From assembly GCA_023623175.1 (NCBI GenBank), contig JAMNXU010000026.1, forward strand, positions 10,383 to 74,382: a stretch of 64,000 nt of DNA. The letters run 5' to 3'. Shown in pieces: positions 1 to 64,000 of the stretch. The DNA is from Bacillota bacterium. Its GTDB lineage: Bacteria > Bacillota > Clostridia > Acetivibrionales > JAMNXU01. The translations under genes were made by a program, and so were the position numbers. The notes under the pieces are model-generated. The model saw only the letters and a list, made by a program, of their open reading frames with translations. It had not been told where the DNA came from and did not search any database. Positions within the stretch are counted from its first letter, which is position 1. Each line of letters opens with the position of its first letter.

Positions 1-239
1 CGGGCGACATGGACGAGAACAATCCGCTGTACGGCCTCTACAGGTTTAAAAAAGGTTTTAACGGCGAACTTGTGGAACTTGTCGGTGAGCTGGATTACGT
101 TTTCAATCCCTTTGTCTATTTTGCGGTGGAAAAGGGCATGAAACTCTTTAAGGCGGCACGAACGGCCCTGTACAATTTCCGCCGGAAATTGCATCCCGCC
201 GGGGATGACAAGACAGGAAGCAGCAATGATTCGGAATAA
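1..239 (+). CDS. FemAB-family peptidoglycan interpeptide-bridge aminoacyltransferase, C-terminal fragment (5' end lies outside the window)
   Basis: The reading frame is open to the window edge. The tail NPLYGLYRFKKGFNGELVELVGELDYVFNP matches the conserved C-terminal YxFKxGFGG block of FemA/FemB/FemX/MurM enzymes. Confidence 0.65.
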   Translation, partial: GDMDENNPLYGLYRFKKGFNGELVELVGELDYVFNPFVYFAVEKGMKLFKAARTALYNFRRKLHPAGDDKTGSSNDSE

Positions 240-413
240 AAACAGTTAAAATACTAAAAGCCCGGTTGTTTTTTAAGCAAAAACCCGTTTGATTTTTGCA
301 TGCATACCTGGTTGCTTTGGTACAAACAATTTGATACAAACAATTTGGTACAAACAATCGGCACAGATTAACAACAGGTCCAAATACCGTAAATTTGTTA
401 TTAAGAGGGCAAG

Positions 414-1499
414 ATGAAGAAACTCGTGGTAGAAACGAAAAAACTTGCAGATAATATTGAAAAAATTAAATCCATGACCTCCTCGAGGATAATCGCCGTG
501 CTGAAAGGCAACGCCTACGGCCTTGGCCTCGTGGAAACCGCAAAAATAATGCGTGAACACGGCATAGATTTCTTTGCCGTTTCGGAAATTGAAGAAGCAC
601 TCAGGCTTCGTTCCGAGGGGATAACGGACGAAATACTGCTGATGTACTCGACCGCAAACCATGAAGAAATCAGGTGCTTGCTCGGTAACGGCATTATCCC
701 GACTGTAGGTTCTTTTGCTTCGCTGGCTGCCGTAAACGAAGTCGCTACTGCTATGCAGCTCTCTGCCGTTGTTCACCTGAAACTCGACACAGGTTTCGGA
801 AGATACGGCTTTCTGCCCGACCAGGTGGACAAGCTCTGCGAAGCCCTGAAGGAAAGCAGTGGCGTGAAAATTGGAGGAACCTACACCCATTTATCTTCAT
901 CTTTTGCAAAAAAGCCCGGAATAACCTTCAGGCAGTATGATACATTTATGAAATGCATAGACCAGATGAAAAACCTGGATGTCGATCCCGGCATGCTCCA
1001 TATTGCCAACTCATGCGCATTCCTGCAATATGAAAAACTGCATCTTGACGCGGTGCGCATCGGTTCGGCCTTTTTGGGGCGCATACCCATACAGAACCGC
1101 TGGGGTCTGAACCGCATTGGGTATTTGAAGTCCTGCCTGTCGGAGGTCAAAACACTTCCCGCTAAACATTCCATTGGTTATGCCAATACTTTCCGCACGC
1201 GGTCGGAAGTGAAAATCGGGATCGTACCCGTTGGATATTTCGACGGCTTCGGAGTTGAAAAAACAAGGGATACCTTTAGATTTATCGATATAATCCGGTA
1301 CCTGTACCACGACATCAGGAGCTGCAAAAAGCGCCTTTACGTAAGGATAAAAGGCCAGAATGCCCGTATCCTGGGCAGGATCAACATGTTCAATATTGTC
1401 GTGGACTTAACCGGTATTGAGGCTGGCACGGGCGACGAGGTCACGCTTGATGTCAATCCGCTGTTTGTTAACCCGTACGTTGAAAGGGAGTACATATGA
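414..1499 (+). CDS. alr: PLP-dependent alanine racemase family protein (divergent)
   Basis: The N-terminal barrel carries the PLP-lysine block AVLKGNAYGLG. SIGYANTF and PVGYFDGFG correspond to the catalytic-Tyr and GYADG blocks. An RBS (AAGAGGG) precedes the ATG at 414. Confidence 0.8.
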   Translation: MKKLVVETKKLADNIEKIKSMTSSRIIAVLKGNAYGLGLVETAKIMREHGIDFFAVSEIEEALRLRSEGITDEILLMYSTANHEEIRCLLGNGIIPTVGSFASLAAVNEVATAMQLSAVVHLKLDTGFGRYGFLPDQVDKLCEALKESSGVKIGGTYTHLSSSFAKKPGITFRQYDTFMKCIDQMKNLDVDPGMLHIANSCAFLQYEKLHLDAVRIGSAFLGRIPIQNRWGLNRIGYLKSCLSEVKTLPAKHSIGYANTFRTRSEVKIGIVPVGYFDGFGVEKTRDTFRFIDIIRYLYHDIRSCKKRLYVRIKGQNARILGRINMFNIVVDLTGIEAGTGDEVTLDVNPLFVNPYVEREYI

Positions 1500-1539
1500 T
1501 ATCCGTGCACATATATATCCATATATCCGGGAGGTTGCC

Positions 1540-3741
1540 GTGGAAAAGCTGAAGTTAAAATTAAAAGACCGATACAATATCATGCTGATACTTTTCGTAC
1601 TGGCCGGCGCCGTCATAATAGGCCAGCTTGTAAACCTGCAGCTGGTCAACGGCAGCCAGAACCTTGAGGAATCCAAGATGAAGCTTCTCAACACGTGGAA
1701 GGTCACTGCAAGAAGGGGAAATATCCTTGACAGAAACGGAATCCCGCTTGCAATAAGCAGGCAGGCCTACAAGGTACAGATAATAAAGGCAAAGCTCAGC
1801 GATGATGAACTGAACCGGTGCCTTTACAACCTCATTAAGCTTTTCGAGAGAAACAATGAGTCATGGTTCAATGATTTCACGAAACTCATAACTTTTGAAA
1901 AAGTAACGGAAAAAGGAACCGACGGCAAAAACACAACGGTAATAAAGCTTGGTTTCGGTCCCTGGACCTCAGGGAAAACCTCCAAGGAAAAACTGGAGTC
2001 GCTCAAGGCGACCTTCAAAAGGGAACTCGGGCTTCGCAGCGCCAGGCTTAACAGCATATCATCGCTGACGGAATTTTTTGAATATCTCCGCAACGATGTG
2101 TACAAGATTGACAAAAAATTTTCCGATGAAGACGCTTACAAAATAATGACACTGCGGTATCAGATCAGGGGATTTGACACCAACACTCCCATGACCATTG
2201 CCCAGGACGTCAGCGAAAAGACAATGGCGATTATAGAAGAAATGCACAATGAGTACCCTGGAGTCACAACGGACGTAGAGCCCGTTCGCATGTACATGGA
2301 CGGGTATCTCGCAGCCCATGTCCTTGGCTATGTTGGAAAGATAGACGAACCCAAAAAGGGATATGACATAAACAGCATCATAGGAAAATGCGGCGTCGAA
2401 CTCGCAGCGGAAAAATATCTTCGCGGAAAGGACGGGATACGGTCGGTCAAGGTAAATACCATGGGCCGTAAGACCGGTGACCTGGATTACAACGAAGAAC
2501 CGGCCATTCCCGGCAACGATGTCCAGATCACGCTGGATATGAATCTGCAAAGAGTCGCCGCCCAGGCACTGGAAAGAAGGATATATGAAATCAGGCAAAA
2601 CTCGTATGAATACGGTACCTGGGACAGGAGAAACTTCCGCGATGCATGCGCCGGCGCCGTTGTCGCCATTGATGTGCGTACCGGGGAAGTTCTTGCAATG
2701 GCCAGCTATCCTTCTTATGATCCGTCCCTGTTTTTGCCCGGTTCAAAAACGAAGCAGGAACTCCAGGCCCTCGAGGACCTGCTTACAAACAAGAGCGGCT
2801 TATTCAACATGAACAACAGGGCCATTTCAGGCTCCTATGCCCCGGGCTCCACGTTCAAACCCCTTGTTGCCATTGCGGGACTTGAAGAAGGGGTAATAAA
2901 ACCCGGTGAAAAAATCCTTGACGAGGGTTACCTGAGATTCTCAGACCGCACGCTGTACTGCCTTTCGGGCGGACATGGCTATATAAACGTACAGCAGGGA
3001 CTGTACACCTCGTGCAACATATTCTTTTACAAGATAGGCATGGCAACTGGTATAGACAAGATAGCCAAATGGGCCACCTATTTCGGGCTTGGCAAAAAAA
3101 CGGGCATTGACGTGGACTCCGGCGCCGAGTCTGCCGGAACGCTGGCAACAAGGGAGTTAAAATGGAAAATCGAGGGCACCGAATGGTACCCGCTGAACAC
3201 GGCAATGGCCTCCATAGGGCAGCTATACAACAGCTTCACCCCGCTGCAGCTCGCCAACTACACTGCGGCCATCGCCAACGGAGGACGCCTGTACCGCCCA
3301 TATATCATTAAAAGAGTGATAGACAACAACGGACAAATTATACAGGAGACTACTCCCAAGTACAAGAAAATACCCGTCAAGGAATCTACGCTCAAGGCAA
3401 TCCGCGAAGGCATGGAAGCCGTTACAAGCCACTACGACGGGACGGCCACCGTCGTGTTCAGGGACCTTCCCATCAAGGTTGCCGGAAAAACCGGTACTGC
3501 CGAAGTAGGAACGGGAAGCGGAGAAACGAAATCCAACAACGGTGTATTCATATCCTACGCTCCCGCCGGCGACCCGAACAGGCCGCCTGAAATCGCGGTG
3601 GCAGTGGTTATTGAGCACGGAGTCTATGGGTACTTTGCGGCGCAGGTGGCAAAAGAGATATTTATAGAATACTTTGGCCTGAACAAGACCAAGACCGATT
3701 CCAGCGCGCTGACCGCCGACGTGCCCCAGATTATATGGTAA
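1540..3741 (+). CDS. Class B penicillin-binding protein (PBP2-type transpeptidase)
   Basis: It has an N-terminal TM anchor (IMLILFVLAGAVIIGQL) and the SxxK (GSTFKP), SxN (TSCN) and KTG (AGKTGTAE) motifs. I moved the start to the GTG at 1540, 6 nt after GGGAGG. The track ORF start at 1417 overlaps alr and has no RBS. Confidence 0.85.
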   Translation: MEKLKLKLKDRYNIMLILFVLAGAVIIGQLVNLQLVNGSQNLEESKMKLLNTWKVTARRGNILDRNGIPLAISRQAYKVQIIKAKLSDDELNRCLYNLIKLFERNNESWFNDFTKLITFEKVTEKGTDGKNTTVIKLGFGPWTSGKTSKEKLESLKATFKRELGLRSARLNSISSLTEFFEYLRNDVYKIDKKFSDEDAYKIMTLRYQIRGFDTNTPMTIAQDVSEKTMAIIEEMHNEYPGVTTDVEPVRMYMDGYLAAHVLGYVGKIDEPKKGYDINSIIGKCGVELAAEKYLRGKDGIRSVKVNTMGRKTGDLDYNEEPAIPGNDVQITLDMNLQRVAAQALERRIYEIRQNSYEYGTWDRRNFRDACAGAVVAIDVRTGEVLAMASYPSYDPSLFLPGSKTKQELQALEDLLTNKSGLFNMNNRAISGSYAPGSTFKPLVAIAGLEEGVIKPGEKILDEGYLRFSDRTLYCLSGGHGYINVQQGLYTSCNIFFYKIGMATGIDKIAKWATYFGLGKKTGIDVDSGAESAGTLATRELKWKIEGTEWYPLNTAMASIGQLYNSFTPLQLANYTAAIANGGRLYRPYIIKRVIDNNGQIIQETTPKYKKIPVKESTLKAIREGMEAVTSHYDGTATVVFRDLPIKVAGKTGTAEVGTGSGETKSNNGVFISYAPAGDPNRPPEIAVAVVIEHGVYGYFAAQVAKEIFIEYFGLNKTKTDSSALTADVPQIIW

Positions 3742-3889
3742 GTCAATAGTGTAGTTAAAGTAAGTCATTAGTGTAGTTAACAATTTAATGCTATGGCAAA
3801 TGTCCAATGGGCTGGAAAATAAATTTTTCAAATAATTCTCCAAATAATACCTTAAGTAATACCTCAAATAATTCCTTTAAGCATTACAA

Positions 3890-3940
3890 GTAAAAACAGC
3901 CGCCGACAAACCGGTTTGACCGGCAAATCGGCGGCTGATT
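3890..3940 (-). terminator. Intrinsic terminator downstream of proA (weakly bidirectional, also follows PBP2)
   Basis: A GC-rich stem (CAGCCGCCGA...TCGGCG(C)CTG with an inner CCGG/CCGG pairing) is followed by TTTTTAC on the minus strand. Confidence 0.6.
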
Positions 3941-3988
3941 TCATCAGCGGATGTTTTGTCAGCAGATGTTTTGTCAGCGGATGGCTTT

Positions 3989-5239
3989 TCAGCGAATCTG
4001 TCCGCTTCCGAATATAATATACTTGGTTGTCGTCAATTCTCTAAGCCCTATGGGCCCGCGGGCATGAAGCTTCTGGTTGCTTATTCCGATTTCGGCGCCG
4101 AAACCGAATTCCCCGCCGTCGGTAAACCGAGTTGAAGCATTTACATATACGGCGGCAGCGTCGACCTCCTGGAGGAACTTCCGGGCATTGTCATAATTCC
4201 TCGTAACTATCGCCTCGGAGTGTTTCGTGCCGTATTTATTAATGTGGTCAATGGCTTCTTCAAGGCTGTCGACGACTTTTACGGCCAAAATGTAATCGAG
4301 GTACTCGGTGTACCAGTCCTCCTCCGTTGCCGGCAATGCATCGGGGAAGATTGCGCGCGTCTTTTCGCAGCCCCTGAGCTCTACTCCCAGGTTTTTCAGC
4401 GAAGCGAGGGCTGACGGGATGAATTTTTCCGCCACCGCCGCATGGACGAGCAGTGTTTCGGCGGCATTGCAGACGGCCGGCCTGCTTGTTTTTGCGTTTA
4501 TAATGATTTTTTCTCCCATTTCAAGGTCGGCGTCGCTGTCAATATACACATGGCAGTTGCCCGTTCCTGTCTCAATCACGGGCACCGTGGCATTTTTCAC
4601 CACCGCCTCTATAAGTCCTGCACCTCCGCGCGGTATCAGCAGGTCAACATATTTATTGAGCTTCATGAGCTCTGTTGCCGTTTCCCTGCTGGTATCCTCC
4701 ACAAGCTGCACCGCGTCCTCGGGCACATCGGTTCCCGCCAGGGCTTCTGAAATCACTTTTACGATGGCCTTGTTTGAATTGATGGCTTCGCTTCCTCCCC
4801 TGAGAATAACTGCGTTGCCGGACTTCAGGCAAAGTCCTGCGGCATCGGTGGTCACATTGGGCCTTGCCTCGTAAACCATGCCAATGACACCGATAGGCAC
4901 CCTCTGCTGTCCTATCTGCAGGCCGTTTGGGCGCTTCCACATGGAAATCACTTCCCCGACGGGATCGGGGAGCGCTGCTATTTGCCTCAATCCGTCGGCC
5001 ATGCCCGCTATTCTTTCGGGATTGAGTGTAAGCCTGTCTATCATTGCCCTGGAAACGTTCTTCTTCCGCGCGTTTTCCACGTCGACTTGATTTGCCTCAA
5101 GTATGCTGTCACAATTCTGTACAAGGAAATCGGCCATCCTGTTAAGCGCTTTGTCCTTTTGTGCCGATGACAGGCTGCTCAGTCTGAACGCAGCCTTTTT
5201 GGCCTTCTCTCCCTTTAAAAGCAGCTCGCTCACATTCAC
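3989..5239 (-). CDS. proA: Gamma-glutamyl phosphate reductase
   Basis: Full-length match to ProA-type aldehyde dehydrogenases. The N-terminus [26 protein letters not shown] and the ...[16 protein letters not shown]... block are typical. Start codon is GTG. Confidence 0.95.
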
Positions 5240-6062
5240 CTTCCCCTTTCTGCGCTAAGAATAACGTGCCTATATTTTCACCGTCAAGTACTCTCATTAT
5301 AATACCCGGGTCATCCCCGCTGGTCAAAACCATGTCCACGCCGGCACATGTAGCAATTTTTGCGGCATTGAGCTTGGTCACCATCCCGCCCGTGCCACGG
5401 CTAGTACCGGCTCCGCCGGCGCAGTGTTCGAGTTCGGGCGTAATTTTTTCAACAATGGATATTAATTTCGACGAGGAATTCTTCCTCGGGTCGCTGTCAT
5501 AAAATCCGTCTATGTCTGAAAGAATTATAAGCAAATCGGCGCATACAATCTTGGCGACTATGGCCGAAAGGGTGTCGTTTTCACTGAAGGTGTCTTCCTG
5601 GCCTATGGTTATTTCCACAACCGATACCGAGTCATTTTCGTTTACTATGGGAATAATGCCTTTTTCCAGCAGCGTTTCAAAAGTATTAATGACATTCTGC
5701 CTGCAGTACTCGTCCCCGAGAACGTCGCGCGTAAGCAGTATCTGGGCCACGATATGCCCGTACTCGGAAAAAAACTTGCTGTACATGTGCATGAGTTCAC
5801 ACTGGCCTACGGCGGCCACTGCCTGTTTTTCCCTTATTTCCTTCGGCCTGCCGGGCAGCTTCAGCTTTTCAACCCCGACGCCGATGGCGCCCGATGTTAC
5901 AAGAATGACCTCCTTCCCCTGGTTGCTGAGGTCCGAAAGGACCCTTGCGAGTTTGTCCATTCTTGTAAAGTTCATTTTGCCGTTGTCATAGGTAAGGGTG
6001 GATGTGCCGACCTTTACAACTATTCTTTTTGCATTCCTTAGCCTGCTTCTGTAATTGTCCAT
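5142..6062 (-). CDS. proB: Glutamate 5-kinase (short form, no PUA domain)
   Basis: [13 protein letters not shown] and the amino-acid kinase fold are present. The start is set at MDNYRS (6062). The 3' end overlaps proA by 98 nt. Confidence 0.9.
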
Positions 6063-6236
6063 ACAGCAAAACCTCTTTTTATGTGCATATTTATACGCAA
6101 ATGATATTTTCATCAATTATACAATAAAAGCAGTCAATTTGCTATACATAACATATGATGCGGAAATTGCAGTGCTGTATAAAAAATATAATTTGCGATT
6201 CGAAGGCCGGATGCTTTCAAAAGGACCACTCTAAAT

Positions 6237-6959
6237 TCACATCTTCGCCAGCGTGATGTCGCCCCAGGCCGCAAGCCTGTCCCCCACGATGACCAACGCT
6301 CCCTCAACTCCCTCGATTGAAGCAGCGAATTCAAGGGCCCGTTCCATATCATCGGCGCATTTCACATGGTTGCCGAGCGCCGTGGCAGCGGCGTCTGCCA
6401 GGGCGGCGTCCCGCGCCAGTATAACGGCGGCATCAGCTTTGCCGAAGCTGAGCGAATGGCCTACGGTCCCCGAGGACGTGCATATTCCCACGGGAGTCCT
6501 GCCCGGCTCGATTTCCACGGCTATTTTCTGGCTCAGCGGAGATAAGCCGGCATAAATGCCTATTTTTCTAACAGAATTGGTTTTAATAAATATATCGCCG
6601 CCGTTTTCCACAATTACCTCGGGACTATGCTTCAGCAGTTCCTTTCCCACGGCTTCGCTTATTGCCCCCGCCACGGCTGCCATTGGTCCGACACCAGCCT
6701 TTTTCGCGGCCTCGCACATGCTTATTGCGATGTCCGGTGCGCCGGGCAAAGGTGATACCGGCACAAGCGAAGTCAAAAAAACAGGTTGCAGCTTTATATA
6801 AACTTCGAGCTGCAGCCTGTATTTCCTTACAAGACTTAAAGCCAGGTCGTGGAGATTTGAATGCGCAGCAATCTGCAAATCGGTTTCCCTGACGCACACG
6901 TTAAAATACTCGAGATTGGCGGCTTTGAACAGATTGCGGTATTTCCTTTCTTCATACAT
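6237..6959 (-). CDS. UPF0280 / COG2122 ApbE-superfamily protein (sulfide-dependent Cys/Hcy biosynthesis accessory protein)
   Basis: Length and sequence are typical of UPF0280 (GVGPMAAVAGAISE..., GICTSSGTVGHSLSFGKADA). It lies immediately downstream of the COG1900 and NIL-ferredoxin genes. Confidence 0.7.
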   Translation of the reverse strand: MYEERKYRNLFKAANLEYFNVCVRETDLQIAAHSNLHDLALSLVRKYRLQLEVYIKLQPVFLTSLVPVSPLPGAPDIAISMCEAAKKAGVGPMAAVAGAISEAVGKELLKHSPEVIVENGGDIFIKTNSVRKIGIYAGLSPLSQKIAVEIEPGRTPVGICTSSGTVGHSLSFGKADAAVILARDAALADAAATALGNHVKCADDMERALEFAASIEGVEGALVIVGDRLAAWGDITLAKM

Positions 6960-7091
6960 CGGACATCTCTCCGGATTTATTCAAGAACTTCTGCCAAAGG
7001 CCTTCATATCATTAAATCAGGTACCAGTAGAGCTCCCGGCCGGGAGCAAGCGGACCTGTCGTTAAATGTTACATGCTCATGACTTCCAATG

Positions 7092-7490
7092 TTACACGCT
7101 CATGACTTTCAGCGGGCAGGCCTTTACGCACAATTCGCAGACATAGCATTTTTCCTTGTCAAAGGTCAGGCTCCAGTCATGCTTGTCCATCTGGAGCGCT
7201 CCCGACGGGCAGACGGCTGTGCATGCTCCGCAATGGACGCATTTGTCCTCCTGCCAGATGATGCTTTTATTGAACAATTTGTATCTTATACCCTCTCTCT
7301 CCAGGAATCCCAGGCCTTCGCGGATATTGGCCTCGTCCCCCTCAAAATCGGCTACCAGCCTGCCTTCCTTGTTCAGGCTTACATCGGCATTCAGTATGTT
7401 TATGCGCAGGTCAAAATCCTTTATGAGGTGATAGGTAACGGGTTTTGTAACCTTGTCCGCAGGGAAACTCATGTATACCTTAATCTTCAT
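7092..7490 (-). CDS. NIL-domain protein fused to a 2x[4Fe-4S] ferredoxin (MA1822-like)
   Basis: An N-terminal NIL-like domain is followed by two CxxCxxCxxxCP motifs (CVHCGACTAVCP and CYVCELCVKACP). Confidence 0.8.
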   Translation of the reverse strand: MKIKVYMSFPADKVTKPVTYHLIKDFDLRINILNADVSLNKEGRLVADFEGDEANIREGLGFLEREGIRYKLFNKSIIWQEDKCVHCGACTAVCPSGALQMDKHDWSLTFDKEKCYVCELCVKACPLKVMSV

Positions 7491-8643
7491 TCCGGGGCCT
7501 CCTGACTTCGAGTTTATTCACCTTGTTGTGCATGGGAAGCGGCGCAACGGGCGCCGTCAGCAAAAATTCCCCGCGGGAAATTTTCTTCTTAAGGAGCTGT
7601 GCAATTTCCCTGGCCTTCCTGAGGCTTGAAAGCGGAGCTGTCGGGATTTTCTTCCCCATGAGCTCCACATATCCGCTCCTGAGCTGCTGGTAGGAAGCGC
7701 TTCCGACCACTCCCATCTGCCCGCTCTTGTCGACAATATCGGTAAATAACTCGCTGTCCGAAACAGAAGCTTTTTCGACAACGTCCTCGTCAAGTGCGGG
7801 AATCGGTATACCTACGCCAATAAAAAGCGTAACACCGTATTTTTCAAAAACCGCCGCACGGACAAATTCAGTGCTCATTTCCTTCAAATTCCCTATCAAT
7901 GCAAGCGTGCCGGCTGCTGCGAGCGGAACGCCGTTTTCTCCCCTTTTCTGATCGGGATTGTGCTGCGTACCCTCCCAGGCCACGTATCCTTCCGCTCCCC
8001 CGAGAAAGACCCTCGTGCCTATTCCTATGGTCCTGTAATAGGGGTCATTCATTAGCGGGCTCAGTTGCCCCGAGGTAGTATAGGTAACGTTTCCGCAATG
8101 CGGCAACAGCGTGCCCATGTACGTGTACATGGTCCTGTCCGAAGCGTTGGTGGCCGCGTTGTAGTTCTGGTATACATTCCTGGGATTGAACATGAAGGCC
8201 TGGTTTATATTGTCCTTGTTTATGTATGTGGTGATTTCGCGCAGCGGATAACAGTCGGTTCCGTAGGATTCAGCATGCAGCTTAACGTCGCGCCCGGCAA
8301 TGAGGTCCTCGATTACATGGGCCCCGCCGTATTCCATACCCCGGGTCGCCGACAGTTCCGTGGCTCCTATGTAAGCATCCACCGCTGCAATACCCGCATA
8401 GGCAGGCACATCGTTAAGCCATACTTTGCTCATGCGTATCGGTGGATCCGAATGTCCGAAATTCAAAAATGCCCCGCTGGAGCACATGGGGCCGAAAGTG
8501 GCCGTGGTGATTACGTCAACTTCCCTGGCAGCCTGGCTGACGCCCTTCTCTGCCACCAGGTCGATAATTTCCTCAGCGGTAACAACAACAGCTTTCCCTT
8601 TCTTTATTTTCTCATTTATCTCTTCTATGCTTTTATACCCCAT
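7480..8643 (-). CDS. COG1900/DUF39 homocysteine biosynthesis protein (MA1821-like, without CBS domains)
   Basis: The family is recognised from the full-length sequence (...TATFGPMCSSGAFLNFGH..., ...GGAEGYVAWEGTQH...). The start is set at MGYKSIEE (8643), which has the RBS AAGAGGG. It overlaps the NIL-Fd start by 11 nt, consistent with an operon. Confidence 0.8.
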   Translation of the reverse strand: MGYKSIEEINEKIKKGKAVVVTAEEIIDLVAEKGVSQAAREVDVITTATFGPMCSSGAFLNFGHSDPPIRMSKVWLNDVPAYAGIAAVDAYIGATELSATRGMEYGGAHVIEDLIAGRDVKLHAESYGTDCYPLREITTYINKDNINQAFMFNPRNVYQNYNAATNASDRTMYTYMGTLLPHCGNVTYTTSGQLSPLMNDPYYRTIGIGTRVFLGGAEGYVAWEGTQHNPDQKRGENGVPLAAAGTLALIGNLKEMSTEFVRAAVFEKYGVTLFIGVGIPIPALDEDVVEKASVSDSELFTDIVDKSGQMGVVGSASYQQLRSGYVELMGKKIPTAPLSSLRKAREIAQLLKKKISRGEFLLTAPVAPLPMHNKVNKLEVRRPRNED

Positions 8644-8745
8644 ACCTTCGCCCTCTTTATTTTTCGTCATTTATCGTCAAATGAGGATAAACTGCAATAT
8701 CCGTCATTTCAGCGGAAATTGCAGCTTATCCCTGGTACAACTTCT

Positions 8746-8774
8746 ATTATAGGACTTAATTCCGTATAATTCAA
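8746..8774 (-). promoter_or_regulatory. Sigma-A type promoter for the homocysteine operon
   Basis: The minus strand reads TTGAAT - 17 nt - TATAAT. Confidence 0.5.
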
Positions 8775-8788
8775 CAAAATGTCGACAT

Positions 8789-9394
8789 TCATACATCGCA
8801 TTCGTCAGGCTTTACAACGTCAGTAAGCCACTTGGGGCTGAATTCAACCGGCCTGTAGGACTCGATATAATCGAGGGCATCGTTGACATCGTCGGTTATA
8901 TAATACAGCTTCCTGCATTCCTCTTTTGCGAACCGGTTGTTAATTATGTGCTCGAACTGGGCGAGCAGGCTGTCATAAAAGCCATATGCATTGAGCAGTA
9001 CAATTGCCTTGTTATGATAGCGAAGCTGTTTTAACGTGATCATTTCAAGGATTTCCTCGAGGGTTCCGTAACCGCCCGGGAGCGCGATGAATGCGTCGGA
9101 CCTCTCGTCCATGATCGCCTTTCTCTCGCGCAGGCCCTCCGTAACAATCAATTCGTCACAGTATTCATACACCACGCCTTTTATATTGAGCGCCCTGGGA
9201 ATGACTCCCACAACCCTGCCTCCACAATTATGAACGGCCTTCGCCGTCTCTCCCATCAGTCCTACAACGCCTCCGCCGTAAAGAAAGATATGTCCGCGTT
9301 TTGCAATCTCGCTTCCGAGCTTGTTGGCAACGCGGAAATAGCGTTCATCGACAGTGCAGCTTGAAGAACTGTAAACACAAATCACCTTGCTCAT
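8789..9394 (-). CDS. LOG family protein (TIGR00730; nucleotide 5'-monophosphate nucleosidase / cytokinin riboside 5'-monophosphate phosphoribohydrolase-like)
   Basis: Both GGGVVGLMG and the signature PGGYGTLEE are present. Confidence 0.85.
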   Translation of the reverse strand: MSKVICVYSSSSCTVDERYFRVANKLGSEIAKRGHIFLYGGGVVGLMGETAKAVHNCGGRVVGVIPRALNIKGVVYEYCDELIVTEGLRERKAIMDERSDAFIALPGGYGTLEEILEMITLKQLRYHNKAIVLLNAYGFYDSLLAQFEHIINNRFAKEECRKLYYITDDVNDALDYIESYRPVEFSPKWLTDVVKPDECDV

Positions 9395-9830
9395 TTTCCG
9401 TTTCTCCTTTGCGTATTTGTATGGTTGTTCTTATTATTCGATTCTTTAATTATTTATGATTGTACTTTAATTACTTTGTACTTTTAGTAACTTTTAATTG
9501 CTTTTATTAATTGCATTCTTTAGTATTTTTCGCAGTTTTAATGCTTTTGTATGTGCAGTCTTTATTGCCGCAGGTATTTATTTATTGTTGTTCAATTGCT
9601 TCTCTACATGTGCTTCTATATGTAAAAGCTGCATTGCTGCGCCATTTATTGCAGTTTACAGGCTCCAGGAATCAGCAGCTGTATCAGGTCCTGCAAAACC
9701 TGCATTTACCCAACCGTACTTAATACGATTGTAACATATTCGGCGCGCTTACCATAAAATAAAATTGACATAAGCAACGCTTTTTTATTGCGCAAAACCG
9801 TATTAAGCCGCAGAGAAGAGGTGTCTCGCA

Positions 9831-10217
9831 ATGGATAATCAAAGAGCGCTTGAACTGATTACAAACAGCTTCATTGCCGCAGAAAAAATACGTGAAATCA
9901 GGATGCAGAAAAATACGAGAAGTGAACATGACAACAGGAGTATCAGCAACATAGAGCTGATATTTGATGTATTGAAGATAATTTCGGATTACTCTCCGGG
10001 CAAATACAGGATGCCGCTTTCACGTGCGACGAACCAGGGCATGCGTTTCTTTGAAACTTTCACCAACCTGCGCCGGCACGTATCGAGTTTGGAAAAACCC
10101 AGGCTCAGGAGCCGGAATTTTGTCAGCACGCTGAAAGTTTTAAAACCTGTTCTCAGACCCAACGATGCTGTTATTGCCGATAAAATTATTAAAATATATG
10201 AGGTGCTGAACAGTTAG
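9831..10217 (+). CDS. Hypothetical basic 128-aa protein
   Basis: An ORF with an RBS (AGAAGAGGTG, 7 nt before the ATG). I recognise no family. It is the only plus-strand gene between 3.7 and 64 kb. Confidence 0.4.
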   Translation: MDNQRALELITNSFIAAEKIREIRMQKNTRSEHDNRSISNIELIFDVLKIISDYSPGKYRMPLSRATNQGMRFFETFTNLRRHVSSLEKPRLRSRNFVSTLKVLKPVLRPNDAVIADKIIKIYEVLNS

Positions 10218-10459
10218 TTCAAATCTGAACAAATTAACTTATTTATGATTTTTATTCAAACAATTGATTTAATATTTTTAATATTTGTGATTTTTTATTC
10301 TTAATGATCAATTTAGTGATTTAACTGGTTTAAAATTCTGGCAGATTAGCTATTGAGGCTTTTGAAATTCATTAAATCGGCTTTGAAACATCTCACAGCC
10401 GGATGGTGTGCATCATGCAGTCAAAGCCCGCGCGCCAGGCAGCTGAAGCCTGTGAAATT

Positions 10460-11875
10460 TCATGAATGCCTTAAAAATTTAAGTGCGGGCTTCTTTTTTC
10501 TTTGGCCGGCTTCCTTTTTGCGGTCACTGGCTTTAATCGCGGCATTAATAAGGCTGCAGCTTTCTTTCGCCTTTTCAACGGTTTCGGCCGCAGGTATTTC
10601 GTCCCCGTAACGTACCCTGTTGTATATTTCGGTCATTTCGCTGAGCGGCCCCCCTACTCCATCAAGGTTCAGCGCTTTCCCGTGGATTTGTCCGGCAGTG
10701 TCGGATTTTGTAATTTTCAGCCCCGCCATGCAGAGCATGTCAAGTATGAGTCCGTAATAATACCTTACCTGCGCCACGGGATCATCACGCAGCGAATTTC
10801 TCCTCTTTTTTCTCGGCGCAGACTCGTCTCCCATTACTTCTTCCACATGGAAATCCTTTGTAAATTCCACTTCATCACTGAATACCTTCGTAACAATCCC
10901 GGACCTCGGGCTGACGAAGGACAATCGGGCCCTTATAACGGCAAACAGCCTGCGCAGGGACCGTTTGAGCTCCCTGAATACAAAAGGAAGCTTCGTCAGA
11001 AGAAAAATGAATATTATTGTGCCCAGCACCGCGAGTATGCCAAAAACTATTTTTTCGTCCAGTCCCGGTTTGAACCGGGGTCTTACCTTTCCCGGCATTT
11101 CCGGTTCAGGAATCCTGGGAACGGTCGGTTCGGACTTGTCACCCCCTGAAAAGAGCAATGAGAAAAACTTACCCAAAACTGCGTTTACGGCGCTGCCAAG
11201 TTCCCGCAAAATAAAACGGACGGCTTTCACAAGCGGACCTGTAAAGGCAAAAAGTGATATGAGCAGTGTCGTCGCAGTAACGACGATCAAATTGAACCGG
11301 CGAATGTAGACAGGCAACTTCGGAGTCTGTCTCTCCATGTCGGTCAACAGGTAGTCAATATTCTTTTGATTCTCCAGTACCAGGGAAAGAGCCGCAAAAA
11401 TGTAAATATAGAAAAACGCCACGGGTCTGAAGGCGGTATTGTCCTCGATCTTCAGGACGGCCGGCAGTACCATGCCCAGGATTACGACGACAATTGCAGG
11501 CATGGCCCATTTCAGGCCCGTAATTTCAATGTAGCTTCTTTTTCCCGCCTTGATGCCCGCATAAAAACATGTCAACATCAGCAGGATTTCAATCGCGATT
11601 CTCTGGTCGCTGTAACTCCTGTATGCTAAGAAACCCGCCAGGCCCACGGCCAGTCCCGTAACGACATACAACGCCCCGCGCAGGCGCGGTTTTACATGTG
11701 CAATCGCCACTCCCTGCCCGGCGCATACACAGAGTACCACCGACACCAAATCAAAGATTGTTGTCAACCCGCTTAAAAAAAGGGATTTGACAATAATTGC
11801 CGCGGAATTGTAAAGCAGGCCCAACGCAACAATATATGCAAGTTTAAGCAAATTGTTTTTCGTTTCAACTTTCAT
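10460..11875 (-). CDS. Polytopic membrane protein with C-terminal DUF4129-like domain
   Basis: There are multiple TM segments, and the C-terminal ...EIYNRVRYGDEIP... resembles DUF4129. It is the third gene of a MoxR-DUF58 operon. The start is set at MKVETK (RBS GGGGG), overlapping the DUF58 stop. Confidence 0.6.
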   Translation of the reverse strand: MKVETKNNLLKLAYIVALGLLYNSAAIIVKSLFLSGLTTIFDLVSVVLCVCAGQGVAIAHVKPRLRGALYVVTGLAVGLAGFLAYRSYSDQRIAIEILLMLTCFYAGIKAGKRSYIEITGLKWAMPAIVVVILGMVLPAVLKIEDNTAFRPVAFFYIYIFAALSLVLENQKNIDYLLTDMERQTPKLPVYIRRFNLIVVTATTLLISLFAFTGPLVKAVRFILRELGSAVNAVLGKFFSLLFSGGDKSEPTVPRIPEPEMPGKVRPRFKPGLDEKIVFGILAVLGTIIFIFLLTKLPFVFRELKRSLRRLFAVIRARLSFVSPRSGIVTKVFSDEVEFTKDFHVEEVMGDESAPRKKRRNSLRDDPVAQVRYYYGLILDMLCMAGLKITKSDTAGQIHGKALNLDGVGGPLSEMTEIYNRVRYGDEIPAAETVEKAKESCSLINAAIKASDRKKEAGQRKKKPALKFLRHS

Positions 11876-12998
11876 GCCGCCTGCCCCCGAAAATCCTGTA
11901 GGTTTCAAACCCTCCGGCGTCTCCTTCGTTGCCGTCAGGCTCAGGTATTATTACGGCGATTTCATTGCCCAGCTTTTTCATTATATTTAACGTTTTCAGC
12001 ATCCTGTCATTAATGTAGGAGGTTATGACAAAGATGCGGTTGTTCCTGATTTTACCGCATATACTTTCAAGATATACGTCGAAATCCCTGCCCTTCCTGA
12101 GCTCAAGCTTTGCGAGAAGCCTGAGCAGCTGGGAAATATGGTCGCGCCCTGCCGCTTCCCCTGTTAAAAACCCATTGCGTTCAAAATCCGGTATGACACC
12201 GTTGGTACCCAGCCTTGCCAGGGTTCCAAACCTCAGGGCCCTGTCAAAAATAGTTGCTGCGGCCTTGATTCCCAGTTCGACCTTATCCCTGTTAATCACA
12301 TGGTCTGCTTCATACTCCAGCGATTGAATGTTGAGCAGCACCGTTATACTTATATGGGATGTGTATTCATTCTTTTTCGTCATCAGGCTGTTGCTTTTCG
12401 CAGTGGCAGTCCAGTGAATCCTGTTCATGGGATCGCCCGGCAGGTACTCGCGGGCACCGGAAACAACAAAAGGATCGTCAATAAACCATCTTTTCACTAT
12501 TGTATTTCCCTGGAGATAATTGGACGATGTCATCATACCTTCAAGAGCAATCACGGCGGGAAACACCGTGATGTGCGCATTAACTTTTACAGGGAGGGAT
12601 TCGACAACCATGCCCATGAAATCGCCGGCCACCATTGTGACAGTGTCTATTGAATACTCTCCTCGTTTCAGGCATTTTACCTCCCACCGGCGCGTGGTTT
12701 TCTGATAGCTTCTCAGGAAAAATCCGCTCGCCAGGTATCTTTTGTCAAGATTCTCTACAGGTTTTGTACCCTCAAACTCCAGCCACTTCAGGACGGTCAT
12801 GTCCACCTTGAGCCACGGCAAAGGCAGGAACTTCCTGTTGTGAACCGTTTCCACAAAATATACAGTGTCCCCTTCGTGGGCCTCAGGCTGGCTGAAGCCG
12901 CACCTGTATCCAAGCCTTTTAAACATATGCTTTTTGTACACCGTTGCCTGGACCACAATGGCAACGACGACAAGAACAAGGAAAACCAACAGTTCCAT
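11865..12998 (-). CDS. DUF58 (vWA-like) domain protein
   Basis: An N-terminal TM segment plus the typical DUF58 core (...REYLPGDPMNRIHW...). It follows the MoxR ATPase. Confidence 0.8.
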   Translation of the reverse strand: MELLVFLVLVVVAIVVQATVYKKHMFKRLGYRCGFSQPEAHEGDTVYFVETVHNRKFLPLPWLKVDMTVLKWLEFEGTKPVENLDKRYLASGFFLRSYQKTTRRWEVKCLKRGEYSIDTVTMVAGDFMGMVVESLPVKVNAHITVFPAVIALEGMMTSSNYLQGNTIVKRWFIDDPFVVSGAREYLPGDPMNRIHWTATAKSNSLMTKKNEYTSHISITVLLNIQSLEYEADHVINRDKVELGIKAAATIFDRALRFGTLARLGTNGVIPDFERNGFLTGEAAGRDHISQLLRLLAKLELRKGRDFDVYLESICGKIRNNRIFVITSYINDRMLKTLNIMKKLGNEIAVIIPEPDGNEGDAGGFETYRIFGGRRHES

Positions 12999-13045
12999 TG
13001 GCTTTTAAAATTCCCTTCATGCTTTTTCGCTGATTGTTCGCCTGT

Positions 13046-14017
13046 TTACCGGCTCATTTGCTGATTCAGCGGTTCCAGCGGAACCTTCACGTTTGCGAGT
13101 ATTTCTTCAATAACCTGCTCCGAATTGGACGCATCGGAAGTAATTGCATGTCCCTTGAGAATTATTCTGTGAGCCAGTACGGGCACGGCTACGTGTTTCA
13201 CATCGTCAGGCGTCACAAAATCCCGGCCCCGCATAACGGCACACACCTGGGCCGCTTTCATCAGCGCGATGCTGCCCCTGGGACTGGCTCCCAAAGCAAT
13301 CCTGTTGTGTTTTCTCGTGGCTTCAACAATATCAACAATATAGTCTTTCACAGCGTCGTTCAGCCTTACGCTGCTGAAGCTTTTCTGCGCTTCAACTATG
13401 TCCTTTGCCGACACAACGGGTTCAACCGTGAGATACGGATTTCCGCTCTCGAAACGGTCAAGTATTTCCCTGGCCTGCGACGTATTCGGATAGCCCATCT
13501 TTACCCTTATAAAGAAGCGGTCGAGCTGGGCTTCGGGAAGCGGAAATGTTCCCTGTATCTCCACGGGGTTCTGCGTCGCTATTACAAGGAAGGGTTCCTC
13601 GAGCCTTTTTGTAACCCCGTCTATGGTTACCTGCCTTTCTTCCATGCATTCCAGGAGGCTTGCCTGTGTACGGGGCGTAGCCCTGTTGATTTCGTCGGCA
13701 AGAACTATATTGGCGAATATGGGTCCGGGTCTGAATACGAATTCACCGAGTTTCTGGTTGTAGTAATTTATGCCCGTAAGGTCGGAAGGAAGCAAATCCG
13801 GCGTGAACTGCACTCTCTTGAAGTCGCAGTCGATGGATTTGGCAAGGCATTTGGCGAGCATGGTTTTCCCCACGCCGGGAACATCTTCGAGCAACACGTG
13901 GCCGGAACAAAAAAGGGCTATGAGTACCAGGCTGATTACATCATCCTTTCCTACAATAACCCTTGAAATGTTTTCCCTCACTTTTCTTTCAACATCCCTG
14001 ACTTCGTCAAAGTTCAC
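13046..14017 (-). CDS. MoxR-family AAA+ ATPase
   Basis: Walker A is EDVPGVGKT and Walker B is VLADEINRA. The start is set at the GTG (VNFDEV), 5 nt after GGAGGGG. The track start at 14071 is an alternative. Confidence 0.9.
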   Translation of the reverse strand: MNFDEVRDVERKVRENISRVIVGKDDVISLVLIALFCSGHVLLEDVPGVGKTMLAKCLAKSIDCDFKRVQFTPDLLPSDLTGINYYNQKLGEFVFRPGPIFANIVLADEINRATPRTQASLLECMEERQVTIDGVTKRLEEPFLVIATQNPVEIQGTFPLPEAQLDRFFIRVKMGYPNTSQAREILDRFESGNPYLTVEPVVSAKDIVEAQKSFSSVRLNDAVKDYIVDIVEATRKHNRIALGASPRGSIALMKAAQVCAVMRGRDFVTPDDVKHVAVPVLAHRIILKGHAITSDASNSEQVIEEILANVKVPLEPLNQQMSR

Positions 14018-14339
14018 AGGAACCCCTCCATAAAACAATTTCCGGGTAAGCAAATCAACCCGGAACCTCATATCTTTATTCTTTACCTTTATTCTATACC
14101 ATTTACATCAGGCTTACAACAAAGCCGAAAAAAATGACTCATAAGGAGCGGATCTATGCTCATAATCAAGGAAGGTTTGGGGAATGTCCAAGTAAAAGGG
14201 GGGTGCCCCTTATGAGCCAATTCTAAATATTTTATATTAAAATTTATTATGAGCAGGCTTTTAATTTTCCTTTATAACGATATTAACACAGCGCACAACA
14301 CCGTTTAAGTAGTTTTTTTTCGGTTTAAAGTGGCTTTTT

Positions 14340-15809
14340 TTATGATGCCTGGGTAAACACCCATTCACCGCGCGCGTCAATTTCCCTCGTCAATTCGATA
14401 AGCTCCTCGAGGATCTGTATTATGGACTTTGAGAATTCCTCGGCCTCTGCGACGGCTTTCATCGCGCCTTCGCGGTCGTTGGCCTTCACCAGCTCAAGGA
14501 CCTCGCGGCCTTTATTGTGCAAGTCGCCATGAACGCCTTCAACCTTTTCCCACAGGGCCAGGACCTCGGGACGCTGCGGAGCGATGGAATAATAGAAATG
14601 CCCGAAACCGCATTTGTGGCTGTCAAGCTGAATCGGCTCGATTTTCATGTTTTCTGCGATCCTCGCAAGTTTTTTCATCCACTCCCTGTGAGCGGACACG
14701 GCTGCATTGACCGATTCGATAAAATCAAGATTCGTGATACCGTAAAGTTTCCTGGTGCCAAGCTTACCGCATTTTGCAGAAAGCTCGTCCACCTGTTCTT
14801 CAATCTTTTCCACCGTGCCTGCGGTTTCATACATATCGTTTCCTATTTCCTCCAATTTAGTGGACAACCGCGCTATTTCCCCGGCGTCCTCGCTTACCAT
14901 GTGCATGGCCGACGAAATTTCCTGCATCGACGCGCTGAGCTGCTGGTTAAAAGCCGAAATCTCTTCGAGGCTCGCCGTAATCTTGTTTATTGCCTCATAG
15001 TTGGATTCAAGCAGACCGGCAATAACGCCGACATTCTCGTCAACTTTTGTGGCAAAATCCACCGTGGTCGTAATGCTCCTTTTGCTCTTAACTGATGCTT
15101 CATCCAGTTGGACCAGGATCTTATCCATGGAGTTCAGAAGCGCCTTTGTGCTTTCGGAAAGTTTCCTGATCTCGTCGGCCACGACGGAAAAGCCCTTTCC
15201 GGCATCACCGGCCCTTGCAGCCTCGATCGATGCATTGAGGGCGAGGAGGTTCGTCTGGTCGGAAATTTCAAAAATGCCTTCAAGGATTCTCTTCATGTTC
15301 CCTATCCTTGAAAACAGCGATTCTGTATCTTTTCCCATCTCCTGGGAATTTTCTATCATCTGCTTGCTGAGATCATGAATTCCCTTGATAGATTCGAGGT
15401 TTGCGCCCGTATTTTCATTGAGCAGCCTGGCTTGTCCTGCAATATTTTCAAGGGACGATGCCATTTGCGCATTGGAGTCCGTTACCTGGGACAGGGAAGC
15501 CGTAGTTTGCTCAAAGGTTGAATATACATTTTCTATATCACCGCTGAGTTTGGATGTCAGTTCTTTAATCTGTTCGCTGAAATGACTGAGGCTCAGATCT
15601 AAGCTGCTGATCCTGGTGGCAACGTCGAAAATCCCCAAAAGGATTTCCCTTACGTCATTTTTCCCTTCCTTGAGATCCGCTGCCAGCTGTAAGATGCTTT
15701 TTGCCACTTCGCTTTTCTCTTTCTCCAAATTTTTCGGAATATTGTCTAAATTCCCCGACTGTATGCTATTGATTAATGTTTTGACATCCTTTGAAACAGT
15801 GCGAAACAT
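14340..15809 (-). CDS. Soluble methyl-accepting chemotaxis protein with C-terminal CZB (chemoreceptor zinc-binding) domain
   Basis: The MCP signalling hairpin is [35 protein letters not shown]. No TM segment is present. The C-terminal HREWMKKL...HKCGFGHFY matches CZB. The start is set at MFRTV, behind AAGGAGG. Confidence 0.85.
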
Positions 15810-15913
15810 ATATTTGACCTCCTTTACTTTATATAAACGGAAAGCCAAACACGGCTTCCATGGACTGCCAGGCGGACAAACCCCCGGGCGGCAAACTCTG
15901 AGCTGGCGCTGAT

Positions 15914-16297
15914 TCAGCGCTTATCCCCGCCGCGGTTGAATTTCACCTTGGAACCGAAATGTGCAAATATCGTCGAAAATGTCAAAATGGCAAGGATATA
16001 AATAACACTTGTTACAGCCATACCGGATTCCCGAAACATGTAAACCAGCAGAAAAGAAATTGCCGGAAGGCTCAGGTACGCTCCCCACCAGGCCCCGGTT
16101 TCCCTGCCGAAATTTCCGAAAACAAATCCCATTATGCTGTAGACCAGTATTACCAGGAGCAATGCGACGATTCGCTCCCAGAGCTTGCCCCCGAAGTCTG
16201 TAAATACGGCGCCCATTACTATGTAAAATCCTGCAAGACCGCCTGCAACAACAGCAATTATTATTCCGAACAGTTTTTTCAGGTTATTCAGATTCAT
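15914..16297 (-). CDS. Small integral membrane protein (about 4 TM), unknown function
   Basis: A 127-aa ORF with a strongly hydrophobic pattern. Confidence 0.5.
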
Positions 16298-16639
16298 TTT
16301 GCCACCTGTGTTTTTCCTGTCTTACTAAACATTATATATGTTAACAAATATGAGTACAACAATGATACTACTATTTTTTGCAATTTTTTCATTCATACAA
16401 CAAAATTTTCATTCATAGTGCAAAATTTTTGTTCATATAAATTAGCAATGAAAAATTATCATTGCTTGAACAAATAAATTATTTATTACCTGAACAATTA
16501 AATTATTTACAAGAAATAAATTATTTACTTACACAATTAAGAATTCTTTGATGTTTCAGACAAAGGAGGATCATTGGCATTCAAACAACTGTGAAATAGC
16601 CGTCTAATATTGCTTGAGAAAAATTGAAATCATGCAGTA

Positions 16640-16675
16640 AAAAAGAAAAAGAACCGCACTTTTTAAGTACGGTTC
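16640..16675 (-). terminator. Intrinsic terminator after tuf
   Basis: The minus strand reads GAACCGUAC-UUAAAAA-GUGCGGUUC followed by UUUUUCUUUUUU. Confidence 0.75.
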
Positions 16676-16722
16676 ACTTACTGTCGTGTGTCGTCCAACA
16701 ACCGGTTATTTGTCTTAACCGA

Positions 16723-17925
16723 TTACTCGATAATTTCAGTGATGGTTCCTGCGCCGACGGTCTTGCCGCCTTCACGGATAGCGAACCTCAGACCTTCTTC
16801 AAGAGCGATCGGAGTGATGAGCTTGATGGTCATATTGATATGGTCGCCGGGCATGCACATTTCGGTGCCTTCCGGAAGTTCAGCAACACCGGTAACGTCG
16901 GTGGTTCTGAAGTAGAACTGCGGCCTGTAACCACTGAAGAAAGGAGTATGTCTTCCGCCTTCTTCCTTGGTCAGAACGTAAACCTGGCCTTTGAAGTGGG
17001 TATGAGGCTTAATGGAACCGGGTTTTGCAAGAACCATACCTCTTTCGACTTCGTTCCTCTGGATACCCCTGAGGAGAGCACCTACGTTGTCACCTGCAAC
17101 AGCCTGGTCAAGAGTCTTTCTGAACATTTCAATAGCTGTGACAACGGTCTTCATGGATTCATCGCGCAGACCGACTATTTCAACTTCTTCTCCGGGCTTC
17201 AGTGCACCTCTCTCAACCCTACCGGTTGCAACGGTACCACGGCCGGAGATGGAGAACACGTCCTCAACAGGCATAAGGAACGGCTTGTCAACAGCTCTTT
17301 CAGGAGTGGGAATGTAGGTGTCGACAGCTTCCATGAGGTCGAGTATGCATTTATATTCAGGAGCGTTAATATCGTTGCTTGAAGATTCAAGTGCCTGGAG
17401 AGCGGAACCTCTTATTATCGGAATCTCATCGCCCGGGAATTCGTAAGAGCTCAGGAGTTCTCTAAGTTCCATTTCAACAAGTTCGATAAGTTCTTCGTCG
17501 TCTACCATATCGCACTTGTTCAGGAAAACAACTATGTAGGGAACTCCAACCTGGCGGGCAAGCAGGATATGCTCCCTGGTCTGAGGCATCGGGCCGTCAG
17601 CTGCGGAAACAACGAGGATTGCGCCATCCATCTGAGCAGCACCGGTGATCATGTTCTTAACATAGTCTGCGTGACCCGGGCAGTCAACGTGAGCATAGTG
17701 CCTGTTTTCAGTCTCATACTCAACGTGGGATGTAGAAATTGTAATACCTCTTTCTTTTTCTTCCGGAGCCTTGTCAATCTGGTCATAAGCTGTAAAGGTA
17801 GCTTTTCCCTGGAAGCCAAGAACCTTCGTAATAGCTGCTGTCAACGTGGTCTTGCCATGGTCAACGTGACCGATCGTACCAATGTTAACATGGGGCTTTG
17901 TTCTTTCAAATTTGGCTTTAGCCAT
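16723..17925 (-). CDS. tuf: Elongation factor Tu
   Basis: Unambiguous full-length EF-Tu ([22 protein letters not shown]). Confidence 0.98.
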
Positions 17926-18055
17926 TTCTTAATTCTCCTCCTTTTCAGTGATTTTCACTGGAATGTATTAAATTTTAATATTTTTTATTTAATTACGGAA
18001 ATGCGCTTTCGCGCAATTCCGCTTATTACAAATGTTTCATTTGCCAATCCGGTCT

Positions 18056-20131
18056 TCAGGCTCCGATGCCGTTCAGTATCTTATCCTGTATCGCCTTCGG
18101 AACCTCTTCAAAGTGGCTCGTCTGCATGGTAAAGGTTCCTCTTCCCTGGGTCTTGGAACGGAGAGATGTGGCATAACCGAACATCTCGGCCAGGGGAACA
18201 AATGCGGTGATAGCCTGTGCCCCCGACCTTGCCTCCATGCCTTCGATCCTGCCTCTCCTGGAATTGATGTCTCCCATGACATCGCCCATGTATTCCTCGG
18301 GAACCAGCACATCCACTTTCATTATGGGTTCCAGCAATACTGGATCGGCCTTGCGGCATGCTTCCTTGAACGCCATGGAACCTGCTATCTTGAATGCCAT
18401 TTCCGAAGAGTCGACCTCGTGGAATGATCCGTCCACAAGCGTCACGCGCACGTCAACCACCTGGTATCCTCCGAGCACGCCGTTGTTCATGGCATCCTGG
18501 ATGCCCGCGTCTATCGCGGGAATGAATTCCTTGGGAATAACACCGCCGACTATCTTGTTTACGAACTCATAACCCGCGCCACGCTCCAGGGGTTCGACTT
18601 CAATGACACAATGGCCGTACTGTCCTCTTCCTCCTGACTGCCTGACAAATTTACCTTCTGCCCTGACAGCCTTGCGGATGGTTTCCTTGTATGCAACCTG
18701 CGGCGCTCCGACATTGGCCTCGACATTGAACTCCCTGAGCAGGCGGTCTACTATGATTTCAAGATGCAGTTCTCCCATACCTGATATGATAGTCTGACCG
18801 GTTTCGCTGTCGGTATGGGTCTTGAATGTCGGGTCCTCTTCAGACAACTTGGCCAATGCAAGGGCCATTTTGTCCTGGCCGGATTTTGTCTTCGGTTCTA
18901 TGGCAACCGAAATTACCGGTTCAGGGAAGTCCATTGATTCAAGTATTATCGGGTTTGCCTCGTCACAAAGGGTATCTCCGGTGACCGTATCCTTGAGACC
19001 CACTGCAGCAGCTATATCGCCCGCATAAACCATATCCGTGTCCTCGCGGTGGTTTGCATGCATCAGCAGGATCCTTCCGATTCTCTCCTTTTTCCCCTTG
19101 GTCGAGTTCAACACGTAGGAACCTGCCGACAGTGTTCCCGAGTAAACCCTGAAGAAGCACAGTTTTCCTACAAAGGGATCGGTCATGACCTTGAAAGCCA
19201 GCGCTGAAAAAGGCGCATTGTCGTCGGCGGGCCTTTCCAGCTCTTCTTCTCCGTCAACGGAAATACCCCTGATCGAAGGTATATCCAGCGGTGAAGGCAG
19301 GTAATCCACCACGGCGTCAAGCAATTGCTGAACTCCCTTGTTCCTGTACGAGGAACCGCAAAGCACAGGAATTATGTCGTTACTTATCGTAGCCTTCCTG
19401 ATTCCTGCACGTATTTCATCCTCGGTCAGTTCCTCGCCTTCAAGGTATTTCATCATCATTTCTTCATCCTGTTCAGCAACAGCTTCGATCAGCAGGTTCC
19501 TGTATTCCTCAACCTGGTCCATCATATCTTCGGGAATGGACGCTTCCTCGAAAACCTTGCCCAATTCGTCCCTGAAATAATAGGCCTTCATACTGACAAG
19601 GTCAACCATTCCCTGGAAGTTTTCTTCCCTGCCGATCGGCAACTGTATGGGAACAGCGTTGGCATTGAGCCTTTCCTTCATCATCCTGACAACATTGAAG
19701 AAATCGGCTCCTGTAATGTCCATTTTATTAACATATGCAATACGAGGCACCCCATACTTGTCAGCCTGTCTCCATACTGTCTCGGTCTGGGGCTCAACGC
19801 CTCCCTTTGCACAGAAAATTGTTACTGAACCGTCCAAAACGCGCAGAGATCTCTCAACCTCGACCGTAAAATCAACGTGCCCCGGCGTATCAATGATGTT
19901 TATCCTGTAGCCTTTCCATTGAGCCGTAGTTGCTGCGGATGTTATGGTGATTCCACGCTCCTGTTCCTGTTCCATCCAGTCCATGGTTGCGGCGCCTTCG
20001 TGGGTCTCGCCCATTCTGTGGACTCTTCCGGTGTAAAACAGGATACGTTCGGTGGTAGTGGTTTTGCCAGCGTCAATATGTGCCATGATCCCTATATTTC
20101 TTGTTTTCTCCAAACTGAATTGCCTGGGCAT
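18056..20131 (-). CDS. fusA: Elongation factor G
   Basis: Unambiguous full-length EF-G ([20 protein letters not shown]). Confidence 0.98.
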
Positions 20132-20207
20132 ATAACCTTCCTTTCACACCTCGACAATTATAAATATCGACAATTAAAATAGAATGTAATGTTTGATAAA
20201 ATGTATT

Positions 20208-20801
<594 letters not shown>

Positions 20802-20857
20802 CTATTATTTTTTCAATGTTCCCTGCGGTTATGCAGCCTTACAGCGACACTGCAGCT

Positions 20858-21283
20858 TTACTTGGCCGCTGCCGATTTCGGCCTTTTTGCACCGTACTTG
20901 GAGCGTCCCTGCTTCCTGTTGGCAACACCGGCCGTGTCAAGGGTTCCCCTGATAATGTGGTACCTTACACCAGGCAAATCCTTAACCCTGCCGCCCCTGA
21001 TAAGAACAACGCTGTGTTCCTGCAGGTTGTGTCCAATACCGGGAATATAAGCGGTAACCTCGATACCGTTTGTAAGACGCACTCTTGCTACCTTTCTGAG
21101 AGCTGAATTCGGCTTCTTGGGGGTAACGGTCTTTACAACGGTGCAAACGCCTCTCTTTTGAGGGCTGTTAACCTTGATCGGCTTCTTTTTCAATGTATTG
21201 AAGCCTCTCAGCAGGGCAGGGGCAGTTGACTTCCTGGCAACGCTTTTCCTTCCCTTCCTTACCAGCTGGTTAAACGTCGGCAT
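20858..21283 (-). CDS. rpsL: 30S ribosomal protein S12
   Basis: The sequence begins [13 protein letters not shown] and contains [16 protein letters not shown]. The start is set at 21283. Confidence 0.95.
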
Positions 21284-21305
21284 CCATACACCTCCTTTCA
21301 ATAAA

Positions 21306-21566
21306 TCAGTTGTTTTCCTGTGTATCCTTGAGCAGGCACACCACTGATGCGCCCACATCAATACCGCTTGCTTTGCCCAACAGCTTCATGGAATCCGCGT
21401 AGCTTAGCTGGGCTGAATGCTTTTCGCACAAACTGACAATGGTATCCTGGATCTTTTTGTCGCAATCTCTCGCAAGATAAACAATTTCGGCTTTACCGGC
21501 CTGGATTGCCTTGACAGACTGTTTGAACCCCACTGTCTTTTTCTTTGTTTTTAAATTGTCAATCAC
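21306..21566 (-). CDS. Ribosome-associated L7Ae-like (K-turn binding) protein, YbxF type
   Basis: The 86-aa L7Ae fold pattern and its position between rpoC and rpsL match Bacillus ybxF. Confidence 0.75.
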
Positions 21567-21691
21567 TTTTATATCCTCCTGATAATACTACCAGTAGGCT
21601 TTAAATTGCCATTTTTTATAATTTCCCGTTTAACATACTGAAATATTGTACACCGGCTGACCGGATTTGTCAAGATGGCACAAATAGCCGG

Positions 21692-21720
21692 GATAAAGGA
21701 CCGAAAGCTGTTTCCGGCCC
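21692..21720 (-). terminator. Possible weak terminator/attenuator after rpoC
   Basis: A 9-bp stem on the minus strand has two G.U pairs, which would be A.C mismatches on the plus strand. It is followed by UUUAU. Confidence 0.4.
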
Positions 21721-21754
21721 TTTTTTCCGTTCGGTTTCTCCCTGCTTTGCTTCT

Positions 21755-24700
21755 CTATTCCTCGACCGTTTCTATGGCTATGTCCTTGTAGCGGCTCATG
21801 CCTGTGCCGGCCGGGATAAGTTTTCCTATAATGACATTTTCCTTCAGACCTACCAGCGGATCGATCTTTCCTTTTATGGCAGCTTCCGTCAGGACGCGCG
21901 TTGTTTCCTGGAACGATGCTGCCGAGAGGAACGAATCCGTAGCAAGCGTAGCCTTCGTGATTCCAAGAAGTACCCTCTTGCCCTCGGCAGGCCTGAGACC
22001 TTCCGCCTCGACCCTCCTGTTTTCCCTTTCAAATTCAAACATATCCACGAGGCCTCCGGGCAGGAGGTTCGTGTCTCCCGGATCGTCCACCTTAATCTTG
22101 CGAAGCATCTGGCGGACTATAACCTCGATGTGCTTGTCATTTATATCAACGCCCTGCAGCCTGTAAACCCTTTGCACTTCGTGCAGCAGGTACTGCTGGA
22201 CCGCCTTGACGCCCTTGATTTTCAAAATGTCGTGAGGATTTACGGAACCTTCGGTCAGCTCGTCGCCGGCTTCCACCCTGTCGCCGTCCGAAACCTTTAT
22301 TCTCGAACCGTAGGGTATCAGGTACGTCATCGATGTTCCGTCGTCGGCTGTTACGATTACCTCTCTCCTCTTCTTGGTATCGCTCAGCTTGACGGTACCG
22401 GAAATTTCGCTGATGATCGCAAGTCCTTTCGGCTTTCTCGCTTCAAACAGCTCCTCGACACGCGGGAGACCCTGGGTGATGTCGTCTCCTGCTATACCAC
22501 CGGTATGGAAGGTTCTCATCGTGAGCTGGGTACCCGGTTCGCCTATGGACTGGGCGGCGATTATACCAACGGCTTCGCCGATGTTGACCTCTTCACCCGT
22601 TGCAAGGTTCCTTCCGTAACATTTAGCGCAAACGCCGTATTCCGAACGGCACGTGAGCACCGAACGTATGCCGACCTTCTTATAACCCGCTTCAATAATC
22701 CTCCTGGCTATATCGTCGTCAATCATCTGGTCGGTGTCCACTATTACTTCTCCGGTCCTGGGATCTATAATGGGCTCAATCGGGTATCTTCCGGTTATTC
22801 TTTCTTCAAGGCTCTCGATTACTTCATTTCCGTCCTTGATGTCAGTTACCTCGACGCCCTCGCTGGTGCCGCAGTCATACTCCCTGACTATAATATCCTG
22901 GCTGACTTCAACGAGACGCCTTGTCAGGTATCCGGAGTCTGCCGTTCTGAGAGCCGTGTCAGCAAGACCTTTTCTAGCGCCGTGAGCTGAAATGAAGTAT
23001 TCCAGGACGTTCAAGCCTTCGCGCAGGTTCGACTTGATCGGATGTTCCATCGTACGACCCGTGGTATTGGCAATAAGTCCCCTCATACCTGCAAGCTGCT
23101 TGATCTGGTTAATGTTACCTCTTGCTCCCGAATGCTGCATCATGTACAGCGGATTAAGCCTGCTCAGGTTAGCGAACAGGGCCTTTGTAATATTTTCGCT
23201 GGTCTCGGTCCATATGCTTATGACAGCGTTGTATCTTTCATCATTGGATATGAGACCTCTCTTGTACTGCCTCATGACGCTTTCTATACGTTTTTCGGCT
23301 TCTTCGAGGTAACGCTTCTTGACTTCGGGAATAACCATGTCCGAAATACTGATGGTTATTGCCCCGATAGTGGAGTATTTGAAGCCCAGTGTCTTTATCC
23401 TGTCCAGGATCACGGCCGTTTCTGTGGTGCCATGAACCTTGATGCACCTGTCCACGATGTCCTTGAGTTCCTTGCTTCCGACGAGGAAGTCCACTTCAAG
23501 GTTGAACATCTGCTCAGGATCCTTCCTGTTGACATAGCCAAGATCCTGGGGTATCGCTTCATTGAACAGCAGCTTTCCTACGGTTGTGTTTATTAGCTTG
23601 TGCACGGGCTTGCCGTCAATGGTTTTGGTCATCCTGACCTTTATCTTTGAATGTAAAGTTACAATTCCTTCATCATAGGCCATGATCGCCTCTTCAGGCG
23701 AAGTGAACACCCTGCCTTCTCCCTTGTCTCCTTCGCGCTCGATGGTCAGGTAATAGCATCCGAGCACCATGTCCTGCGTCGGTACTGCCACAGGCTTTCC
23801 GTCCTGGGGCTTCAGCAGGTTATGGGCTGAAAGCATGAGGAAACGAGCTTCCGCCTGGGCTTCCGCTGACAACGGCACGTGAACGGCCATCTGGTCTCCG
23901 TCAAAGTCGGCATTGTAAGCGGTACAGACCAGCGGATGAAGCTGCAGCGCTCTTCCTTCAATAAGCACGGGTTCAAATGCCTGGATACCAAGGCGATGAA
24001 GCGTGGGAGCGCGGTTAAGCAGTACCGGATGTTCCTTGATAACCTCGGCGAGAACATCCCAGACTTCGGGTCTTACCCTTTCCACCATTCTCTTCGCGCT
24101 CTTTATATTATGAGCCATTCCGTCATTGACGAGCTTTTTCATTACAAACGGCTTGAACAGCTCAAGGGCCATTTCGCTCGGGAGTCCGCACTGGTAAATC
24201 TTAAGTTCGGGACCCACGACGATAACCGAACGGCCTGAATAGTCAACACGTTTACCAAGCAGGTTTTGCCTGAATCTTCCCTGCTTTCCCTTTAGCATGT
24301 CGGACAGCGACTTGAGCGGCCTGTTGCCGGGACCGGTTACAGGTCTGCCCCTCCTGCCGTTGTCTATCAGCGCGTCGACGGCTTCCTGCAGCATCCTCTT
24401 TTCGTTCCTGACAATTATGTCCGGCGCGCCTAAATCAAGCAGTCTCTTGAGACGGTTGTTCCTGTTTATGACCCTCCTGTACAGATCGTTGAGGTCCGAC
24501 GTGGCAAACCTGCCGCCGTCCAGCTGGACCATCGGGCGAAGTTCGGGAGGTATGACGGGGATGACGTCGAGTATCATCCACTCGGGGCGGTTGCCCGACA
24601 GGCGGAACGATTCAACAACCTCGAGCCTTTTCAGCGCCCTTATCCTTTTCTGACCCGTCGCTTCCTTGAGCTCGTTCCTGAGTTCCTTCGAAAGTTCATC

Positions 24701-25252
24701 GAGGTCCAGCTCCTGGAGCAGTTCCTTTATTGCCTCGGCGCCCATTCCGGCCCTGAAGTTGTTTCCGAATTTCTCAAGGCTGTCGCGGTATTCTTTCTCG
24801 GACATTACCTGCTTCTTTGAAAGCGGCGTCTGGCCGGGGTCAATAACCACGTAGGCAGCAAAATACAATACCTTTTCCAGCGCCCTCGGCGACATGTCAA
24901 GAATCAGGCCCATGCGGCTCGGTATGCCCTTGAAATACCATATATGGGATACAGGGGCGGCGAGTTCAATATGCCCCATTCTTTCCCTTCTGACCTTGGA
25001 CCGCGTAATTTCAACTCCGCAGCGGTCGCAAACAATTCCCTTGTAACGTATCCTCTTGTACTTTCCGCAATGGCATTCCCAGTCCTTTTGCGGTCCGAAA
25101 ATCCTTTCGCAGAAAAGGCCGTCCCTTTCGGGCTTCAAAGTTCTATAGTTAATGGTTTCAGGCTTCTTGACCTCGCCCTTGGACCATTCCCTTATCTTCT
25201 CCGGAGATGCAAGACTTATTCTTATTGAATCAAATGAGTTCTGTTCAAACAT
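21755..25252 (-). CDS. rpoC: DNA-directed RNA polymerase subunit beta'
   Basis: Full-length RpoC, including the NADFDGD catalytic motif. Confidence 0.98.
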
Positions 25253-25277
25253 TTTAAACGTTCATCTCCTTCTTAAA

Positions 25278-28200
25278 TTATTCCTTGCCTTCGTCGTCGG
25301 AATCCCCGAGAACATCGTCTTCAAGGTCGATGGCCTCACTTTCGCCGTCGGAGTCCATTTCAAAAAGCTTGTCGGTAAGATCGGCATCAAGGTTGTCATC
25401 CAGATCCATGTCAAAATCGTCGATGTCCGCATCAAGGCCGTCGTCAAGAATGTCATTGAGGGCATCGTCAAGCTTGTCGCCGAGGTCACCGTCGGAAACG
25501 ATATCGGAAAGCTCGAGATCGTCAATATCCATGTCGTCCTCCGATACATCCTCGGCTTCATCGAACTCTCCAAGCGGGACATCGTCCTCGCGTCCCTCGA
25601 TATTGACGCTGAGATCCTCGAGTTCGTCGTCCACGGACTCCTCGATCGCCACTTCTTCCTTCTCCTCTGAATAAACCTTGATGTCAAGGCACAGGCTCTG
25701 CAATTCCTTGATCAGCACCTTGAAGGATTCCGGAATGCCCGGTTCGGGAACGTTTTCTCCCTTTACGATAGCTTCGTAGGTTTTTACCCTTCCGACAACG
25801 TCATCGGACTTCACCGTCAGCAGCTCCTGCAAAGTGTAAGCTGCACCGTAGGCTTCGAGAGCCCATACTTCCATTTCTCCGAACCTCTGCCCGCCGAACT
25901 GGGCTTTTCCTCCGAGAGGCTGCTGCGTAACGAGCGAGTAAGGTCCGGTTGACCTTGCGTGAATCTTGTCGTCCACGAGATGGAGCAGTTTCATCATGTA
26001 CATGTATCCGACGGTTACACGGTTTTCAAACGGAAGACCGGTTCTGCCGTCGTAAAGTATGCTCTTTCCGTCCTCAGCAAGATTTGCGAGCCGCAAGGTT
26101 TCTATAATATCCTCCTCGGTCGCTCCGTCAAATACCGGCGAAGCCACTTTCCATCCAAGAGCTTTGGCTGCGTATCCCAGGTGCACTTCCAGGACCTGGC
26201 CGATATTCATACGTGACGGAACGCCCAGCGGGTTGAGAACTATTTCGAGAGGCGTGCCGTCAGGAAGGAACGGCATATCTTCTTCAGGGAGTATTCTTGA
26301 AATAACACCCTTGTTACCGTGTCTTCCTGCCATCTTGTCACCTACGGATATCTTTCTCTTATGCGCCACGTAAACCCTGACAAGCTGGTTGACCCCGGGC
26401 GGCAATTCGTCCCCGTTTTCTCTCGTAAATACTTTCACGTCAACAACAATACCCTGCTCGCCATGGGGAACCCTGAGGGAAGTATCGCGCACCTCCCTGG
26501 CCTTTTCACCGAAGATGGCCCTGAGCAGTCTTTCTTCGGCTGTAAGCTCCGTTTCTCCCTTGGGAGTAACCTTGCCCACAAGTATGTCTCCCGACCTGAC
26601 TTCGGCGCCGATTCTGACTATTCCCCTTTCATCGAGGTCTTTCAGAGTATCTTCGCCTACGTTGGGAATATCCCTTGTTATTTCCTCGGGACCCAGCTTG
26701 GTGTCCCTGGCTTCAGCTTCGTATTCCTCTATGTGAATTGAAGTGAAAATATCTTCCTTAACCAGTTTTTCGCTGATCAGTATGGCGTCCTCATAGTTGT
26801 AGCCTTCCCAGGACATGAAACCTATGAGCACGTTCCTGCCCAGGGAAATTTCACCGTTATCCGTTGAAGGACCGTCGGCTATCACATCTCCCTTTTCAAC
26901 CCTGTCGCCCTTGCGTACAATGGGTCTCTGGTTGATGCAGGTGCCCTGGTTTGAACGCACAAATTTGAGCAGCTTGTATACGTCTTTTTTGCCGTCATCG
27001 GTCTTCACGATTATTTGATCGGAAGCGACCTTTTCAACGTAACCGCTGTTCTTTGCAATGACAACAACGCCTGAATCGATGGCCGCCTTGTATTCCATGC
27101 CGGTGCCGATGATCGGGCTTTCGGTCTTGATAAGCGGCACGGCCTGGCGCTGCATGTTGGCTCCCATGAGTGCGCGGTTGGCATCATCGTTTTCCAGGAA
27201 CGGGATCATCGCCGTTGCCACCGAAACCAGCTGTTTCGGCGAAACGTCCATAAAGTCTACCTTATCCCTTTCCACCTCGATAATGTCCTCGCCGTATCGG
27301 CAAAGCAGCTTCTGATTGACAAACCATCCGTTTTCATCAAGCGGCTCGGTGGACGGAGCAATCCTGTACTCATCCTCTTCGTCAGCCGTGAGATATACTA
27401 TTTTATCGGTAACTTTCTTGTTTTCCTGGTCAACAACCCTGTACGGAGCTTCAATAAAGCCGTACTCGTTTATACGCGCGTAAGTGCTGAGCTGGCTTAT
27501 CAGACCGATGTTCGGACCTTCAGGAGTTTCTATCGGGCACATGCGGCCGTAGTGGGAATGATGGACGTCACGCACTTCAAAGCCTGCCCTTTCCCTGCTC
27601 AAACCTCCGGGGCCCAGTGCGCTGAGCCTTCTCTTATGCGCAAGCTCAGCCAGCGGGTTGGGCTGGTCCATGAACTGCGACAACTGGCTGCTTCCGAAGA
27701 ACTCCTTGATTGCCGCCACAACGGGCCTGATGTTAATCAGGTTCTGCGGCGTTGCCACATCAAGGTCCTGGATTGTCATACGCTCCTTGACAACCCTTTC
27801 CATCCTCGCGAGACCGATCCTGAACTGGTTCTGGAGCAGTTCTCCCACCGAGCGCAGCCTCCTGTTCCCAAGATGGTCGATGTCATCGGTGGTCCCGACT
27901 CCGTGGTTGAGGTTGAAAAGGTAATTGACGGAAGCAATTATGTCTTCGCGCGTAATATGCTTGGGCACAAGCTCGTCTGCTCTTTCTTTCAGGGCTCTCT
28001 TTATTTCCTCGGGAGTCCTGTTTGCTTCGAGTATTTCCTTGAGCACGTCATACTTGACTTTTTCCTTTATTCCCGTGTCGCTTACATCGAAATCACAGAA
28101 CGCCCGGAGATTTACTGTCCCGTTTCCTATAACCTTTACCTTTTTACCTTCCACAGACAGGTAAACTTCATTTATTCCCGCGTCCTGGATTTGCTCCGCT

Positions 28201-29138
28201 TTCTTTCTATCAATAAGCTCATCCGCCGCGACAAGAATCTCGCCGGTTTCAGGATCAACGACGTCTTCCGCGGCTCTGAAGCCGTTTATTCTCGCAGCCA
28301 GTGAAAGTTTTTTGTTAAACTTGAACCTTCCTACCTTGGCAAGGTCGTATCTTTTTGAATCAAAGAAAAGATTGTTCAAAAGATTCTGGGCGCTTTCAAC
28401 GGTTGGAGGCTCGCCCGGTCTCAGCCTCTTGTATATTTCAAGCAGACCTTCTTCAGCGGACTTGGCATTGTCCTTCTGAATGGTGGCAAGAACCCTTTCG
28501 TCTTCTCCGAGAAGCTCAGTGATCTCGAGATCCGTGCCGAATCCAAGGGCTCTTATAAGAACGGTGATGGGAAGCTTTCTCGTCCTGTCGATTCTCACAT
28601 ACACAACATCGCTGGAATCGGTTTCATATTCCAGCCATGCACCGCGGTTAGGAATAACGGTGCTGGAGAAAAGCTTTTTCCCCAATTTGTCAATTTTCAT
28701 GTCATAGTAAATTCCCGGCGATCTGACGAGCTGGCTGACAATAACCCTCTCGGCGCCGTTTATGATAAACGTGCCGTTATCGGTCATGAGCGGGAAATCG
28801 CCCATGAATATTTCCTGCTCCTTGACCTCTCCGGTCTCCTTGTTAATAAGGCGGACCTTCACTTTCAAAGGAGCCGCATAGGTCGCATCCCTTTCCTTGC
28901 ATTCTTCCACTGAATACTTGGGTTTTTCGTCGAGACTATAGCCTACAAATTCGAGGATTAAATTACCGGTATAGTCAGTTATTGGAGATACATCCCTGAA
29001 GACTTCCATCAAGCCTTCTTCTTTGAACCATTGGTAGGAATTTTTTTGTACTTCAATGAGATTTGGCATTTCTAAAATTTCTTCGATTCTGGAGTAGCTC
29101 ATTCTAGTATTCTTGCCCAATTTTACAGGGTGCACCAT
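25278..29138 (-). CDS. rpoB: DNA-directed RNA polymerase subunit beta, with about 130-aa acidic C-terminal extension
   Basis: Full-length RpoB. The last roughly 129 residues are about half Asp/Glu. Confidence 0.98.
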
Positions 29139-29338
29139 TAAAAATCACCTCATAAGTTATGACATAGTGTTGCCTGTCGGCGCGACGGGTTCTATGTACG
29201 GACCCCATGTGACAAGGGCTTCCGGCATTGCCGGAAACCTCGCAGTTTTATGTGATTTTGCGGGTATAAATTGCTAAAAAAAATCAAATACTAATCTTTG
29301 TCATTGTTTTACAGCCTTTAAAATATTATTAACAGTTA

Positions 29339-29367
29339 TTGCCTTGTTTATTCCGCTATGGTATAAT
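29339..29367 (+). promoter_or_regulatory. Candidate plus-strand promoter, divergent and back-to-back with the rpoB promoter, firing across that promoter's DNA into the repeat array
   Basis: TTGCCT - 17 nt - TATAAT, with the extended -10 TGgTATAAT. Confidence 0.35.
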
Positions 29368-29438
29368 CAGTCCAGGTTCAAATTTATCCTTGCGCCGGTT
29401 ACTGGGCACAGTGGTACTAAATTATAACGCAGTTTACA

Positions 29439-29467
29439 ATTCTAACATACAGCTTTCAACTTGTCAA
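29439..29467 (-). promoter_or_regulatory. Candidate sigma-A promoter of rpoBC
   Basis: The minus strand reads TTGACA - 17 nt - TAGAAT, preceded by TGT (extended -10-like). It leaves a 5' UTR of about 290 nt ending in the RBS GAGGTGA. Confidence 0.55.
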
Positions 29468-29498
29468 TAATTTGTCCTGCATTTTTTTGCATACAAGT

Positions 29499-29827
29499 GG
29501 GACACGGGGACGGTTCTCCTGTCCCACTTCTTTTTTGCCACACCCGGGACACGGGGGCGGTTCTCTTGTCCCACTCCTTTTTCGCAACACCCGGGACACG
29601 GGGGCGGTTCTCTTGTCTCACTCCTTTTTCGCAACACCCGGGACATGGGGACGGTTCTCTTGTCTCACTCCTTTTTCGCAACACCCGGGGCATGGGGACG
29701 GTTCTCTTGTCTCACTCCTTTTTCGCAACACCCGGGGCATAGGGACGGTTCTCTTGTCTCACTCCTTTTTCGCAACACCCGGGGCATGGGGACGGCTCTC
29801 TTGTCCCGCTTCTTTCTCTCCATTACA
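29499..29827 (+). repeat. Tandem array of 7 x 47 nt; each unit is a GGGACA...TGTCCC hairpin plus a T-tract
   Basis: The period is exact, with unit starts at 29499, 29546, 29593, 29640, 29687, 29734 and 29781. Neighbouring units differ by 1-2 nt. Confidence 0.9.
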
Positions 29828-29900
29828 ACCGGTATTTTCATGGTAATCTTGTACAAGCGGACGGTTCCCTTCGCGGTTCTTATCTTATACCCGGAAAACC

Positions 29901-29989
29901 GGGACAGAAGAACCGTCCCTGTGTCCCGAAGAACCGTCCCTGTGTCCCAGTTGGGACAGGAGAACCGTCCCCGTGTCCCGCCCGTGTCC
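29901..29989 (-). repeat. Inverted (minus-oriented) full and partial copies of the 27-nt hairpin core
   Basis: Segments 29901-29927 and 29953-29979 are reverse complements of the array core. Partial copies lie at 29928-29948 and 29980-29989. Confidence 0.85.
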
Positions 29990-30000
29990 TGAAGAAACCG

Positions 30001-30032
30001 AAAAAAGACTGCCTGTTTTTTTACAGACAGCC
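30001..30032 (-). terminator. Intrinsic terminator/attenuator directly after rplL
   Basis: The minus strand reads GGCUGUCUGU-AAAAAA-ACAGGCAGUC-UUUUUU. Its two G.U pairs would be mismatches on the plus strand. Confidence 0.65.
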
Positions 30033-30054
30033 TCTTTCGAATGGGCAAAAGTTG

Positions 30055-30444
30055 TTATTTTATTTCTACTACAGCGCCGACTTCCTTGAACTTTGCTTCG
30101 ATGGCAGCTGCTTCTTCCTTGGAGACGTTCTCCTTTACCGGCTTGGGAGCGCCTTCCACAAGGTCTTTTGCTTCCTTGAGGCCAAGGTTGGTTACTTCTC
30201 TGACAACCTTGATAACCTTGATCTTTTCAGGACCGACTTCCTTGAGGATTACGTCAAATTCGGTCTTTTCTTCTGCCGGAGCTGCTGCTTCACCGCCAGC
30301 TGCGGGAGCTGCTGCTGCAACTGCTACGGGAGCTGCTGCTGATACTCCGAATTTTTCTTCCAGTGCCTTTACAAGATCTGCAAGTTCAAGAACCGTAAGA
30401 GTTTCAATCTCGTTAATCAAATTTGTAACTTTTTCGCTAGCCAT
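30055..30444 (-). CDS. rplL: 50S ribosomal protein L7/L12
   Basis: Typical L12, with the Ala-rich hinge and the [22 protein letters not shown] block. Confidence 0.97.
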
Positions 30445-30607
30445 TTTCCATTTCCTCCATTATTTTAATTTTCATTTTGAAATTTCAGTATTAATAAGTT
30501 TCGTAAATAAGTTTCTAATTTGAATTAATAAATTAAATTGCAAGTTTTACTTTCCTCTAATAATTCACAATAATCCGGCCGGATAATTCAGCAGGATCTC
30601 AACGCCC

Positions 30608-31150
30608 TTAAACCGCGGCTTCCGCCTTTTCCTTCTTTTCCTTTATTGCGTTGAGAACGACTGCAAGTCCTCTCAGGTTGCCATTAAGCACATTAACCAG
30701 CCCGTAAATAGGAGCCTGCAATCCGCCAAGCACCTTGGCGATGAGAACTTCCTTCGACGGCAGCGAGGCCAGCGCCTTGATTCCTTCAAGGTCAATTACC
30801 TTTCCTTCAACTACTCCGACTTTCAATTCGAGCTTTTCGTATTTTTTCGCAAACTCGGAAAGGACTTTTGAAGGCGCTACCGGGTCTTCGCTCAGGGCAA
30901 TTGCTGTAGGCCCTTCGAGATAGGGTACGATGCTATCAAATCCGTTCTGCTCCATCGCAAGCTTGGTGAGCCTGTTCTTTACTACCTTGTACTCGACGCC
31001 CTCTTTCCTCAGCGCTCTTCTAAGTTCGGTATCCTGCTCGACGGTGAGCCCCCTGTAATCAGCGAGAACAAATGACTTTGCATTCTTTATCTTCTCACTG
31101 AGCTCACTTACGATCTGCTTTTTTTGTTCCAGTATTTTTTGGCTAGGCAT
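30608..31150 (-). CDS. rplJ: 50S ribosomal protein L10
   Basis: Typical L10 sequence, positioned upstream of rplL. Confidence 0.97.
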   Translation of the reverse strand: MPSQKILEQKKQIVSELSEKIKNAKSFVLADYRGLTVEQDTELRRALRKEGVEYKVVKNRLTKLAMEQNGFDSIVPYLEGPTAIALSEDPVAPSKVLSEFAKKYEKLELKVGVVEGKVIDLEGIKALASLPSKEVLIAKVLGGLQAPIYGLVNVLNGNLRGLAVVLNAIKEKKEKAEAAV

Positions 31151-31395
31151 TGTCCGACTTTCACCTCCTTAAGTCAGGTCCCGGCAAATCGACCGGAGCG
31201 AATTCACCGATGTTTCGATAAAATAATAAACCCCTCGCAGCATAGACATGCGAGGGGTACATTATACCCAATGTATAAAAATCACCTCGGCAGGAAGGCC
31301 GCGCGGCCTGTTACGCTTTCGCTCCTGCTGTCTATGGCTGCGCTATTAATTTGTGCAGTCAAACCAATTTGCAGTCAAATTACTTTGACAACAAA
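31151..31395 (-). promoter_or_regulatory. rplJ (L10) leader RNA with attenuator terminator
   Basis: The minus strand has an AGACAGCAGGAG...CCUGCCGAGG segment resembling the L10-binding rRNA mimic. It is followed by the hairpin CCCCUCGCA-N9-UGCGAGGGG plus UUUAUUAUUUU (about 31220-31258). The layout is as in the Bacillus L10 leader. Confidence 0.55.
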
Positions 31396-31399
31396 CTTT

Positions 31400-31428
31400 A
31401 TATTACAACATGATTCTAATTTTGTAAA
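31400..31428 (-). promoter_or_regulatory. Candidate promoter of rplJL
   Basis: The minus strand reads TTTACA - 17 nt - TAATAT. Confidence 0.45.
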
Positions 31429-31443
31429 GGTTTTTTTCCTTAC

Positions 31444-32145
31444 TTAGCGTTGTTCATTAACCCTTGCAGGATTGATCTTGATGCCGGGTCCCATCGTGGA
31501 TGCCACTACAACGCTCTTGAGGTACTGGCCCTTGGCTGCTGCCGGCTTTGCCTTGATAATGGCATCCAGCAATGTCTGGAAATTCTCCAGCAGCTTCTCG
31601 GTACCGAAGGAAACCTTGCCGATGGGGCAATGGATAATATTAGTCTTGTCAAGCCTGTACTCAATTTTACCGGCCTTAATATCCTTAACGGCTTTTGCCA
31701 CGTCCATTGTTACGGTACCGGCCTTGGGGTTCGGCATAAGGCCCTTGGGTCCCAGCAACTTACCAAGACGTCCGACAACGCCCATCATGTCCGGTGTTGC
31801 AACTACAACATCGTAATCAAACCAGTTTTCATTCTGTATTTTTGAAACGAGCTCTTCAGCCCCTACAAAATCTGCACCTGCTTCCTCTGCTTCCCTTGCC
31901 TTTTCTCCCTTGGCAAATACAAGCACTCTGACTGTTTTACCGGTTCCGTGGGGAAGCACAACGGCTCCTCTGACCTGCTGGTCAGCATGCCTGGAGTCAA
32001 CGCCCAGCCTGATATGGGCTTCCACGGTTTCATCAAATTTTGCCTTTGCAGTTTTCTGTACGAGCTCCAGTGCCTCGGCAGGGCTGTAAAGCATCGTTCT
32101 GTCCACGAGTTTCAAGCTTTCCTTATATTTCTTTCCTCTAAACAC
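31444..32145 (-). CDS. rplA: 50S ribosomal protein L1
   Basis: Typical L1 sequence. Confidence 0.97.
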
Positions 32146-32226
32146 TCTCTATCATCTCCCTTGTGGTAAATTTCGCGAGAATTACTTCTCTCCCACTGCA
32201 AAAAACCGAATCCGAAACAACGATTC

Positions 32227-32652
32227 CTAGTCTTCTACGACAATTCCCATGCTTCTTGCAGTACCAGCCACCATGCTCATTGCTGCTTCAATGCTTGCAG
32301 CGTTCAGGTCAGGCATTTTCAGTTCGGCTATCTTCCTGATTTCTTCCTTTGATATCTTAGCAACCTTCTCGGTATTTGGCCTACCGGAACCGCTCTCTAT
32401 GTTGCATGCCTTCTTCAGCAGCACTGCAGCCGGAGGAGTCTTGGTAATAAAGGAGAATGACCTGTCGGCATAAACCGTAATTACCACAGGAATAATCAGA
32501 CCTGCATCCTTTGCAGTCCTCTCATTGAACTCCTTGCAAAATCCCATTATGTTTACACCATGCTGTCCTAAAGCTGGTCCAACCGGTGGAGCCGGGGTTG
32601 CTTTTCCCGCAGGAATCTGTAGTTTGACATAGCCAACAATTTTCTTTGCCAT
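32227..32652 (-). CDS. rplK: 50S ribosomal protein L11
   Basis: The sequence begins [30 protein letters not shown]. The start is set at 32652, behind GGGAGGTG. Confidence 0.97.
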
Positions 32653-32750
32653 ATCTTCCACCTCCCAATTTTATTTAAAGGACAACAACATTAAATATAC
32701 GGCACTGTTATAGATTGCACCAATTTTCATGCTGTCATCCGCCCTGAGGC

Positions 32751-33281
32751 CTAAATCTTCACAATCTGTTCCAGTTCCAGTTCAACCGGAGTCTCACGGC
32801 CGAACATTGAAACCGCTACCCTGACTTTCCTCTTTTCGAGGTTAATATCTTCAACAATACCTATAAAGTTCTCCAGCGGACCCGAGACGACCATGACATT
32901 ATCCCCGACTTCGTAATCGACTTCGGGAGCAAAATCTTCCACACCCATGGCTCTAACTTCTTCATCGGTAAGCGGCACAGGCTTGGATCCGGGCCCGACA
33001 AAGCCGGTTACACCCCTGGTATTGCGAACCACGTACCAGGACTCGTCAGTCATGATCATTTTAATCAGCACATAACCCGGAAAAACTTTTCGAAGCGTAG
33101 CCTTTTTCCTGCCGTCTTTTATCTCGATCTGCTCTTCCATGGGCACGACGATATCAAGGATATAATCCTGCATATTCCTGTTCTCAACGATTTTTTCCAG
33201 GTTCGCTTTCACCTTGTTCTCATAGCCTGAATAGGTATGAACAACATACCATTTGGCTTCATTGACATCGTTTTCGCTCAT
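32751..33281 (-). CDS. nusG: Transcription termination/antitermination factor NusG
   Basis: WYVVHTYSGYENKV (NGN domain) plus a C-terminal KOW domain. Confidence 0.95.
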   Translation of the reverse strand: MSENDVNEAKWYVVHTYSGYENKVKANLEKIVENRNMQDYILDIVVPMEEQIEIKDGRKKATLRKVFPGYVLIKMIMTDESWYVVRNTRGVTGFVGPGSKPVPLTDEEVRAMGVEDFAPEVDYEVGDNVMVVSGPLENFIGIVEDINLEKRKVRVAVSMFGRETPVELELEQIVKI

Positions 33282-33302
33282 TTGGCTCGCAGTCCTCCCG
33301 GA

Positions 33303-33527
33303 TTACTTTATAACGATAAGCATCAAGAGATATCCCAAAAGGGCGTCCGCAGTCCAGATAACAATCCCTGTAATCAGGCTGGCCATCAATACGGTAACAG
33401 TGTTATTGATCACCTGTTTCCTGGTGAGCCAAACAACTTTTTTCAGTTCCGCGCGTATCTCTTTGAAAAATCTTACAAAATTCCTTCTCAAGTTACCCAT
33501 TTTTGAAACCTTAGCATTCTCAGCCAT
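33303..33527 (-). CDS. secE: Preprotein translocase subunit SecE
   Basis: A 74-aa protein with a single C-terminal TM segment and the conserved KVVWLTRKQ block, positioned before nusG. Confidence 0.85.
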   Translation of the reverse strand: MAENAKVSKMGNLRRNFVRFFKEIRAELKKVVWLTRKQVINNTVTVLMASLITGIVIWTADALLGYLLMLIVIK

Positions 33528-33568
33528 ACTTCACAACCCCATCTCTTCGCTTCCATTTCAAGGAGCGG

Positions 33569-33718
33569 TTATCTGGTTTCTCTGTGAACCGTGTGCTTGC
33601 GGCAGAATTTGCAATACTTTTTAAGTTCAAGCCTGTCAGGAGTGTTTTTCCTGTTCTTCTTGGTGGCGTAGTTTCTCTGTTTGCAATCTGTGCAAGCCAA
33701 TGTAATCTTAACTCTCAA
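33569..33718 (-). CDS. rpmG: 50S ribosomal protein L33 (49 aa, TTG start; below the ORF-track size cut-off)
   Basis: My hand translation is (M)[48 protein letters not shown], which has the Cys4 zinc ribbon. The RBS GGAGGTG lies 6 nt upstream of the TTG. Confidence 0.85.
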
Positions 33719-33913
33719 TCTTGACACCTCCAGGTCTACGGATTTCAGTCATTATTAACCATTTCCACAATATTTCCTGTTTATAACTGCTTTTAAACTG
33801 CGGTAACATATTGCTTTCTGCCTTAATTGCCTTTATAGAATAACATTTTCAGGCAATAAAAAAAAGACCTGCGTTTGAAGCAGTATATAATCTAACACAG
33901 TTTATACAAAAAG

Positions 33914-34879
33914 TCAAGAATTTTTCCCGATGGTATATGAAGGTTTGGACAACCGTCTCTGCACAAATATAAGTCCGCCTATCCCGACCGCCACCCCGAG
34001 CCACAGCGTAGAAAATCTCGTGATAATCGTCGTCACGGTGGCCGTCTGGCGGTTTACGCCGGCCATCAGCAAAAGGCCGAATATGCTTCCCTCTGTTACA
34101 AGTAGTCCGCCGGGAAGCATGGAGACGGCGCCAACAACGGAAGAGAACGCCACGATAAACAGCGACGAAAGCACCGGTATGGGCGTGCCGAAGGATTTGA
34201 GCACGAGGTAAATGATAATGCCTTCAAATGACCACGACACAATACCGATGGCTATTGAGAACAATACGCTGCCCAGGCACAGCAGCTGATAGGAGCTTTC
34301 ATAAAAGGAATCCAAAGCGCCGGCAAATCTTTTTAACAGCGGCAGTTTTTTCATTACTGAAATAACGCGGCGAGCAAAGGGCCTGTACCTGATAAATATG
34401 ATAAATAAAACCACGCCTGCAAAAGCCGCTGCCAGTACGCTGTAACCATACCGGAACTCAAGGGCGCCGATTGCCGCAAGAATAACCAAGCTGATACCGT
34501 CGGTCATCCTCTCGATTATAACCATCGGGGATGTTACGCTGACAGGAGTCCCGTAGAACTCCTTTATAAGGAAGGATTTCAAAAACTCGCCGAGTTTCCC
34601 CGGCGTAACAGTCATGCTAAGGCCTGAAATGAAAATGCCAAGGCTGTCGCTCCTTTTCATTTTGATGCCCAGGAGTGACAGGTAATATTCCCATTTTATA
34701 TATCGAAAGCAGTAATTCAGCGGAGCCATCATCAGTATGAGCGGAAGAAATTTCGGGTTGAAGGTCGAAAAGGAATCGACAATCTTCCGAAAATCAGAAT
34801 ACACGCCCATTACCATAAGTATTGCAACGCCCGCTATCAGCGATACCAGGATCCTTCTCTTCAGCTGTCCGAAATTCAA
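33914..34879 (-). CDS. Flippase-like membrane protein (UPF0104 / LPG_synthase_TM family)
   Basis: About 8 TM segments and an N-terminal pattern typical of the family (...FRYIKWEYYLSLLGI...). Confidence 0.65.
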   Translation of the reverse strand: MNFGQLKRRILVSLIAGVAILMVMGVYSDFRKIVDSFSTFNPKFLPLILMMAPLNYCFRYIKWEYYLSLLGIKMKRSDSLGIFISGLSMTVTPGKLGEFLKSFLIKEFYGTPVSVTSPMVIIERMTDGISLVILAAIGALEFRYGYSVLAAAFAGVVLFIIFIRYRPFARRVISVMKKLPLLKRFAGALDSFYESSYQLLCLGSVLFSIAIGIVSWSFEGIIIYLVLKSFGTPIPVLSSLFIVAFSSVVGAVSMLPGGLLVTEGSIFGLLLMAGVNRQTATVTTIITRFSTLWLGVAVGIGGLIFVQRRLSKPSYTIGKNS

Positions 34880-34922
34880 GCTGCTTCCTCCACAACGTTT
34901 TTATTCAGTCTTATTTAACCTG

Positions 34923-35100
34923 CCTGCATTGTCCAGTTTGTACCGTTCAGCCTGATTAAATCAGCCTGTATTGTTCAGTCTGCACTGTCCGGCTTTAAAT
35001 CATCCTGCATTGTTCAGTCTGCACCGTTAAGCCTGATTAATTCAGCCTGCAACTTATTCAGCTGGTTACCCGGTCTTCATTTATCAGCTGCCCTGCCCGG
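34923..35100. repeat. Degenerate tandem repeat, about 4 x 39-42 nt
   Basis: CCTGCATTGT(C/T)CAGT(T/C)TG(T/C)ACCGTT(C/A)AGCCTGATTAA(A/T)TCAG-like units start at about 34923, 34965, 35004 and 35046. Confidence 0.6.
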
Positions 35101-35159
35101 ACTATATTTGTTTGGCTGCTTTGCTCTACCTGCCGCTTCTTTTATCCGGCAATTTCAAA

Positions 35160-36245
35160 TTATTTATATTGGGTAAAAAGCCTTCCCCACTTGCTGTTTT
35201 GCTGGTAATCGCGGACTATCTTTTTGCCCTTTACCGGGTACCAGTAGTAGTCGTGGTACAATGCCGAGCCAAGGACAAATATATACACGAGCGGCGTGTG
35301 GAAGAAAAGCTTCTGCAGCGGGCGCAGCGGACCAAACCACATGATGTCCCCGACCCTGCTTGCTCCGTTGTCTCCCACCTCGAAACCGAGGTTTACCTGG
35401 GATATGTCCTCTCCCACCACTTCAATGTTCTCGGGATTGCCGTTGCCAAGCCCTGCCCTGTCTCCTTCGCGGATGTAGTCAATCTGCAGGGGGTCAAAAC
35501 CCATCATTTTTGAAGATATGGCGTCCACGGCCACCTGGTCTCCGCCGGCTATAATGTAATCAGCTTCAACGGGTTTCATCGTCCTCGGTCCCGGACCGTT
35601 CCCCGCTGTTGTTCCGTCAATAACGGCAAAGATTCCCGTGTGGATTTCTTTTTGAATGGCAAGCAAATCCACGAGCGTATCGTGTATGACGCTGTGGGTG
35701 TAATGCCTTTTTGTGTTCAGCAGCCCGCCGAAAGCATTTTTCATCGCGCCCGTTGTCGTGGTATAAATATGGCATTTCATCGTCGGCAGGTGAATTATGT
35801 TTTTGCCGATGAAATAATCGGGAATGTAAATGCCCTCGGGGTATACCTTGTCGAGAACGCGCATCTTTGCCCTGGGCTCGTACCGGATCCATTTCATGTC
35901 TTCTTTTTTAAAGTTGTAAAGTACCGGGATTTCGTACTTTTTGAATATTTCAACATACTTGTTGAGTCTTTCGCCCTTGTAGGCATTGGTAACGACAGTC
36001 TTGTTCTGGACACACACTATGTCGTCGTAACCGTCCTCGCGAAGGCACTGGATAACGGCCTCCAGCTGCCAAGGCGTGGTGTTGGCTCCCGGGTAGGGAA
36101 AATGCCACGATATATTGTCCTTGAGAATGGTGGTTTTCCCTTTTTCCAGGTAATCCTTGTATCCGGCCATCCTCATTAATTTTTTGTAATCTTCTATTAC
36201 CGTTTCAGGTTTCGTTTTGAGCACCGCAACCCTTGATTTCTCCAC
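35160..36245 (-). CDS. DUF362 domain protein with hydrophobic C-terminal tail
   Basis: DUF362-type core (...VLKTKPETV..., ...KNIIHLPTMKCHIYTTTTGAMKNAFGG..., ...VIDGTTAGNGPGP...). The start is set at the GTG at 36245, behind AAAGGAGGAGG and just after the UbiA stop. Confidence 0.65.
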   Translation of the reverse strand: MEKSRVAVLKTKPETVIEDYKKLMRMAGYKDYLEKGKTTILKDNISWHFPYPGANTTPWQLEAVIQCLREDGYDDIVCVQNKTVVTNAYKGERLNKYVEIFKKYEIPVLYNFKKEDMKWIRYEPRAKMRVLDKVYPEGIYIPDYFIGKNIIHLPTMKCHIYTTTTGAMKNAFGGLLNTKRHYTHSVIHDTLVDLLAIQKEIHTGIFAVIDGTTAGNGPGPRTMKPVEADYIIAGGDQVAVDAISSKMMGFDPLQIDYIREGDRAGLGNGNPENIEVVGEDISQVNLGFEVGDNGASRVGDIMWFGPLRPLQKLFFHTPLVYIFVLGSALYHDYYWYPVKGKKIVRDYQQNSKWGRLFTQYK

Positions 36246-36259
36246 TATATCCTCCTCCT

Positions 36260-37147
36260 TTAATAAAACAGCCAAACAATAACGACGCTTGTGGCCACCC
36301 ACAGTAGAATGCTGACGAGCAGCGGCTTGTCCTGCAGGAGAACCAGCTCGGGATTGCCCCCCATGTCGCGCGTAGACACAAGGTACTGGTAACGGAATAT
36401 GCCGTAAAGCACAAAGGGAATTGTCAGCATCATGTAGTGAGATTTGCCCGCGGTGAAAGTATAAAGCATGTATGACATCACTGTTGCCGATGTTGTAACC
36501 GACAGCATCTGGTCAATCAGCTCCGGCGTGTACTCGTCAAGTATTTTCCTGTGCCGGCCCGCATCGGCGCTCAATGTCAGGAGCTCGTTCTTGCGTTTAT
36601 TCAGCGCCAGGAACAGCGATAACAGCGTTGAGCATACGATGAGCCACGGCGAAATCTCCACGTGAATCGCGAGAGCCCCGCCGACGGTCCTGAGCACGAA
36701 TCCCGAAGCAATCAGGAGAACATCCAGGATAATTACCTGCTTGAGTTTTATCGAATAAAGCAGCGTCAGCAAAAAATACAGCGCAAGCACGATGAAAAAA
36801 CCAAAATCCAGCATCCAGGCGAGCGCGATTGATACCGCGAACACCGCCACAGCCCAGGCCGTTGCCGTTCGGGGACGCAGTTTCCCCGAAGCCACGGGCC
36901 TGTGGCACTTCTTTGGATGCAACGCGTCCCTTTCGCGGTCTATTACATCATTGATGAGATAAACCGAACCCGACACCGCGCAAAAAAGCAAAAACGCGGC
37001 AATGGTACGTAAAACGGGCTCAATCTCGATAAATGCCCTGGCAAATATGAGCCCTGCGAACACAAAGCTGTTTTTTGTCCACTGTTTCGGCCTCATGGCC
37101 GTTAAAATATAGTATAGCGTTTTAATGTCCGTTCCCTTCCTTGTCAT
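36260..37147 (-). CDS. UbiA-family prenyl-phosphate phosphoribosyltransferase (decaprenyl-phosphate 5-phosphoribosyltransferase-like, Rv3806c type)
   Basis: The N-terminal RPKQWTKN signature, the Asp-rich motif YLINDVIDRERD, and about 8-9 TM segments. Confidence 0.7.
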   Translation of the reverse strand: MTRKGTDIKTLYYILTAMRPKQWTKNSFVFAGLIFARAFIEIEPVLRTIAAFLLFCAVSGSVYLINDVIDRERDALHPKKCHRPVASGKLRPRTATAWAVAVFAVSIALAWMLDFGFFIVLALYFLLTLLYSIKLKQVIILDVLLIASGFVLRTVGGALAIHVEISPWLIVCSTLLSLFLALNKRKNELLTLSADAGRHRKILDEYTPELIDQMLSVTTSATVMSYMLYTFTAGKSHYMMLTIPFVLYGIFRYQYLVSTRDMGGNPELVLLQDKPLLVSILLWVATSVVIVWLFY

Positions 37148-37520
37148 ATTATACCTGGTTATTATGTACTGTTGTACCAGGTTATTGGTTAGAGCAGGTT
37201 ATCATCGTAACTCGAGCATGTTCATTGTAACCTGAGCATGTCATCATCGTAAAAGGTTATTATCATAACTGGGTTACCAGGTTATTATTTATCAGGCAAT
37301 TTTTGTACCGTGATATTGTTGCACCGGGCCATTAATACCGATCATTCAGTGTATTTATCCGAATTTAATGGTCCTGCAGGAGTTTAGTGGTCCTGCAGTG
37401 GTAAGCCGTATTTCAGTTCTCATATGCGCATTGCCACATCCGCTTCATCGCGCCCCAATCCGGTATCACCATACCCTGCTTAATTTTTCGCTGAGCCTGT
37501 CCCATATCACAATACCCCGT

Positions 37521-39110
37521 TCACCTCGCGTCTATCCTGTACAGGACGCCGTCATCAGCTTTAAAAACAGGCTCAAGGATCAGATATTCTTCCAGTTCCC
37601 CTGGCGTAAGCAGCGTCTGAAGCATTCCTTCCCTTTCAAACCAGGCAAGGTACGCATCGCCGCCTTTATCTATTTTTTTCAAAAATGCCTCAAGACCGTA
37701 CTCGGGCAAACTTCCTTTTCTCGGCACGTATTCCGAGAAAATGCCCGCATGGGCATAGGTCCTCTCGGCGAAATTGGTATAAATTGCACCCCTTTTTGCA
37801 TAGACGGGCAATTCCTTCATGAGTTCCGACTGCGTCCATCCGGTTTCAGCCTTCATTCCGATTCCGTACAACAGGCCTCTTTCAACGTTCCTGTACACCC
37901 CGCAGGCCGGATACACAAGCCACAGCGCCGCCAGGACCAGCAGCGCGTAGTTCAGCACCCGGTTTTTCAGGTACCTGTAAAAGAGTATCGGTATATTGTC
38001 AAGCATATAAAACATTAAAAATATTAGCGGTATGTAAACGGGACACATCAGCCGGTCGTTGATCCTGTCGAACGCCACGGAAGAAGCGGTGTAAACCATG
38101 TAGGCGCAGTAAAAAACAACGAACAGCGCTGCCGGAAGAACGGGTCCGATATTTTGTCGGCTCCATGCCGCAACATTCACCCTGTTCCATTTCTTCAGCC
38201 TGTTTAGCCTCGCGATTGCAATAAGCGCCGCAATAATCGCCAAAACAGCCACAGCAAGAACAACAGCCGTCCAGAGTGCAAGGTTGAAATCCACGCGCTC
38301 ATCGAGCTGCCTCAGGGGAATAAACCACTGCATCACGGTTCTGAAGGCCAAATCCGACGTTTCTCCGAGCGTATAAACCGAGGGCGTCCTGTTGCCAAAA
38401 AGCGTGGAAGAATGAATATAATTGCGGATCGCCCAGGCAGAAAGGGGAATTCCGGAGACAAGGCCGAAAATAAAAGCCTCCTTTATCCTTGAGGTAATCC
38501 TGCCTTCTTTCAGCAAAAGGAGAACCGCGCCTGTTAAAACGCCAATAACCCCGACGTACCTGGCAAGGCAAGCCATCGCGGCAAACAGCGCCGAAAGCCA
38601 ATAACTTTTCTTTTTGCCCTCAATGAAGTATTTCTCTGTGGATAAAAGAAAGGACACCACGAGAAAAACAAAAAGCGGTTCCGACCAGGCATAGCCTGAT
38701 ACCGTTAAAAGTGGCACAGAAAGCAGCACTGCGAGCGTACCGGTGATTGCCAGCGGTATAAACCGGATATGATTTCTGAACCAAAAACCGCTTAAAACTA
38801 CCGTAAGCCCGAACACCACCGCGTTAATGACTCTCGCGGCGGCGGCAGCGCTTAAACCCAAGGCGGAAACCAGCGCTATTACAGCAGGAAACAGCGGCGG
38901 CCACTGGATCATCGGCGTGGAATATCCGAAATACAAAAATCCCCGCCCGTCCTTGAAGGACTCGGCGGCATACAGGTATGCAACGGCGTCGGGAGAAAGA
39001 CCGGCACCGTACTTTGAAGTCGCCGCAAGAACAAGAACGGCGGCTATTATGCCAAGCCCGAAAATCAAGTATTTATCCAGTTTTTTTATCTTCCCCGAAG
39101 ATCTTTTCAT
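37521..39110 (-). CDS. GT-C fold glycosyltransferase (family 39/83-like, polyprenyl-phosphate-sugar dependent)
   Basis: About 12 TM segments, a first-loop acidic motif (GLSPDAVAYLY), and a soluble C-terminal domain of about 130 aa. Confidence 0.65.
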   Translation of the reverse strand: MKRSSGKIKKLDKYLIFGLGIIAAVLVLAATSKYGAGLSPDAVAYLYAAESFKDGRGFLYFGYSTPMIQWPPLFPAVIALVSALGLSAAAAARVINAVVFGLTVVLSGFWFRNHIRFIPLAITGTLAVLLSVPLLTVSGYAWSEPLFVFLVVSFLLSTEKYFIEGKKKSYWLSALFAAMACLARYVGVIGVLTGAVLLLLKEGRITSRIKEAFIFGLVSGIPLSAWAIRNYIHSSTLFGNRTPSVYTLGETSDLAFRTVMQWFIPLRQLDERVDFNLALWTAVVLAVAVLAIIAALIAIARLNRLKKWNRVNVAAWSRQNIGPVLPAALFVVFYCAYMVYTASSVAFDRINDRLMCPVYIPLIFLMFYMLDNIPILFYRYLKNRVLNYALLVLAALWLVYPACGVYRNVERGLLYGIGMKAETGWTQSELMKELPVYAKRGAIYTNFAERTYAHAGIFSEYVPRKGSLPEYGLEAFLKKIDKGGDAYLAWFEREGMLQTLLTPGELEEYLILEPVFKADDGVLYRIDAR

Positions 39111-39284
39111 ACCCGCTCCTGCCTGACTTATTCCAATTATGAACTACATTTTCTGTTTCCCTGCTTTATTGTCGATCCAAAACACGGGTGTTAACCGTTC
39201 ACACGGGCATTAGCAGTTATTTTCGTCATTTGCCCGCACTTACAGGTGCTGGCCATAAATAAAAATTATAATCAAAAGCACAAA

Positions 39285-39322
39285 CAAAAAAGGGGTCAGT
39301 GAACTCATTATCACTATACCCC
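39285..39322 (-). terminator. Intrinsic terminator after ilvB
   Basis: The minus strand reads GGGGU-AU-AGUGA-loop-UCACU-G-ACCCC followed by UUUUUUGUUUG. Confidence 0.6.
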
Positions 39323-39357
39323 ATAATATTTGCCACTGTCAATTAAGCCTGAACCGG

Positions 39358-41073
39358 CTATTTTGCAGCCTGCGCCTCCGTCCCGTCGATCAGTTCGTCA
39401 ATGGGAGCGCCCGGCGGCACAATCGGAAACACCTTGTCATCCATGTCGATGTCAAAGTTTATCACAACGGGCCTGTCAACTACCTCCAGCGCTCTTTTGA
39501 TCGCCGGATCCACTTCCTCGGGCCTTTTTACATTGATTCCGACAGCTCCGTATGCCTCTGCCAGCGCTACGAAATTCGTGCCCCTGTCAATCGTTGACTG
39601 GGAATAGCGTCCTCCGTAAAAAAGGTTTTGCCATTGCCTTACCATTCCCAAAACATGGTTGTTGATAAGCGCAATTATGACAGGTACCCTGTATTCCACG
39701 GCCGTGGCGAGTTCATTGCAGTTCATCCTGAAACTGCCGTCGCCTGCGACGTTGATTACCCTTTTATCAGGTCTTCCGAGTTTTGCACCGATGCTCGCGC
39801 CAAGCCCGTACCCCATCGTTCCGAGGCCGCCCGATGAAATAAACTGCCTGGGAGAAGTGTACTTAAAATACTGGGCCGCCCAGATCTGGTGCTGTCCCAC
39901 CTCGGTTGTAATCAGCGCGTCGCCCCCGGTGAGTTCAAACAGCCTTTCTATAACATACTGCGGTTTCAGTTTTCCGTCCGAATTGTCATACCTGAGTCTG
40001 TAAGTTTCTTTCCATTTTTTAATCTGGCGCGTCCAGTCAGGACATGTATTGCTGTTAAGTTTCGGCAAAAGCTGCGCGAGTATTTTCTTTATATCGCCAA
40101 TCACGGGATAGTCAATCCTGACGTTCTTTCCTATTTCGGCAGCATCAATGTCTATGTGGATTATTTTTGCCCTTGGCGCAAACCTGTCCACCTTGCTGAC
40201 CACCCTGTCGCTGAACCTGGTTCCGACTGCAAGTATCAGGTCAGCCTGCGATGTGGCAAGGTTCGTGGTCTTTGTCCCGTGCATGCCTATGAGACCTGTA
40301 AAAAGCTCATGAGTGCCGGGGAAGGAACCAAGTCCCATGAGAGTGGTCGTCACGGGCATGCCTGTTTTTTCCGCAATCGCTCTCAGCTCGTCGCACGCAT
40401 CTGCGATCGATACGCCGCCTCCCGAAATTAGTATTGGTTTCTGAGCCCTGTTAATAACCTCGGCGAGTTCCGACACTTCCGCATCGGAAAGATCGCGGGC
40501 GGTTTCGGTGAATTTTTCAGGCTGGTATCTCCGTAAATCACCGGGTTTCATGGGCTCGTAATCCCATGTGGCTGCAGTGACGTCCTTGCATATGTCAATC
40601 AGCACGGGACCCGGCCTGCCCTGCTTTGCTATGGCAAAGGCCCTTCTAACCGTGTCGGCCAAAACCCTGATGTCCTTAACCATAAAACTGTGCTTTGTAA
40701 TGGGCATTGTAATTCCGATTATATCGACTTCCTGGAAAGAATCCTTGCCCAGCAGGTTTGTAGGCACCTGCCCTGTAATGGCTACAATCGGTACCGAATC
40801 TAGGTACGCGGTAGCAATTCCCGTCACGAGGTTTGTCGCTCCGGGCCCTGATGTGGCAATGCACACACCCACCTTGCCCGTGGCGCGGGCATACCCGTCG
40901 GCCGCGTGAGCGGCGCCCTGCTCATGGGACGTCAGTATATGCCTTATATCCTTCTGATACTTGTAAAGCGCATCGTATATGAAAAGAACCTGGCCTCCGG
41001 GATAACCGAAAACGGTGTCGACTCCCTGCTCCTTGAGGCATTCTACCAATATTTCAGCTCCGGTAAGTTTCAT
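39358..41073 (-). CDS. ilvB: Acetolactate synthase (acetohydroxyacid synthase) large subunit
   Basis: A ThDP enzyme with the GDGSF ThDP-binding motif and a typical biosynthetic AHAS N-terminus (MKLTGAEILVECLKEQGVDTVFGYPGG). Confidence 0.92.
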   Translation of the reverse strand: MKLTGAEILVECLKEQGVDTVFGYPGGQVLFIYDALYKYQKDIRHILTSHEQGAAHAADGYARATGKVGVCIATSGPGATNLVTGIATAYLDSVPIVAITGQVPTNLLGKDSFQEVDIIGITMPITKHSFMVKDIRVLADTVRRAFAIAKQGRPGPVLIDICKDVTAATWDYEPMKPGDLRRYQPEKFTETARDLSDAEVSELAEVINRAQKPILISGGGVSIADACDELRAIAEKTGMPVTTTLMGLGSFPGTHELFTGLIGMHGTKTTNLATSQADLILAVGTRFSDRVVSKVDRFAPRAKIIHIDIDAAEIGKNVRIDYPVIGDIKKILAQLLPKLNSNTCPDWTRQIKKWKETYRLRYDNSDGKLKPQYVIERLFELTGGDALITTEVGQHQIWAAQYFKYTSPRQFISSGGLGTMGYGLGASIGAKLGRPDKRVINVAGDGSFRMNCNELATAVEYRVPVIIALINNHVLGMVRQWQNLFYGGRYSQSTIDRGTNFVALAEAYGAVGINVKRPEEVDPAIKRALEVVDRPVVINFDIDMDDKVFPIVPPGAPIDELIDGTEAQAAK

Positions 41074-41086
41074 GACACGACCTCCT

Positions 41087-42757
41087 TCAACCCGTTGTAT
41101 TTTTCAGAATCGCGCCTGTGCTGGCCGAAGTGACAAGTCCCGCATACCTGCCCAGGTATCCCCCTGTAATCCTGGGCTGAGGCATTTTCCAGTTTTTAAG
41201 CCTTTCAGCGAGTTCTTCATCGGAAATTTCTACATCGAGCCTTCCGTTGTTGATATCTATCGAAATAATGTCTCCTTCCCGGACTACCGCAATCGGGCCG
41301 CCTTCCATGGCTTCAGGCGACACGTGGCCTATTGACGCGCCCCTCGTGGCGCCCGAAAAACGACCGTCGGTTATTAGCGCCACGTCCTTGTCAAGGCCCA
41401 TTCCCGCAATAGCCGATGTAGGATTGAGCATCTCCCTCATGCCCGGTCCGCCTTTCGGTCCTTCATAGCGGATAATGACAACATCGCCTCGTTTTATCCG
41501 GCCGCCGTAAATAGCCTCTATCGCCTCTTCCTCGGAATCAAAGACCCTCGCCGGCCCCCTGTGTACAAGCATTTCCTCGGCAACGGCAGACCTTTTCACC
41601 ACCGCTCCGTCAGGCGCGAGGTTGCCTTTCAGCACAGCAATGCCGCCCGTCCTGCTGTAGGGATTGTCAATTCTCCTGATGACAGTTCCGTCGGCTCCGC
41701 GCGCCTTTTCCAGGTTCTCGCCCACGGTATGCCCAGTAACGGTCAGCAAATCAAGATGCAGCAGGTTTTTCAGGCTCAGCTCCTTCATGACGGCCTGGAC
41801 ACCGCCCACCGCGTAAAGGTCCTGCACATGGTGGCTTCCCGCCGGGGCCAGCCGGCAAAGGTTCGGCACCCGCGCGCTGATTTCGTTTACAATGTCGAGG
41901 TTGAACTTCACCCCGGCCTCGTGGGCAATGGCCGCGAGGTGCAGCACCGAGTTTGTCGAGCAACCCAGCGCCATGTCAACGGTCAGCGCATTTTCAAACG
42001 CCTTTTCATTGAGAATGTCCGAAGGCTTTATATCCTTTTCCACGAGCTCCACTATCTTCATTCCTGCCTGCTTGGCAAGCCTTATTCTCTCGGCGTAAAC
42101 CGCCGGTATCGTGCCGTTGCCCGGCAGTCCCAGGCCAAGCACTTCGGTCAGGCAGTTCATCGAATTGGCCGTAAACATCCCGGAACAGGACCCGCATCCC
42201 GGACACGCCAAATTTTCGATTTCATACAGTTCCTCTTCCGTGATCGTGCCGGCCTTGAAAGCCCCGACCGCTTCAAATACGCTGTTGAGGTCAAGCTGCT
42301 TTCCGCCACGCGCCAGGGACAGCATCGGACCTCCGCTGATTACTATGGATGGCATGTTGATTCTTGCTGCCGCCATCAGCATGCCCGGCACAATTTTGTC
42401 GCAGTTGGGTATGAAAACCATCCCGTCAAAACCGTGGGCAAGTCCCATGGCTTCGCAGCTGTCCGCAATCAGCTCCCGCGTCGCCAGCGAGTATTTCATG
42501 CCCGTATGCCCCATGGCAATGCCGTCGCACACACCAATGGAACCAAATTCCACGGGAGTTCCTCCTGCCATCCGTATGCCTGCCTTGACAGCTTCAGCAA
42601 TGGTGTCAAGATGTATATGACCCGGTATTATTTCGCTTTTGGAGTTCACTACTCCGATCAGGGGCCGCGCCATTTCTTCGTCGGTATAGCCCATCGCCTT
42701 GAATAGGGACCTGTGGGGAGCCCTTTCAACACCTTTTTTGACTGCATCGCTTCTCAT
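41087..42757 (-). CDS. ilvD: Dihydroxy-acid dehydratase
   Basis: The sequence begins [18 protein letters not shown] and contains [10 protein letters not shown]. The ATG at 42757 lies 10 nt after GGGAGG. Confidence 0.95.
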
Positions 42758-42905
42758 ATATATCAATCCTCCCGATTCGCCTTCCGGGCGACGTCATTTA
42801 TCTCATTTATTTCAAGACTTCAAATCTCTTTGCATGTTCTTTTATTTCTTTTCTTATATATTTCCTGTGCCTGCTTTCCTGCCCTGTCCCGATTACAGGC
42901 TCGCT

Positions 42906-43060
42906 GTTTCCAAACTTAGACCGTATTCCTCCAGGCCAGTTTCGGACCCGGTCTTATTCCCAAACTTGGACCGTTTTCCTGCAGGCCGGTTTCCGACCTG
43001 GTCCTGTTTCCAAATCTTTTCTGTTTCCCGGCCTGTTTCCGCAGCCCGGTTTATTCCTGA
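42906..43060 (-). repeat. 3 x about 50-nt tandem repeat in the ilvD 5' region
   Basis: Units start near 42908, 42958 and 43008. Each can form a hairpin on the minus strand. Confidence 0.6.
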
Positions 43061-43092
43061 ATTTTAATTCTTTCCCCGTATTCGGATATAAC

Positions 43093-43130
43093 AATAGCCG
43101 GGTGAAAGATATCCCGGCTATTATTTTTTT
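43093..43130. terminator. Hairpin terminator between the cvpA-like gene and the ilvD leader
   Basis: AATAGCCGGG-N10-CCCGGCTATT, with a T8 run on the plus side and UGUUAUAU on the minus side. Confidence 0.5.
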
Positions 43131-43253
43131 AATATTCTATTATGATAAAAGGCTACATGTCTATATTTTTAAACATCTGGGTTGAAAACATGAATTAAAT
43201 TTAGCGAATTTTTAACTTTGTCAGTTTAATGTCAAAACTCAGTAAGGTTAATG

Positions 43254-43946
43254 TCAAAACATTGAATTTACAATGAAATTATTCTGGTAAAAGAACTTTG
43301 CAAACGACGAAGTATTTATCGCTTCAAAGACTGCGGCAAATTTCGGGGCGGAATTGAAAAGCATCAGCAATGCCATGACAATGTAAACGGAAAGCAGGCC
43401 TTCAACGGCGCCGAAGGCAAACCCCCCGATCTTGTCAACCTGTTTGAATACCGGCAGCTTCGCAATGCCCTTTAAAACCACCTTCAGGAACTTAAGCCCG
43501 ATTCTTGCCGCTATGTACAAAACAATGAGACTTATTATGTCCATGACAACAACGGTAATCTCTCGGCTGACTGTGTCAACGATCTGTTCAACAGGTATCA
43601 GCTCGGAAGGATTCGGTATATGGCCCAGGACCTCTCCCTTTAGAAATCCCGGCAGCTGCAGGCCATTAACAATGGAGTCGGCCGCGGCTTCCTTTATCTG
43701 GCTGTCCAAATGCGGCACCGCTGACTGCTGTTTAATCAACAGGGCATTCCTGATCGATTTTTGGATATTTTCATCCAGTGCCGTTTTGGAAAGCAGTTTC
43801 GCTACGGCAGGATGAAATTTCACCGCAACATATACCGATATGAAAAAGGAGGCTATCCTGTACATCGAAAGGATAAACCCGTTGGACAGTCCGATAACAG
43901 CGAACACGAGAATAACCAGTATTACCGCCAAATCAGCCCAATTCAT
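43254..43946 (-). CDS. CvpA-family membrane protein
   Basis: MNWADLAVILVILVFAVIGLSNGF is a typical CvpA N-terminus. The start is set at 43946, behind GGGGGTG. Confidence 0.7.
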   Translation of the reverse strand: MNWADLAVILVILVFAVIGLSNGFILSMYRIASFFISVYVAVKFHPAVAKLLSKTALDENIQKSIRNALLIKQQSAVPHLDSQIKEAAADSIVNGLQLPGFLKGEVLGHIPNPSELIPVEQIVDTVSREITVVVMDIISLIVLYIAARIGLKFLKVVLKGIAKLPVFKQVDKIGGFAFGAVEGLLSVYIVMALLMLFNSAPKFAAVFEAINTSSFAKFFYQNNFIVNSMF

Positions 43947-43968
43947 GGGATCACCCCCTGGTATAATA

Positions 43969-45171
43969 TTATTTAATGTCAACAATCATAATGCCGGCTT
44001 TTGTCAATACGAGGGCTTCTCGGCCGTTCAAAAGCCTCAGGTCAGTTATGTCGGCCCGTGGCCTGTACACCCCCAGCTGCCTGCCTTTCAGATTGTAAAA
44101 TCTCGCTTCCCTGCCCGAGCATATGCCGATCGTATTTCCTGAAACCGAGAGACGCTGTATATTTCCAGGGACGGAAAAGCTGTCCGTTTCCTCTCCGTCC
44201 TTAAGGCGGATAATGCGTACAGTCACGCGTCCTTTCCCGGAATCGCTTCTTTCATAGGCCGCTATGACAGCGTACCTGCCGTCGGACTCAGCTACACCGT
44301 AGACTTGCCCGGCTTCATATTCCCGGTTCCAGATTATGTTCTTGTTTTTATCAAGATAAACCACCGTACGGTCTCCGGCTGCCAGTATCGAATCATCAGA
44401 AAAGCAGTAAACCGAAGGCAAAATGGTATTCTTTATCCTGATGTCCGCAAAGGGTTTCGTTTCAAACATCTCGCTGAACTCAAGGCGGGCATCAGCAGAT
44501 ACCCCCGACGCGTCCACCTTGTTCAGGAAAAGCTGCCTGCCCGAAGGCAGAACACGCGCGCCTATTACAAAACACTCGGCGATTGTGCGTGTCAGCAGCA
44601 GAGGTTCGTCCAACTGGGGATCAAAAACATCGACTTTTGCCTTGTATCCTTTAATCTCCTGCACAGCCGTTACGAAGCCGTCCTCGCTGACGTCGGCATT
44701 TATCAGGTTGTTTTCAAGTCTCTTGCTCCATACCTGTGTGAGTCCCCTGAATAGATACATTTCACGGCCGTTCAGGTCTGCAACCAGCGTATATTCGCCT
44801 GCAGTCCTGATAATAGGCTTGTTGGCCTGTATCTGGACCGTTTTCTTCTCCTTCCCGGACTTGTCATACCACGTCACCGAGTTCGCAGCGCATTTGATGA
44901 TATCGCCCCTGCTGATGCCGATTACGGTGTGCTCCCTTGAATCATATACAATTTCCCTTACGCCGTCCTTTATTTCCAGGCCTCTTCCGCCCGAAGCCAG
45001 TGAATTCAACACTTCCTTCAGGTTTAAAACATTCAGGTCCGGATCCATGCTTTTCGCATATACCGCAAGAGCGCAGGCCAGGGTTATCACCAGCAGCAAT
45101 ATGAATAAAGCGATGCTTGATTTCGAGATGTGTTTTTCCGTACCCTGTTGCCTGTCATAGCCTGTTTCCAC
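43969..45171 (-). CDS. Membrane-anchored hypothetical protein with repeated beta-rich ectodomain (possibly DUF5711-like)
   Basis: An N-terminal TM segment (IALFILLLVITLACALAV) is followed by a beta-strand-rich repeat pattern. The family assignment is tentative. Confidence 0.45.
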   Translation of the reverse strand: METGYDRQQGTEKHISKSSIALFILLLVITLACALAVYAKSMDPDLNVLNLKEVLNSLASGGRGLEIKDGVREIVYDSREHTVIGISRGDIIKCAANSVTWYDKSGKEKKTVQIQANKPIIRTAGEYTLVADLNGREMYLFRGLTQVWSKRLENNLINADVSEDGFVTAVQEIKGYKAKVDVFDPQLDEPLLLTRTIAECFVIGARVLPSGRQLFLNKVDASGVSADARLEFSEMFETKPFADIRIKNTILPSVYCFSDDSILAAGDRTVVYLDKNKNIIWNREYEAGQVYGVAESDGRYAVIAAYERSDSGKGRVTVRIIRLKDGEETDSFSVPGNIQRLSVSGNTIGICSGREARFYNLKGRQLGVYRPRADITDLRLLNGREALVLTKAGIMIVDIK

Positions 45172-45375
45172 AATACCACCTCGTGACTTTAATCAGGAAG
45201 TCCCCCGGCGCCCGCTGAATTAAATGCAATGCCTTTTTTTCACAGGGAATGCTTCTTGATAAAATATTAGCACAAATTACAGTGATTTTCACTCGTCTGT
45301 TTCGGTTTGCAGCCCTGGGGGAAAGTCCCGGGAAAGGCTCGCAGGCAGGTTCTGCGTATCGGTTCTGTGAACTCA

Positions 45376-45412
45376 TAAAAAATCCTCCCGGAAACGATCC
45401 GGGAGGATTTTT
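45376..45412 (-). terminator. Bidirectional intrinsic terminator after the DUF4340 gene
   Basis: AAAAAATCCTCCCGG-AAACGA-TCCGGGAGGATTTTT. Confidence 0.75.
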
Positions 45413-45428
45413 CAGCCGCTGCTGCCGG

Positions 45429-46829
45429 CTATTTCCCCTTTTTTTCCATTGCTTCGGTCAGGTTTTCAATTGCCGTTCTCAGACCGTCATATTCATCAAA
45501 TCTCTTTTCATCAACTATAAGGCCGGTATACTTGCCGTCCCTCATGACGTAATACGTATACTCATCCCTCGGAACAAACTCAATTACAACCTGCCCGGGA
45601 TCGATCTTGAGCTTGTAGGTAAAGCGCACTTCAGCCTTGGCGTTTGCCGGCGGTTTCTCATTGGGGTTAATGTCGTTCAGGAGAACGCCGATTACCGCCT
45701 GGTAAAGCTTTCTGTACAGCTGGCTGCCGGTTTCGTTTCTCAGATCGGTGACTTCCACGCCGTTGACCCAGAACCTGTCTTTGCTTGAGTCTTCGGGATT
45801 CGTCTGGATTTTAGTATCGTACACTTTCCCGTCAAATTCAATCTTAAGCGCTTCGACATTCTTAATGTCCGTTGCGTATATAAACCGTTCGGAAATCTCC
45901 GAAATATGTTTATCGAGGAATGAATAGGTCCCCGTTCCCACGGTGAATACTTCGTCATCATCGGCAAATTTCGCGTAAAATTCCTGGTTCTTGACCCTTT
46001 CGTCGCCTATGAGGAGTTTCTTTTTCACCTTGTCGGTCTCGACAGAAATTGCATACGACGGTTTGTCAAGGCCGTACTTTTTCAGGTCCGTGGCATGCTC
46101 CTCGATAAAATCTATTATGAATGATTGCTCGACGCTCTTGAGCATCTGCTGTATGGCTTCCATGTCAGCTTCGACAATTACGGGCTCGGTAAGTTCAAAA
46201 CGGTCCTCGCCAATTTTCCTTGCTGAAAACAGCAGCTTTCCGTTTTTCTCCATCGCAAGCCTTGTTATTTCTTCCTGGCCGAAATCATAAAGATTCCTGA
46301 GTTTGAAATCGTTCTTGTTAACAATGAATGTGTTGCCTTCATAGTTGCTGATGGTATAAACGGTATCCGAATCTCCCGGGCGTACATAATAGGCATCCCT
46401 GGTGAGATTCTGGTTACCGACTTCCAGGACCTTTGAAGTGTTTCCTTCAAGTATGACAGTAATCCTGATAGGTTTGTCCAGTCCGTAAACCGACAGGTCC
46501 TGCGCGTTCTCCTCAATTATTTTTTCGGCATTAAGCCGGCTCATGGTATGCGCAATACTGTCCACCATGCCGGTGTTAAGCCTTACTAGGTCCGCGGGCC
46601 TGACTGCCTTCCAGTCGTCATCCTTTTTTTCAAACTCGAAAACACCGCTATTTGTTTCGACAATAACGCGCGTTACCTCATCAGAGTCAAAAGAGAATAT
46701 CTCTATGGTCTCAGTGTCTTCATCATTGCCTTCCCTCTGGAACCTTTTGAAGTCCTCGGCTGCAAAGTACGCGCCTGCCAAAAGCCCCAATACCACTATG
46801 AGAATAATAATGTTTCTGTATAATTTCAT
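45429..46829 (-). CDS. DUF4340 domain protein (accessory component of GldG-type ABC systems)
   Basis: An N-terminal anchor, the typical length, and a position after a GldG-like gene. The ATG at 46829 overlaps the upstream TGA (ATGA) and follows AAGGAGG. Confidence 0.65.
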   Translation of the reverse strand: MKLYRNIIILIVVLGLLAGAYFAAEDFKRFQREGNDEDTETIEIFSFDSDEVTRVIVETNSGVFEFEKKDDDWKAVRPADLVRLNTGMVDSIAHTMSRLNAEKIIEENAQDLSVYGLDKPIRITVILEGNTSKVLEVGNQNLTRDAYYVRPGDSDTVYTISNYEGNTFIVNKNDFKLRNLYDFGQEEITRLAMEKNGKLLFSARKIGEDRFELTEPVIVEADMEAIQQMLKSVEQSFIIDFIEEHATDLKKYGLDKPSYAISVETDKVKKKLLIGDERVKNQEFYAKFADDDEVFTVGTGTYSFLDKHISEISERFIYATDIKNVEALKIEFDGKVYDTKIQTNPEDSSKDRFWVNGVEVTDLRNETGSQLYRKLYQAVIGVLLNDINPNEKPPANAKAEVRFTYKLKIDPGQVVIEFVPRDEYTYYVMRDGKYTGLIVDEKRFDEYDGLRTAIENLTEAMEKKGK

Positions 46830-48337
46830 AGATGCCTCCTTCTGAGCCATACAAAGGCGCCGACACCGAGTATGAACAGCGGAAGAACCGCTACCACAAG
46901 ATACATGGTGATCTTGGCCTGTTGCTGTGTAATGCTCAATTTTTCAACCAGGTTGAGCTTTGCGGGGATCATCAGTACGTCTTCCCTGTCAATTGCCCAG
47001 TTCAAGGCCGACAGGAAGAAGACCATACCGTTGGTAAAGTAGTCCCCGAGTTCAATCGCCGATTCGTCGGTTATAAATCTGGCATTTCCGATTACAATCA
47101 TTTTTGAGGATGTGAATCCTCCCATGTTGTCAATGGCCACAGCCAGATCCAGCGGTCCGGCAATATCATTGCCCGCCGATTTGTCTATCTGTTCTCCGAC
47201 GGATTTTGCACTGGTCTTTATAAGCGAAGTTATGGTTATATATTCCTTTTCGTTCTTTAACAGGTTTATACTCCTCGAATCCTTGAAAAAAGTGCTGAAA
47301 GACTGGGGAATAACCTCATTGGCGCTTATGTCCACAAGGACATTGTAAGGGTCGGTGGGCAGATGCCTTTCAGGATCAGTTTCCTTGACCTTGTCGTTAT
47401 TGATCGATATATTGTAAGGCCTGAACAAATCATTGAACTCCTTGAATTCCGATCCCTTTTCAAGGGAATCAAACATAAATATGGCATCGCCTCCGTTGTC
47501 GAGGAAATCCTGTATCTTTCTCTTCTCAACAGTCAAGAGGTCCTGTTTCGGGGAAACCACCACGAGGGCCGCGGCATCGTCGGGCACGCGTGCCTCGGTA
47601 ATCAGGTTTATCGTTTTTACGTCGAAATTGTTCCTTTCAAGCTGGCTCCTGACCAGTTTCAGGTTCTCGTCGGGAGAATACTCCTGGTGTCCCTGGGTAA
47701 AATAAATTGTCGGAGTCTTGTCGGAACTTACGAACCTTATGGCGCCGGTTATGCTCTGCTCGGCCAGCGAGCCCACTTTCTGCGCCTGGAAGTATTCATT
47801 GTAGTCAATTGCCACGAGGTCGGTATAGGTCAATCTCTTTATTTTGTTCCCGCATTTTACAACGAAGTCATTCTTCTGGATGTTCTTCTGGTTATCCTTG
47901 TCAAGATCTCCGATAAAACCGGGATTCTTGTCGGGATCGATGGTTCTCACCTTGATGTGGTCATATTTTTCGTATTGCTTAAGAAGCTCCATGACATCCA
48001 TGTAATCTTTATACGGCGGCTTGCCCCCGTCAAAAAGACCAATGATTTCCACATCCTTGTCGAGGTTCTCAAGGATCTCCTTTGTTACTTCTCCGATACT
48101 GTAAAGCTTGCTGCTCGTAAGGTCAAACCTTATATCAAACAATCCTATGATAATATTCACCAGGAGTACGGCCGATACCACAATCGCAATCAATACAAGG
48201 GAATTGGAACCGTACTTGAGCGATCTGAGATTTATCTTTGCTTTATTTGATCCGGCTTTTGCCTTATTATTTATTTTCGCCTTTTCATTCGAATTATCCT
48301 TAACTTTTTTATCCTTAACCTTTTTCAAGTTTATCAC
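46826..48337 (-). CDS. GldG-like ABC-transporter auxiliary protein (ABC_transp_aux family)
   Basis: N- and C-terminal TM anchors flank a large ectodomain. It follows the ABC-2 permease. Confidence 0.7.
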   Translation of the reverse strand: MINLKKVKDKKVKDNSNEKAKINNKAKAGSNKAKINLRSLKYGSNSLVLIAIVVSAVLLVNIIIGLFDIRFDLTSSKLYSIGEVTKEILENLDKDVEIIGLFDGGKPPYKDYMDVMELLKQYEKYDHIKVRTIDPDKNPGFIGDLDKDNQKNIQKNDFVVKCGNKIKRLTYTDLVAIDYNEYFQAQKVGSLAEQSITGAIRFVSSDKTPTIYFTQGHQEYSPDENLKLVRSQLERNNFDVKTINLITEARVPDDAAALVVVSPKQDLLTVEKRKIQDFLDNGGDAIFMFDSLEKGSEFKEFNDLFRPYNISINNDKVKETDPERHLPTDPYNVLVDISANEVIPQSFSTFFKDSRSINLLKNEKEYITITSLIKTSAKSVGEQIDKSAGNDIAGPLDLAVAIDNMGGFTSSKMIVIGNARFITDESAIELGDYFTNGMVFFLSALNWAIDREDVLMIPAKLNLVEKLSITQQQAKITMYLVVAVLPLFILGVGAFVWLRRRHL

Positions 48338-48340
48338 CCC

Positions 48341-49039
48341 TTAACTCCAGCGCCTTTTTTCCATTACTCTAACCGTGAGGAACACAAACACTGCTGCAAA
48401 GCTGATATAGTAAACAATGGAACTTACCTTGAGCAGGCCCTGGGCGAAATCGCCGTACCTGGACGTAAGCGAAATCCAGTTTAAAATCATCGAAAGTATT
48501 CCTCCGAACATGTATCCCAGGGGTTCAATAAGCCATATGATAAGCAGTATGACGAAGCTTACAATGGCCGCTATCATCTGGTTCTCGGTCAGTGATGACG
48601 CAAAGACGCCTATGGAAATAAACGCGGCTCCAAGGAGTATAAATCCGATATAGGCTCCCACGAGCTGGGCCGTAACCCGTCCCCCGAAAAACACCATTAT
48701 TATCGGGTATATGAAAGTAATGGCCGTCATCACGAGAAACACGACATAAGCCGCGAGAAATTTGCCCAGAACGATTGACATCAGGCTCTGGGGGGAAGTA
48801 ATCAAAAGCACTTCCGTCTTGTTTTTTCTGTCTTCCGCGATGATTCTCATGGTAAGAATTGGCACAACAAAAATAAGCAGGAACTTCATCGTTTCGAGAT
48901 TCTCATGGAAATTCGGGTCCTGCATGAACAGGTTGTAGGTGAAGAATACCGATGACAGCAGGATGAACAGCCCAATCAAAATATATGCAACCGGAGCGTA
49001 AAAATAGGATTTTATCTCCTTCCTCATAATCGCCAGCAT
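48341..49039 (-). CDS. ABC-2 type transporter permease
   Basis: A 6-TM hydrophobic protein whose start overlaps the ATPase stop. Confidence 0.8.
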   Translation of the reverse strand: MLAIMRKEIKSYFYAPVAYILIGLFILLSSVFFTYNLFMQDPNFHENLETMKFLLIFVVPILTMRIIAEDRKNKTEVLLITSPQSLMSIVLGKFLAAYVVFLVMTAITFIYPIIMVFFGGRVTAQLVGAYIGFILLGAAFISIGVFASSLTENQMIAAIVSFVILLIIWLIEPLGYMFGGILSMILNWISLTSRYGDFAQGLLKVSSIVYYISFAAVFVFLTVRVMEKRRWS

Positions 49040-49989
49040 TATTGCTCAACTCCCTTCTCCTCGGTAATCAGCTGAAGGAATATGTCTTCGAGAGACATGC
49101 TGAGGGACTTCATTTCGAGTATTGAATATCCTGCCTCGGCCATGGCTGAAAACAGCGATTTTCTGATATCCACATCCTTTTCGGATTCTATTACGTATGT
49201 TGTATTTTCCTTCTCTGTTGATTCGACGGGCTCAACATATGTCACTCCGCCTATCCCCCTGATTTTGCCCAGGACCGAGTTTCTCGGGCCGGTTATCGTT
49301 ACCGACAGCCTGTTTGATTTTCCTATGTGCCTGGACAGGTTTTCGGGAGTGTCAACCGCGGCAATTTCGCCCTTGTTTATGATTACCACTCTTTCGCATA
49401 CCATGCTGACTTCCGGCAGGATATGGGAGCTGAGAATAATTGTGTGCTCTTTTCCGAGAGCCTTGATCAGTCGTCTTATTTCAATTATCTGTTTCGGGTC
49501 AAGTCCCACGGTGGGCTCATCGAGAATAAGCACTTCAGGATTGCCCACGAGAGCCTGGGCCAAACCCACTCTCTGCCTGTAACCCTTGGACAGGTTCTTT
49601 ATCAGCCTGTTCCTGTGGTCGGTTATTCCGGTGAGTTCCATAATATCGTCAATCTGGGCTTTTTGCTTCTTTTTCGGCACAAGCTTGATATCTGCGACGA
49701 AGTTCAGAAAATCTTTTACGGTCATGTCAAGATAAACCGGGGGTTGCTCAGGCAAAAAGCCTATGCGTTTTTTCACTTCCGTGGGATGTTCCAGGATGTC
49801 ATAGCCACAAACTCGTACTGAACCTGAAGTGGAAGACAGGTACCCCGTTATAATGTTCATCGTGGTAGACTTCCCTGCGCCGTTAGGTCCCAAGAAGCCA
49901 AGAATTTCGCCCTTTTCTACCGTAAAGCTCACGTTGTTGATTGCCTTGATCTGACCGTATATTTTGGTCAGATTCTGTATTTCTATCAT
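49039..49989 (-). CDS. ABC transporter ATP-binding protein
   Basis: Walker A is GPNGAGKST, the signature is LSKGYRQR, and Walker B is LILDEP. Confidence 0.92.
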   Translation of the reverse strand: MIEIQNLTKIYGQIKAINNVSFTVEKGEILGFLGPNGAGKSTTMNIITGYLSSTSGSVRVCGYDILEHPTEVKKRIGFLPEQPPVYLDMTVKDFLNFVADIKLVPKKKQKAQIDDIMELTGITDHRNRLIKNLSKGYRQRVGLAQALVGNPEVLILDEPTVGLDPKQIIEIRRLIKALGKEHTIILSSHILPEVSMVCERVVIINKGEIAAVDTPENLSRHIGKSNRLSVTITGPRNSVLGKIRGIGGVTYVEPVESTEKENTTYVIESEKDVDIRKSLFSAMAEAGYSILEMKSLSMSLEDIFLQLITEEKGVEQ

Positions 49990-50203
49990 TACCTTCCCCC
50001 CTGCTTCACATTTGATTGTACTGGGTTTTGGACAGAAACATGCACTTACAATTATGCAACATACTTTTTAATAAACTGTGAACAATTTGTAACAATCACG
50101 CAGCTTTGTCGCAAACAAAGCAGCCCATTATATTCCAGTCCATTATATAGTTTTTTTATAGTGTTTTCAATATAGCTGAAAATATCCGCAGGATTTCAGT
50201 TCC

Positions 50204-51700
50204 CTACTGTTTTCTGTCCAGCCATTCCTTTATCCTTATATCCAGCTGATTCACAGTGTTGTTTATGCCGGCCTGCTTCTGCCGGGTTTTGAATTCCTCA
50301 AACTTTGCCATGTAATCGTCGGCAAGTATACTCTGATTGAGTTCCGCTAGCCTGGATTTTCTTTCTCTCAACAAGGCAAAAAGGTTTTCATCTGTTTCGG
50401 CATAACGGAAACCTGCAAGGGGGTTTTCAATGCACATGCGGTTCAACTCCGTGTTGTATGTTTTCCAGAAGTTTGCGGGCTGCTGCCCCACCGGCCGGTT
50501 CATGTCCACACATTCAATGAGTCTGTCCATACCTGTGTGAGAAATGATACTATAGTACCACTGGGAATTATTAGGAAGCATTTTAACCTTACCTTTTTCG
50601 ATAATATAATCCTTTCCCTTCAGACCATACATTACCAGGTCGTAATTTTCCTGGCTGCTGCCTATCCAGTTAAGAAGCATGAGCGCTTTGGGTACCACCA
50701 TTGAAGCTGAACTGAAAAACATGGCCTCGTTGCGCACGTCTGAAGTCTTCGACGTATATGCATCAGGATACAGGGCATAATATCTCACCGGTAAAGAGCT
50801 GTTGACCATCACACTGCTTATGGTATCAAACTGTGCCATTGCAGAATTGAAACTATTATCAACGGAATATGCAGCATTACTCTTATATACCGGTTCGATA
50901 TAACCTTTCTGCGCCCACCTTCTTGCTATTTCCACCGCCGCGAGGTATTCATCAAGTTCTTCCATGGGTGTAAGCCTTATCTCGGGATCATGCCTGTTGT
51001 AATACAGCCCGCAATTCCCGTATTCAACACATCCCCTGCTTTCCAGGTATGCATTGATGATGAAATCCGTCGGCATAATCGCACAGGAAAGGCCTTCCTT
51101 CGCCGCTTTTTCAAGGTAAGCCTCATAATCCTCCAGCGTCCTGATTTCATCAAGACCATATTTCTTCATTATGTCTTCCCTTACAAGGACATACATCCTT
51201 TCAACCACGTTTTTCTTTGACGGCACTGCGTAGAGCTTTCCTTCGTACTCCGCCTCCGCCAGTTCTTCGCGGGTTAATCTGTCGTATATTTCCGGCGCAT
51301 ACCTCGGAAAAAGCGATGTTATGTCCATGTGTAAACCGAGTTCATTTTTCCGGATAATCCTGTTCAGCCTTGTAACGCTGTAAACATAGGCGTCAATCTT
51401 GTCCCGGGAATATAAAAGCTTTTGTATTGTCTCGTCATAATCAAACATGTTGATAAAATTAATTTTCAGCCTTATGTTAAGGCTGCTGGAGGTCCTTTTT
51501 TCTATTTCCTTGACTATTTCATCCATGTAAGGCGGTGTAAAGCCATACTGGAGATATAAATTCAGTGTAGCCGGGGGGACACTTTTATTTTTTCCGAACT
51601 GAATCGGGATTTCAATAAACGAGCTCTTCCGGGAACACCCTGAAATTGTAAAAGAAAAGGTTATTAATAAAATAACAGTGATTAATAATCTAACTCTCAT
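50204..51700 (-). CDS. Extracellular solute-binding lipoprotein (large family-1 type), orphan
   Basis: A signal peptide with the lipobox TISGC. The size and pattern fit about 500-aa sugar-binding lipoproteins. No adjacent permease genes are present. Confidence 0.7.
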   Translation of the reverse strand: MRVRLLITVILLITFSFTISGCSRKSSFIEIPIQFGKNKSVPPATLNLYLQYGFTPPYMDEIVKEIEKRTSSSLNIRLKINFINMFDYDETIQKLLYSRDKIDAYVYSVTRLNRIIRKNELGLHMDITSLFPRYAPEIYDRLTREELAEAEYEGKLYAVPSKKNVVERMYVLVREDIMKKYGLDEIRTLEDYEAYLEKAAKEGLSCAIMPTDFIINAYLESRGCVEYGNCGLYYNRHDPEIRLTPMEELDEYLAAVEIARRWAQKGYIEPVYKSNAAYSVDNSFNSAMAQFDTISSVMVNSSLPVRYYALYPDAYTSKTSDVRNEAMFFSSASMVVPKALMLLNWIGSSQENYDLVMYGLKGKDYIIEKGKVKMLPNNSQWYYSIISHTGMDRLIECVDMNRPVGQQPANFWKTYNTELNRMCIENPLAGFRYAETDENLFALLRERKSRLAELNQSILADDYMAKFEEFKTRQKQAGINNTVNQLDIRIKEWLDRKQ

Positions 51701-51800
51701 ATAAATTTTCCTCACTTTTTTCCTGTTTTTATAAATCCGCCTTCATCTGCAATTTGAAACCCGGAGTACCCTATGCCCCCTTTCCTGAATGCATTTAAGT

Positions 51801-52030
51801 TTATTTACGGGTCTTTAGCCATTCATCTATTTCCTTCTGCATTTCTTCAATCATCTTGTCCCTTCCGATTGTCTTTTTCAGTTCAACATATTCTTCATAT
51901 GTTCGTGTATATCAGCTTGCATTGCGGGTCATGCCTGTTGTAATAAACGTAGCTAATATCATAAAAGATAAAGCCGATATACCCTTTTGCCCTGTTTCAG
52001 AAGCTTCAACATGGATGAATTCTTTTCATT
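51801..52030 (-). pseudogene. Decayed fragment of a paralogue of the neighbouring solute-binding lipoprotein
   Basis: The minus-strand translation ...YEEYVELKKTIGRDKMIEEMQKEIDEWLKTRK* parallels the intact C-terminus ...FEEFKTRQK...IKEWLDRKQ*. The segment GGGTCATGCCTGTTGTAATA (about 51926) matches 50984-51004 with a single 1-nt indel and no substitutions. The pieces are out of frame and internally deleted. Confidence 0.5.
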
Positions 52031-52127
52031 ATCATTCAATTTTAATATTATTAACTTATTTTACCTGTATAAAGTAGGTTTTTTTTGGTATTTCGGAGGC
52101 TTTTTTTCATTATCTGTCGTGTCATAA

Positions 52128-52155
52128 AATTATAAAACCCCGCAGAGCGGGGTAT
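52128..52155 (-). terminator. Intrinsic terminator after the P-type ATPase
   Basis: The minus strand reads ACCCCGC-UCU-GCGGGGU followed by UUUAUAAUUUU. Confidence 0.7.
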
Positions 52156-52213
52156 CTTTCAAGCTTTTCGCACTTTTTCCTGTTTATGACTTTCTCTTAT
52201 TTTTCACCTTTTG

Positions 52214-54925
52214 TCATGTTCGTTTTTTTGCTCCTCTCCGCCTGAACATGCTTGCCGCGACGGGAACAATTCCCGTAAATCCAAGTACAAGCGCCCAATC
52301 CTCCGCTACAATCGATGTGGTCTTAAAAATAGGCTGCAGTACGGGTATATAAATAACCGCGAGAATCATCGCAACCGAGCATGAAACGGCAAGTATCAGG
52401 GCCTTGTTGTTCAGAACCGGTATCTCGAAAATGGATTTCCTTTCCGATTTACATTCAAAAACGTGAATGAGCTGGGTCAATACGAGCGTAAGAAAAGCCG
52501 CTGTTCTCGCGCGAACCACATTCCCCGTAAAGAACAGTATGCTGCAGAAAACCGCAAGAGTGCACAATCCTATGAGTATTCCGCGTATTACTATAAGATG
52601 CAGGAGTCCTCCCGAGAAAATATTCTCTTTGGTACCCCTGGGTTTTTGCATCATTATATCCTTTTCGGCAGGCTCAAGGCTCAGTGCTATGGCCGGCAGC
52701 CCGTCAGTTACAAGGTTGACCCAAAGGATTTGTAACGGAAAAAGCGGAATCGGAAGCCCCAGGATCATTCCGAGAAACATCGTCAGTACCTCGCCTATGT
52801 TGCACGAAAGCAAGTACCGTATAAATTTACGGATATTGCTGTATATCACCCTGCCTTCCTCGACGGCGGAAACAATGCTCGCAAAATTGTCATCGAGCAG
52901 TATCATAGACGAAGCTTCCTTTGTTACATCGGTGCCCGTGATGCCCATCGCCACGCCTATGTCCGCTTCCTTGACCGCGGGAGCATCGTTGACACCGTCG
53001 CCCGTCATGGCCACCACATGACCGAGCCTTTTCAGCGCCCTCACTATCATCAGCTTGTGTTTCGGCGATACCCTGGCATATACCGTGACCTTGTCAGCAA
53101 CCTTCTGCAATGCGGTTTCGTTCATTGTTTCAAGGTCAGCGCCGGTAAGCAGCATATCCCCTTTATTATAAATATTTAATTCTGACGCAATTGCCGCCGC
53201 GGTTCCCTTGTGATCCCCCGTAATCATGACCGGCTTTATGCCCGCAAGCTTGCATTTCTGCACAGCTTCAAACGCTTCTTTCCTCGGCGGATCAATCATT
53301 CCGGCAAGGCCAAGGAAAACCAGGTCCGTTTCCAGCTGCTCCGTCGTGTATCTTTTGTCGGAAAGTTTCTTATACGCAAACCCCAGCACCCTCAGGGCGT
53401 CGCCCGCCATCCTTTCATTGGCCGCGAGGACGGCAGCCTTTCTCCTGCTGTCAAGCAGCACTGCTTCGCCACCCGCCATAATCCGGCTGCACTTGTTTAT
53501 AATGACGTCGGCAGCGCCCTTTGTAAATACATATATATCTCCTTTTTTATCGGCGCATATCACCGTCATGCATTTCCTGTCCGAATCAAAGGGAATTTCG
53601 TCTATCCTGCGGTAATATTCGCTGAGCTTCTTTTCATCGACTCCCGCCTTTGCCGCGACCACCAGGAGCGCTCCTTCCGTCGGATCGCCCTGAATTGTCC
53701 ATTTCCCGCGGTCCGAAAATACCTTCCTGAGCTTTTTTATTACTCCGTCGGCGGAAGAATCCGATTGGACAAGTATTGAATTATTGCAAAGAACGCCGGT
53801 TTCCAAAAGAAGGCTCAAAGCCCTGTTAAACGGCGTCCTGAGTTTTCGTCCGTTCTGTGTTATTTCACCCACGGGCTCGAACCCGATGCCGCTGACATCA
53901 TAATTCCCATCAGCCGTATAAATCCGCCTTACCGTCATTTTATTCTCCGTGAGAGTACCTGTTTTGTCCGAACAAATAACGGTAGCACAGCCCAGCGTTT
54001 CGACGGTCGGCAGTTTCCTCACGAGCGCATTTCTCCTCAGCATGCGCTGTACCCCAAGGGCCAGCGAAATCGTGACAATCGCGGGCAATCCTTCGGGAAC
54101 GGCAGCCACAGCGAGGCTTATACCCGAAAGCAGCATGGTGAACAGCGCTTCGCCGCGCAGTATGCCCGTCACCGTTACTACAGCACATATGCCAAGGCAT
54201 GCTATGGCTATAAATTTGCCGAGATGCTCAAGTCTCTTCTGCAACGGCGTCTGTTCATCTTCAATTTCCTCTATCATACCGGCTATTTTGCCCATTTCCG
54301 TGTCCATGCCCGTGGCAGTCACGTAAGCCATGCACCGTCCGCCCGTTACCATCGTCCCCATAAACACGGAGTTATTCCTGTCAGCACTGCCTGCCGCAGG
54401 CGCTGAAGTTTTTTCGACGGGCAGCGATTCACCGGTCAGCAGTGATTCGTCCACAAAAAAGTTTTTGCATTCAATCACCCTGCCGTCAGCGGGGATTCGG
54501 TCCCCGGCCTCAAGTTCCACGAGATCGCCGGGAACAACCAGCTGTGCAGGGATGACAACGCGCTTTCCATCCCGGATGACTTTTGCCGTAGGAGCCGCAA
54601 GATTTCTCAAAGCATCAAGCGTCTTTTCGGTCCTGAACTCCTGTATGAATCCAAGAACGGCATTTAAAATCACAATGGCAATAATCGTCACTGCCTCGAC
54701 CAGGTCGCCCATGAAGGCTGAAACAGCCGTGCTCACAAGCAATATGATAACCATGAAGTCCCTGAACTGGTCGAAGAATATCTTAAGAGGCGATACTTTT
54801 TTTCCGGTAACCAGTGTATTCGGGCCGTGCTCATCCAGCCTGCGCCTTGCTTCCCTTTCGGTCAGCCCCCTGTAAGTCGGGGCTCGTTTTTCCGTTTTCG
54901 CGGATTGTTTCGCAATTGTGGCCAT
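52214..54925 (-). CDS. P-type cation-transporting ATPase, P2 (Ca2+-ATPase-like) type
   Basis: DKTGTLTEN phosphorylation site, TGES actuator motif, TGDGVNDAPA hinge, and about 10 TM segments. Confidence 0.9.
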   Translation of the reverse strand: MATIAKQSAKTEKRAPTYRGLTEREARRRLDEHGPNTLVTGKKVSPLKIFFDQFRDFMVIILLVSTAVSAFMGDLVEAVTIIAIVILNAVLGFIQEFRTEKTLDALRNLAAPTAKVIRDGKRVVIPAQLVVPGDLVELEAGDRIPADGRVIECKNFFVDESLLTGESLPVEKTSAPAAGSADRNNSVFMGTMVTGGRCMAYVTATGMDTEMGKIAGMIEEIEDEQTPLQKRLEHLGKFIAIACLGICAVVTVTGILRGEALFTMLLSGISLAVAAVPEGLPAIVTISLALGVQRMLRRNALVRKLPTVETLGCATVICSDKTGTLTENKMTVRRIYTADGNYDVSGIGFEPVGEITQNGRKLRTPFNRALSLLLETGVLCNNSILVQSDSSADGVIKKLRKVFSDRGKWTIQGDPTEGALLVVAAKAGVDEKKLSEYYRRIDEIPFDSDRKCMTVICADKKGDIYVFTKGAADVIINKCSRIMAGGEAVLLDSRRKAAVLAANERMAGDALRVLGFAYKKLSDKRYTTEQLETDLVFLGLAGMIDPPRKEAFEAVQKCKLAGIKPVMITGDHKGTAAAIASELNIYNKGDMLLTGADLETMNETALQKVADKVTVYARVSPKHKLMIVRALKRLGHVVAMTGDGVNDAPAVKEADIGVAMGITGTDVTKEASSMILLDDNFASIVSAVEEGRVIYSNIRKFIRYLLSCNIGEVLTMFLGMILGLPIPLFPLQILWVNLVTDGLPAIALSLEPAEKDIMMQKPRGTKENIFSGGLLHLIVIRGILIGLCTLAVFCSILFFTGNVVRARTAAFLTLVLTQLIHVFECKSERKSIFEIPVLNNKALILAVSCSVAMILAVIYIPVLQPIFKTTSIVAEDWALVLGFTGIVPVAASMFRRRGAKKRT

Positions 54926-54969
54926 AGTATCTCTCTCCTTTTTTTATCCCTCGTCCTAATATAATTATT

Positions 54970-55075
54970 CAGACGGGTTCCCGGTTAGACCATCCGGCTC
55001 GTGCCTGTCAACAATCCGCCACCGGGGCCCGTTACAAGGTCTTCCGGTTTCTATTAATGGCGCCCGGATTCGCAA
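54970..55075 (-). promoter_or_regulatory. GC-rich structured block in the 5' leader of the P-type ATPase (candidate cis-regulatory RNA, class unknown)
   Basis: Several mutually exclusive complementarities are present (AAUCCG/CGGAUU, AUCCGG/CCGGAU, CCGGAAGACC/GGUCUAACCGG). The surrounding intergenic DNA is otherwise AT-rich. Confidence 0.3.
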
Positions 55076-55261
55076 AAAATATTCAATAAAAGACTGCTCG
55101 CTGAAAAAAACTGATAAAAAAAATAAAAAGAGCCGTGTCTCTAAGAAATAAAAAGCAGACCGTATTTTTATTAAAAATAAAAAGCCCGTATTTTTATTAA
55201 ATACGGACCTTATTATTTGAATTTGCCCCCACAAGGCAATTTATTCGCACATTGTTCACCG

Positions 55262-55975
55262 TTATCCGAAGATCCTGCTGATCATGCCCGTAAACCGAAC
55301 TCTTGACTTTTGCAGGAAATCCAGTATCTTGAATCTTACGCGTATCGGTATGTCTTCGCTGTCTTCGGCTGAAGTGATCAGGCGATATTCCTCGCTCGTA
55401 AGCACTTCTTTAAGTCCCTGCTTTGCTGATTCCGGCACAGTTCCGTGTGACACGTCCACAAAGCACAGCGGGGGGAACAGCACGCACCACCAGTTTTCGC
55501 CGGCGCCTTCTCCGATGGTTATTTTCAAAGCCTCATAAACTCCCGCAGGCAAAACAATATCGCCGTACATTTTTGTAGGAAAAGGGAATTTCCCCAGGGC
55601 TGCGTCAACCTTGTAATCTCTGCCCTTGTTCCTCACCGTTTCAGCGGCAATTCTTTTTATTTCCTCCATTTCCGTATTGATAATGTGCCTCGTCTGTTCA
55701 ATATCCCTGGAATCCCTGAGCCTTTTCTTCATATATTCAAGCACGGCGTCCCTGACGTCCCTTTTCAGCGCCTGGTCTTCGGGAGAGTCGCTGTTTGCGA
55801 CCACGTGCAACCTTATAAGGTTCTCCGCAAGACCTTCAGTTACATTTTCTGAATAGCCGGAAAGAAAAATGCTGAAAAATATAGTCAGAGTCAGCAAAAT
55901 CATTACCGCGATTTTCATCCGGTTGTACATTTTAAGTTCCCTGAACTTTTTAACCATCGGCAATACTCTGTTCAT
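55262..55975 (-). CDS. spoIIR: Stage II sporulation protein R
   Basis: LIRLHVVANSDSPEDQALKRDVRDAVL and GENWWCVLFPPLCF are SpoIIR hallmarks. The start is set at MNRVLP, behind AGGGGGA. Confidence 0.9.
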   Translation of the reverse strand: MNRVLPMVKKFRELKMYNRMKIAVMILLTLTIFFSIFLSGYSENVTEGLAENLIRLHVVANSDSPEDQALKRDVRDAVLEYMKKRLRDSRDIEQTRHIINTEMEEIKRIAAETVRNKGRDYKVDAALGKFPFPTKMYGDIVLPAGVYEALKITIGEGAGENWWCVLFPPLCFVDVSHGTVPESAKQGLKEVLTSEEYRLITSAEDSEDIPIRVRFKILDFLQKSRVRFTGMISRIFG

Positions 55976-55989
55976 AACGTTTCCCCCTG

Positions 55990-56018
55990 ATTTATCCGTT
56001 GAAATGATTCGCAATGCA
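55990..56018 (-). promoter_or_regulatory. Possible forespore sigma-F type promoter of spoIIR
   Basis: The minus strand reads TGCATT - 15 nt - GGATAAAT. This is only a partial match to the GCATR / GGnnAnAnT pattern. Confidence 0.3.
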
Positions 56019-56302
56019 GTATAAGTATTGTCATAATAAAAATAATTTATACTGTTTATGAAATCTGGCATGGGAAATAAGCCGGATTAAAGAATAAAAC
56101 GAAATAAGCGCTAAAAAATAAAAAAAGCATCAATAATAAAAAGCCGCCGGACGCGTCTTTGGCTTTCACGCAATCCAACGGCCATGTTGCACTATTCATC
56201 CGGGTTATCAAGCAGACGTAACATCAGATTATGTACTGGCTGTCATACCCGATCAATTTTGCAGGATACCTCCTGCAATTTTGCAATACAAATTGCTGTC
56301 GA

Positions 56303-57793
56303 CTAATTCTGTTTGAGCCATTCAACGGCTGCCCTGTATTGGGCGTCTATTTCAAGCAAAAGCTCGTCAAGCTTTTCATTGAGTTTTCGCTGGGTCGTAA
56401 AATCCAGCACGCCGCCGGGATAGAGGCCGTTCTGCCTGCGGAATGTATCCACGGCTCTGTAAGTCTTTTCATCCAGTATCAAATCGGGCTGATCCACGTC
56501 ATATCCCAGGAGTGCCAGTATTCTTTCCGCATTGAACACATCAATGCTTTCGTCTCCGAGCCCGGGCTTGGAAGTTATCGTAAGTTTTGATATGCTGCGC
56601 ACGTCAATATTCTTTATAAGCGGATAATCCTCAACCTCTATGTCGGGTTCAATGCCCCTGCCTTCTATTTTTTGACCTTTGGGCGTAAGATATTGTCCCA
56701 CCGTCATTTTAACCGTACCGAATGTTTCATTGGCCAGCGGAATGATCCCGTGCGCATAAAGCGTGTAAATATCAACGACCTTTGTCCCGAGAAATTCCTC
56801 GTATTTCTTTTGAGCTTCCGGCGTTAAGACGGGAATGAGCTGCTGGATTGTGGCCTTGCCGAAAGTCGTGCTGCCGATCAGCACACCGGCTTTCGTATCC
56901 TTTATTGCGCCCGCCAGTATCTCGGAAGCGCTGGCAGTTTTCCCGTTTACCAATACGGCCAGCTGGTACCTGGGCTCTTCGAGGCTGCTGTAATACTCTT
57001 CATCGGGCATACCGGTATAATCCAGTTTTGTAATCAGGCCTTTCGGAACAAAGTGACGGGCCGTTGCGATAGCCTGGTCCGTTAAACCGCCCGGATTATT
57101 CCTGAGATCAAGTATCAGCTTATTAACTCCGTGTCGGTCCATTTCTTCCAAGGCCTTCCTGAAATTATCATAGGTATTGAAGTTAAACATTTCGATCTTG
57201 ATATAACCAATACCGTCCCTTATTTCCCAGGAAACAGGGCTGATCCTGATCTCGGCGCGGGTCAGTTCAAAAGTGAGCGGCGTCTCGCTCATTCCCCTTA
57301 AAATGGTCAAAACCACTTTGGTGCCCGCAGGCCCGCGTACACGGGAATTTACTTCTTCCGAACTCATACCCGCGGTGCTTACACCGTCCACACCGATTAT
57401 CCGGTCTCCCGGCAGAATCCCCGCCTTCTCGGCCGGCGATTCGGGAAACACCTTGATAATTTCCATGTACTGCTTCGTTTCTATATACGCAATTCCTACG
57501 CCTTCAAACTTGTCTTCGAGCGTGCTCATGAAACTCTCGGCTTCTTCAGGAGTGTAAAATACCGAATAGGGGTCCAGGGCGCTGAATATCCCCTTCAGAA
57601 TCCCCGTTATCAGTTCTTTTTCCGACACTTCCCCCAGGTATCTCTGATTTATCAGGTCCATTATTCCCTGCAGATACCCAAAATCAACCGAAGCTTTCTC
57701 CGATTTGGTCTCTGCTGCAAAGACGACCTGTCCCGACAGCAATACCAGGACCATGATTACTGGCAATACCCTTTTCAACAAAACAGCCTTCAT
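56303..57793 (-). CDS. S41 C-terminal processing peptidase (CtpA/CtpB-like) with PDZ and C-terminal peptidoglycan-binding domain
   Basis: A signal peptide, a PDZ domain (GDRIIGVDG), the catalytic Ser block NGKTASASEIL, and a PG_binding_1-like tail (LALLGYDVD...FRRQNGLYPGGVLD). Confidence 0.85.
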   Translation of the reverse strand: MKAVLLKRVLPVIMVLVLLSGQVVFAAETKSEKASVDFGYLQGIMDLINQRYLGEVSEKELITGILKGIFSALDPYSVFYTPEEAESFMSTLEDKFEGVGIAYIETKQYMEIIKVFPESPAEKAGILPGDRIIGVDGVSTAGMSSEEVNSRVRGPAGTKVVLTILRGMSETPLTFELTRAEIRISPVSWEIRDGIGYIKIEMFNFNTYDNFRKALEEMDRHGVNKLILDLRNNPGGLTDQAIATARHFVPKGLITKLDYTGMPDEEYYSSLEEPRYQLAVLVNGKTASASEILAGAIKDTKAGVLIGSTTFGKATIQQLIPVLTPEAQKKYEEFLGTKVVDIYTLYAHGIIPLANETFGTVKMTVGQYLTPKGQKIEGRGIEPDIEVEDYPLIKNIDVRSISKLTITSKPGLGDESIDVFNAERILALLGYDVDQPDLILDEKTYRAVDTFRRQNGLYPGGVLDFTTQRKLNEKLDELLLEIDAQYRAAVEWLKQN

Positions 57794-57872
57794 AAAAACC
57801 CCTCACAAACTAATGTTGTTATTTAAATTGTAACAAAGATTGTTAATTAAATTGTAACAAATTTTCATTCCA

Positions 57873-57904
57873 TAAAAAATTGCCGGTTACTTTGGACCGG
57901 CAAT
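57873..57904 (-). terminator. Intrinsic terminator after the SLH protein gene
   Basis: The minus strand reads AUUGCCGGU-N8-ACCGGCAAU followed by UUUUUUAU. Confidence 0.7.
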
Positions 57905-57961
57905 TTGTTCTTTTCACTGCCAATTATTCAAAAGCCGCGCACAAAGCATCATAAATTCAGT

Positions 57962-59530
57962 TTACCAGGAATAGTTGACAATACGGTCCCTGTAGTCCAA
58001 TCTCATATCATCCCTCATATATTCAATAAACCGGCTCAGAACAACCGCGGCTTCAGCCTTGGTTACGCGGGCTTCCGGATGCAGGTAGCCGTTTTCATCC
58101 GCCGTTAACAGGCCGATCCGTTCCGACACGTAGGCTGCCTTCCTGGCGTATTCAGGAATCCTGTCATTATCCCTGAAAACAGTAACAGCCCCGGGACCCG
58201 GCGCCATGTTCTCGAGGCCCATTGCCCGGACAAGGGTTAAAATGATTTCCGCCACGGTTATGTAATCATCGGGCCTGAAAGCTCCCTGTCCCGTTCCCGT
58301 CATCAGTCCCCTTTCATAGGCGGTTTTTATGGCTTCAAAATATTTATGGCCAACAGTAACATCCGCAAAGGGCGATACCGGCTCTTCGGCTTTCTTTTTA
58401 ACCACTGCCGCGGTCTTGCTTGCAAGGGCGGGATCCGCAGGCACTTCCTTCGCAGCCTCAACGACTGCTTTTGCAAATTCTGCACGCGTCATGAAGTCTT
58501 CGGGATCAAAACCGGGCTCACTTTCATCAAAGATGCCGAGGCTGAACATGAGACCCATTTCCCTTTCCGCCGGATGGGCTTTTATTATGTCTATCGTCGG
58601 CACCTTAAGCCGTGTCTGCACGGGGAAGGATTCCACCATGAGACTTCCGCTGCGCGTAATTACGCGGCCGGTGGAAATTCCGTCGGTGTCAAATTCGGGA
58701 AGCCTGCTTTCATATTCAAGTATGCCATTGTTGCTCTGGATCTGCAGAAAACCACCGGGAAGGCTCATCGGGTCCGGTAGGTGCTCTACATACCGAAGAT
58801 CTTTCACCGTAGACAGGGAAATCCTGACCACGGCCGTTCCTCCCCAACGATCCATGAGATCGGCCGTCTTTCGTTCTCCGCTGATATCATAAACCAGCAC
58901 CTGCGCTTCGGTGCTGCCCCAGTATTGATCATACCCGTAAAACTCGCCCGTTACATCCACCGTTACCGTCGCAGAACCGGCATTTACACCGCTGCCCGTC
59001 CTGTAAGTCTTCCGGCTCCAGAAATTGCCCGCGTGATAATTTACGGCCGGGCAGGTATCGGTCAGGCGCGTCCTTGTAAACTCGGTGCTTATCAGCGTAT
59101 AGGTTTGGCTGCCTATGCGCAGCGTTTCGGAAGGAGTCCTGGCAAGAGAGGTCTCCTCGATTATCTGTCCGTTATCCGTTTGCGTCACCCTGGTGGAGTG
59201 AACCAGTGTCCTTTTCAGTGTAGCCGCCTTCTCGGCGTTTTGCAAGTCGTATGTATAAGTTGTCGTAATTATATCCTGTTTCGTTTTCGTGTCTTTCCTC
59301 GAGGATTTCCTGATTGTCAGGGTGCCCTTGAAAATCAGCGGTTCCCCGGTGACAAAACATATTTCCTGGTATTCAAAGGACGTCTTGCCGGCTGCTTCCC
59401 CGGAAGAAACTCCCCCCTCGTAGCCGCAGTCTCCTTCGCGCGCAAATGCCGTCGGAACCAGGAGACCCTGCAGGATGAAACACAGCGTCAAAACTATTGA
59501 AATTGTCCGTTTCCTGAAACGATACATCAA
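57962..59530 (-). CDS. Secreted protein with three C-terminal SLH (S-layer homology) domains
   Basis: A signal peptide precedes the C-terminal repeats FMTRAEFAKAVVEA, FADVTVGHKYFEAIKTAYERGLMTGTG...ITVAEIILTLVRA and VTKAEAAVVLSRF. Confidence 0.8.
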   Translation of the reverse strand: MMYRFRKRTISIVLTLCFILQGLLVPTAFAREGDCGYEGGVSSGEAAGKTSFEYQEICFVTGEPLIFKGTLTIRKSSRKDTKTKQDIITTTYTYDLQNAEKAATLKRTLVHSTRVTQTDNGQIIEETSLARTPSETLRIGSQTYTLISTEFTRTRLTDTCPAVNYHAGNFWSRKTYRTGSGVNAGSATVTVDVTGEFYGYDQYWGSTEAQVLVYDISGERKTADLMDRWGGTAVVRISLSTVKDLRYVEHLPDPMSLPGGFLQIQSNNGILEYESRLPEFDTDGISTGRVITRSGSLMVESFPVQTRLKVPTIDIIKAHPAEREMGLMFSLGIFDESEPGFDPEDFMTRAEFAKAVVEAAKEVPADPALASKTAAVVKKKAEEPVSPFADVTVGHKYFEAIKTAYERGLMTGTGQGAFRPDDYITVAEIILTLVRAMGLENMAPGPGAVTVFRDNDRIPEYARKAAYVSERIGLLTADENGYLHPEARVTKAEAAVVLSRFIEYMRDDMRLDYRDRIVNYSW

Positions 59531-59574
59531 ACCTTCCTCCGATCCCAGTTATGTCAACACAATGGTTAAAATTA

Positions 59575-61302
59575 TTACTCTTCCACCATGACTATATAGG
59601 CATCGCCCCTGTTGCCGTTTCTCCCCATGTAGACGCGGATTTCATCTCCCTTTTTGATGTCCCGGGCCTCGATTATTTTGTCTCCCTTGAGGAATATCGT
59701 GTTTTCCAGCAGGTTCAGTTCCATTTCGGGGTTGTCCTTCCATGTAAAATCTTCGGGATCAAAATATTTGACCCTGGCAATGCCAAGTCCCGTCGGACCG
59801 TCAATCGGCTGTCCGCTTTCATCGGTCACGAGCCCTGTCATTTCGTATACCATTCCCTTTACGTGGGTTCCGCCGGGTCCGAACGGGGCAGTGCTGACAA
59901 GCAGGGCATCGGTTTCCGAGGCAACGATATAAACCACCCTGCCGACATAGCTGTTCTTTCCGTAACCCACAAAATTCCTCGGATTTACCAGGCCCTTGTC
60001 ATCAAGGATCCTTGTATCATAGGTAATTTTGAAGGTTTTGGGAGTATTCGCGTACTCCCATGACGTTCCGTCAAGCCTTGAAAAGGACTCCACGGTAAAA
60101 TCCCTGAACTCATTTATGCTCCTGATTCTTCCGCGGTAGATCTCAGGCTGAGAGGAAGTCCTGCTCGAAACCTGCACGATTGCGGCAAAGTAGTCGCCAC
60201 TGTAATAATCCCTCAGGGCAGCAATATATGCCGTATCTTTTTCTGAAAGACTCAAACCCGTGACAAGGCGCCCGTCCTTCACTATAATGGAGCCTTCGCC
60301 GAAGTTTAAGGCTTTGAATGAACCGGCAAGCGTAATCAGCCCGTAGCTTGTATTGGCCGATTCTATGCTGTCATTTATGATAATTTCACTGTCACTTTTA
60401 TTTATGTAGCTCAAAACCACTGCGCGTTCCTTCCCTCCGTAATCCTTTTCCACGGCGATGTAGGCGTCGCGGTAATTATAGTAGCGCGCAGCGGTTTCAA
60501 TATCCAGCTTCCTGTTATTCTCGTAAATAAAGTATTCGTCGGCAAGCTTAATGGTGGAATAAGCGCTTACCCCGGTCCTTACCCACATGCCACGGCTGAA
60601 AACCTCGAGATTCCTTATTGTTATGCTCCTGGACACCGTGTTTATTCTCTCTATGCTCCCCCTGTATATATTGGAAATATGGTGCCTGCCGCTTTCAATG
60701 GTCACTTCCCTGATTACCGTGGCGCCGGGGGTGATCTCAAGCAGAAGCCTTACCCTGTCTCCTTCTTTCAGCGCGCTGTAATCCACAACCCTGCCTTCTG
60801 CTATGAAAATGACTTCGCTGTTTACAGCCAGCAGCTGAACGGATCCGTCGTCATACCTCACCGTTATGCTCGAGGGCTTTTTGGAAATGACTTTTCCGTA
60901 CCTGGGAGTAAAATTGCTCACGGCGCTTATTTCCACGACACGGCCTTCGTCGTCAAGCCTGATGAACGCCAGGTCACCGGCCGAAATGTCCCCGGGTTCC
61001 GCCTGCCTGTAGTTTTTTGTAACTTTTACAAAGGGATCGGGCGCATAGTTGAAGGTCCTGAGCTCAATGAGCTCGATTCTTTTTTCGGGATCTGTTCCCG
61101 TACCGTCGTCATTGTACAATGTTATATAACCCAACTGGGGATTGTTTTCTTCCACTATACCCCTGAAAGCCCTGCCCGCTGCGCCAACGCCGGTATTATC
61201 GGCGACAGCTGCCGGCGGCAGCATGCCAAGGAATAAAATGAACATGATAAGAATTACCGCTGAAAACCTATTTCCAGTAAATTTTCTACCGAGCGGAAAC
61301 AT
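59575..61302 (-). CDS. Secreted/anchored hypothetical protein (575 aa)
   Basis: An N-terminal signal/anchor (AVILIMFILFLGMLPPAAVA) and a beta-rich sequence. I recognise no family. It lies 44 nt upstream of the SLH gene. Confidence 0.45.
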   Translation of the reverse strand: MFPLGRKFTGNRFSAVILIMFILFLGMLPPAAVADNTGVGAAGRAFRGIVEENNPQLGYITLYNDDGTGTDPEKRIELIELRTFNYAPDPFVKVTKNYRQAEPGDISAGDLAFIRLDDEGRVVEISAVSNFTPRYGKVISKKPSSITVRYDDGSVQLLAVNSEVIFIAEGRVVDYSALKEGDRVRLLLEITPGATVIREVTIESGRHHISNIYRGSIERINTVSRSITIRNLEVFSRGMWVRTGVSAYSTIKLADEYFIYENNRKLDIETAARYYNYRDAYIAVEKDYGGKERAVVLSYINKSDSEIIINDSIESANTSYGLITLAGSFKALNFGEGSIIVKDGRLVTGLSLSEKDTAYIAALRDYYSGDYFAAIVQVSSRTSSQPEIYRGRIRSINEFRDFTVESFSRLDGTSWEYANTPKTFKITYDTRILDDKGLVNPRNFVGYGKNSYVGRVVYIVASETDALLVSTAPFGPGGTHVKGMVYEMTGLVTDESGQPIDGPTGLGIARVKYFDPEDFTWKDNPEMELNLLENTIFLKGDKIIEARDIKKGDEIRVYMGRNGNRGDAYIVMVEE

Positions 61303-61335
61303 GTCAACACCCCGTCATCGAAAATCAGCTTTAAA

Positions 61336-61371
61336 CAACAAAAAATAGCCGCGTATATTATATCGGCTATT
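61336..61371 (-). terminator. Intrinsic terminator after the MBL-fold hydrolase gene
   Basis: The minus strand reads AAUAGCCG-N12-CGGCUAUU followed by UUUUUGUUG. Confidence 0.65.
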
Positions 61372-61424
61372 TTATCCTGCTTTTAAATACCGTTTCGACA
61401 ATCATAATGTGATTCTAATGTGTT

Positions 61425-62060
61425 TCAGCACTCGAGGACCAAAACTTTGGGGAAGCTGCTGAGCGTGTCCCTGCTGACTTCTATTTCACTTTTCCCGGCC
61501 CGTTCTCCGCCGCCGACGGCAGACAGGAAGCGGTCCACCGGGTCCAGGTTGAAAGTAAGTTTTTCGGTCTTATAGTGCATCGGAATGGTAATTGACGGAT
61601 TCATCCTGTTTACCAATTCGGATGCTGCGCGGTAATCTATCGTATATGTCCCGCCTACAGGTATTAAAAGTATATCCACTTTTCCGATCTCGCGGACCTG
61701 TTCTTCATCGGGCAGATGGCCCAGGTCCCCGCAGTGGCAGACTCTCAGCCCGTCAATATCAAAGCAGTAAATTATATTTTTGCCTCTTTTTGCTCCTTCA
61801 AACTCATCATGCCACGTTTCTATGCCCGTAATGCCAATACCCCTTTCTACATATGCACCGGGCTCTTTAAAATGCTTGAATCTGCCCCTGATGGCTCCGA
61901 TATTGTAATGGTCGGCATGGCTGTGGCTTGTTGTAAGGATGTCCGCTTCCGTTTCCGGCAGCCGGAAACCCACATATTCATCATACGGGTCGGTAACTAT
62001 GCGGACCCCTTTGTCCGATGTTATAAGAAAACAGGCATGTCCCAACCATGTGATCTTCAT
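61425..62060 (-). CDS. MBL-fold metallo-hydrolase (UPF0173-like)
   Basis: The sequence begins MKITWLGHACFLITS and contains the HSHADH metal-binding motif. Confidence 0.85.
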   Translation of the reverse strand: MKITWLGHACFLITSDKGVRIVTDPYDEYVGFRLPETEADILTTSHSHADHYNIGAIRGRFKHFKEPGAYVERGIGITGIETWHDEFEGAKRGKNIIYCFDIDGLRVCHCGDLGHLPDEEQVREIGKVDILLIPVGGTYTIDYRAASELVNRMNPSITIPMHYKTEKLTFNLDPVDRFLSAVGGGERAGKSEIEVSRDTLSSFPKVLVLEC

Positions 62061-62072
62061 AATGCACCTCCG

Positions 62073-63767
62073 CTACATCCTTTCCGGAGCATTTACGCTC
62101 AATATGTCAAGAACGTTTTTGATTACCGTTCTTGTACAGTCAACCAAAAGCAGCCGCGCTTTCATGAGCCGCTCTTCTTCTCCCTTGACGCGGCATGCGT
62201 TGTAAAAGCTGTGGAAGCATGACGCCACATCGGTCACATAGCGCGTAAGCCTGCTGGGCTCAAGGGTCTGGGCCGATATGGCAATTTCCTCGGGCAGTTC
62301 GGCGAGCTTTTTCATAAGGTCAATTTCTTCAGGCTGCACAAGCAGCGAAAGGTCCACATCTTCGGGATCGGGTACGGAAATGCCCTCTTCCCCGAGCAGC
62401 CTTATCATGCTGCAAATCCTTGCATGGGCATATTGAACATAATACACGGGATTTTCATTGCTTTGGCGTACTGCAAGGTCGAGGTCGAAATCCAGGTGGC
62501 TGCCCGAAGCCTTCATGTTAAAGAAGAAACGCGCGGCGTCCCTTCCGACTTCCTCCAGGAGGTCCTCCAGTGAAATGGCCTTGCCGGTTCTTTTGGACAT
62601 CCTGACAATTTCGCCGTTCCTGTACAGCCGCACAAGCTGGAACAAAACTACTTCGAGCTTGTCCGGATCTATGCCGAGGGCTTTCATCGCGCTCTTCATC
62701 CTGGCCACATGCCCGTGGTGGTCGGCGCCCCACAGGTTGATAACGCGATCAAAACCTCTCTTTACGAACTTGTTCCTGTGGTATGCGATATCGGAAGCGA
62801 GGTACGTTGGAACACCGTTATTTCTTATCAGGACCTCGTCCTTTTCGGCTCCAAAATCCGTCGCCTTAAACCACAGGGCTCCTTCCTTTTCATAGGTATA
62901 CCCTTTTTCTTTCAGGTAGTTAATCGTATCCTGGACTTCCCCGCTGTCATAGAGGGATTGTTCGGAAAACCAGACATCAAAGGTTATACCGTAGCTTTCC
63001 AGCGCAGTCCTGATTTTTTCAATATTTTTCGGAAGGGCGTATTCCACGAGGGCTTTTCTCCTCTGTTCCGAAGGCACATCCCCGAGCTTGTCGCCGTATT
63101 CCCTGTAGTACTGGGCCGCATGTTCAATGATATCTTCGCCATGGTAGCCGTCTTCAGGGAATTCAACGTTTTCCCCTCCGGGCAGTTGCTGAAGATATCT
63201 TGCTTCCAGGGATTCGCCAAATTTTTCTATCTGGTTTCCCGCGTCATTTATGTAAAACTCACGGGTAACATCGTAACCTGCCGCTTCGAGAACTCCTGCA
63301 ATGCAGTCTCCCAAAGCACCTCCGCGGGCATTGCCCATGTGAAGCGGACCTGTGGGATTCGCGCTGACGAATTCAACCATGACCTTTTGACCGCGGCCTA
63401 TGTTTATCTTCCCGTAATCCTGCTTTTCCGCATGTATGACTTTGAGGACGTCATAAAGCCACCTATTGGTCAGGTAAAAATTGATAAACCCCGGTCCCGC
63501 GCACTCTACCCTGTCAATATACGTGTTCTCTATATCCATGTGTTCCTTTATTATTTCCGCAATCTGCCTCGGATTTTTCCTGACCTCGCGCACGAGCTGC
63601 ATGGCAATGTTGGTGGAAAAATCGCCGTGTTCTTTTTCCCTTGGTTTTTCAATAATAATGTCGTTTACACGGACCGGCGGAAGTTGTCCCGATGCTGCGG
63701 CTTTTTCTATTGCATCCGTTACAACTTTTTTTATTTCATTTTTCACATTATCCACAACATTTGTCAT
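62073..63767 (-). CDS. argS: Arginine--tRNA ligase
   Basis: A HIGH-type motif (PLHMGNARGG) and a KMSKS-type motif (RMSKRTGKA). The start is tentatively MTNVV (63767). Confidence 0.95.
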   Translation of the reverse strand: MTNVVDNVKNEIKKVVTDAIEKAAASGQLPPVRVNDIIIEKPREKEHGDFSTNIAMQLVREVRKNPRQIAEIIKEHMDIENTYIDRVECAGPGFINFYLTNRWLYDVLKVIHAEKQDYGKINIGRGQKVMVEFVSANPTGPLHMGNARGGALGDCIAGVLEAAGYDVTREFYINDAGNQIEKFGESLEARYLQQLPGGENVEFPEDGYHGEDIIEHAAQYYREYGDKLGDVPSEQRRKALVEYALPKNIEKIRTALESYGITFDVWFSEQSLYDSGEVQDTINYLKEKGYTYEKEGALWFKATDFGAEKDEVLIRNNGVPTYLASDIAYHRNKFVKRGFDRVINLWGADHHGHVARMKSAMKALGIDPDKLEVVLFQLVRLYRNGEIVRMSKRTGKAISLEDLLEEVGRDAARFFFNMKASGSHLDFDLDLAVRQSNENPVYYVQYAHARICSMIRLLGEEGISVPDPEDVDLSLLVQPEEIDLMKKLAELPEEIAISAQTLEPSRLTRYVTDVASCFHSFYNACRVKGEEERLMKARLLLVDCTRTVIKNVLDILSVNAPERM

Positions 63768-64000
63768 TGGTCTGACCAACCTCTCTTATCTGCATGTAGA
63801 AATCATTTTCTCCTGTCTTATTATTATCTATTTCAAGCTTATAATCAACCCATATTTCTCCACCGTTCTCGTCGATGTTTATGTTGAGGTCGTTGGTGAA
63901 CACGCCGACAGTAAATGCGCCGTAGGCAGTATCATAATAAGAAAGATGCTTTCTCCCGCGCTCAAATACAAACTGGGCATTCACTGCTCCCGTCCTCATA
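63748..64000 (-). CDS. DUF1934 (YwiB-like) protein, partial (5' end outside window)
   Basis: A small beta-barrel-type protein in the conserved position immediately upstream of argS in Firmicutes. The frame is open to the window edge. Confidence 0.6.
   Translation of the reverse strand, partial: MRTGAVNAQFVFERGRKHLSYYDTAYGAFTVGVFTNDLNINIDENGGEIWVDYKLEIDNNKTGENDFYMQIREVGQTNDKCCG

Follow-up and report, generated by a model that had tools for sequence, protein, structure and literature searches.

A REP-like hairpin repeat cluster between rplL and rpoB of a Clostridia genome and its likeness to repeats beside RAYT-type transposase genes

The rplL-rpoB spacer and the anatomy of its repeat cluster

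The window analyzed here, that is, the whole stretch of 64,000 nucleotides taken from contig JAMNXU010000026.1 of a Bacillota bacterium (Clostridia, Acetivibrionales), carries rplL and rpoB on its minus strand. Protein comparison confirmed both gene assignments of the preliminary description: the RplL protein is 81% identical to ribosomal protein L7/L12 of a relative (L108), itself carrying the Pfam Ribosomal_L12 domain, and RpoB is 84% identical to its homologue from Acetivibrio clariflavus. The rplL terminator and the rpoB promoter were likewise recovered, and GAGGTGA precedes the rpoB start. The whole repeat cluster (29482-29996) lies between this terminator and this promoter, the latter being directly downstream of the cluster in the operon sense. 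The features are, in order of coordinates:

25278-29138, minus strand: rpoB coding sequence, 1286-aa ORF, flank downstream of the spacer
29139-29438, minus strand: long rpoB 5′ leader between the conserved promoter and the rpoB start, outside the repeat cluster
29439-29467, minus strand: rpoB promoter, TTGACA, 17 nt, TG-TAGAAT, 11/12 consensus matches
29499-29827, plus strand: seven head-to-tail 47-nt units, each a 27-nt hairpin core and a 20-nt linker ACTCCTTTTTCGCAACACCC
29853-29871, plus strand: degenerate eighth forward core (ACAAGCGGACGGTTCCCTT), member of direct-repeat family D3, 84% identity
29901-29927, minus strand: full 27-nt core in the operon sense, then GGTTTTCC on the minus strand
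29928-29948, minus strand: truncated core of 21 nt (5′ arm and apex, no 3′ arm), abutting the next full core
29953-29979, minus strand: full 27-nt core in the operon sense, in the inverted-repeat pair I1/I2, one mismatch to the query
29980-29992, minus strand: fragment of the core 5′ arm (AGGACACGGGC) at the outer cluster edge, part of inverted-repeat arm I1
30001-30038, minus strand: canonical intrinsic terminator of rplL, 16-pair stem, then TTTTTT
30055-30444, minus strand: rplL coding sequence (ribosomal protein L7/L12), 129-aa ORF, flank upstream of the spacer

The promoter belongs to a block, TTGACAAGT-N11-TGTTAsAATTrTAAACTGCrTTATAAT, common to A. clariflavus, L108 and 19 metagenome loci. 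Nine ORFs of at least 40 aa are found within the spacer, where they read through the repeats. Among the four longest (83-127 aa), three gave no Pfam match and the sole match of the fourth was a sub-threshold Zn_ribbon_8 (17 bits for a cutoff of 34), in agreement with the earlier view that the gap holds no credible ORF.

The seven forward units start at positions 29499, 29546, 29593, 29640, 29687, 29734 and 29781, and their 27-nt core has the consensus GGGACAyGGGGACGGTTCTCyTGTCCC. Tandem Repeats Finder delimited an array at 29499-29805 with a period of 47, 6.5 copies, 95% matches, no indels and a score of 502. The exact period previously reported for seven units was thus recovered up to the last of them, which keeps the core but has a diverged linker; the 20-nt intervals have the same sequence in units 2-6. 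A core search allowing up to three mismatches returned seven plus-strand and two full minus-strand copies, against no match in window shuffles, and found no other core copy in the 64-kb window outside this cluster. The 11-nt apex GGGACGGTTCT, searched with up to one mismatch, occurs ten times, always within the spacer, for a chance expectation of 0.78 in the 64-kb window.

Comparison of the cores confirmed that neighbouring units differ by 1-2 nt. All between-unit differences are transitions, so the argument that G.U-preserving substitutions point to selection on the plus-strand fold is weak, as the preliminary description itself had graded it. A12>G is found in units 2 and 3 and T16>C in unit 7, in both cases at sites where 143 listed copies of the core family described below agree to 99-100%.

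On the opposite strand, the two full and two partial inverted copies were found as described, and the convergent orientation of the two sets between terminator and promoter is correct as anatomy. The full core at 29953-29979 is the identical 27-mer to the core of unit 1 (29499-29525). A second tandem array was detected at 29907-29948 (period 21, 2.0 copies, 100%), and the same arrangement of a truncated plus a full core recurs at loci L017, L026, L055, L081, L086 and L087 of the family.

A dispersed hairpin family beside Y1 transposase genes

A pattern search showed that the core is no peculiarity of this locus but a generic REP/MITE-like repeat, dispersed and mostly extragenic, at many unrelated loci of several phyla and in many Bacillota and Bacteroidota genomes. 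The pattern GGGACANNGGGACGGTTCT was found at no fewer than 105 loci in genome contigs, in a scan of 596 Gb for which about 70 chance matches are expected. The 3′ arm TGTCCC, which is outside the search pattern, is exact in 87 of the 162 matches listed and agrees at five or more of its six positions in 105 of them, with at most two arm positions kept in another 38. Single matches in Planctomycetes, Acidobacteria, an archaeon and Rhodobacteraceae were taken as chance, since their 3′ arm is missing.

Family copies are found singly, as inverted doublets or in short tandem runs, on several contigs per MAG or isolate. Multiple copies per genome, in many cases arranged as inverted doublets, were found in Lachnospiraceae, in Faecousia, in Bacillus, Mesobacillus and Virgibacillus isolates and in Peptococcaceae, Desulfitobacteriia, Syntrophomonas, Prevotellaceae and Muribaculaceae; the family is present in Oscillospiraceae and Bacteroidales as well. 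The direct tandem runs of other genomes are short, with periods of 21-22, 29, 36 and 44 nt. Among the copies listed, 79% are outside long ORFs; family copies are depleted between divergent genes, and T is mildly enriched in the sequence that follows the hairpin on its 3′ side. The flank profile of 143 listed copies contains no GTAG tag at the hairpin foot (position 0 is T in 57%), and CGTC is confined in it to the reverse strand of the apex, which places the element outside the classical GTAG REPs. The linker specific to the units of the window, CACTCCTTTTTCGCAACACCC, gave zero matches in metagenome contigs. Rfam at the gathering score returned only the L10 leader and, with permissive E-values on the spacer and four RAYT loci, only sub-threshold miRNA-like hairpins. 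In the searchable full-text literature the core sequence has no mention other than eukaryotic primer coincidences.

The repeat adjoins the gene of a Y1/HUH transposase of 250-270 aa in 13 of the 13 loci examined, six of which came from the core pattern and seven from homologues chosen from the protein side. It is inverted on both sides of the gene in all nine loci with a readable copy on each flank. Each of the six pattern-derived loci has an ORF of 250-268 aa with an adjoining core, and inverted cores stand 5-80 nt from the ORF ends in the five that were checked for flanks. For the protein-derived homologues, the apex hairpin adjoins the gene in seven out of seven and is inverted on both sides in four.

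The transposases match Pfam Y1_Tnp with 37-57 bits (cutoff 23) and NCBIfam REP_Tyr_transpos with 58-81 bits (cutoff 80, passed by one of four proteins). Their HUH histidines and catalytic Tyr are invariant, and the C-terminal part contains a conserved RQ..(I/L)T block together with weak HTH_38 and HTH_26 matches below cutoff. The sole PDB match was E. coli TnpA-REP (4ER8, E = 3.8e-4), IS608 TnpA not being matched by the profile. Homologues, some of which are named RayT by JGI, are rare on plasmids (29 records, mostly partial), and the core occurs four times in IMG/VR, which is the chance level; both results leave the cross-phylum spread unexplained.

Analysis of the copies flanking RAYT genes revealed a hairpin that folds on one strand only, with an invariant apex GGGACGGTTCT, in which G.T/G-C/G.T pairs close an ACGGT loop, and a covarying lower stem. 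Paired cells amount to 80%, a level attained by none of 500 shuffles (65%), the covariation score is 0.43 versus 0.18, and compensatory changes are seen at 8 of the 12 pairs, the apex pairs being invariant. The earlier suggestion of a protein-binding array was therefore near the mark, as this hairpin resembles the kind of site that RAYT/TnpA-REP proteins recognize; binding itself is proposed by analogy.

Origin of the array and competing readings

We estimate at roughly 75% the probability that the cluster consists of copies of a REP-like repeat, cognate to a RAYT/TnpA-REP-type Y1 HUH transposase, and is selfish or neutral. On this reading the array is of an ordinary type and not a new transcription insulator. 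As judged from sequence comparison, the array is probably a REPIN/REP-type insertion that was amplified in place and is neutral. An inverted doublet (REPIN-like) or a single copy would have inserted into the stretch that separates the rplL terminator from the rpoB promoter, where insertions are tolerated, after which one arm and its 20-nt linker would have been added unit by unit, giving seven 47-nt repeats. Such a unit-by-unit addition model has been proposed for BIMEs (PMC3333891). The amplification could have proceeded by replication slippage or unequal exchange or, alternatively, by cleavage, priming and rejoining, as proposed for E. coli TnpA-REP on BIMEs, and the units would have drifted afterwards. 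Effects on transcription would be a by-product, with extra hairpins on read-through rplL RNA and a weak hairpin and U-run on antisense RNA. Dispersed copies and a cognate enzyme are assumed to exist in the source organism. Several observations speak against this explanation. The 64-kb window yielded neither a RAYT gene (tblastn) nor a core copy outside the cluster, the family has no GTAG tag, and the linker of the units has no counterpart among metagenome contigs. The seven-fold direct array with its constant 20-nt linker is also bigger and more regular than the other clusters found and departs from the alternating BIMEs of E. coli. Lastly, each unit displays a hairpin and T-run on the strand antisense to the operon, which leaves a selected role some probability.

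This last observation is central to the insulator role previously put forward, in which a selected barrier stops antisense transcription by means of the seven units, the inverted copies back up the rplL terminator, and rpoBC is thereby insulated from rplJL. We consider such a barrier unlikely. A consensus scan of the plus strand classed all seven units as terminator-like (10 sites versus 2.0 expected), calls that rest on an alternative 7-pair stem with G.T pairs and on a lax tail rule. In the best fold, the U5 run begins 5-6 nt past the stem and becomes adjacent only with this alternative 7-bp stem, so that, of the hairpin and U-tract layout described earlier, the hairpins stand but the distance of 4-5 nt does not. 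The 27-nt core of unit 1 folds at -17.2 kcal/mol as forward-strand RNA and at -7.5 kcal/mol as DNA, the reverse strand being weaker; the strand asymmetry pointed out in the preliminary description is thus real, the forward strand folding better because of its G.T/G.U pairs. Internal units fold at -11.7 kcal/mol with a z of -1.0, no better than shuffled sequence. The barrier would also be consistent with a promoter-like plus-strand site (29339-29367, 10/12 matches, with TG) that points into the array, with the very stable 102-nt minus-strand RNA spanning the three inverted copies (-47 kcal/mol, z -3.6), which ends in GGUUUU, and with both the mild T enrichment 3′ of the family hairpins and the depletion of copies between divergent genes.

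Several results nevertheless argue against a barrier, and against the novel terminator or insulator suggested earlier, beyond the position of the U-run and the weakness of the internal units. The core represents a generic, transposase-associated repeat, and three of the seven units have decayed at positions invariant in the family. The seven units are antisense to rplL-rpoB, and the three sense copies come after a strong canonical rplL terminator that is already complete. Comparison of the spacers also contradicts an insulator specific to this locus: about 17 relatives that share the rpoB promoter (and the rplL terminator) lack the array entirely and have no core at the site. In these relatives, an equivalent hairpin and T-run terminator 3′ of rplL is separated from the same rpoB promoter by 100-250 nt of AT-rich DNA without the core. 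A terminator or insulator role is thus not supported as the primary explanation, although the repeats may incidentally affect read-through or antisense transcripts.

The cluster might alternatively be what is left of a RAYT locus (REPtron or TIRtron) whose gene was deleted, with 29499-29525 and 29953-29979 as the former flanks and the 47-nt unit as an amplified gene-start junction, which we regard as improbable. The identical outermost forward and inverted cores bound the cluster in the forward-then-reverse geometry of RAYT genes, and the minus strand of the unit encodes MPRVLRKRSET, which fits the RAYT N-terminal motif MPRxxRxxSxT and shares 9 of 11 residues with the L088 protein. However, this peptide match has an E of 0.4-1.2 in the window, its M, P and T codons are supplied by the core itself, and it is a C>T change that supplies the ATG, in units 4-7 only, unit 1 reading VSRVWQKRSGT. 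Moreover, the start codon of real loci is at least 50 nt from the nearest core, and no further trace of the gene was found. Since the match lacks significance and requires the derived C>T change, the peptide was rejected as a gene-start relic.

More ambitiously, the GGGACGGTTCT-apex hairpin could be an unrecognised cognate REP of the HTH-bearing RAYT subclass, near-identical across Bacillota, Bacteroidota and some Actinomycetota, and the seven-fold array could have been built by the enzyme and then co-opted as a strand-specific barrier between rplJL and rpoBC; we hold this combination to be quite unlikely. Another type of repeat array (CRISPR-like, plasmid-type iterons or centromere, or sites for a dedicated rpoB regulator) would suit the regular 47-nt period and the palindromic 27-nt repeats beside a promoter but is very improbable, given a core without an Rfam family match, common to hundreds of unrelated loci and transposase flanks and missing in relatives that keep the same promoter; a CRISPR array was rejected because the 20-nt "spacers" are identical between units, and an rpoB leader RNA because the array lies upstream of the promoter.

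Under the preferred reading of a REP-like repeat, this conspicuous array of hairpins, although placed at an operon boundary that is conserved, would be a mobile-repeat insertion, and its annotation as a terminator or regulatory element would therefore need RNA data. REP/RAYT systems are well described in Proteobacteria, whereas Clostridia, Bacilli and Bacteroidales have provided hardly any descriptions. With its invariant apex and covarying lower stem, the hairpin, common to several phyla and next to a RAYT gene at every locus examined, is a concrete candidate substrate for the HTH-bearing RAYT class. The recurrence of truncated copies of 21-22 nt leads us to predict a cleavage site close to the 3′ side of the apex. 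The hairpin also offers a simple means of finding such repeats when gut and rumen genomes are annotated.

Comparison with known repeat systems

Like intrinsic terminators, the units combine a G+C-rich stem-loop with a T-run. They differ from them in the 5-6 nt between T-run and main stem, in the weakness of the internal units, in their antisense orientation and in their lack of conservation in relatives.

IS200/IS605 elements also carry strand-specific imperfect hairpins, subterminal in position, which a Y1 HUH enzyme recognizes as single-stranded DNA, a recognition proposed for the present family by analogy. Their ends have the same orientation on one strand and move with the gene, whereas the present hairpins stand inverted on the two sides of the gene and are far more numerous than it.

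The E. coli REP/BIME repeats and their TnpA-REP transposase (REPtrons) resemble the family in several respects. Both consist of short imperfect palindromes able to fold as single-stranded DNA, dispersed and mostly extragenic, occurring as singletons, inverted pairs and clusters, and both have inverted copies on either side of a single Y1 HUH transposase gene. In contrast to E. coli REPs, the family described here has no GTAG tag, and its conservation centres on the apex GGGACGGTTCT instead of a 5′ guide. Its protein exceeds E. coli TnpA-REP by about 100 aa and would have a C-terminal HTH (HTH matches below cutoff), the seven units are direct with a fixed 20-nt linker where BIMEs alternate, and the hosts are Clostridia, Bacilli and Bacteroidales. 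In enterobacteria, REP elements influence termination and mRNA stability (reviewed in PMC3733652).

The REPIN-RAYT system of Pseudomonas fluorescens is based on inverted doublets of hairpins with a short spacer (Bertels and Rainey 2011, PMC3116915). Among the matches listed, multi-copy loci of Bacteroidales and Lachnospiraceae likewise take the form of such doublets more often than any other, and two identical cores in inverted orientation delimit the cluster of the window. The present family differs in sequence and in RAYT group, and direct partial duplications with a 21-22-nt period are frequent in it.

Close parallels also come from TIRtrons (TIRYT), which likewise associate a RAYT-like protein of about 240-270 aa and a C-terminal HTH with inverted repeats on its flanks in which GGGGAC/GGGACA motifs abound. 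Di Nocera et al. (2013, PMC3733652) described RAYT-like genes with inverted GGGGWSAS repeats that form dimers, clusters and moderately abundant families; the published TIRtron examples include no Firmicutes. Many copies of the present family begin with GGGGACAS (L004, L010, L076), to be compared with the published consensus GGGGWSAS. The copies of the window begin with (T/C)GGGACAC, and their inner GGGGACGG departs from GGGGWSAS at one position. C-terminal HTH domains characterize subclass 2.1, which is equivalent to RAYT group 1 and occurs in Clostridia (PMC6006769, PMC5581495); the transposases adjoining our repeat would belong to it, as suggested by their length, their FQ and NHxH motifs and their HTH. 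Low copy numbers of flanking repeats were reported for group 1 (Bertels et al. 2017, PMC5581495), and no REP-like structure was found beside subclass 2.1 genes (Quentin et al. 2018, PMC6006769). In contrast to the latter report, the flanks of the genes considered here form clear hairpins, whose stem covaries and whose apex is invariant.

Repeat cluster of the rplL–rpoB spacer

The spacer between rplL and rpoB contains copies of a 27-nt hairpin (the core), which with a 20-nt linker forms a 47-nt unit. The features in and around the cluster are:

25278-29138, minus strand: rpoB, product 84% identical to Acetivibrio clariflavus RpoB
29467-29439, minus strand: near-consensus promoter (TTGACA, 17 nt, TG-TAGAAT), from the promoter scan
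29853-29871, plus strand: degenerate eighth forward core, from repeat comparison
30038-30001, minus strand: rplL terminator, from the terminator scan
30055-30444, minus strand: rplL, product 81% identical to L7/L12 of a relative
upstream of rplL, minus strand: rplJ and the L10 leader

Tandem Repeats Finder (TRF) called an array at 29499-29805 (period 47, 6.5 copies, 95% matches, 0 indels, score 502) and, at 29907-29948, a 21-nt duplication. With up to three mismatches, the core GGGACAnGGGGACGGTTCTCTTGTCCC was found in seven plus-strand copies spaced exactly 47 nt apart, a count that may be unreliable, since the tandem repeat is 330 nt long and the assembly was built from short reads. Two minus-strand copies lie at 29901-29927 and 29953-29979, and the shuffled-sequence control gave 0 matches. 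These results bear out the array first noticed, together with the positions of genes, terminator and promoter. The 11-nt apex of the core, GGGACGGTTCT, searched with at most one mismatch, occurs ten times in the spacer and nowhere else in the 64-kb window, in which neither a second core copy elsewhere nor a RAYT (TnpA-REP-type Y1 HUH transposase) gene was found. The ORFs of the spacer run through the repeats and gave no credible Pfam match, with one sub-threshold match to Zn_ribbon_8.

One or two transitions separate each unit from the next, in a graded series. Two changes, A12>G in units 2 and 3 and T16>C in unit 7, affect positions that are invariant in the family, and the internal units fold weakly (-11.7 kcal/mol, z -1.0, versus -17.2 kcal/mol, z -2.6, for unit 1). 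These three observations fit drift after local amplification, not upkeep of each unit. Read on the minus strand, units 4-7 (29661-29787) encode MPRVLRKRSET, which fits the RAYT N-terminal pattern MPRxxRxxSxT and shares 9/11 residues with the protein of locus L088 (tblastn E-value 0.4-1.2). Given this E-value and an ATG that depends on a derived C>T, the likeness to a RAYT start is probably coincidence.

The source organism is an Acetivibrionales-like clostridium whose RpoB is 84-85% identical to that of its nearest relatives. The comparison covered A. clariflavus, a biogas MAG and a set of 19 metagenome loci, which represent some 14 different sequences, two of them lying in another gene context. 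The order in these relatives is rplL, a hairpin and T-run terminator, 100-250 nt of AT-rich DNA, a promoter block, a long leader and rpoB. None has a core between the rplL terminator and the rpoB promoter. Since the architecture is otherwise the same, the cluster is, on this comparison, an insert of about 515 nt (29482-29996) that is specific to this lineage and placed exactly in the terminator-promoter gap. The unit-specific linker had no match in the metagenome contigs searched.

The cluster has the same 27-mer at either boundary, one inverted relative to the other (29499-29525 and 29953-29979), a geometry like that of an inverted doublet and also like that of the repeats around RAYT genes. 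One arm plus the 20-nt linker would have been multiplied between these bounding cores, either by slippage or unequal exchange, or by a transposase that cleaves, primes and rejoins, as proposed for E. coli TnpA-REP. In that model, the cleavage site lies in the linker 3' of the REP (PMC3333891). The constant core-plus-linker unit agrees well with the second route, without proving it.

The preliminary description had read the units and inverted copies as converging terminator-like hairpins and had offered three possible roles: a transcriptional insulator uncoupling rpoBC from rplJL, a trap for antisense transcription, or a protein-binding array. A promoter-like plus-strand site (29339-29367) is indeed directed into the array, and in family copies a mild T-run follows the hairpin. 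However, the seven units run antisense to the operon, each of the three sense copies comes after an rplL terminator that is already strong, and relatives do without any of these copies. Our terminator scan flagged the seven plus-strand units only by way of a 7-pair alternative stem that includes wobble pairs, together with a tail rule tolerating ACTCCTTTTT; in the minimum-energy fold, the U-run starts 5-6 nt past the stem. Transcriptional effects are therefore regarded as possible side effects, and the earlier interpretation is partly supported: for its anatomy, but not for the function or novelty it proposed.

Several other features of the window were recorded. The rpoB promoter block TTGACAAGT-N11-TGTTAsAATTrTAAACTGCrTTATAAT (29404-29467, minus strand) is conserved in Acetivibrionales-like genomes (loci L106, L108, L116-L134). 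Another -10-like TATAAT follows the first some 20 nt downstream, and the block is followed by a 280-750-nt AT-rich leader with the common motif TGTTAATAATAwTTTAA (29139-29438, minus strand, in the window). Together, block and leader are a possible leader or regulatory element of rpoB. RpoB itself exceeds its counterparts in relatives by about 40 aa, owing to an extended, strongly acidic Asp/Glu/Leu-rich C-terminal tail (25278-25500, residues about 1214-1286). A 42-nt intergenic tandem repeat unrelated to the core (34904-35051; 3.6 copies, 76% matches, TRF score 170) separates two minus-strand genes (33914-34879 and 35160-36302), and a 50-nt repeat lies at 42910-43014 (2.1 copies, 83% matches, TRF score 147).

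The core as a dispersed family

A scan of 185,579 species' genomes with the pattern GGGACANNGGGACGGTTCT found at least 105 loci, about 70 chance matches being expected in the 596 Gb covered, and the core can no longer be regarded as specific to this locus. Roughly a quarter of the matches listed look like chance: lone matches in unrelated phyla, without the 3' arm. The others clearly belong, by sequence, to the same element as the window core, since the 3' arm TGTCCC recurs although absent from the pattern (exact in 87/162 of the matches listed, at least 5/6 in 105/162).

Among the matches listed, several genomes supply many core-bearing contigs each, and the hosts include Lachnospiraceae, Oscillospiraceae (Faecousia, Faecalibacterium), cultured Bacillus, Mesobacillus, Virgibacillus and Neobacillus, Peptococcaceae, Desulfitobacteriia, Syntrophomonas and Bacteroidales (Prevotellaceae, Muribaculaceae). 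Cores occur there as singletons, inverted doublets with a 10-50-nt spacer or short direct runs; by a crude gene call, 79% lie outside long ORFs, between genes that are tandem (59), convergent (30) or divergent (14). The profile of 143 copies is t-GGGACA-n-G-GGGACGGTTCT-t-t-TGTCCC-A-y-t-t-t, with positions 9-19 invariant at 99-100%. Neither a text search of the literature nor Rfam returned the core. Other direct runs have periods of 44 nt (L088), 36 (L098), 29 (L045) and 21-22 (several loci), and the seven-fold array of the window is the largest among the clusters compared.

A truncated core (5' arm and apex, 21-22 nt, no 3' arm) is fused to a full core at 29901-29948. The same arrangement recurs in unrelated genomes (L017, L026 2228-2298, L055 2092-2140, L081 2616-2664, L086 3460-3508, L087 4514-4562), which may point to a favoured site of breakage or joining immediately 3' of the apex, possibly where the transposase cleaves. 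In the sheep-gut Clostridia MAG of L088, a segment of about 250 nt with forward cores and a reverse core is itself duplicated (6729-7211), its forward cores bearing a fixed 17-nt 3' extension, ACTCAATGTCTGACTAy; the RAYT gene there is frameshifted (3348-4132).

The core is almost base-for-base alike in Bacillota, Bacteroidota and some Actinomycetota (e.g. L010, L022, L019, L079 among L001-L105), and a Faecousia MAG and a Propionicimonas MAG each carry copies identical to the core of window unit 1. This may reflect inter-phylum transfer of a RAYT and repeat pair, or extreme constraint. The core is not enriched in viral contigs and the RAYT gene is rare on plasmids, neither of which offers a clue.

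The adjoining transposase and the hairpin fold

At six pattern-derived loci, an ORF of 250-268 aa lies between inverted cores or adjoins one, with cores 5-80 nt from the ORF ends at the five checked for flanks. The proteins score above cutoff with Pfam Y1_Tnp and at 58-81 bits (cutoff 80) with the NCBIfam 'REP-associated tyrosine transposase'. Their HUH histidines and catalytic tyrosine are invariant, the C-terminus is helix-turn-helix-like (HTH), and the one solved structure matched by protein profile is E. coli TnpA-REP bound to its REP (4ER8).

As a check on circularity, a second start was made from the protein side. A profile search gave more than 7,000 homologues, some named RayT by JGI, and seven were picked blind to the DNA (a Clostridiaceae MAG, Desulfotomaculum defluvii, Thermohalobacter berrensis, Sporomusa acidovorans, a Clostridiales MAG, a Bacillota MAG and Sporomusa malonica). 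A hairpin with the apex motif adjoins the gene in 7/7 loci, on both sides and inverted in four. The irregular three have forward copies on both sides, only 238 nt upstream before the contig end, or a group II intron reverse transcriptase upstream. In Sporomusa malonica (L142 1-1340), a group II intron-type RVT_1 ORF stands directly upstream of the RAYT, at the expected place of the upstream hairpin.

The lower stem varies among protein-side loci (CTCAAG/CTTGAG, GTGACAG/CTGTCAC, GAAACAGA/TTTGTTTC and others) around an unchanged GGGACGGTTCT. Alignment of 14 transposase-adjacent hairpins revealed 80% paired cells versus 65% in shuffles (reached by 0/500), a covariation score of 0.43 versus 0.18 (0.08-0.20 with slid partners) and changes on both sides in 8/12 pairs, while the three apex pairs never vary from G.T, G-C and G.T. 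Selection on RNA is not needed to explain the bias towards the plus-strand fold noted earlier, because the opposite strand has C.A mismatches in place of the apex wobble pairs. An enzyme that acts on one strand of DNA, in single-stranded form, would need just such a one-strand fold.

Relation to published RAYT groups

Judged by these sequence relationships, the window element is probably a RAYT/TIRYT-associated REP-like repeat, locally amplified into a cluster and of a kind already known. RAYT-like genes set between inverted repeats that have GGGGWSAS in common were described by Di Nocera et al. under the names TIRtrons and TIRYTs; the repeats make up families of moderate abundance in which dimers and clusters occur (PMC3733652). 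Most of these genes belong to TnpA-REP subclass 2.1, equivalent to Bertels' RAYT group 1, whose proteins average about 238 aa and carry a C-terminal Bac_DnaA_C or HTH domain (Quentin et al., PMC6006769). Bertels et al. found group 1 in Clostridia, with a flanking 16-mer in only about 12 copies genome-wide (PMC5581495). The core-adjacent transposases appear to fit this description by length, NHxH and FQ motifs, and HTH. The core family is not a classical REP, since the GTAG tag is absent from the flank profile of 143 copies. Quentin et al. state that REP-like sequences were not found beside subclass 2.1 genes (PMC6006769); the main value of our analysis is a family-level by-product, a defined hairpin partner for an HTH-bearing RAYT subclass in Gram-positive and Bacteroidales genomes.

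Follow-up and report, generated by a model that had tools for sequence, protein, structure and literature searches.

A UbiA-DUF362 gene cluster in a Firmicute as a probable extracytoplasmic glycosylation module using a lipid-linked pentofuranose

The mycobacterial decaprenyl-phospho-arabinose pathway comprises Rv3806c, Rv3807c, DprE1/DprE2, Rv3789 and the Emb/Aft enzymes. In 2024 this type of pathway was described outside actinobacteria (Kelly et al., PMC11127046), in the form of three-component pentofuranose systems that consist of a polyprenyl-phosphate phosphoribosyltransferase (PPPRS) with a phosphatase, a flippase and a GT-C glycosyltransferase, with or without an epimerase. Such systems were shown experimentally in Citrobacter, the components in C. 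youngae O1/O2 being ORF12, ORF14, ORF15 and, optionally, ORF13 (PMC11127046). This prior description lowers the novelty of the pathway in general, not that of the DUF362 protein considered here, which occupies the slot where the known sugar-processing enzymes usually lie.

The four genes listed below, all present as open reading frames on the minus strand of the window (the whole 64-kb stretch of DNA that was analysed), probably make up a single module that uses a lipid-linked pentofuranose for extracytoplasmic glycosylation. The family calls made for them in an earlier sequence-only reading were borne out by the ORF check, by Pfam and NCBIfam searches, and by AF2 models compared with Foldseek.

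39313-39342, minus strand: promoter-like site (TTGACA, 18 nt, TATAGT) upstream of the GT-C gene, 11 of 12 consensus positions matched; such sites are consensus matches only, and the region has no more of them than expected from shuffling
37521-39110, minus strand: GT-C-fold glycosyltransferase, 529 aa, ATG start
37148-37520, minus strand: spacer between the GT-C and UbiA genes, 373 nt, with several short direct repeats (17-24 nt)
36260-37147, minus strand: UbiA-superfamily polyprenyl-phosphate 5-phosphoribosyltransferase (PPPRS/DPPRS-like), 295 aa
35160-36245, minus strand: DUF362 protein, 361 aa, GTG start
34880-35159, minus strand: spacer between the DUF362 and flippase-like genes, 280 nt, with three degenerate ~40-nt copies at 34914-35049
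33914-34879, minus strand: UPF0104 / LPG_synthase_TM (MprF flippase-domain, 'PplT') membrane protein, 321 aa, TTG start

The mechanical DUF362 reading frame extends further, to 36302, but homologues begin at M-x-KS(K/R)VAVLKT and the correct start is therefore 36245, a GTG preceded by AGGAGG and separated from the UbiA stop codon by 14 nt, a small correction to the 12 nt given previously. Both spacers have the lengths and short direct repeats that had been reported; the repeat core at 34914-35049, GTGCAGACTGAACAATGCAGG, has three matches there and none in the rest of the window (0 expected), and an Rfam search of both spacers (E <= 0.1) matched no family. The nearest relatives are named Acetivibrionales or Clostridia, and the window also encodes SpoIIR and an SLH-domain protein, consistent with a Firmicute origin. 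All four genes are found in the same order in two relatives, L001 and the Acetivibrionales MAG locus L081, the latter with quite different flanks, and the counterpart of the 280-nt spacer measures 18-70 nt in these two. As the GT-C and UbiA genes overlap or abut in relatives (L081), the 373-nt spacer is lineage-specific. Given these long spacers, co-transcription of the four genes in the window is not assured.

The UbiA protein matches PF01040 (Pfam, E 4e-28) and scores 291 bits against NF008977, the model for decaprenyl-phosphate phosphoribosyltransferase, with a cut-off of 234; it contains both the MRPKQWTKN and NDVIDRERD motifs, and a profile of 19 orthologues matches Rv3806c (8J8J) with E 5e-62. 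Of the PRPP-binding residues of M. tuberculosis Rv3806c (R22, K28, Y70, N73, D77, K87, R90, Q135, Y138, K143, Y157; PMC10994848), 10 of 11 are kept in the window, where the equivalents of R22, K28, Y70, N73 and D77 are R19, K25, Y63, N66 and D70, and those of K87, R90, Y138, K143 and Y157 are K80, R83, Y131, K136 and F150; the sole residue taken to differ is Q135, represented by T128. Among those kept are K28 and Y70, the ligands of the 5'-phosphate, which are absent from other UbiA enzymes. This evidence upholds the earlier assignment to DPPR-synthase-like enzymes, and the protein groups with polyprenyl-phosphate phosphoribosyltransferases instead of quinone or heme O enzymes. Identification as a quinone or heme O prenyltransferase was rejected, the heme O, MqnP and UbiA aromatic models scoring at most 47 bits against cut-offs of at least 210.

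The 529-aa GT-C protein gave no match in a Pfam search and a weak NCBIfam match to the LA_3751/LA_3752 putative glycosyltransferases (E 4e-6). Its AF2 model (pLDDT 88.5) has ~13 membrane helices followed by a predicted extracytoplasmic α/β domain (residues ~420-529), and in Foldseek searches of the PDB it retrieves ArnT as the top match (5EZM, E 2.4e-8, TM 0.59), with further matches to PglB/OST, AftA, Pmt, AftB and EmbA/B; the model thus confirms the GT-C fold, and agrees with the soluble C-terminal domain, proposed earlier. Invariant in 25 homologues are D41, Y45, a PP..P motif and R184-Y185, with Asp41 placed in the first outer loop, after TM1; some homologues carry PF13231 or PF02366. The fourth protein matches PF03706 (E 9e-43) and TIGR00374 (E 3e-20), as expected of the flippase-like gene that had been recognized in the cluster, and also gives a weak match to a GlcN-PG flippase. 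A role in flipping lipid-linked sugars has been predicted for the UPF0104 family in archaeal glycosylation (PMC5898192), and this protein is the candidate flippase for the lipid-linked sugar of the cluster.

The DUF362 protein matches PF04015 (Pfam, E 9e-26) and consists of a soluble N-terminal domain with no signal peptide and a hydrophobic/amphipathic helical tail (residues ~294-359), in keeping with the tail noted before. Searches by sequence against the PDB found no relative. The best PDB fold matches of its AF2 model (pLDDT 80.7) are the LarA-like nickel-pincer-nucleotide (NPN) enzymes 9Q3K and 9Q3J, and these are weak (E 3e-3, TM 0.30-0.38). Thus, the structural check suggested for this protein yielded LarA-like matches, whereas a profile-profile alignment with LarA was not significant. 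The spacing H159-x9-K169-x14-H184, matched by eye only, resembles H174-x9-K184-x15-H200 of LarA, and DUF362 and the LarA N-terminal domain belong to the same Pfam clan (PMC11770544). The window contains no larB, larC or larE, and in the literature on DUF362 proteins biochemical data were found for no member.

Comparison of gene neighbourhoods showed DUF362 directly beside this type of UbiA in 20 of 80 DUF362-centred and 12 of 56 UbiA-centred loci, being absent in the other 44, mostly with gaps of 10-25 nt and in about seven phyla (Bacillota, Ignavibacteriota, Bacteroidota, Chlorobiota, Myxococcota, Spirochaetota and Glassbacteria). The co-occurrence anticipated from the window is therefore conserved across phyla, but not universal: members of this DUF362 subfamily are found on their own in Chloroflexia and behind enolase in Polyangiaceae. 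A further locus, L087, has the GT-C, UbiA and DUF362 genes and ends inside DUF362. Of the 80 DUF362-centred loci, 21, from Bacillota and Acidobacteriota, have UPF0104 next to DUF362, and in Thermoanaerobaculia the order is DUF362, UPF0104 and then a PMT_2/TPR GT-C. The usual third partner of the UbiA-DUF362 pair is a small membrane transporter whose family varies (UPF0104, EamA, SMR), with EamA giving 14, LPG_synthase_TM five and SMR three matches across 36 pairs. Directly after UbiA, the UbiA-centred metagenome loci have DUF362 in 12 cases and a pair of DprE1-like (FAD_binding_4 + ALO) and DprE2-like (SDR) genes in six; none of these six also has DUF362 (~1.2 expected, not statistically significant). 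The spirochaete locus L032 has SMR, DUF362, HAD, UbiA and GtrA genes, in that order, in one overlapping operon; as its HAD gene shares the operon with DUF362, a phosphatase is already present there.

Taken together, these observations suggest a pathway in which UbiA, to judge by its family membership and conserved active site, would move 5-phosphoribose from PRPP onto polyprenyl phosphate at the cytoplasmic face. DUF362, with its C-terminal helices at the membrane and its catalytic domain in the cytoplasm, might then process the lipid intermediate, the UPF0104 protein might flip the product to the outer leaflet, and the GT-C enzyme, by virtue of its modelled fold, might pass the pentose on outside the membrane. 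Possible acceptors include glycolipids, S-layer glycans, and secondary cell-wall or lipoteichoic-acid-like polymers; a connection with SLH-domain anchoring, raised in the sequence-only reading, is speculative. The absence of a known epimerase or phosphatase from the cluster, remarked on in the sequence-only reading, holds for the 64-kb window, in which scanning of large ORFs and tblastn found no DprE1, DprE2, PAP2 or HAD; either kind of enzyme may be encoded in another part of the genome. We tentatively propose that DUF362 changes the sugar itself, by epimerisation or oxidation-reduction, and so does the job of DprE1/DprE2, possibly through a LarA-like hydride shuttle.

Such a sugar change is favoured over plain removal of the 5'-phosphate, in which DUF362 would stand in functionally for Rv3807c (PAP2) or for the HAD phosphoribose-phosphatase domain and yield polyprenyl-P-ribose from polyprenyl-P-ribose-5-P, and plain ribofuranose would be transferred without an epimerase. 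That role, which we regard as unlikely, would account for the one obligatory step between PPPRS and flipping in known systems (PMC11127046) in a window whose UbiA lacks a fused phosphatase domain; the 25 families listed as commonest per flank set around the 36 pairs likewise include no phosphatase (PAP2 or HAD), nor DprE1 or DprE2, and the many invariant His and Asp residues of DUF362 could bind metal. However, inspection of the alignment revealed no CX5R or DxDxT motif, the fold relatives are hydride-transfer racemases, a simple phosphatase would not usually be 65-87% identical to its orthologues across many phyla, and known systems can partly do without Rv3807c-type and HAD phosphatases (PMC11127046). 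The occurrence of DprE1/DprE2-like genes in the slot after UbiA, together with the L032 operon, favours, without proving, a sugar-modifying DUF362, L032 being a single locus whose UbiA is only 34% identical to that of the window.

Inteins, a feature typical of essential proteins, sit at the signature motif in some members of the DUF362 subfamily, whose core forms one 50%-identity cluster spanning many phyla. This degree of conservation is unusual for an enzyme decorating a variable surface glycan; it counts against our proposal and may point to a more central role. UbiA and DUF362 might accordingly make a housekeeping lipid or precursor, for instance a polyprenyl-phospho-pentose-derived membrane component or a step of isoprenoid metabolism, with GT-C and UPF0104 as lineage-specific add-ons. 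The location of DUF362 after enolase in 17 Polyangiaceae/Myxococcales loci, that of UbiA directly before mevalonate kinase and isopentenyl-phosphate kinase in Anaerolineales, and the poor conservation of GT-C (31-43% identity among closest relatives), which is absent from most UbiA-DUF362 neighbourhoods, agree with such a role. Nevertheless, we consider it rather improbable in view of the recurrent partners (SMR/ArnEF-like, GtrA, EamA, UPF0104) whose families have a known or proposed role in flipping lipid-linked sugars, the adjoining GT-C genes in Bacillota and Acidobacteriota, and the PRPP-using, DPPRS-type active site of UbiA, whose product has a glycosyl donor precursor as its only known use. 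Fortuitous proximity of four unrelated transcription units, with a quinone or heme O enzyme among them, might be read from the two spacers, from a promoter-like site within the 373-nt spacer ahead of UbiA, and from locus L089, where a GT-C-UbiA pair has no DUF362 or flippase within 6 kb; it is very improbable given the retention of gene order within unrelated flanks, the adjacency across phyla, the low prenyltransferase scores and the kept PRPP site. The lipid-linked pentofuranose module thus remains our preferred reading.

LarA and the related NPN racemases and epimerases (DUF2088, CL0471) are relatives of DUF362 at the level of Pfam clan and weak fold matches, and the His and Lys spacing recalls the catalytic His, NPN-binding Lys and Ni-binding His of LarA, whose chemistry, taking a hydride off and back at a CH-OH carbon, is what ribose 2'-epimerisation needs. 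In contrast to LarA, DUF362 has a membrane anchor and would act on a lipid-linked sugar rather than a 2-hydroxy acid; the second catalytic His and the C-terminal domain of LarA are not evident in it, significant sequence or profile similarity is lacking, and no lar cofactor genes lie nearby. The mycobacterial pathway begins with a homologous enzyme, and its GT-C enzymes use a lipid-linked pentose outside the membrane, as proposed for the locus; it differs in its DprE1, DprE2, PAP2 and GtrA genes, none of which is in the window, in having no counterpart of DUF362 and UPF0104, and in its GT-C enzymes, the small protein of the window being more ArnT- than Emb-like. With the Citrobacter system the locus would share a UbiA-type PPPRS making a cytoplasmic lipid-linked ribofuranose donor, a membrane protein that flips it, a GT-C with an extra C-terminal outer domain for transfer outside the membrane, and an optional extra enzyme altering the pentose. 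It departs from that system in a PPPRS without the fused HAD phosphatase domain, a candidate flippase of UPF0104 (MprF-type) rather than MATE, a GT-C closest in fold to ArnT, DUF362 in place of an SDR-type epimerase or DprE1/E2, and a Gram-positive spore-forming host. Finally, although in the Arn system a GT2 enzyme makes the donor from UDP-Ara4N instead of a UbiA enzyme making it from PRPP, and a Firmicute has no lipid A, the acceptor of that system, the ArnT/ArnE-ArnF system would have in common with the locus a sugar borne on polyprenyl phosphate, small membrane flippases and GT-C transfer; ArnT is the closest structural match of the GT-C protein, and ArnE/F-type SMR proteins accompany UbiA-DUF362 in some loci.

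The four genes under study are consecutive on the minus strand of the window, as in the sequence-only reading, and encode the following proteins:

37521–39110, minus strand: GT-C gene, 529-aa polytopic membrane protein
36260–37147, minus strand: UbiA gene, 295-aa UbiA-family protein
35160–36245, minus strand: DUF362 gene, 361-aa protein (PF04015)
33914–34879, minus strand: flippase-like gene, 321-aa LPG_synthase_TM (UPF0104) protein

The close spacing of the UbiA and DUF362 genes also holds, with the GTG start of the latter 14 nt beyond the UbiA stop rather than the 12 nt first reported. This GTG is preceded by AGGAGG; the longest mechanical ORF reaches 36302, and 20 of 20 orthologues start at M-x-KS(K/R)VAVLKT. 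The sizes reported for the two long spacers, namely 373 nt (GT-C/UbiA) and 280 nt (DUF362/flippase-like), were confirmed, as were short direct repeats in both. The 280-nt spacer contains three copies of ~40 nt at 34914–35049, whose 21-nt core is confined to that place within the window, and several direct repeats of 17–24 nt lie at 37148–37400 inside the GT-C/UbiA spacer. The repeats are local, not being dispersed elsewhere in the window, and an Rfam scan of 33–40 kb of the window, spacers included, matched no family. The spacers of relatives at the same junctions measure at most ~230 nt, and the genes overlap at one junction. The intergenic direct repeats of the window cluster are lineage-specific, and could represent regulatory binding sites or insertion remnants.

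The cluster is flanked by ilvD-ilvB upstream and rpmG-secE-nusG-rplK downstream, and SpoIIR and an SLH protein are also encoded in the window. A Firmicute origin is consistent with the nearest relatives of all four proteins, which come from Acetivibrionales and Clostridia MAGs. Upstream of ilvBD, an envelope-related run of genes at 43254–49989 (Colicin_V/CvpA-like, DUF5711, DUF4340, ABC_transp_aux/DUF7088, ABC-2 permease and ABC ATPase) resembles an auxiliary-component ABC transporter set.

The UbiA protein matches PF01040 (E = 4e-28) and exceeds the cut-offs of the NCBIfam models NF008977 (decaprenyl-phosphate phosphoribosyltransferase; 291 bits, cut-off 234) and NF008978 (224 bits, cut-off 207). 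It covers only the UbiA part (positions 192–472) of the longer NF006088 model and is devoid of the fused HAD domain. A profile of 19 orthologues recovered Rv3806c (PDB: 8J8J) as the best PDB match (E = 5e-62), the next UbiA structure following at 5e-12. The PRPP-contacting residues are listed in the Rv3806c structure paper, and the phosphoribose site is not common to other UbiA enzymes (PMC10994848). Of the 11 such residues tested (R22, K28, Y70, N73, D77, K87, R90, Q135, Y138, K143 and Y157 of Rv3806c), ten are kept in the alignment with the window protein and invariant across the 19 orthologues: R22, K28, Y70, N73, D77, K87, R90, Y138, K143 and Y157 correspond respectively to R19, K25, Y63, N66, D70, K80, R83, Y131, K136 and F150, phenylalanine also occupying the last position in some mycobacteria. 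The sole mismatch is Q135: the window protein has T128 at this position, and many orthologues have N. The family scores, the Rv3806c match and the conserved PRPP residues together strongly suggest that the window UbiA is a polyprenyl-phosphate phosphoribosyltransferase (PPPRS), which upholds its earlier classification as DPPR-synthase-like rather than of the menaquinone or heme O type. The heme O, MqnP, UbiA and chlorophyll synthase models scored the protein far under their cut-offs, and its assignment as a quinone, heme O or chlorophyll prenyltransferase was rejected.

The GT-C protein has no match in Pfam, the PMT_2 and PMT models also being negative. Its AlphaFold (AF2) model (pLDDT 88.5) matches 27 GT-C structures at E ≤ 1e-3 in Foldseek, with ArnT at the top (E = 2.4e-8, TM 0.59), followed by PglB/OST, AftA, Pmt, AftB and EmbA/B; ArnT, the nearest structural match, is a member of CAZy family GT83. 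GT-C enzymes have their catalytic acid in the loop that follows helix 1, and Asp41 in this first extracytoplasmic loop is invariant in 25 homologues of the window protein. The predicted fold, common to ArnT, PglB and Emb, and the invariant D41 bear out the original GT-C call. The flippase-like protein matches PF03706 over its full length (147 bits, profile positions 2–302 of 302) and TIGR00374 (72.9 bits, cut-off 43.2), so that its UPF0104/LPG_synthase_TM assignment also stands, and it is by family a candidate flippase. Flipping of lipid-linked sugars has been predicted for the UPF0104 family in archaea (PMC5898192), and the family has been renamed PplT (bioRxiv 10.1101/2022.03.11.483950).

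The DUF362 call is likewise secure, the protein scoring well past the gathering cut-off of PF04015 (E = 9e-26; 91.6 bits, cut-off 24; profile positions 3–198 of 200). Its orthologues form a core subfamily with 65–87% identity across Firmicutes, Chloroflexi, Myxococcota, Bacteroidota, Acidobacteriota and others. The family is large, with 6,251 representative clusters found when a library clustered at 50% identity was searched; one full-length representative scores far beyond every other. Several core members (proteins P0181, P0187, P0188, P0245, P0251, P0182 and P0192) bear class-1 inteins, most of them with LAGLIDADG homing endonucleases. The insertion point is K157/C158 of the window protein (~window 35772–35777), directly preceding the invariant C/T-H within the signature HLPT-x-K-C-H-I-Y-T-T-T-T-G-A-M-K-N-A-F-G-G, in which the intein enters between K and C. 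Inteins are usually found at active sites, in proteins that are essential and highly conserved. Distant paralogous groups (P0190, P0199, P0203, P0210, P0224 and others; alignment A7) do not have the K-C/T-H...T-G-A-M-K-N...R-H-x-x-H signature and retain the PWQ, VDLL, MDGT, DxVAxD and C-terminal WG.LF..Y motifs; given the loss of the signature, they may be inactive or have a different function.

The AlphaFold model of DUF362 (pLDDT 80.7) displays an N-terminal alpha/beta domain with no signal peptide, and C-terminal helices (~294–359) that include a hydrophobic segment and, after it, a tail rich in Lys and Arg, from which we read the protein as a probable cytoplasmic enzyme anchored at the membrane. 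Its best fold matches in Foldseek are two LarA-like nickel-pincer-nucleotide (NPN) enzymes (PDB: 9Q3K and 9Q3J), with a probability of 0.98–0.99 and otherwise weak values (E = 3e-3, TM 0.30–0.38). DUF362 and the N-terminal domain of LarA have been placed in one Pfam clan (PMC11770544). In LarA, H174 is the catalytic histidine, K184 the cofactor-binding lysine and H200 the Ni-binding histidine (PMC12611868), and we matched this H174-x9-K184-x15-H200 pattern to the sequence of 5HUQ. The residues H159, K169 and H184 of DUF362 are invariant in the core subfamily, and their spacing, H159-x9-K169-x14-H184, resembles the LarA pattern by eye, with no support from alignment. A comparison of DUF362 with Lar_N (DUF2088) gave no match at E ≤ 0.01, and hhalign comparisons of 21- and 29-sequence DUF362 alignments with a 3-sequence LarA alignment of PDB sequences gave a probability below 1%. 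Since profile-profile comparison is unsupportive, the H-K-H correspondence is a conjecture and serves as a lead only. A DUF362 profile run against PDB sequences gave only noise, with no relative or solved structure and no LarA among the hits at E ≤ 10; the NPN cofactor genes larB, larC and larE were not found among the large ORFs scanned in the 64-kb window; and a full-text literature search for DUF362 returned no paper giving it a function.

The grouping of these genes extends beyond the window. In a locus from an Acetivibrionales MAG (L081), all four genes recur with their order preserved and short spacers, the flanks being a sugar ABC transporter on one side and unrelated genes on the other; a further locus (L001) also has all four, and a third (L087) has the GT-C, UbiA and DUF362 genes up to the contig end. 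Identity of the window proteins to those of L081 and L001 is ~82% for DUF362, 66–67% for UbiA, 58% for the flippase-like protein and 35–36% for the GT-C protein. In a survey of 80 genome loci centred on a DUF362 orthologue, a PPPRS-type UbiA gene adjoins DUF362 in 20 loci, from Bacillota, Ignavibacteriota, Bacteroidota, Chlorobiota, Myxococcota, Spirochaetota and Glassbacteria, with a gap of 10–25 nt in most. LPG_synthase_TM adjoins it in 21 of the 80 (Bacillota and Acidobacteriota), and one or both of these partners in 36. Adjacency of the GT-C gene is limited to some lineages; the order in Thermoanaerobaculia is DUF362, UPF0104 and then a PMT_2/TPR GT-C gene. An apparent DUF362-flippase fusion in P0233 has a frameshift-like linker and was rejected as adjacency only. 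In 17 Polyangiaceae/Myxococcales loci (L006, L012, L017, L026, L041, L045, L047, L051, L062, L064, L069, L073–L075 and L078–L080) a DUF362 gene, whose product is 64–68% identical to that of the window, follows enolase on the same strand at a distance of ~100 nt, with no UbiA or flippase-like gene within 8 kb. In Chloroflexia DUF362 is solitary.

The reverse survey covered 56 metagenome loci, each with at least 900 nt downstream of a UbiA gene whose product is 43–67% identical to that of the window. The gene after UbiA is DUF362 in 12 of these, mevalonate kinase in 10, a DprE1-like plus DprE2-like pair in 6 and another gene in 28. The suggested co-occurrence of DUF362 and UbiA is therefore recurrent across phyla and frequent, and is not universal. 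Among 192 ORFs scanned with Pfam around 36 UbiA-DUF362 pairs, the recurrent partners are the small membrane transporters EamA (14), LPG_synthase_TM (5) and SMR (3); PAP2, HAD, FAD_binding_4 and SDR are not among the 25 commonest families listed for either of the two flank sets. On these neighbourhood and flank counts, the stable core consists of a PPPRS, DUF362 and a transporter drawn interchangeably from several families, a composition expected if the genes make, process and flip a lipid-linked sugar.

Mevalonate kinase (TIGR00549, 271 bits) directly follows UbiA in 11 of 80 loci by tblastn (L124 at 6001–7832, L098, L115, L130, L135, L136, L138, L143, L148, L150 and L151), 10 of them among the 56 with enough flank, and isopentenyl-phosphate kinase comes next in five. 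By source names these loci belong to Chloroflexi/Anaerolineales, with UbiA 82–92% identical within the order; this phylum therefore has UbiA away from DUF362 in such loci. In six loci (L125, L127 at 5887–9153, L128, L140, L147 and L163) UbiA, 45–49% identical to that of the window, is followed by a DprE1-like (FAD_binding_4 + ALO) and a DprE2-like SDR gene, and DUF362 is found in none of the six. The most complete lipid-linked-pentose gene set found together with DUF362 is an overlapping operon in a Spirochaetes MAG (L032; JAFGJX010000046.1, 7624–10954), comprising SMR/EamA-like, DUF362, HAD (PF12710, E = 7e-38), UbiA and GtrA genes. In a separate locus (L164) a "divergent PAP2" (DUF212) gene lies ~160 nt downstream of UbiA (6001–6807), and may encode an analogue of the mycobacterial phosphatase Rv3807c. 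In five others (L102, L142, L145, L157 and L158) UbiA is followed by a conserved protein of ~300–330 aa with no Pfam match in its first 70 residues and the N-terminus ...F-x-[IVL]-R-S-D-S-V-[ND]-V-E-x-I-M-x-x-I-R...; GT4 glycosyltransferases come next in L102 and L158.

The sequence-only reading had noted that the cluster has no DprE1/E2-like or PAP2-like gene, and searches of the window agree: a Pfam scan of the large window ORFs detected no DprE1, DprE2, PAP2, HAD or lar genes, tblastn with DprE1-like and DprE2-like proteins of environmental origin gave nothing in the window under E = 0.3, and tblastn of environmental HAD proteins was likewise negative. Known pentofuranose systems require a 5'-phosphatase and sometimes an epimerase (PMC11127046), and a phosphoribose 5'-phosphatase, whether a HAD domain joined to the PPPRS or a PAP2 protein of its own, was not found within the window. 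The interpretation in the sequence-only reading is largely supported as a hypothesis, with DUF362 standing only as a candidate for the missing processing step. We rank first, tentatively, a sugar-modifying role as an epimerase or redox enzyme, because an HAD gene already stands beside DUF362 in the Spirochaetes operon, in six loci the DprE1/DprE2-like pair stands after UbiA in the position otherwise taken by DUF362, and it never accompanies DUF362 (with ~1.2 co-occurrences expected, not a significant deficit), and the LarA-like fold relatives catalyse the abstraction and return of a hydride, as 2'- or 3'-epimerisation needs. That DUF362 is itself the 5'-phosphatase ranks second and appears unlikely: this is the sole obligatory activity with no candidate gene, but in the Spirochaetes operon a phosphatase candidate is present next to the PPPRS together with DUF362. 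The remaining probability falls to other or accessory roles.

In its most specific and rather improbable form, the sugar-modifying reading would make the core DUF362 subfamily a class of membrane-anchored enzyme not recognized before, which converts polyprenyl-phospho-ribose(-5-phosphate) to a different pentose donor through a hydride shuttle of the LarA type, with NPN or another tightly bound molecule as cofactor. One protein would thereby do the work of DprE1/DprE2 and form the conserved heart of a lipid-linked pentose pathway in Bacillota, Chloroflexota, Bacteroidota, Ignavibacteriota, Acidobacteriota, Myxococcota and Spirochaetota, with enough importance to keep 65–87% identity across phyla and to harbour inteins. 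If DUF362 proves to be an epimerase in a single protein, donors of arabinofuranose or xylofuranose would be reached by a new route, and if the chemistry is LarA-like as well, it would widen that chemistry from 2-hydroxy acids to lipid-linked sugars. Pentose-containing envelope glycans not yet known would likewise be indicated in poorly studied phyla. The conservation of DUF362 across phyla and its inteins are not explained by the decoration of a variable glycan, and may point to a more central function. With a defined substrate and genetic context, the family would become directly testable.

Among lipid-linked pentofuranose donors, those of the mycobacterial cell wall are the best known, with DprE1 as a leading drug target; in Gram-negative O antigens such donors have only lately been demonstrated. 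The present observations suggest that the same logic runs with different parts in Firmicutes and many environmental phyla, with an MprF-type flippase in place of MATE or SMR/GtrA, and DUF362 in the usual slot of the epimerase or phosphatase. The closest likeness is to the three-component pentofuranose systems for which Citrobacter provides experimental proof (PMC11127046, Kelly et al. 2024); the PPPRS-type UbiA, flippase-like and GT-C-fold proteins are encoded contiguously in the window. The flippase prototype of those systems is a MATE protein, whereas the window candidate belongs to UPF0104, and they possess a phosphatase, whereas the window has DUF362 instead of a recognizable phosphatase or epimerase. 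The mycobacterial decaprenyl-phospho-arabinose pathway, whose DprE1/DprE2 pair was not found in the window, is a more distant likeness of the logic of the module. The type of pathway is already known, and the DUF362 component is its new part.
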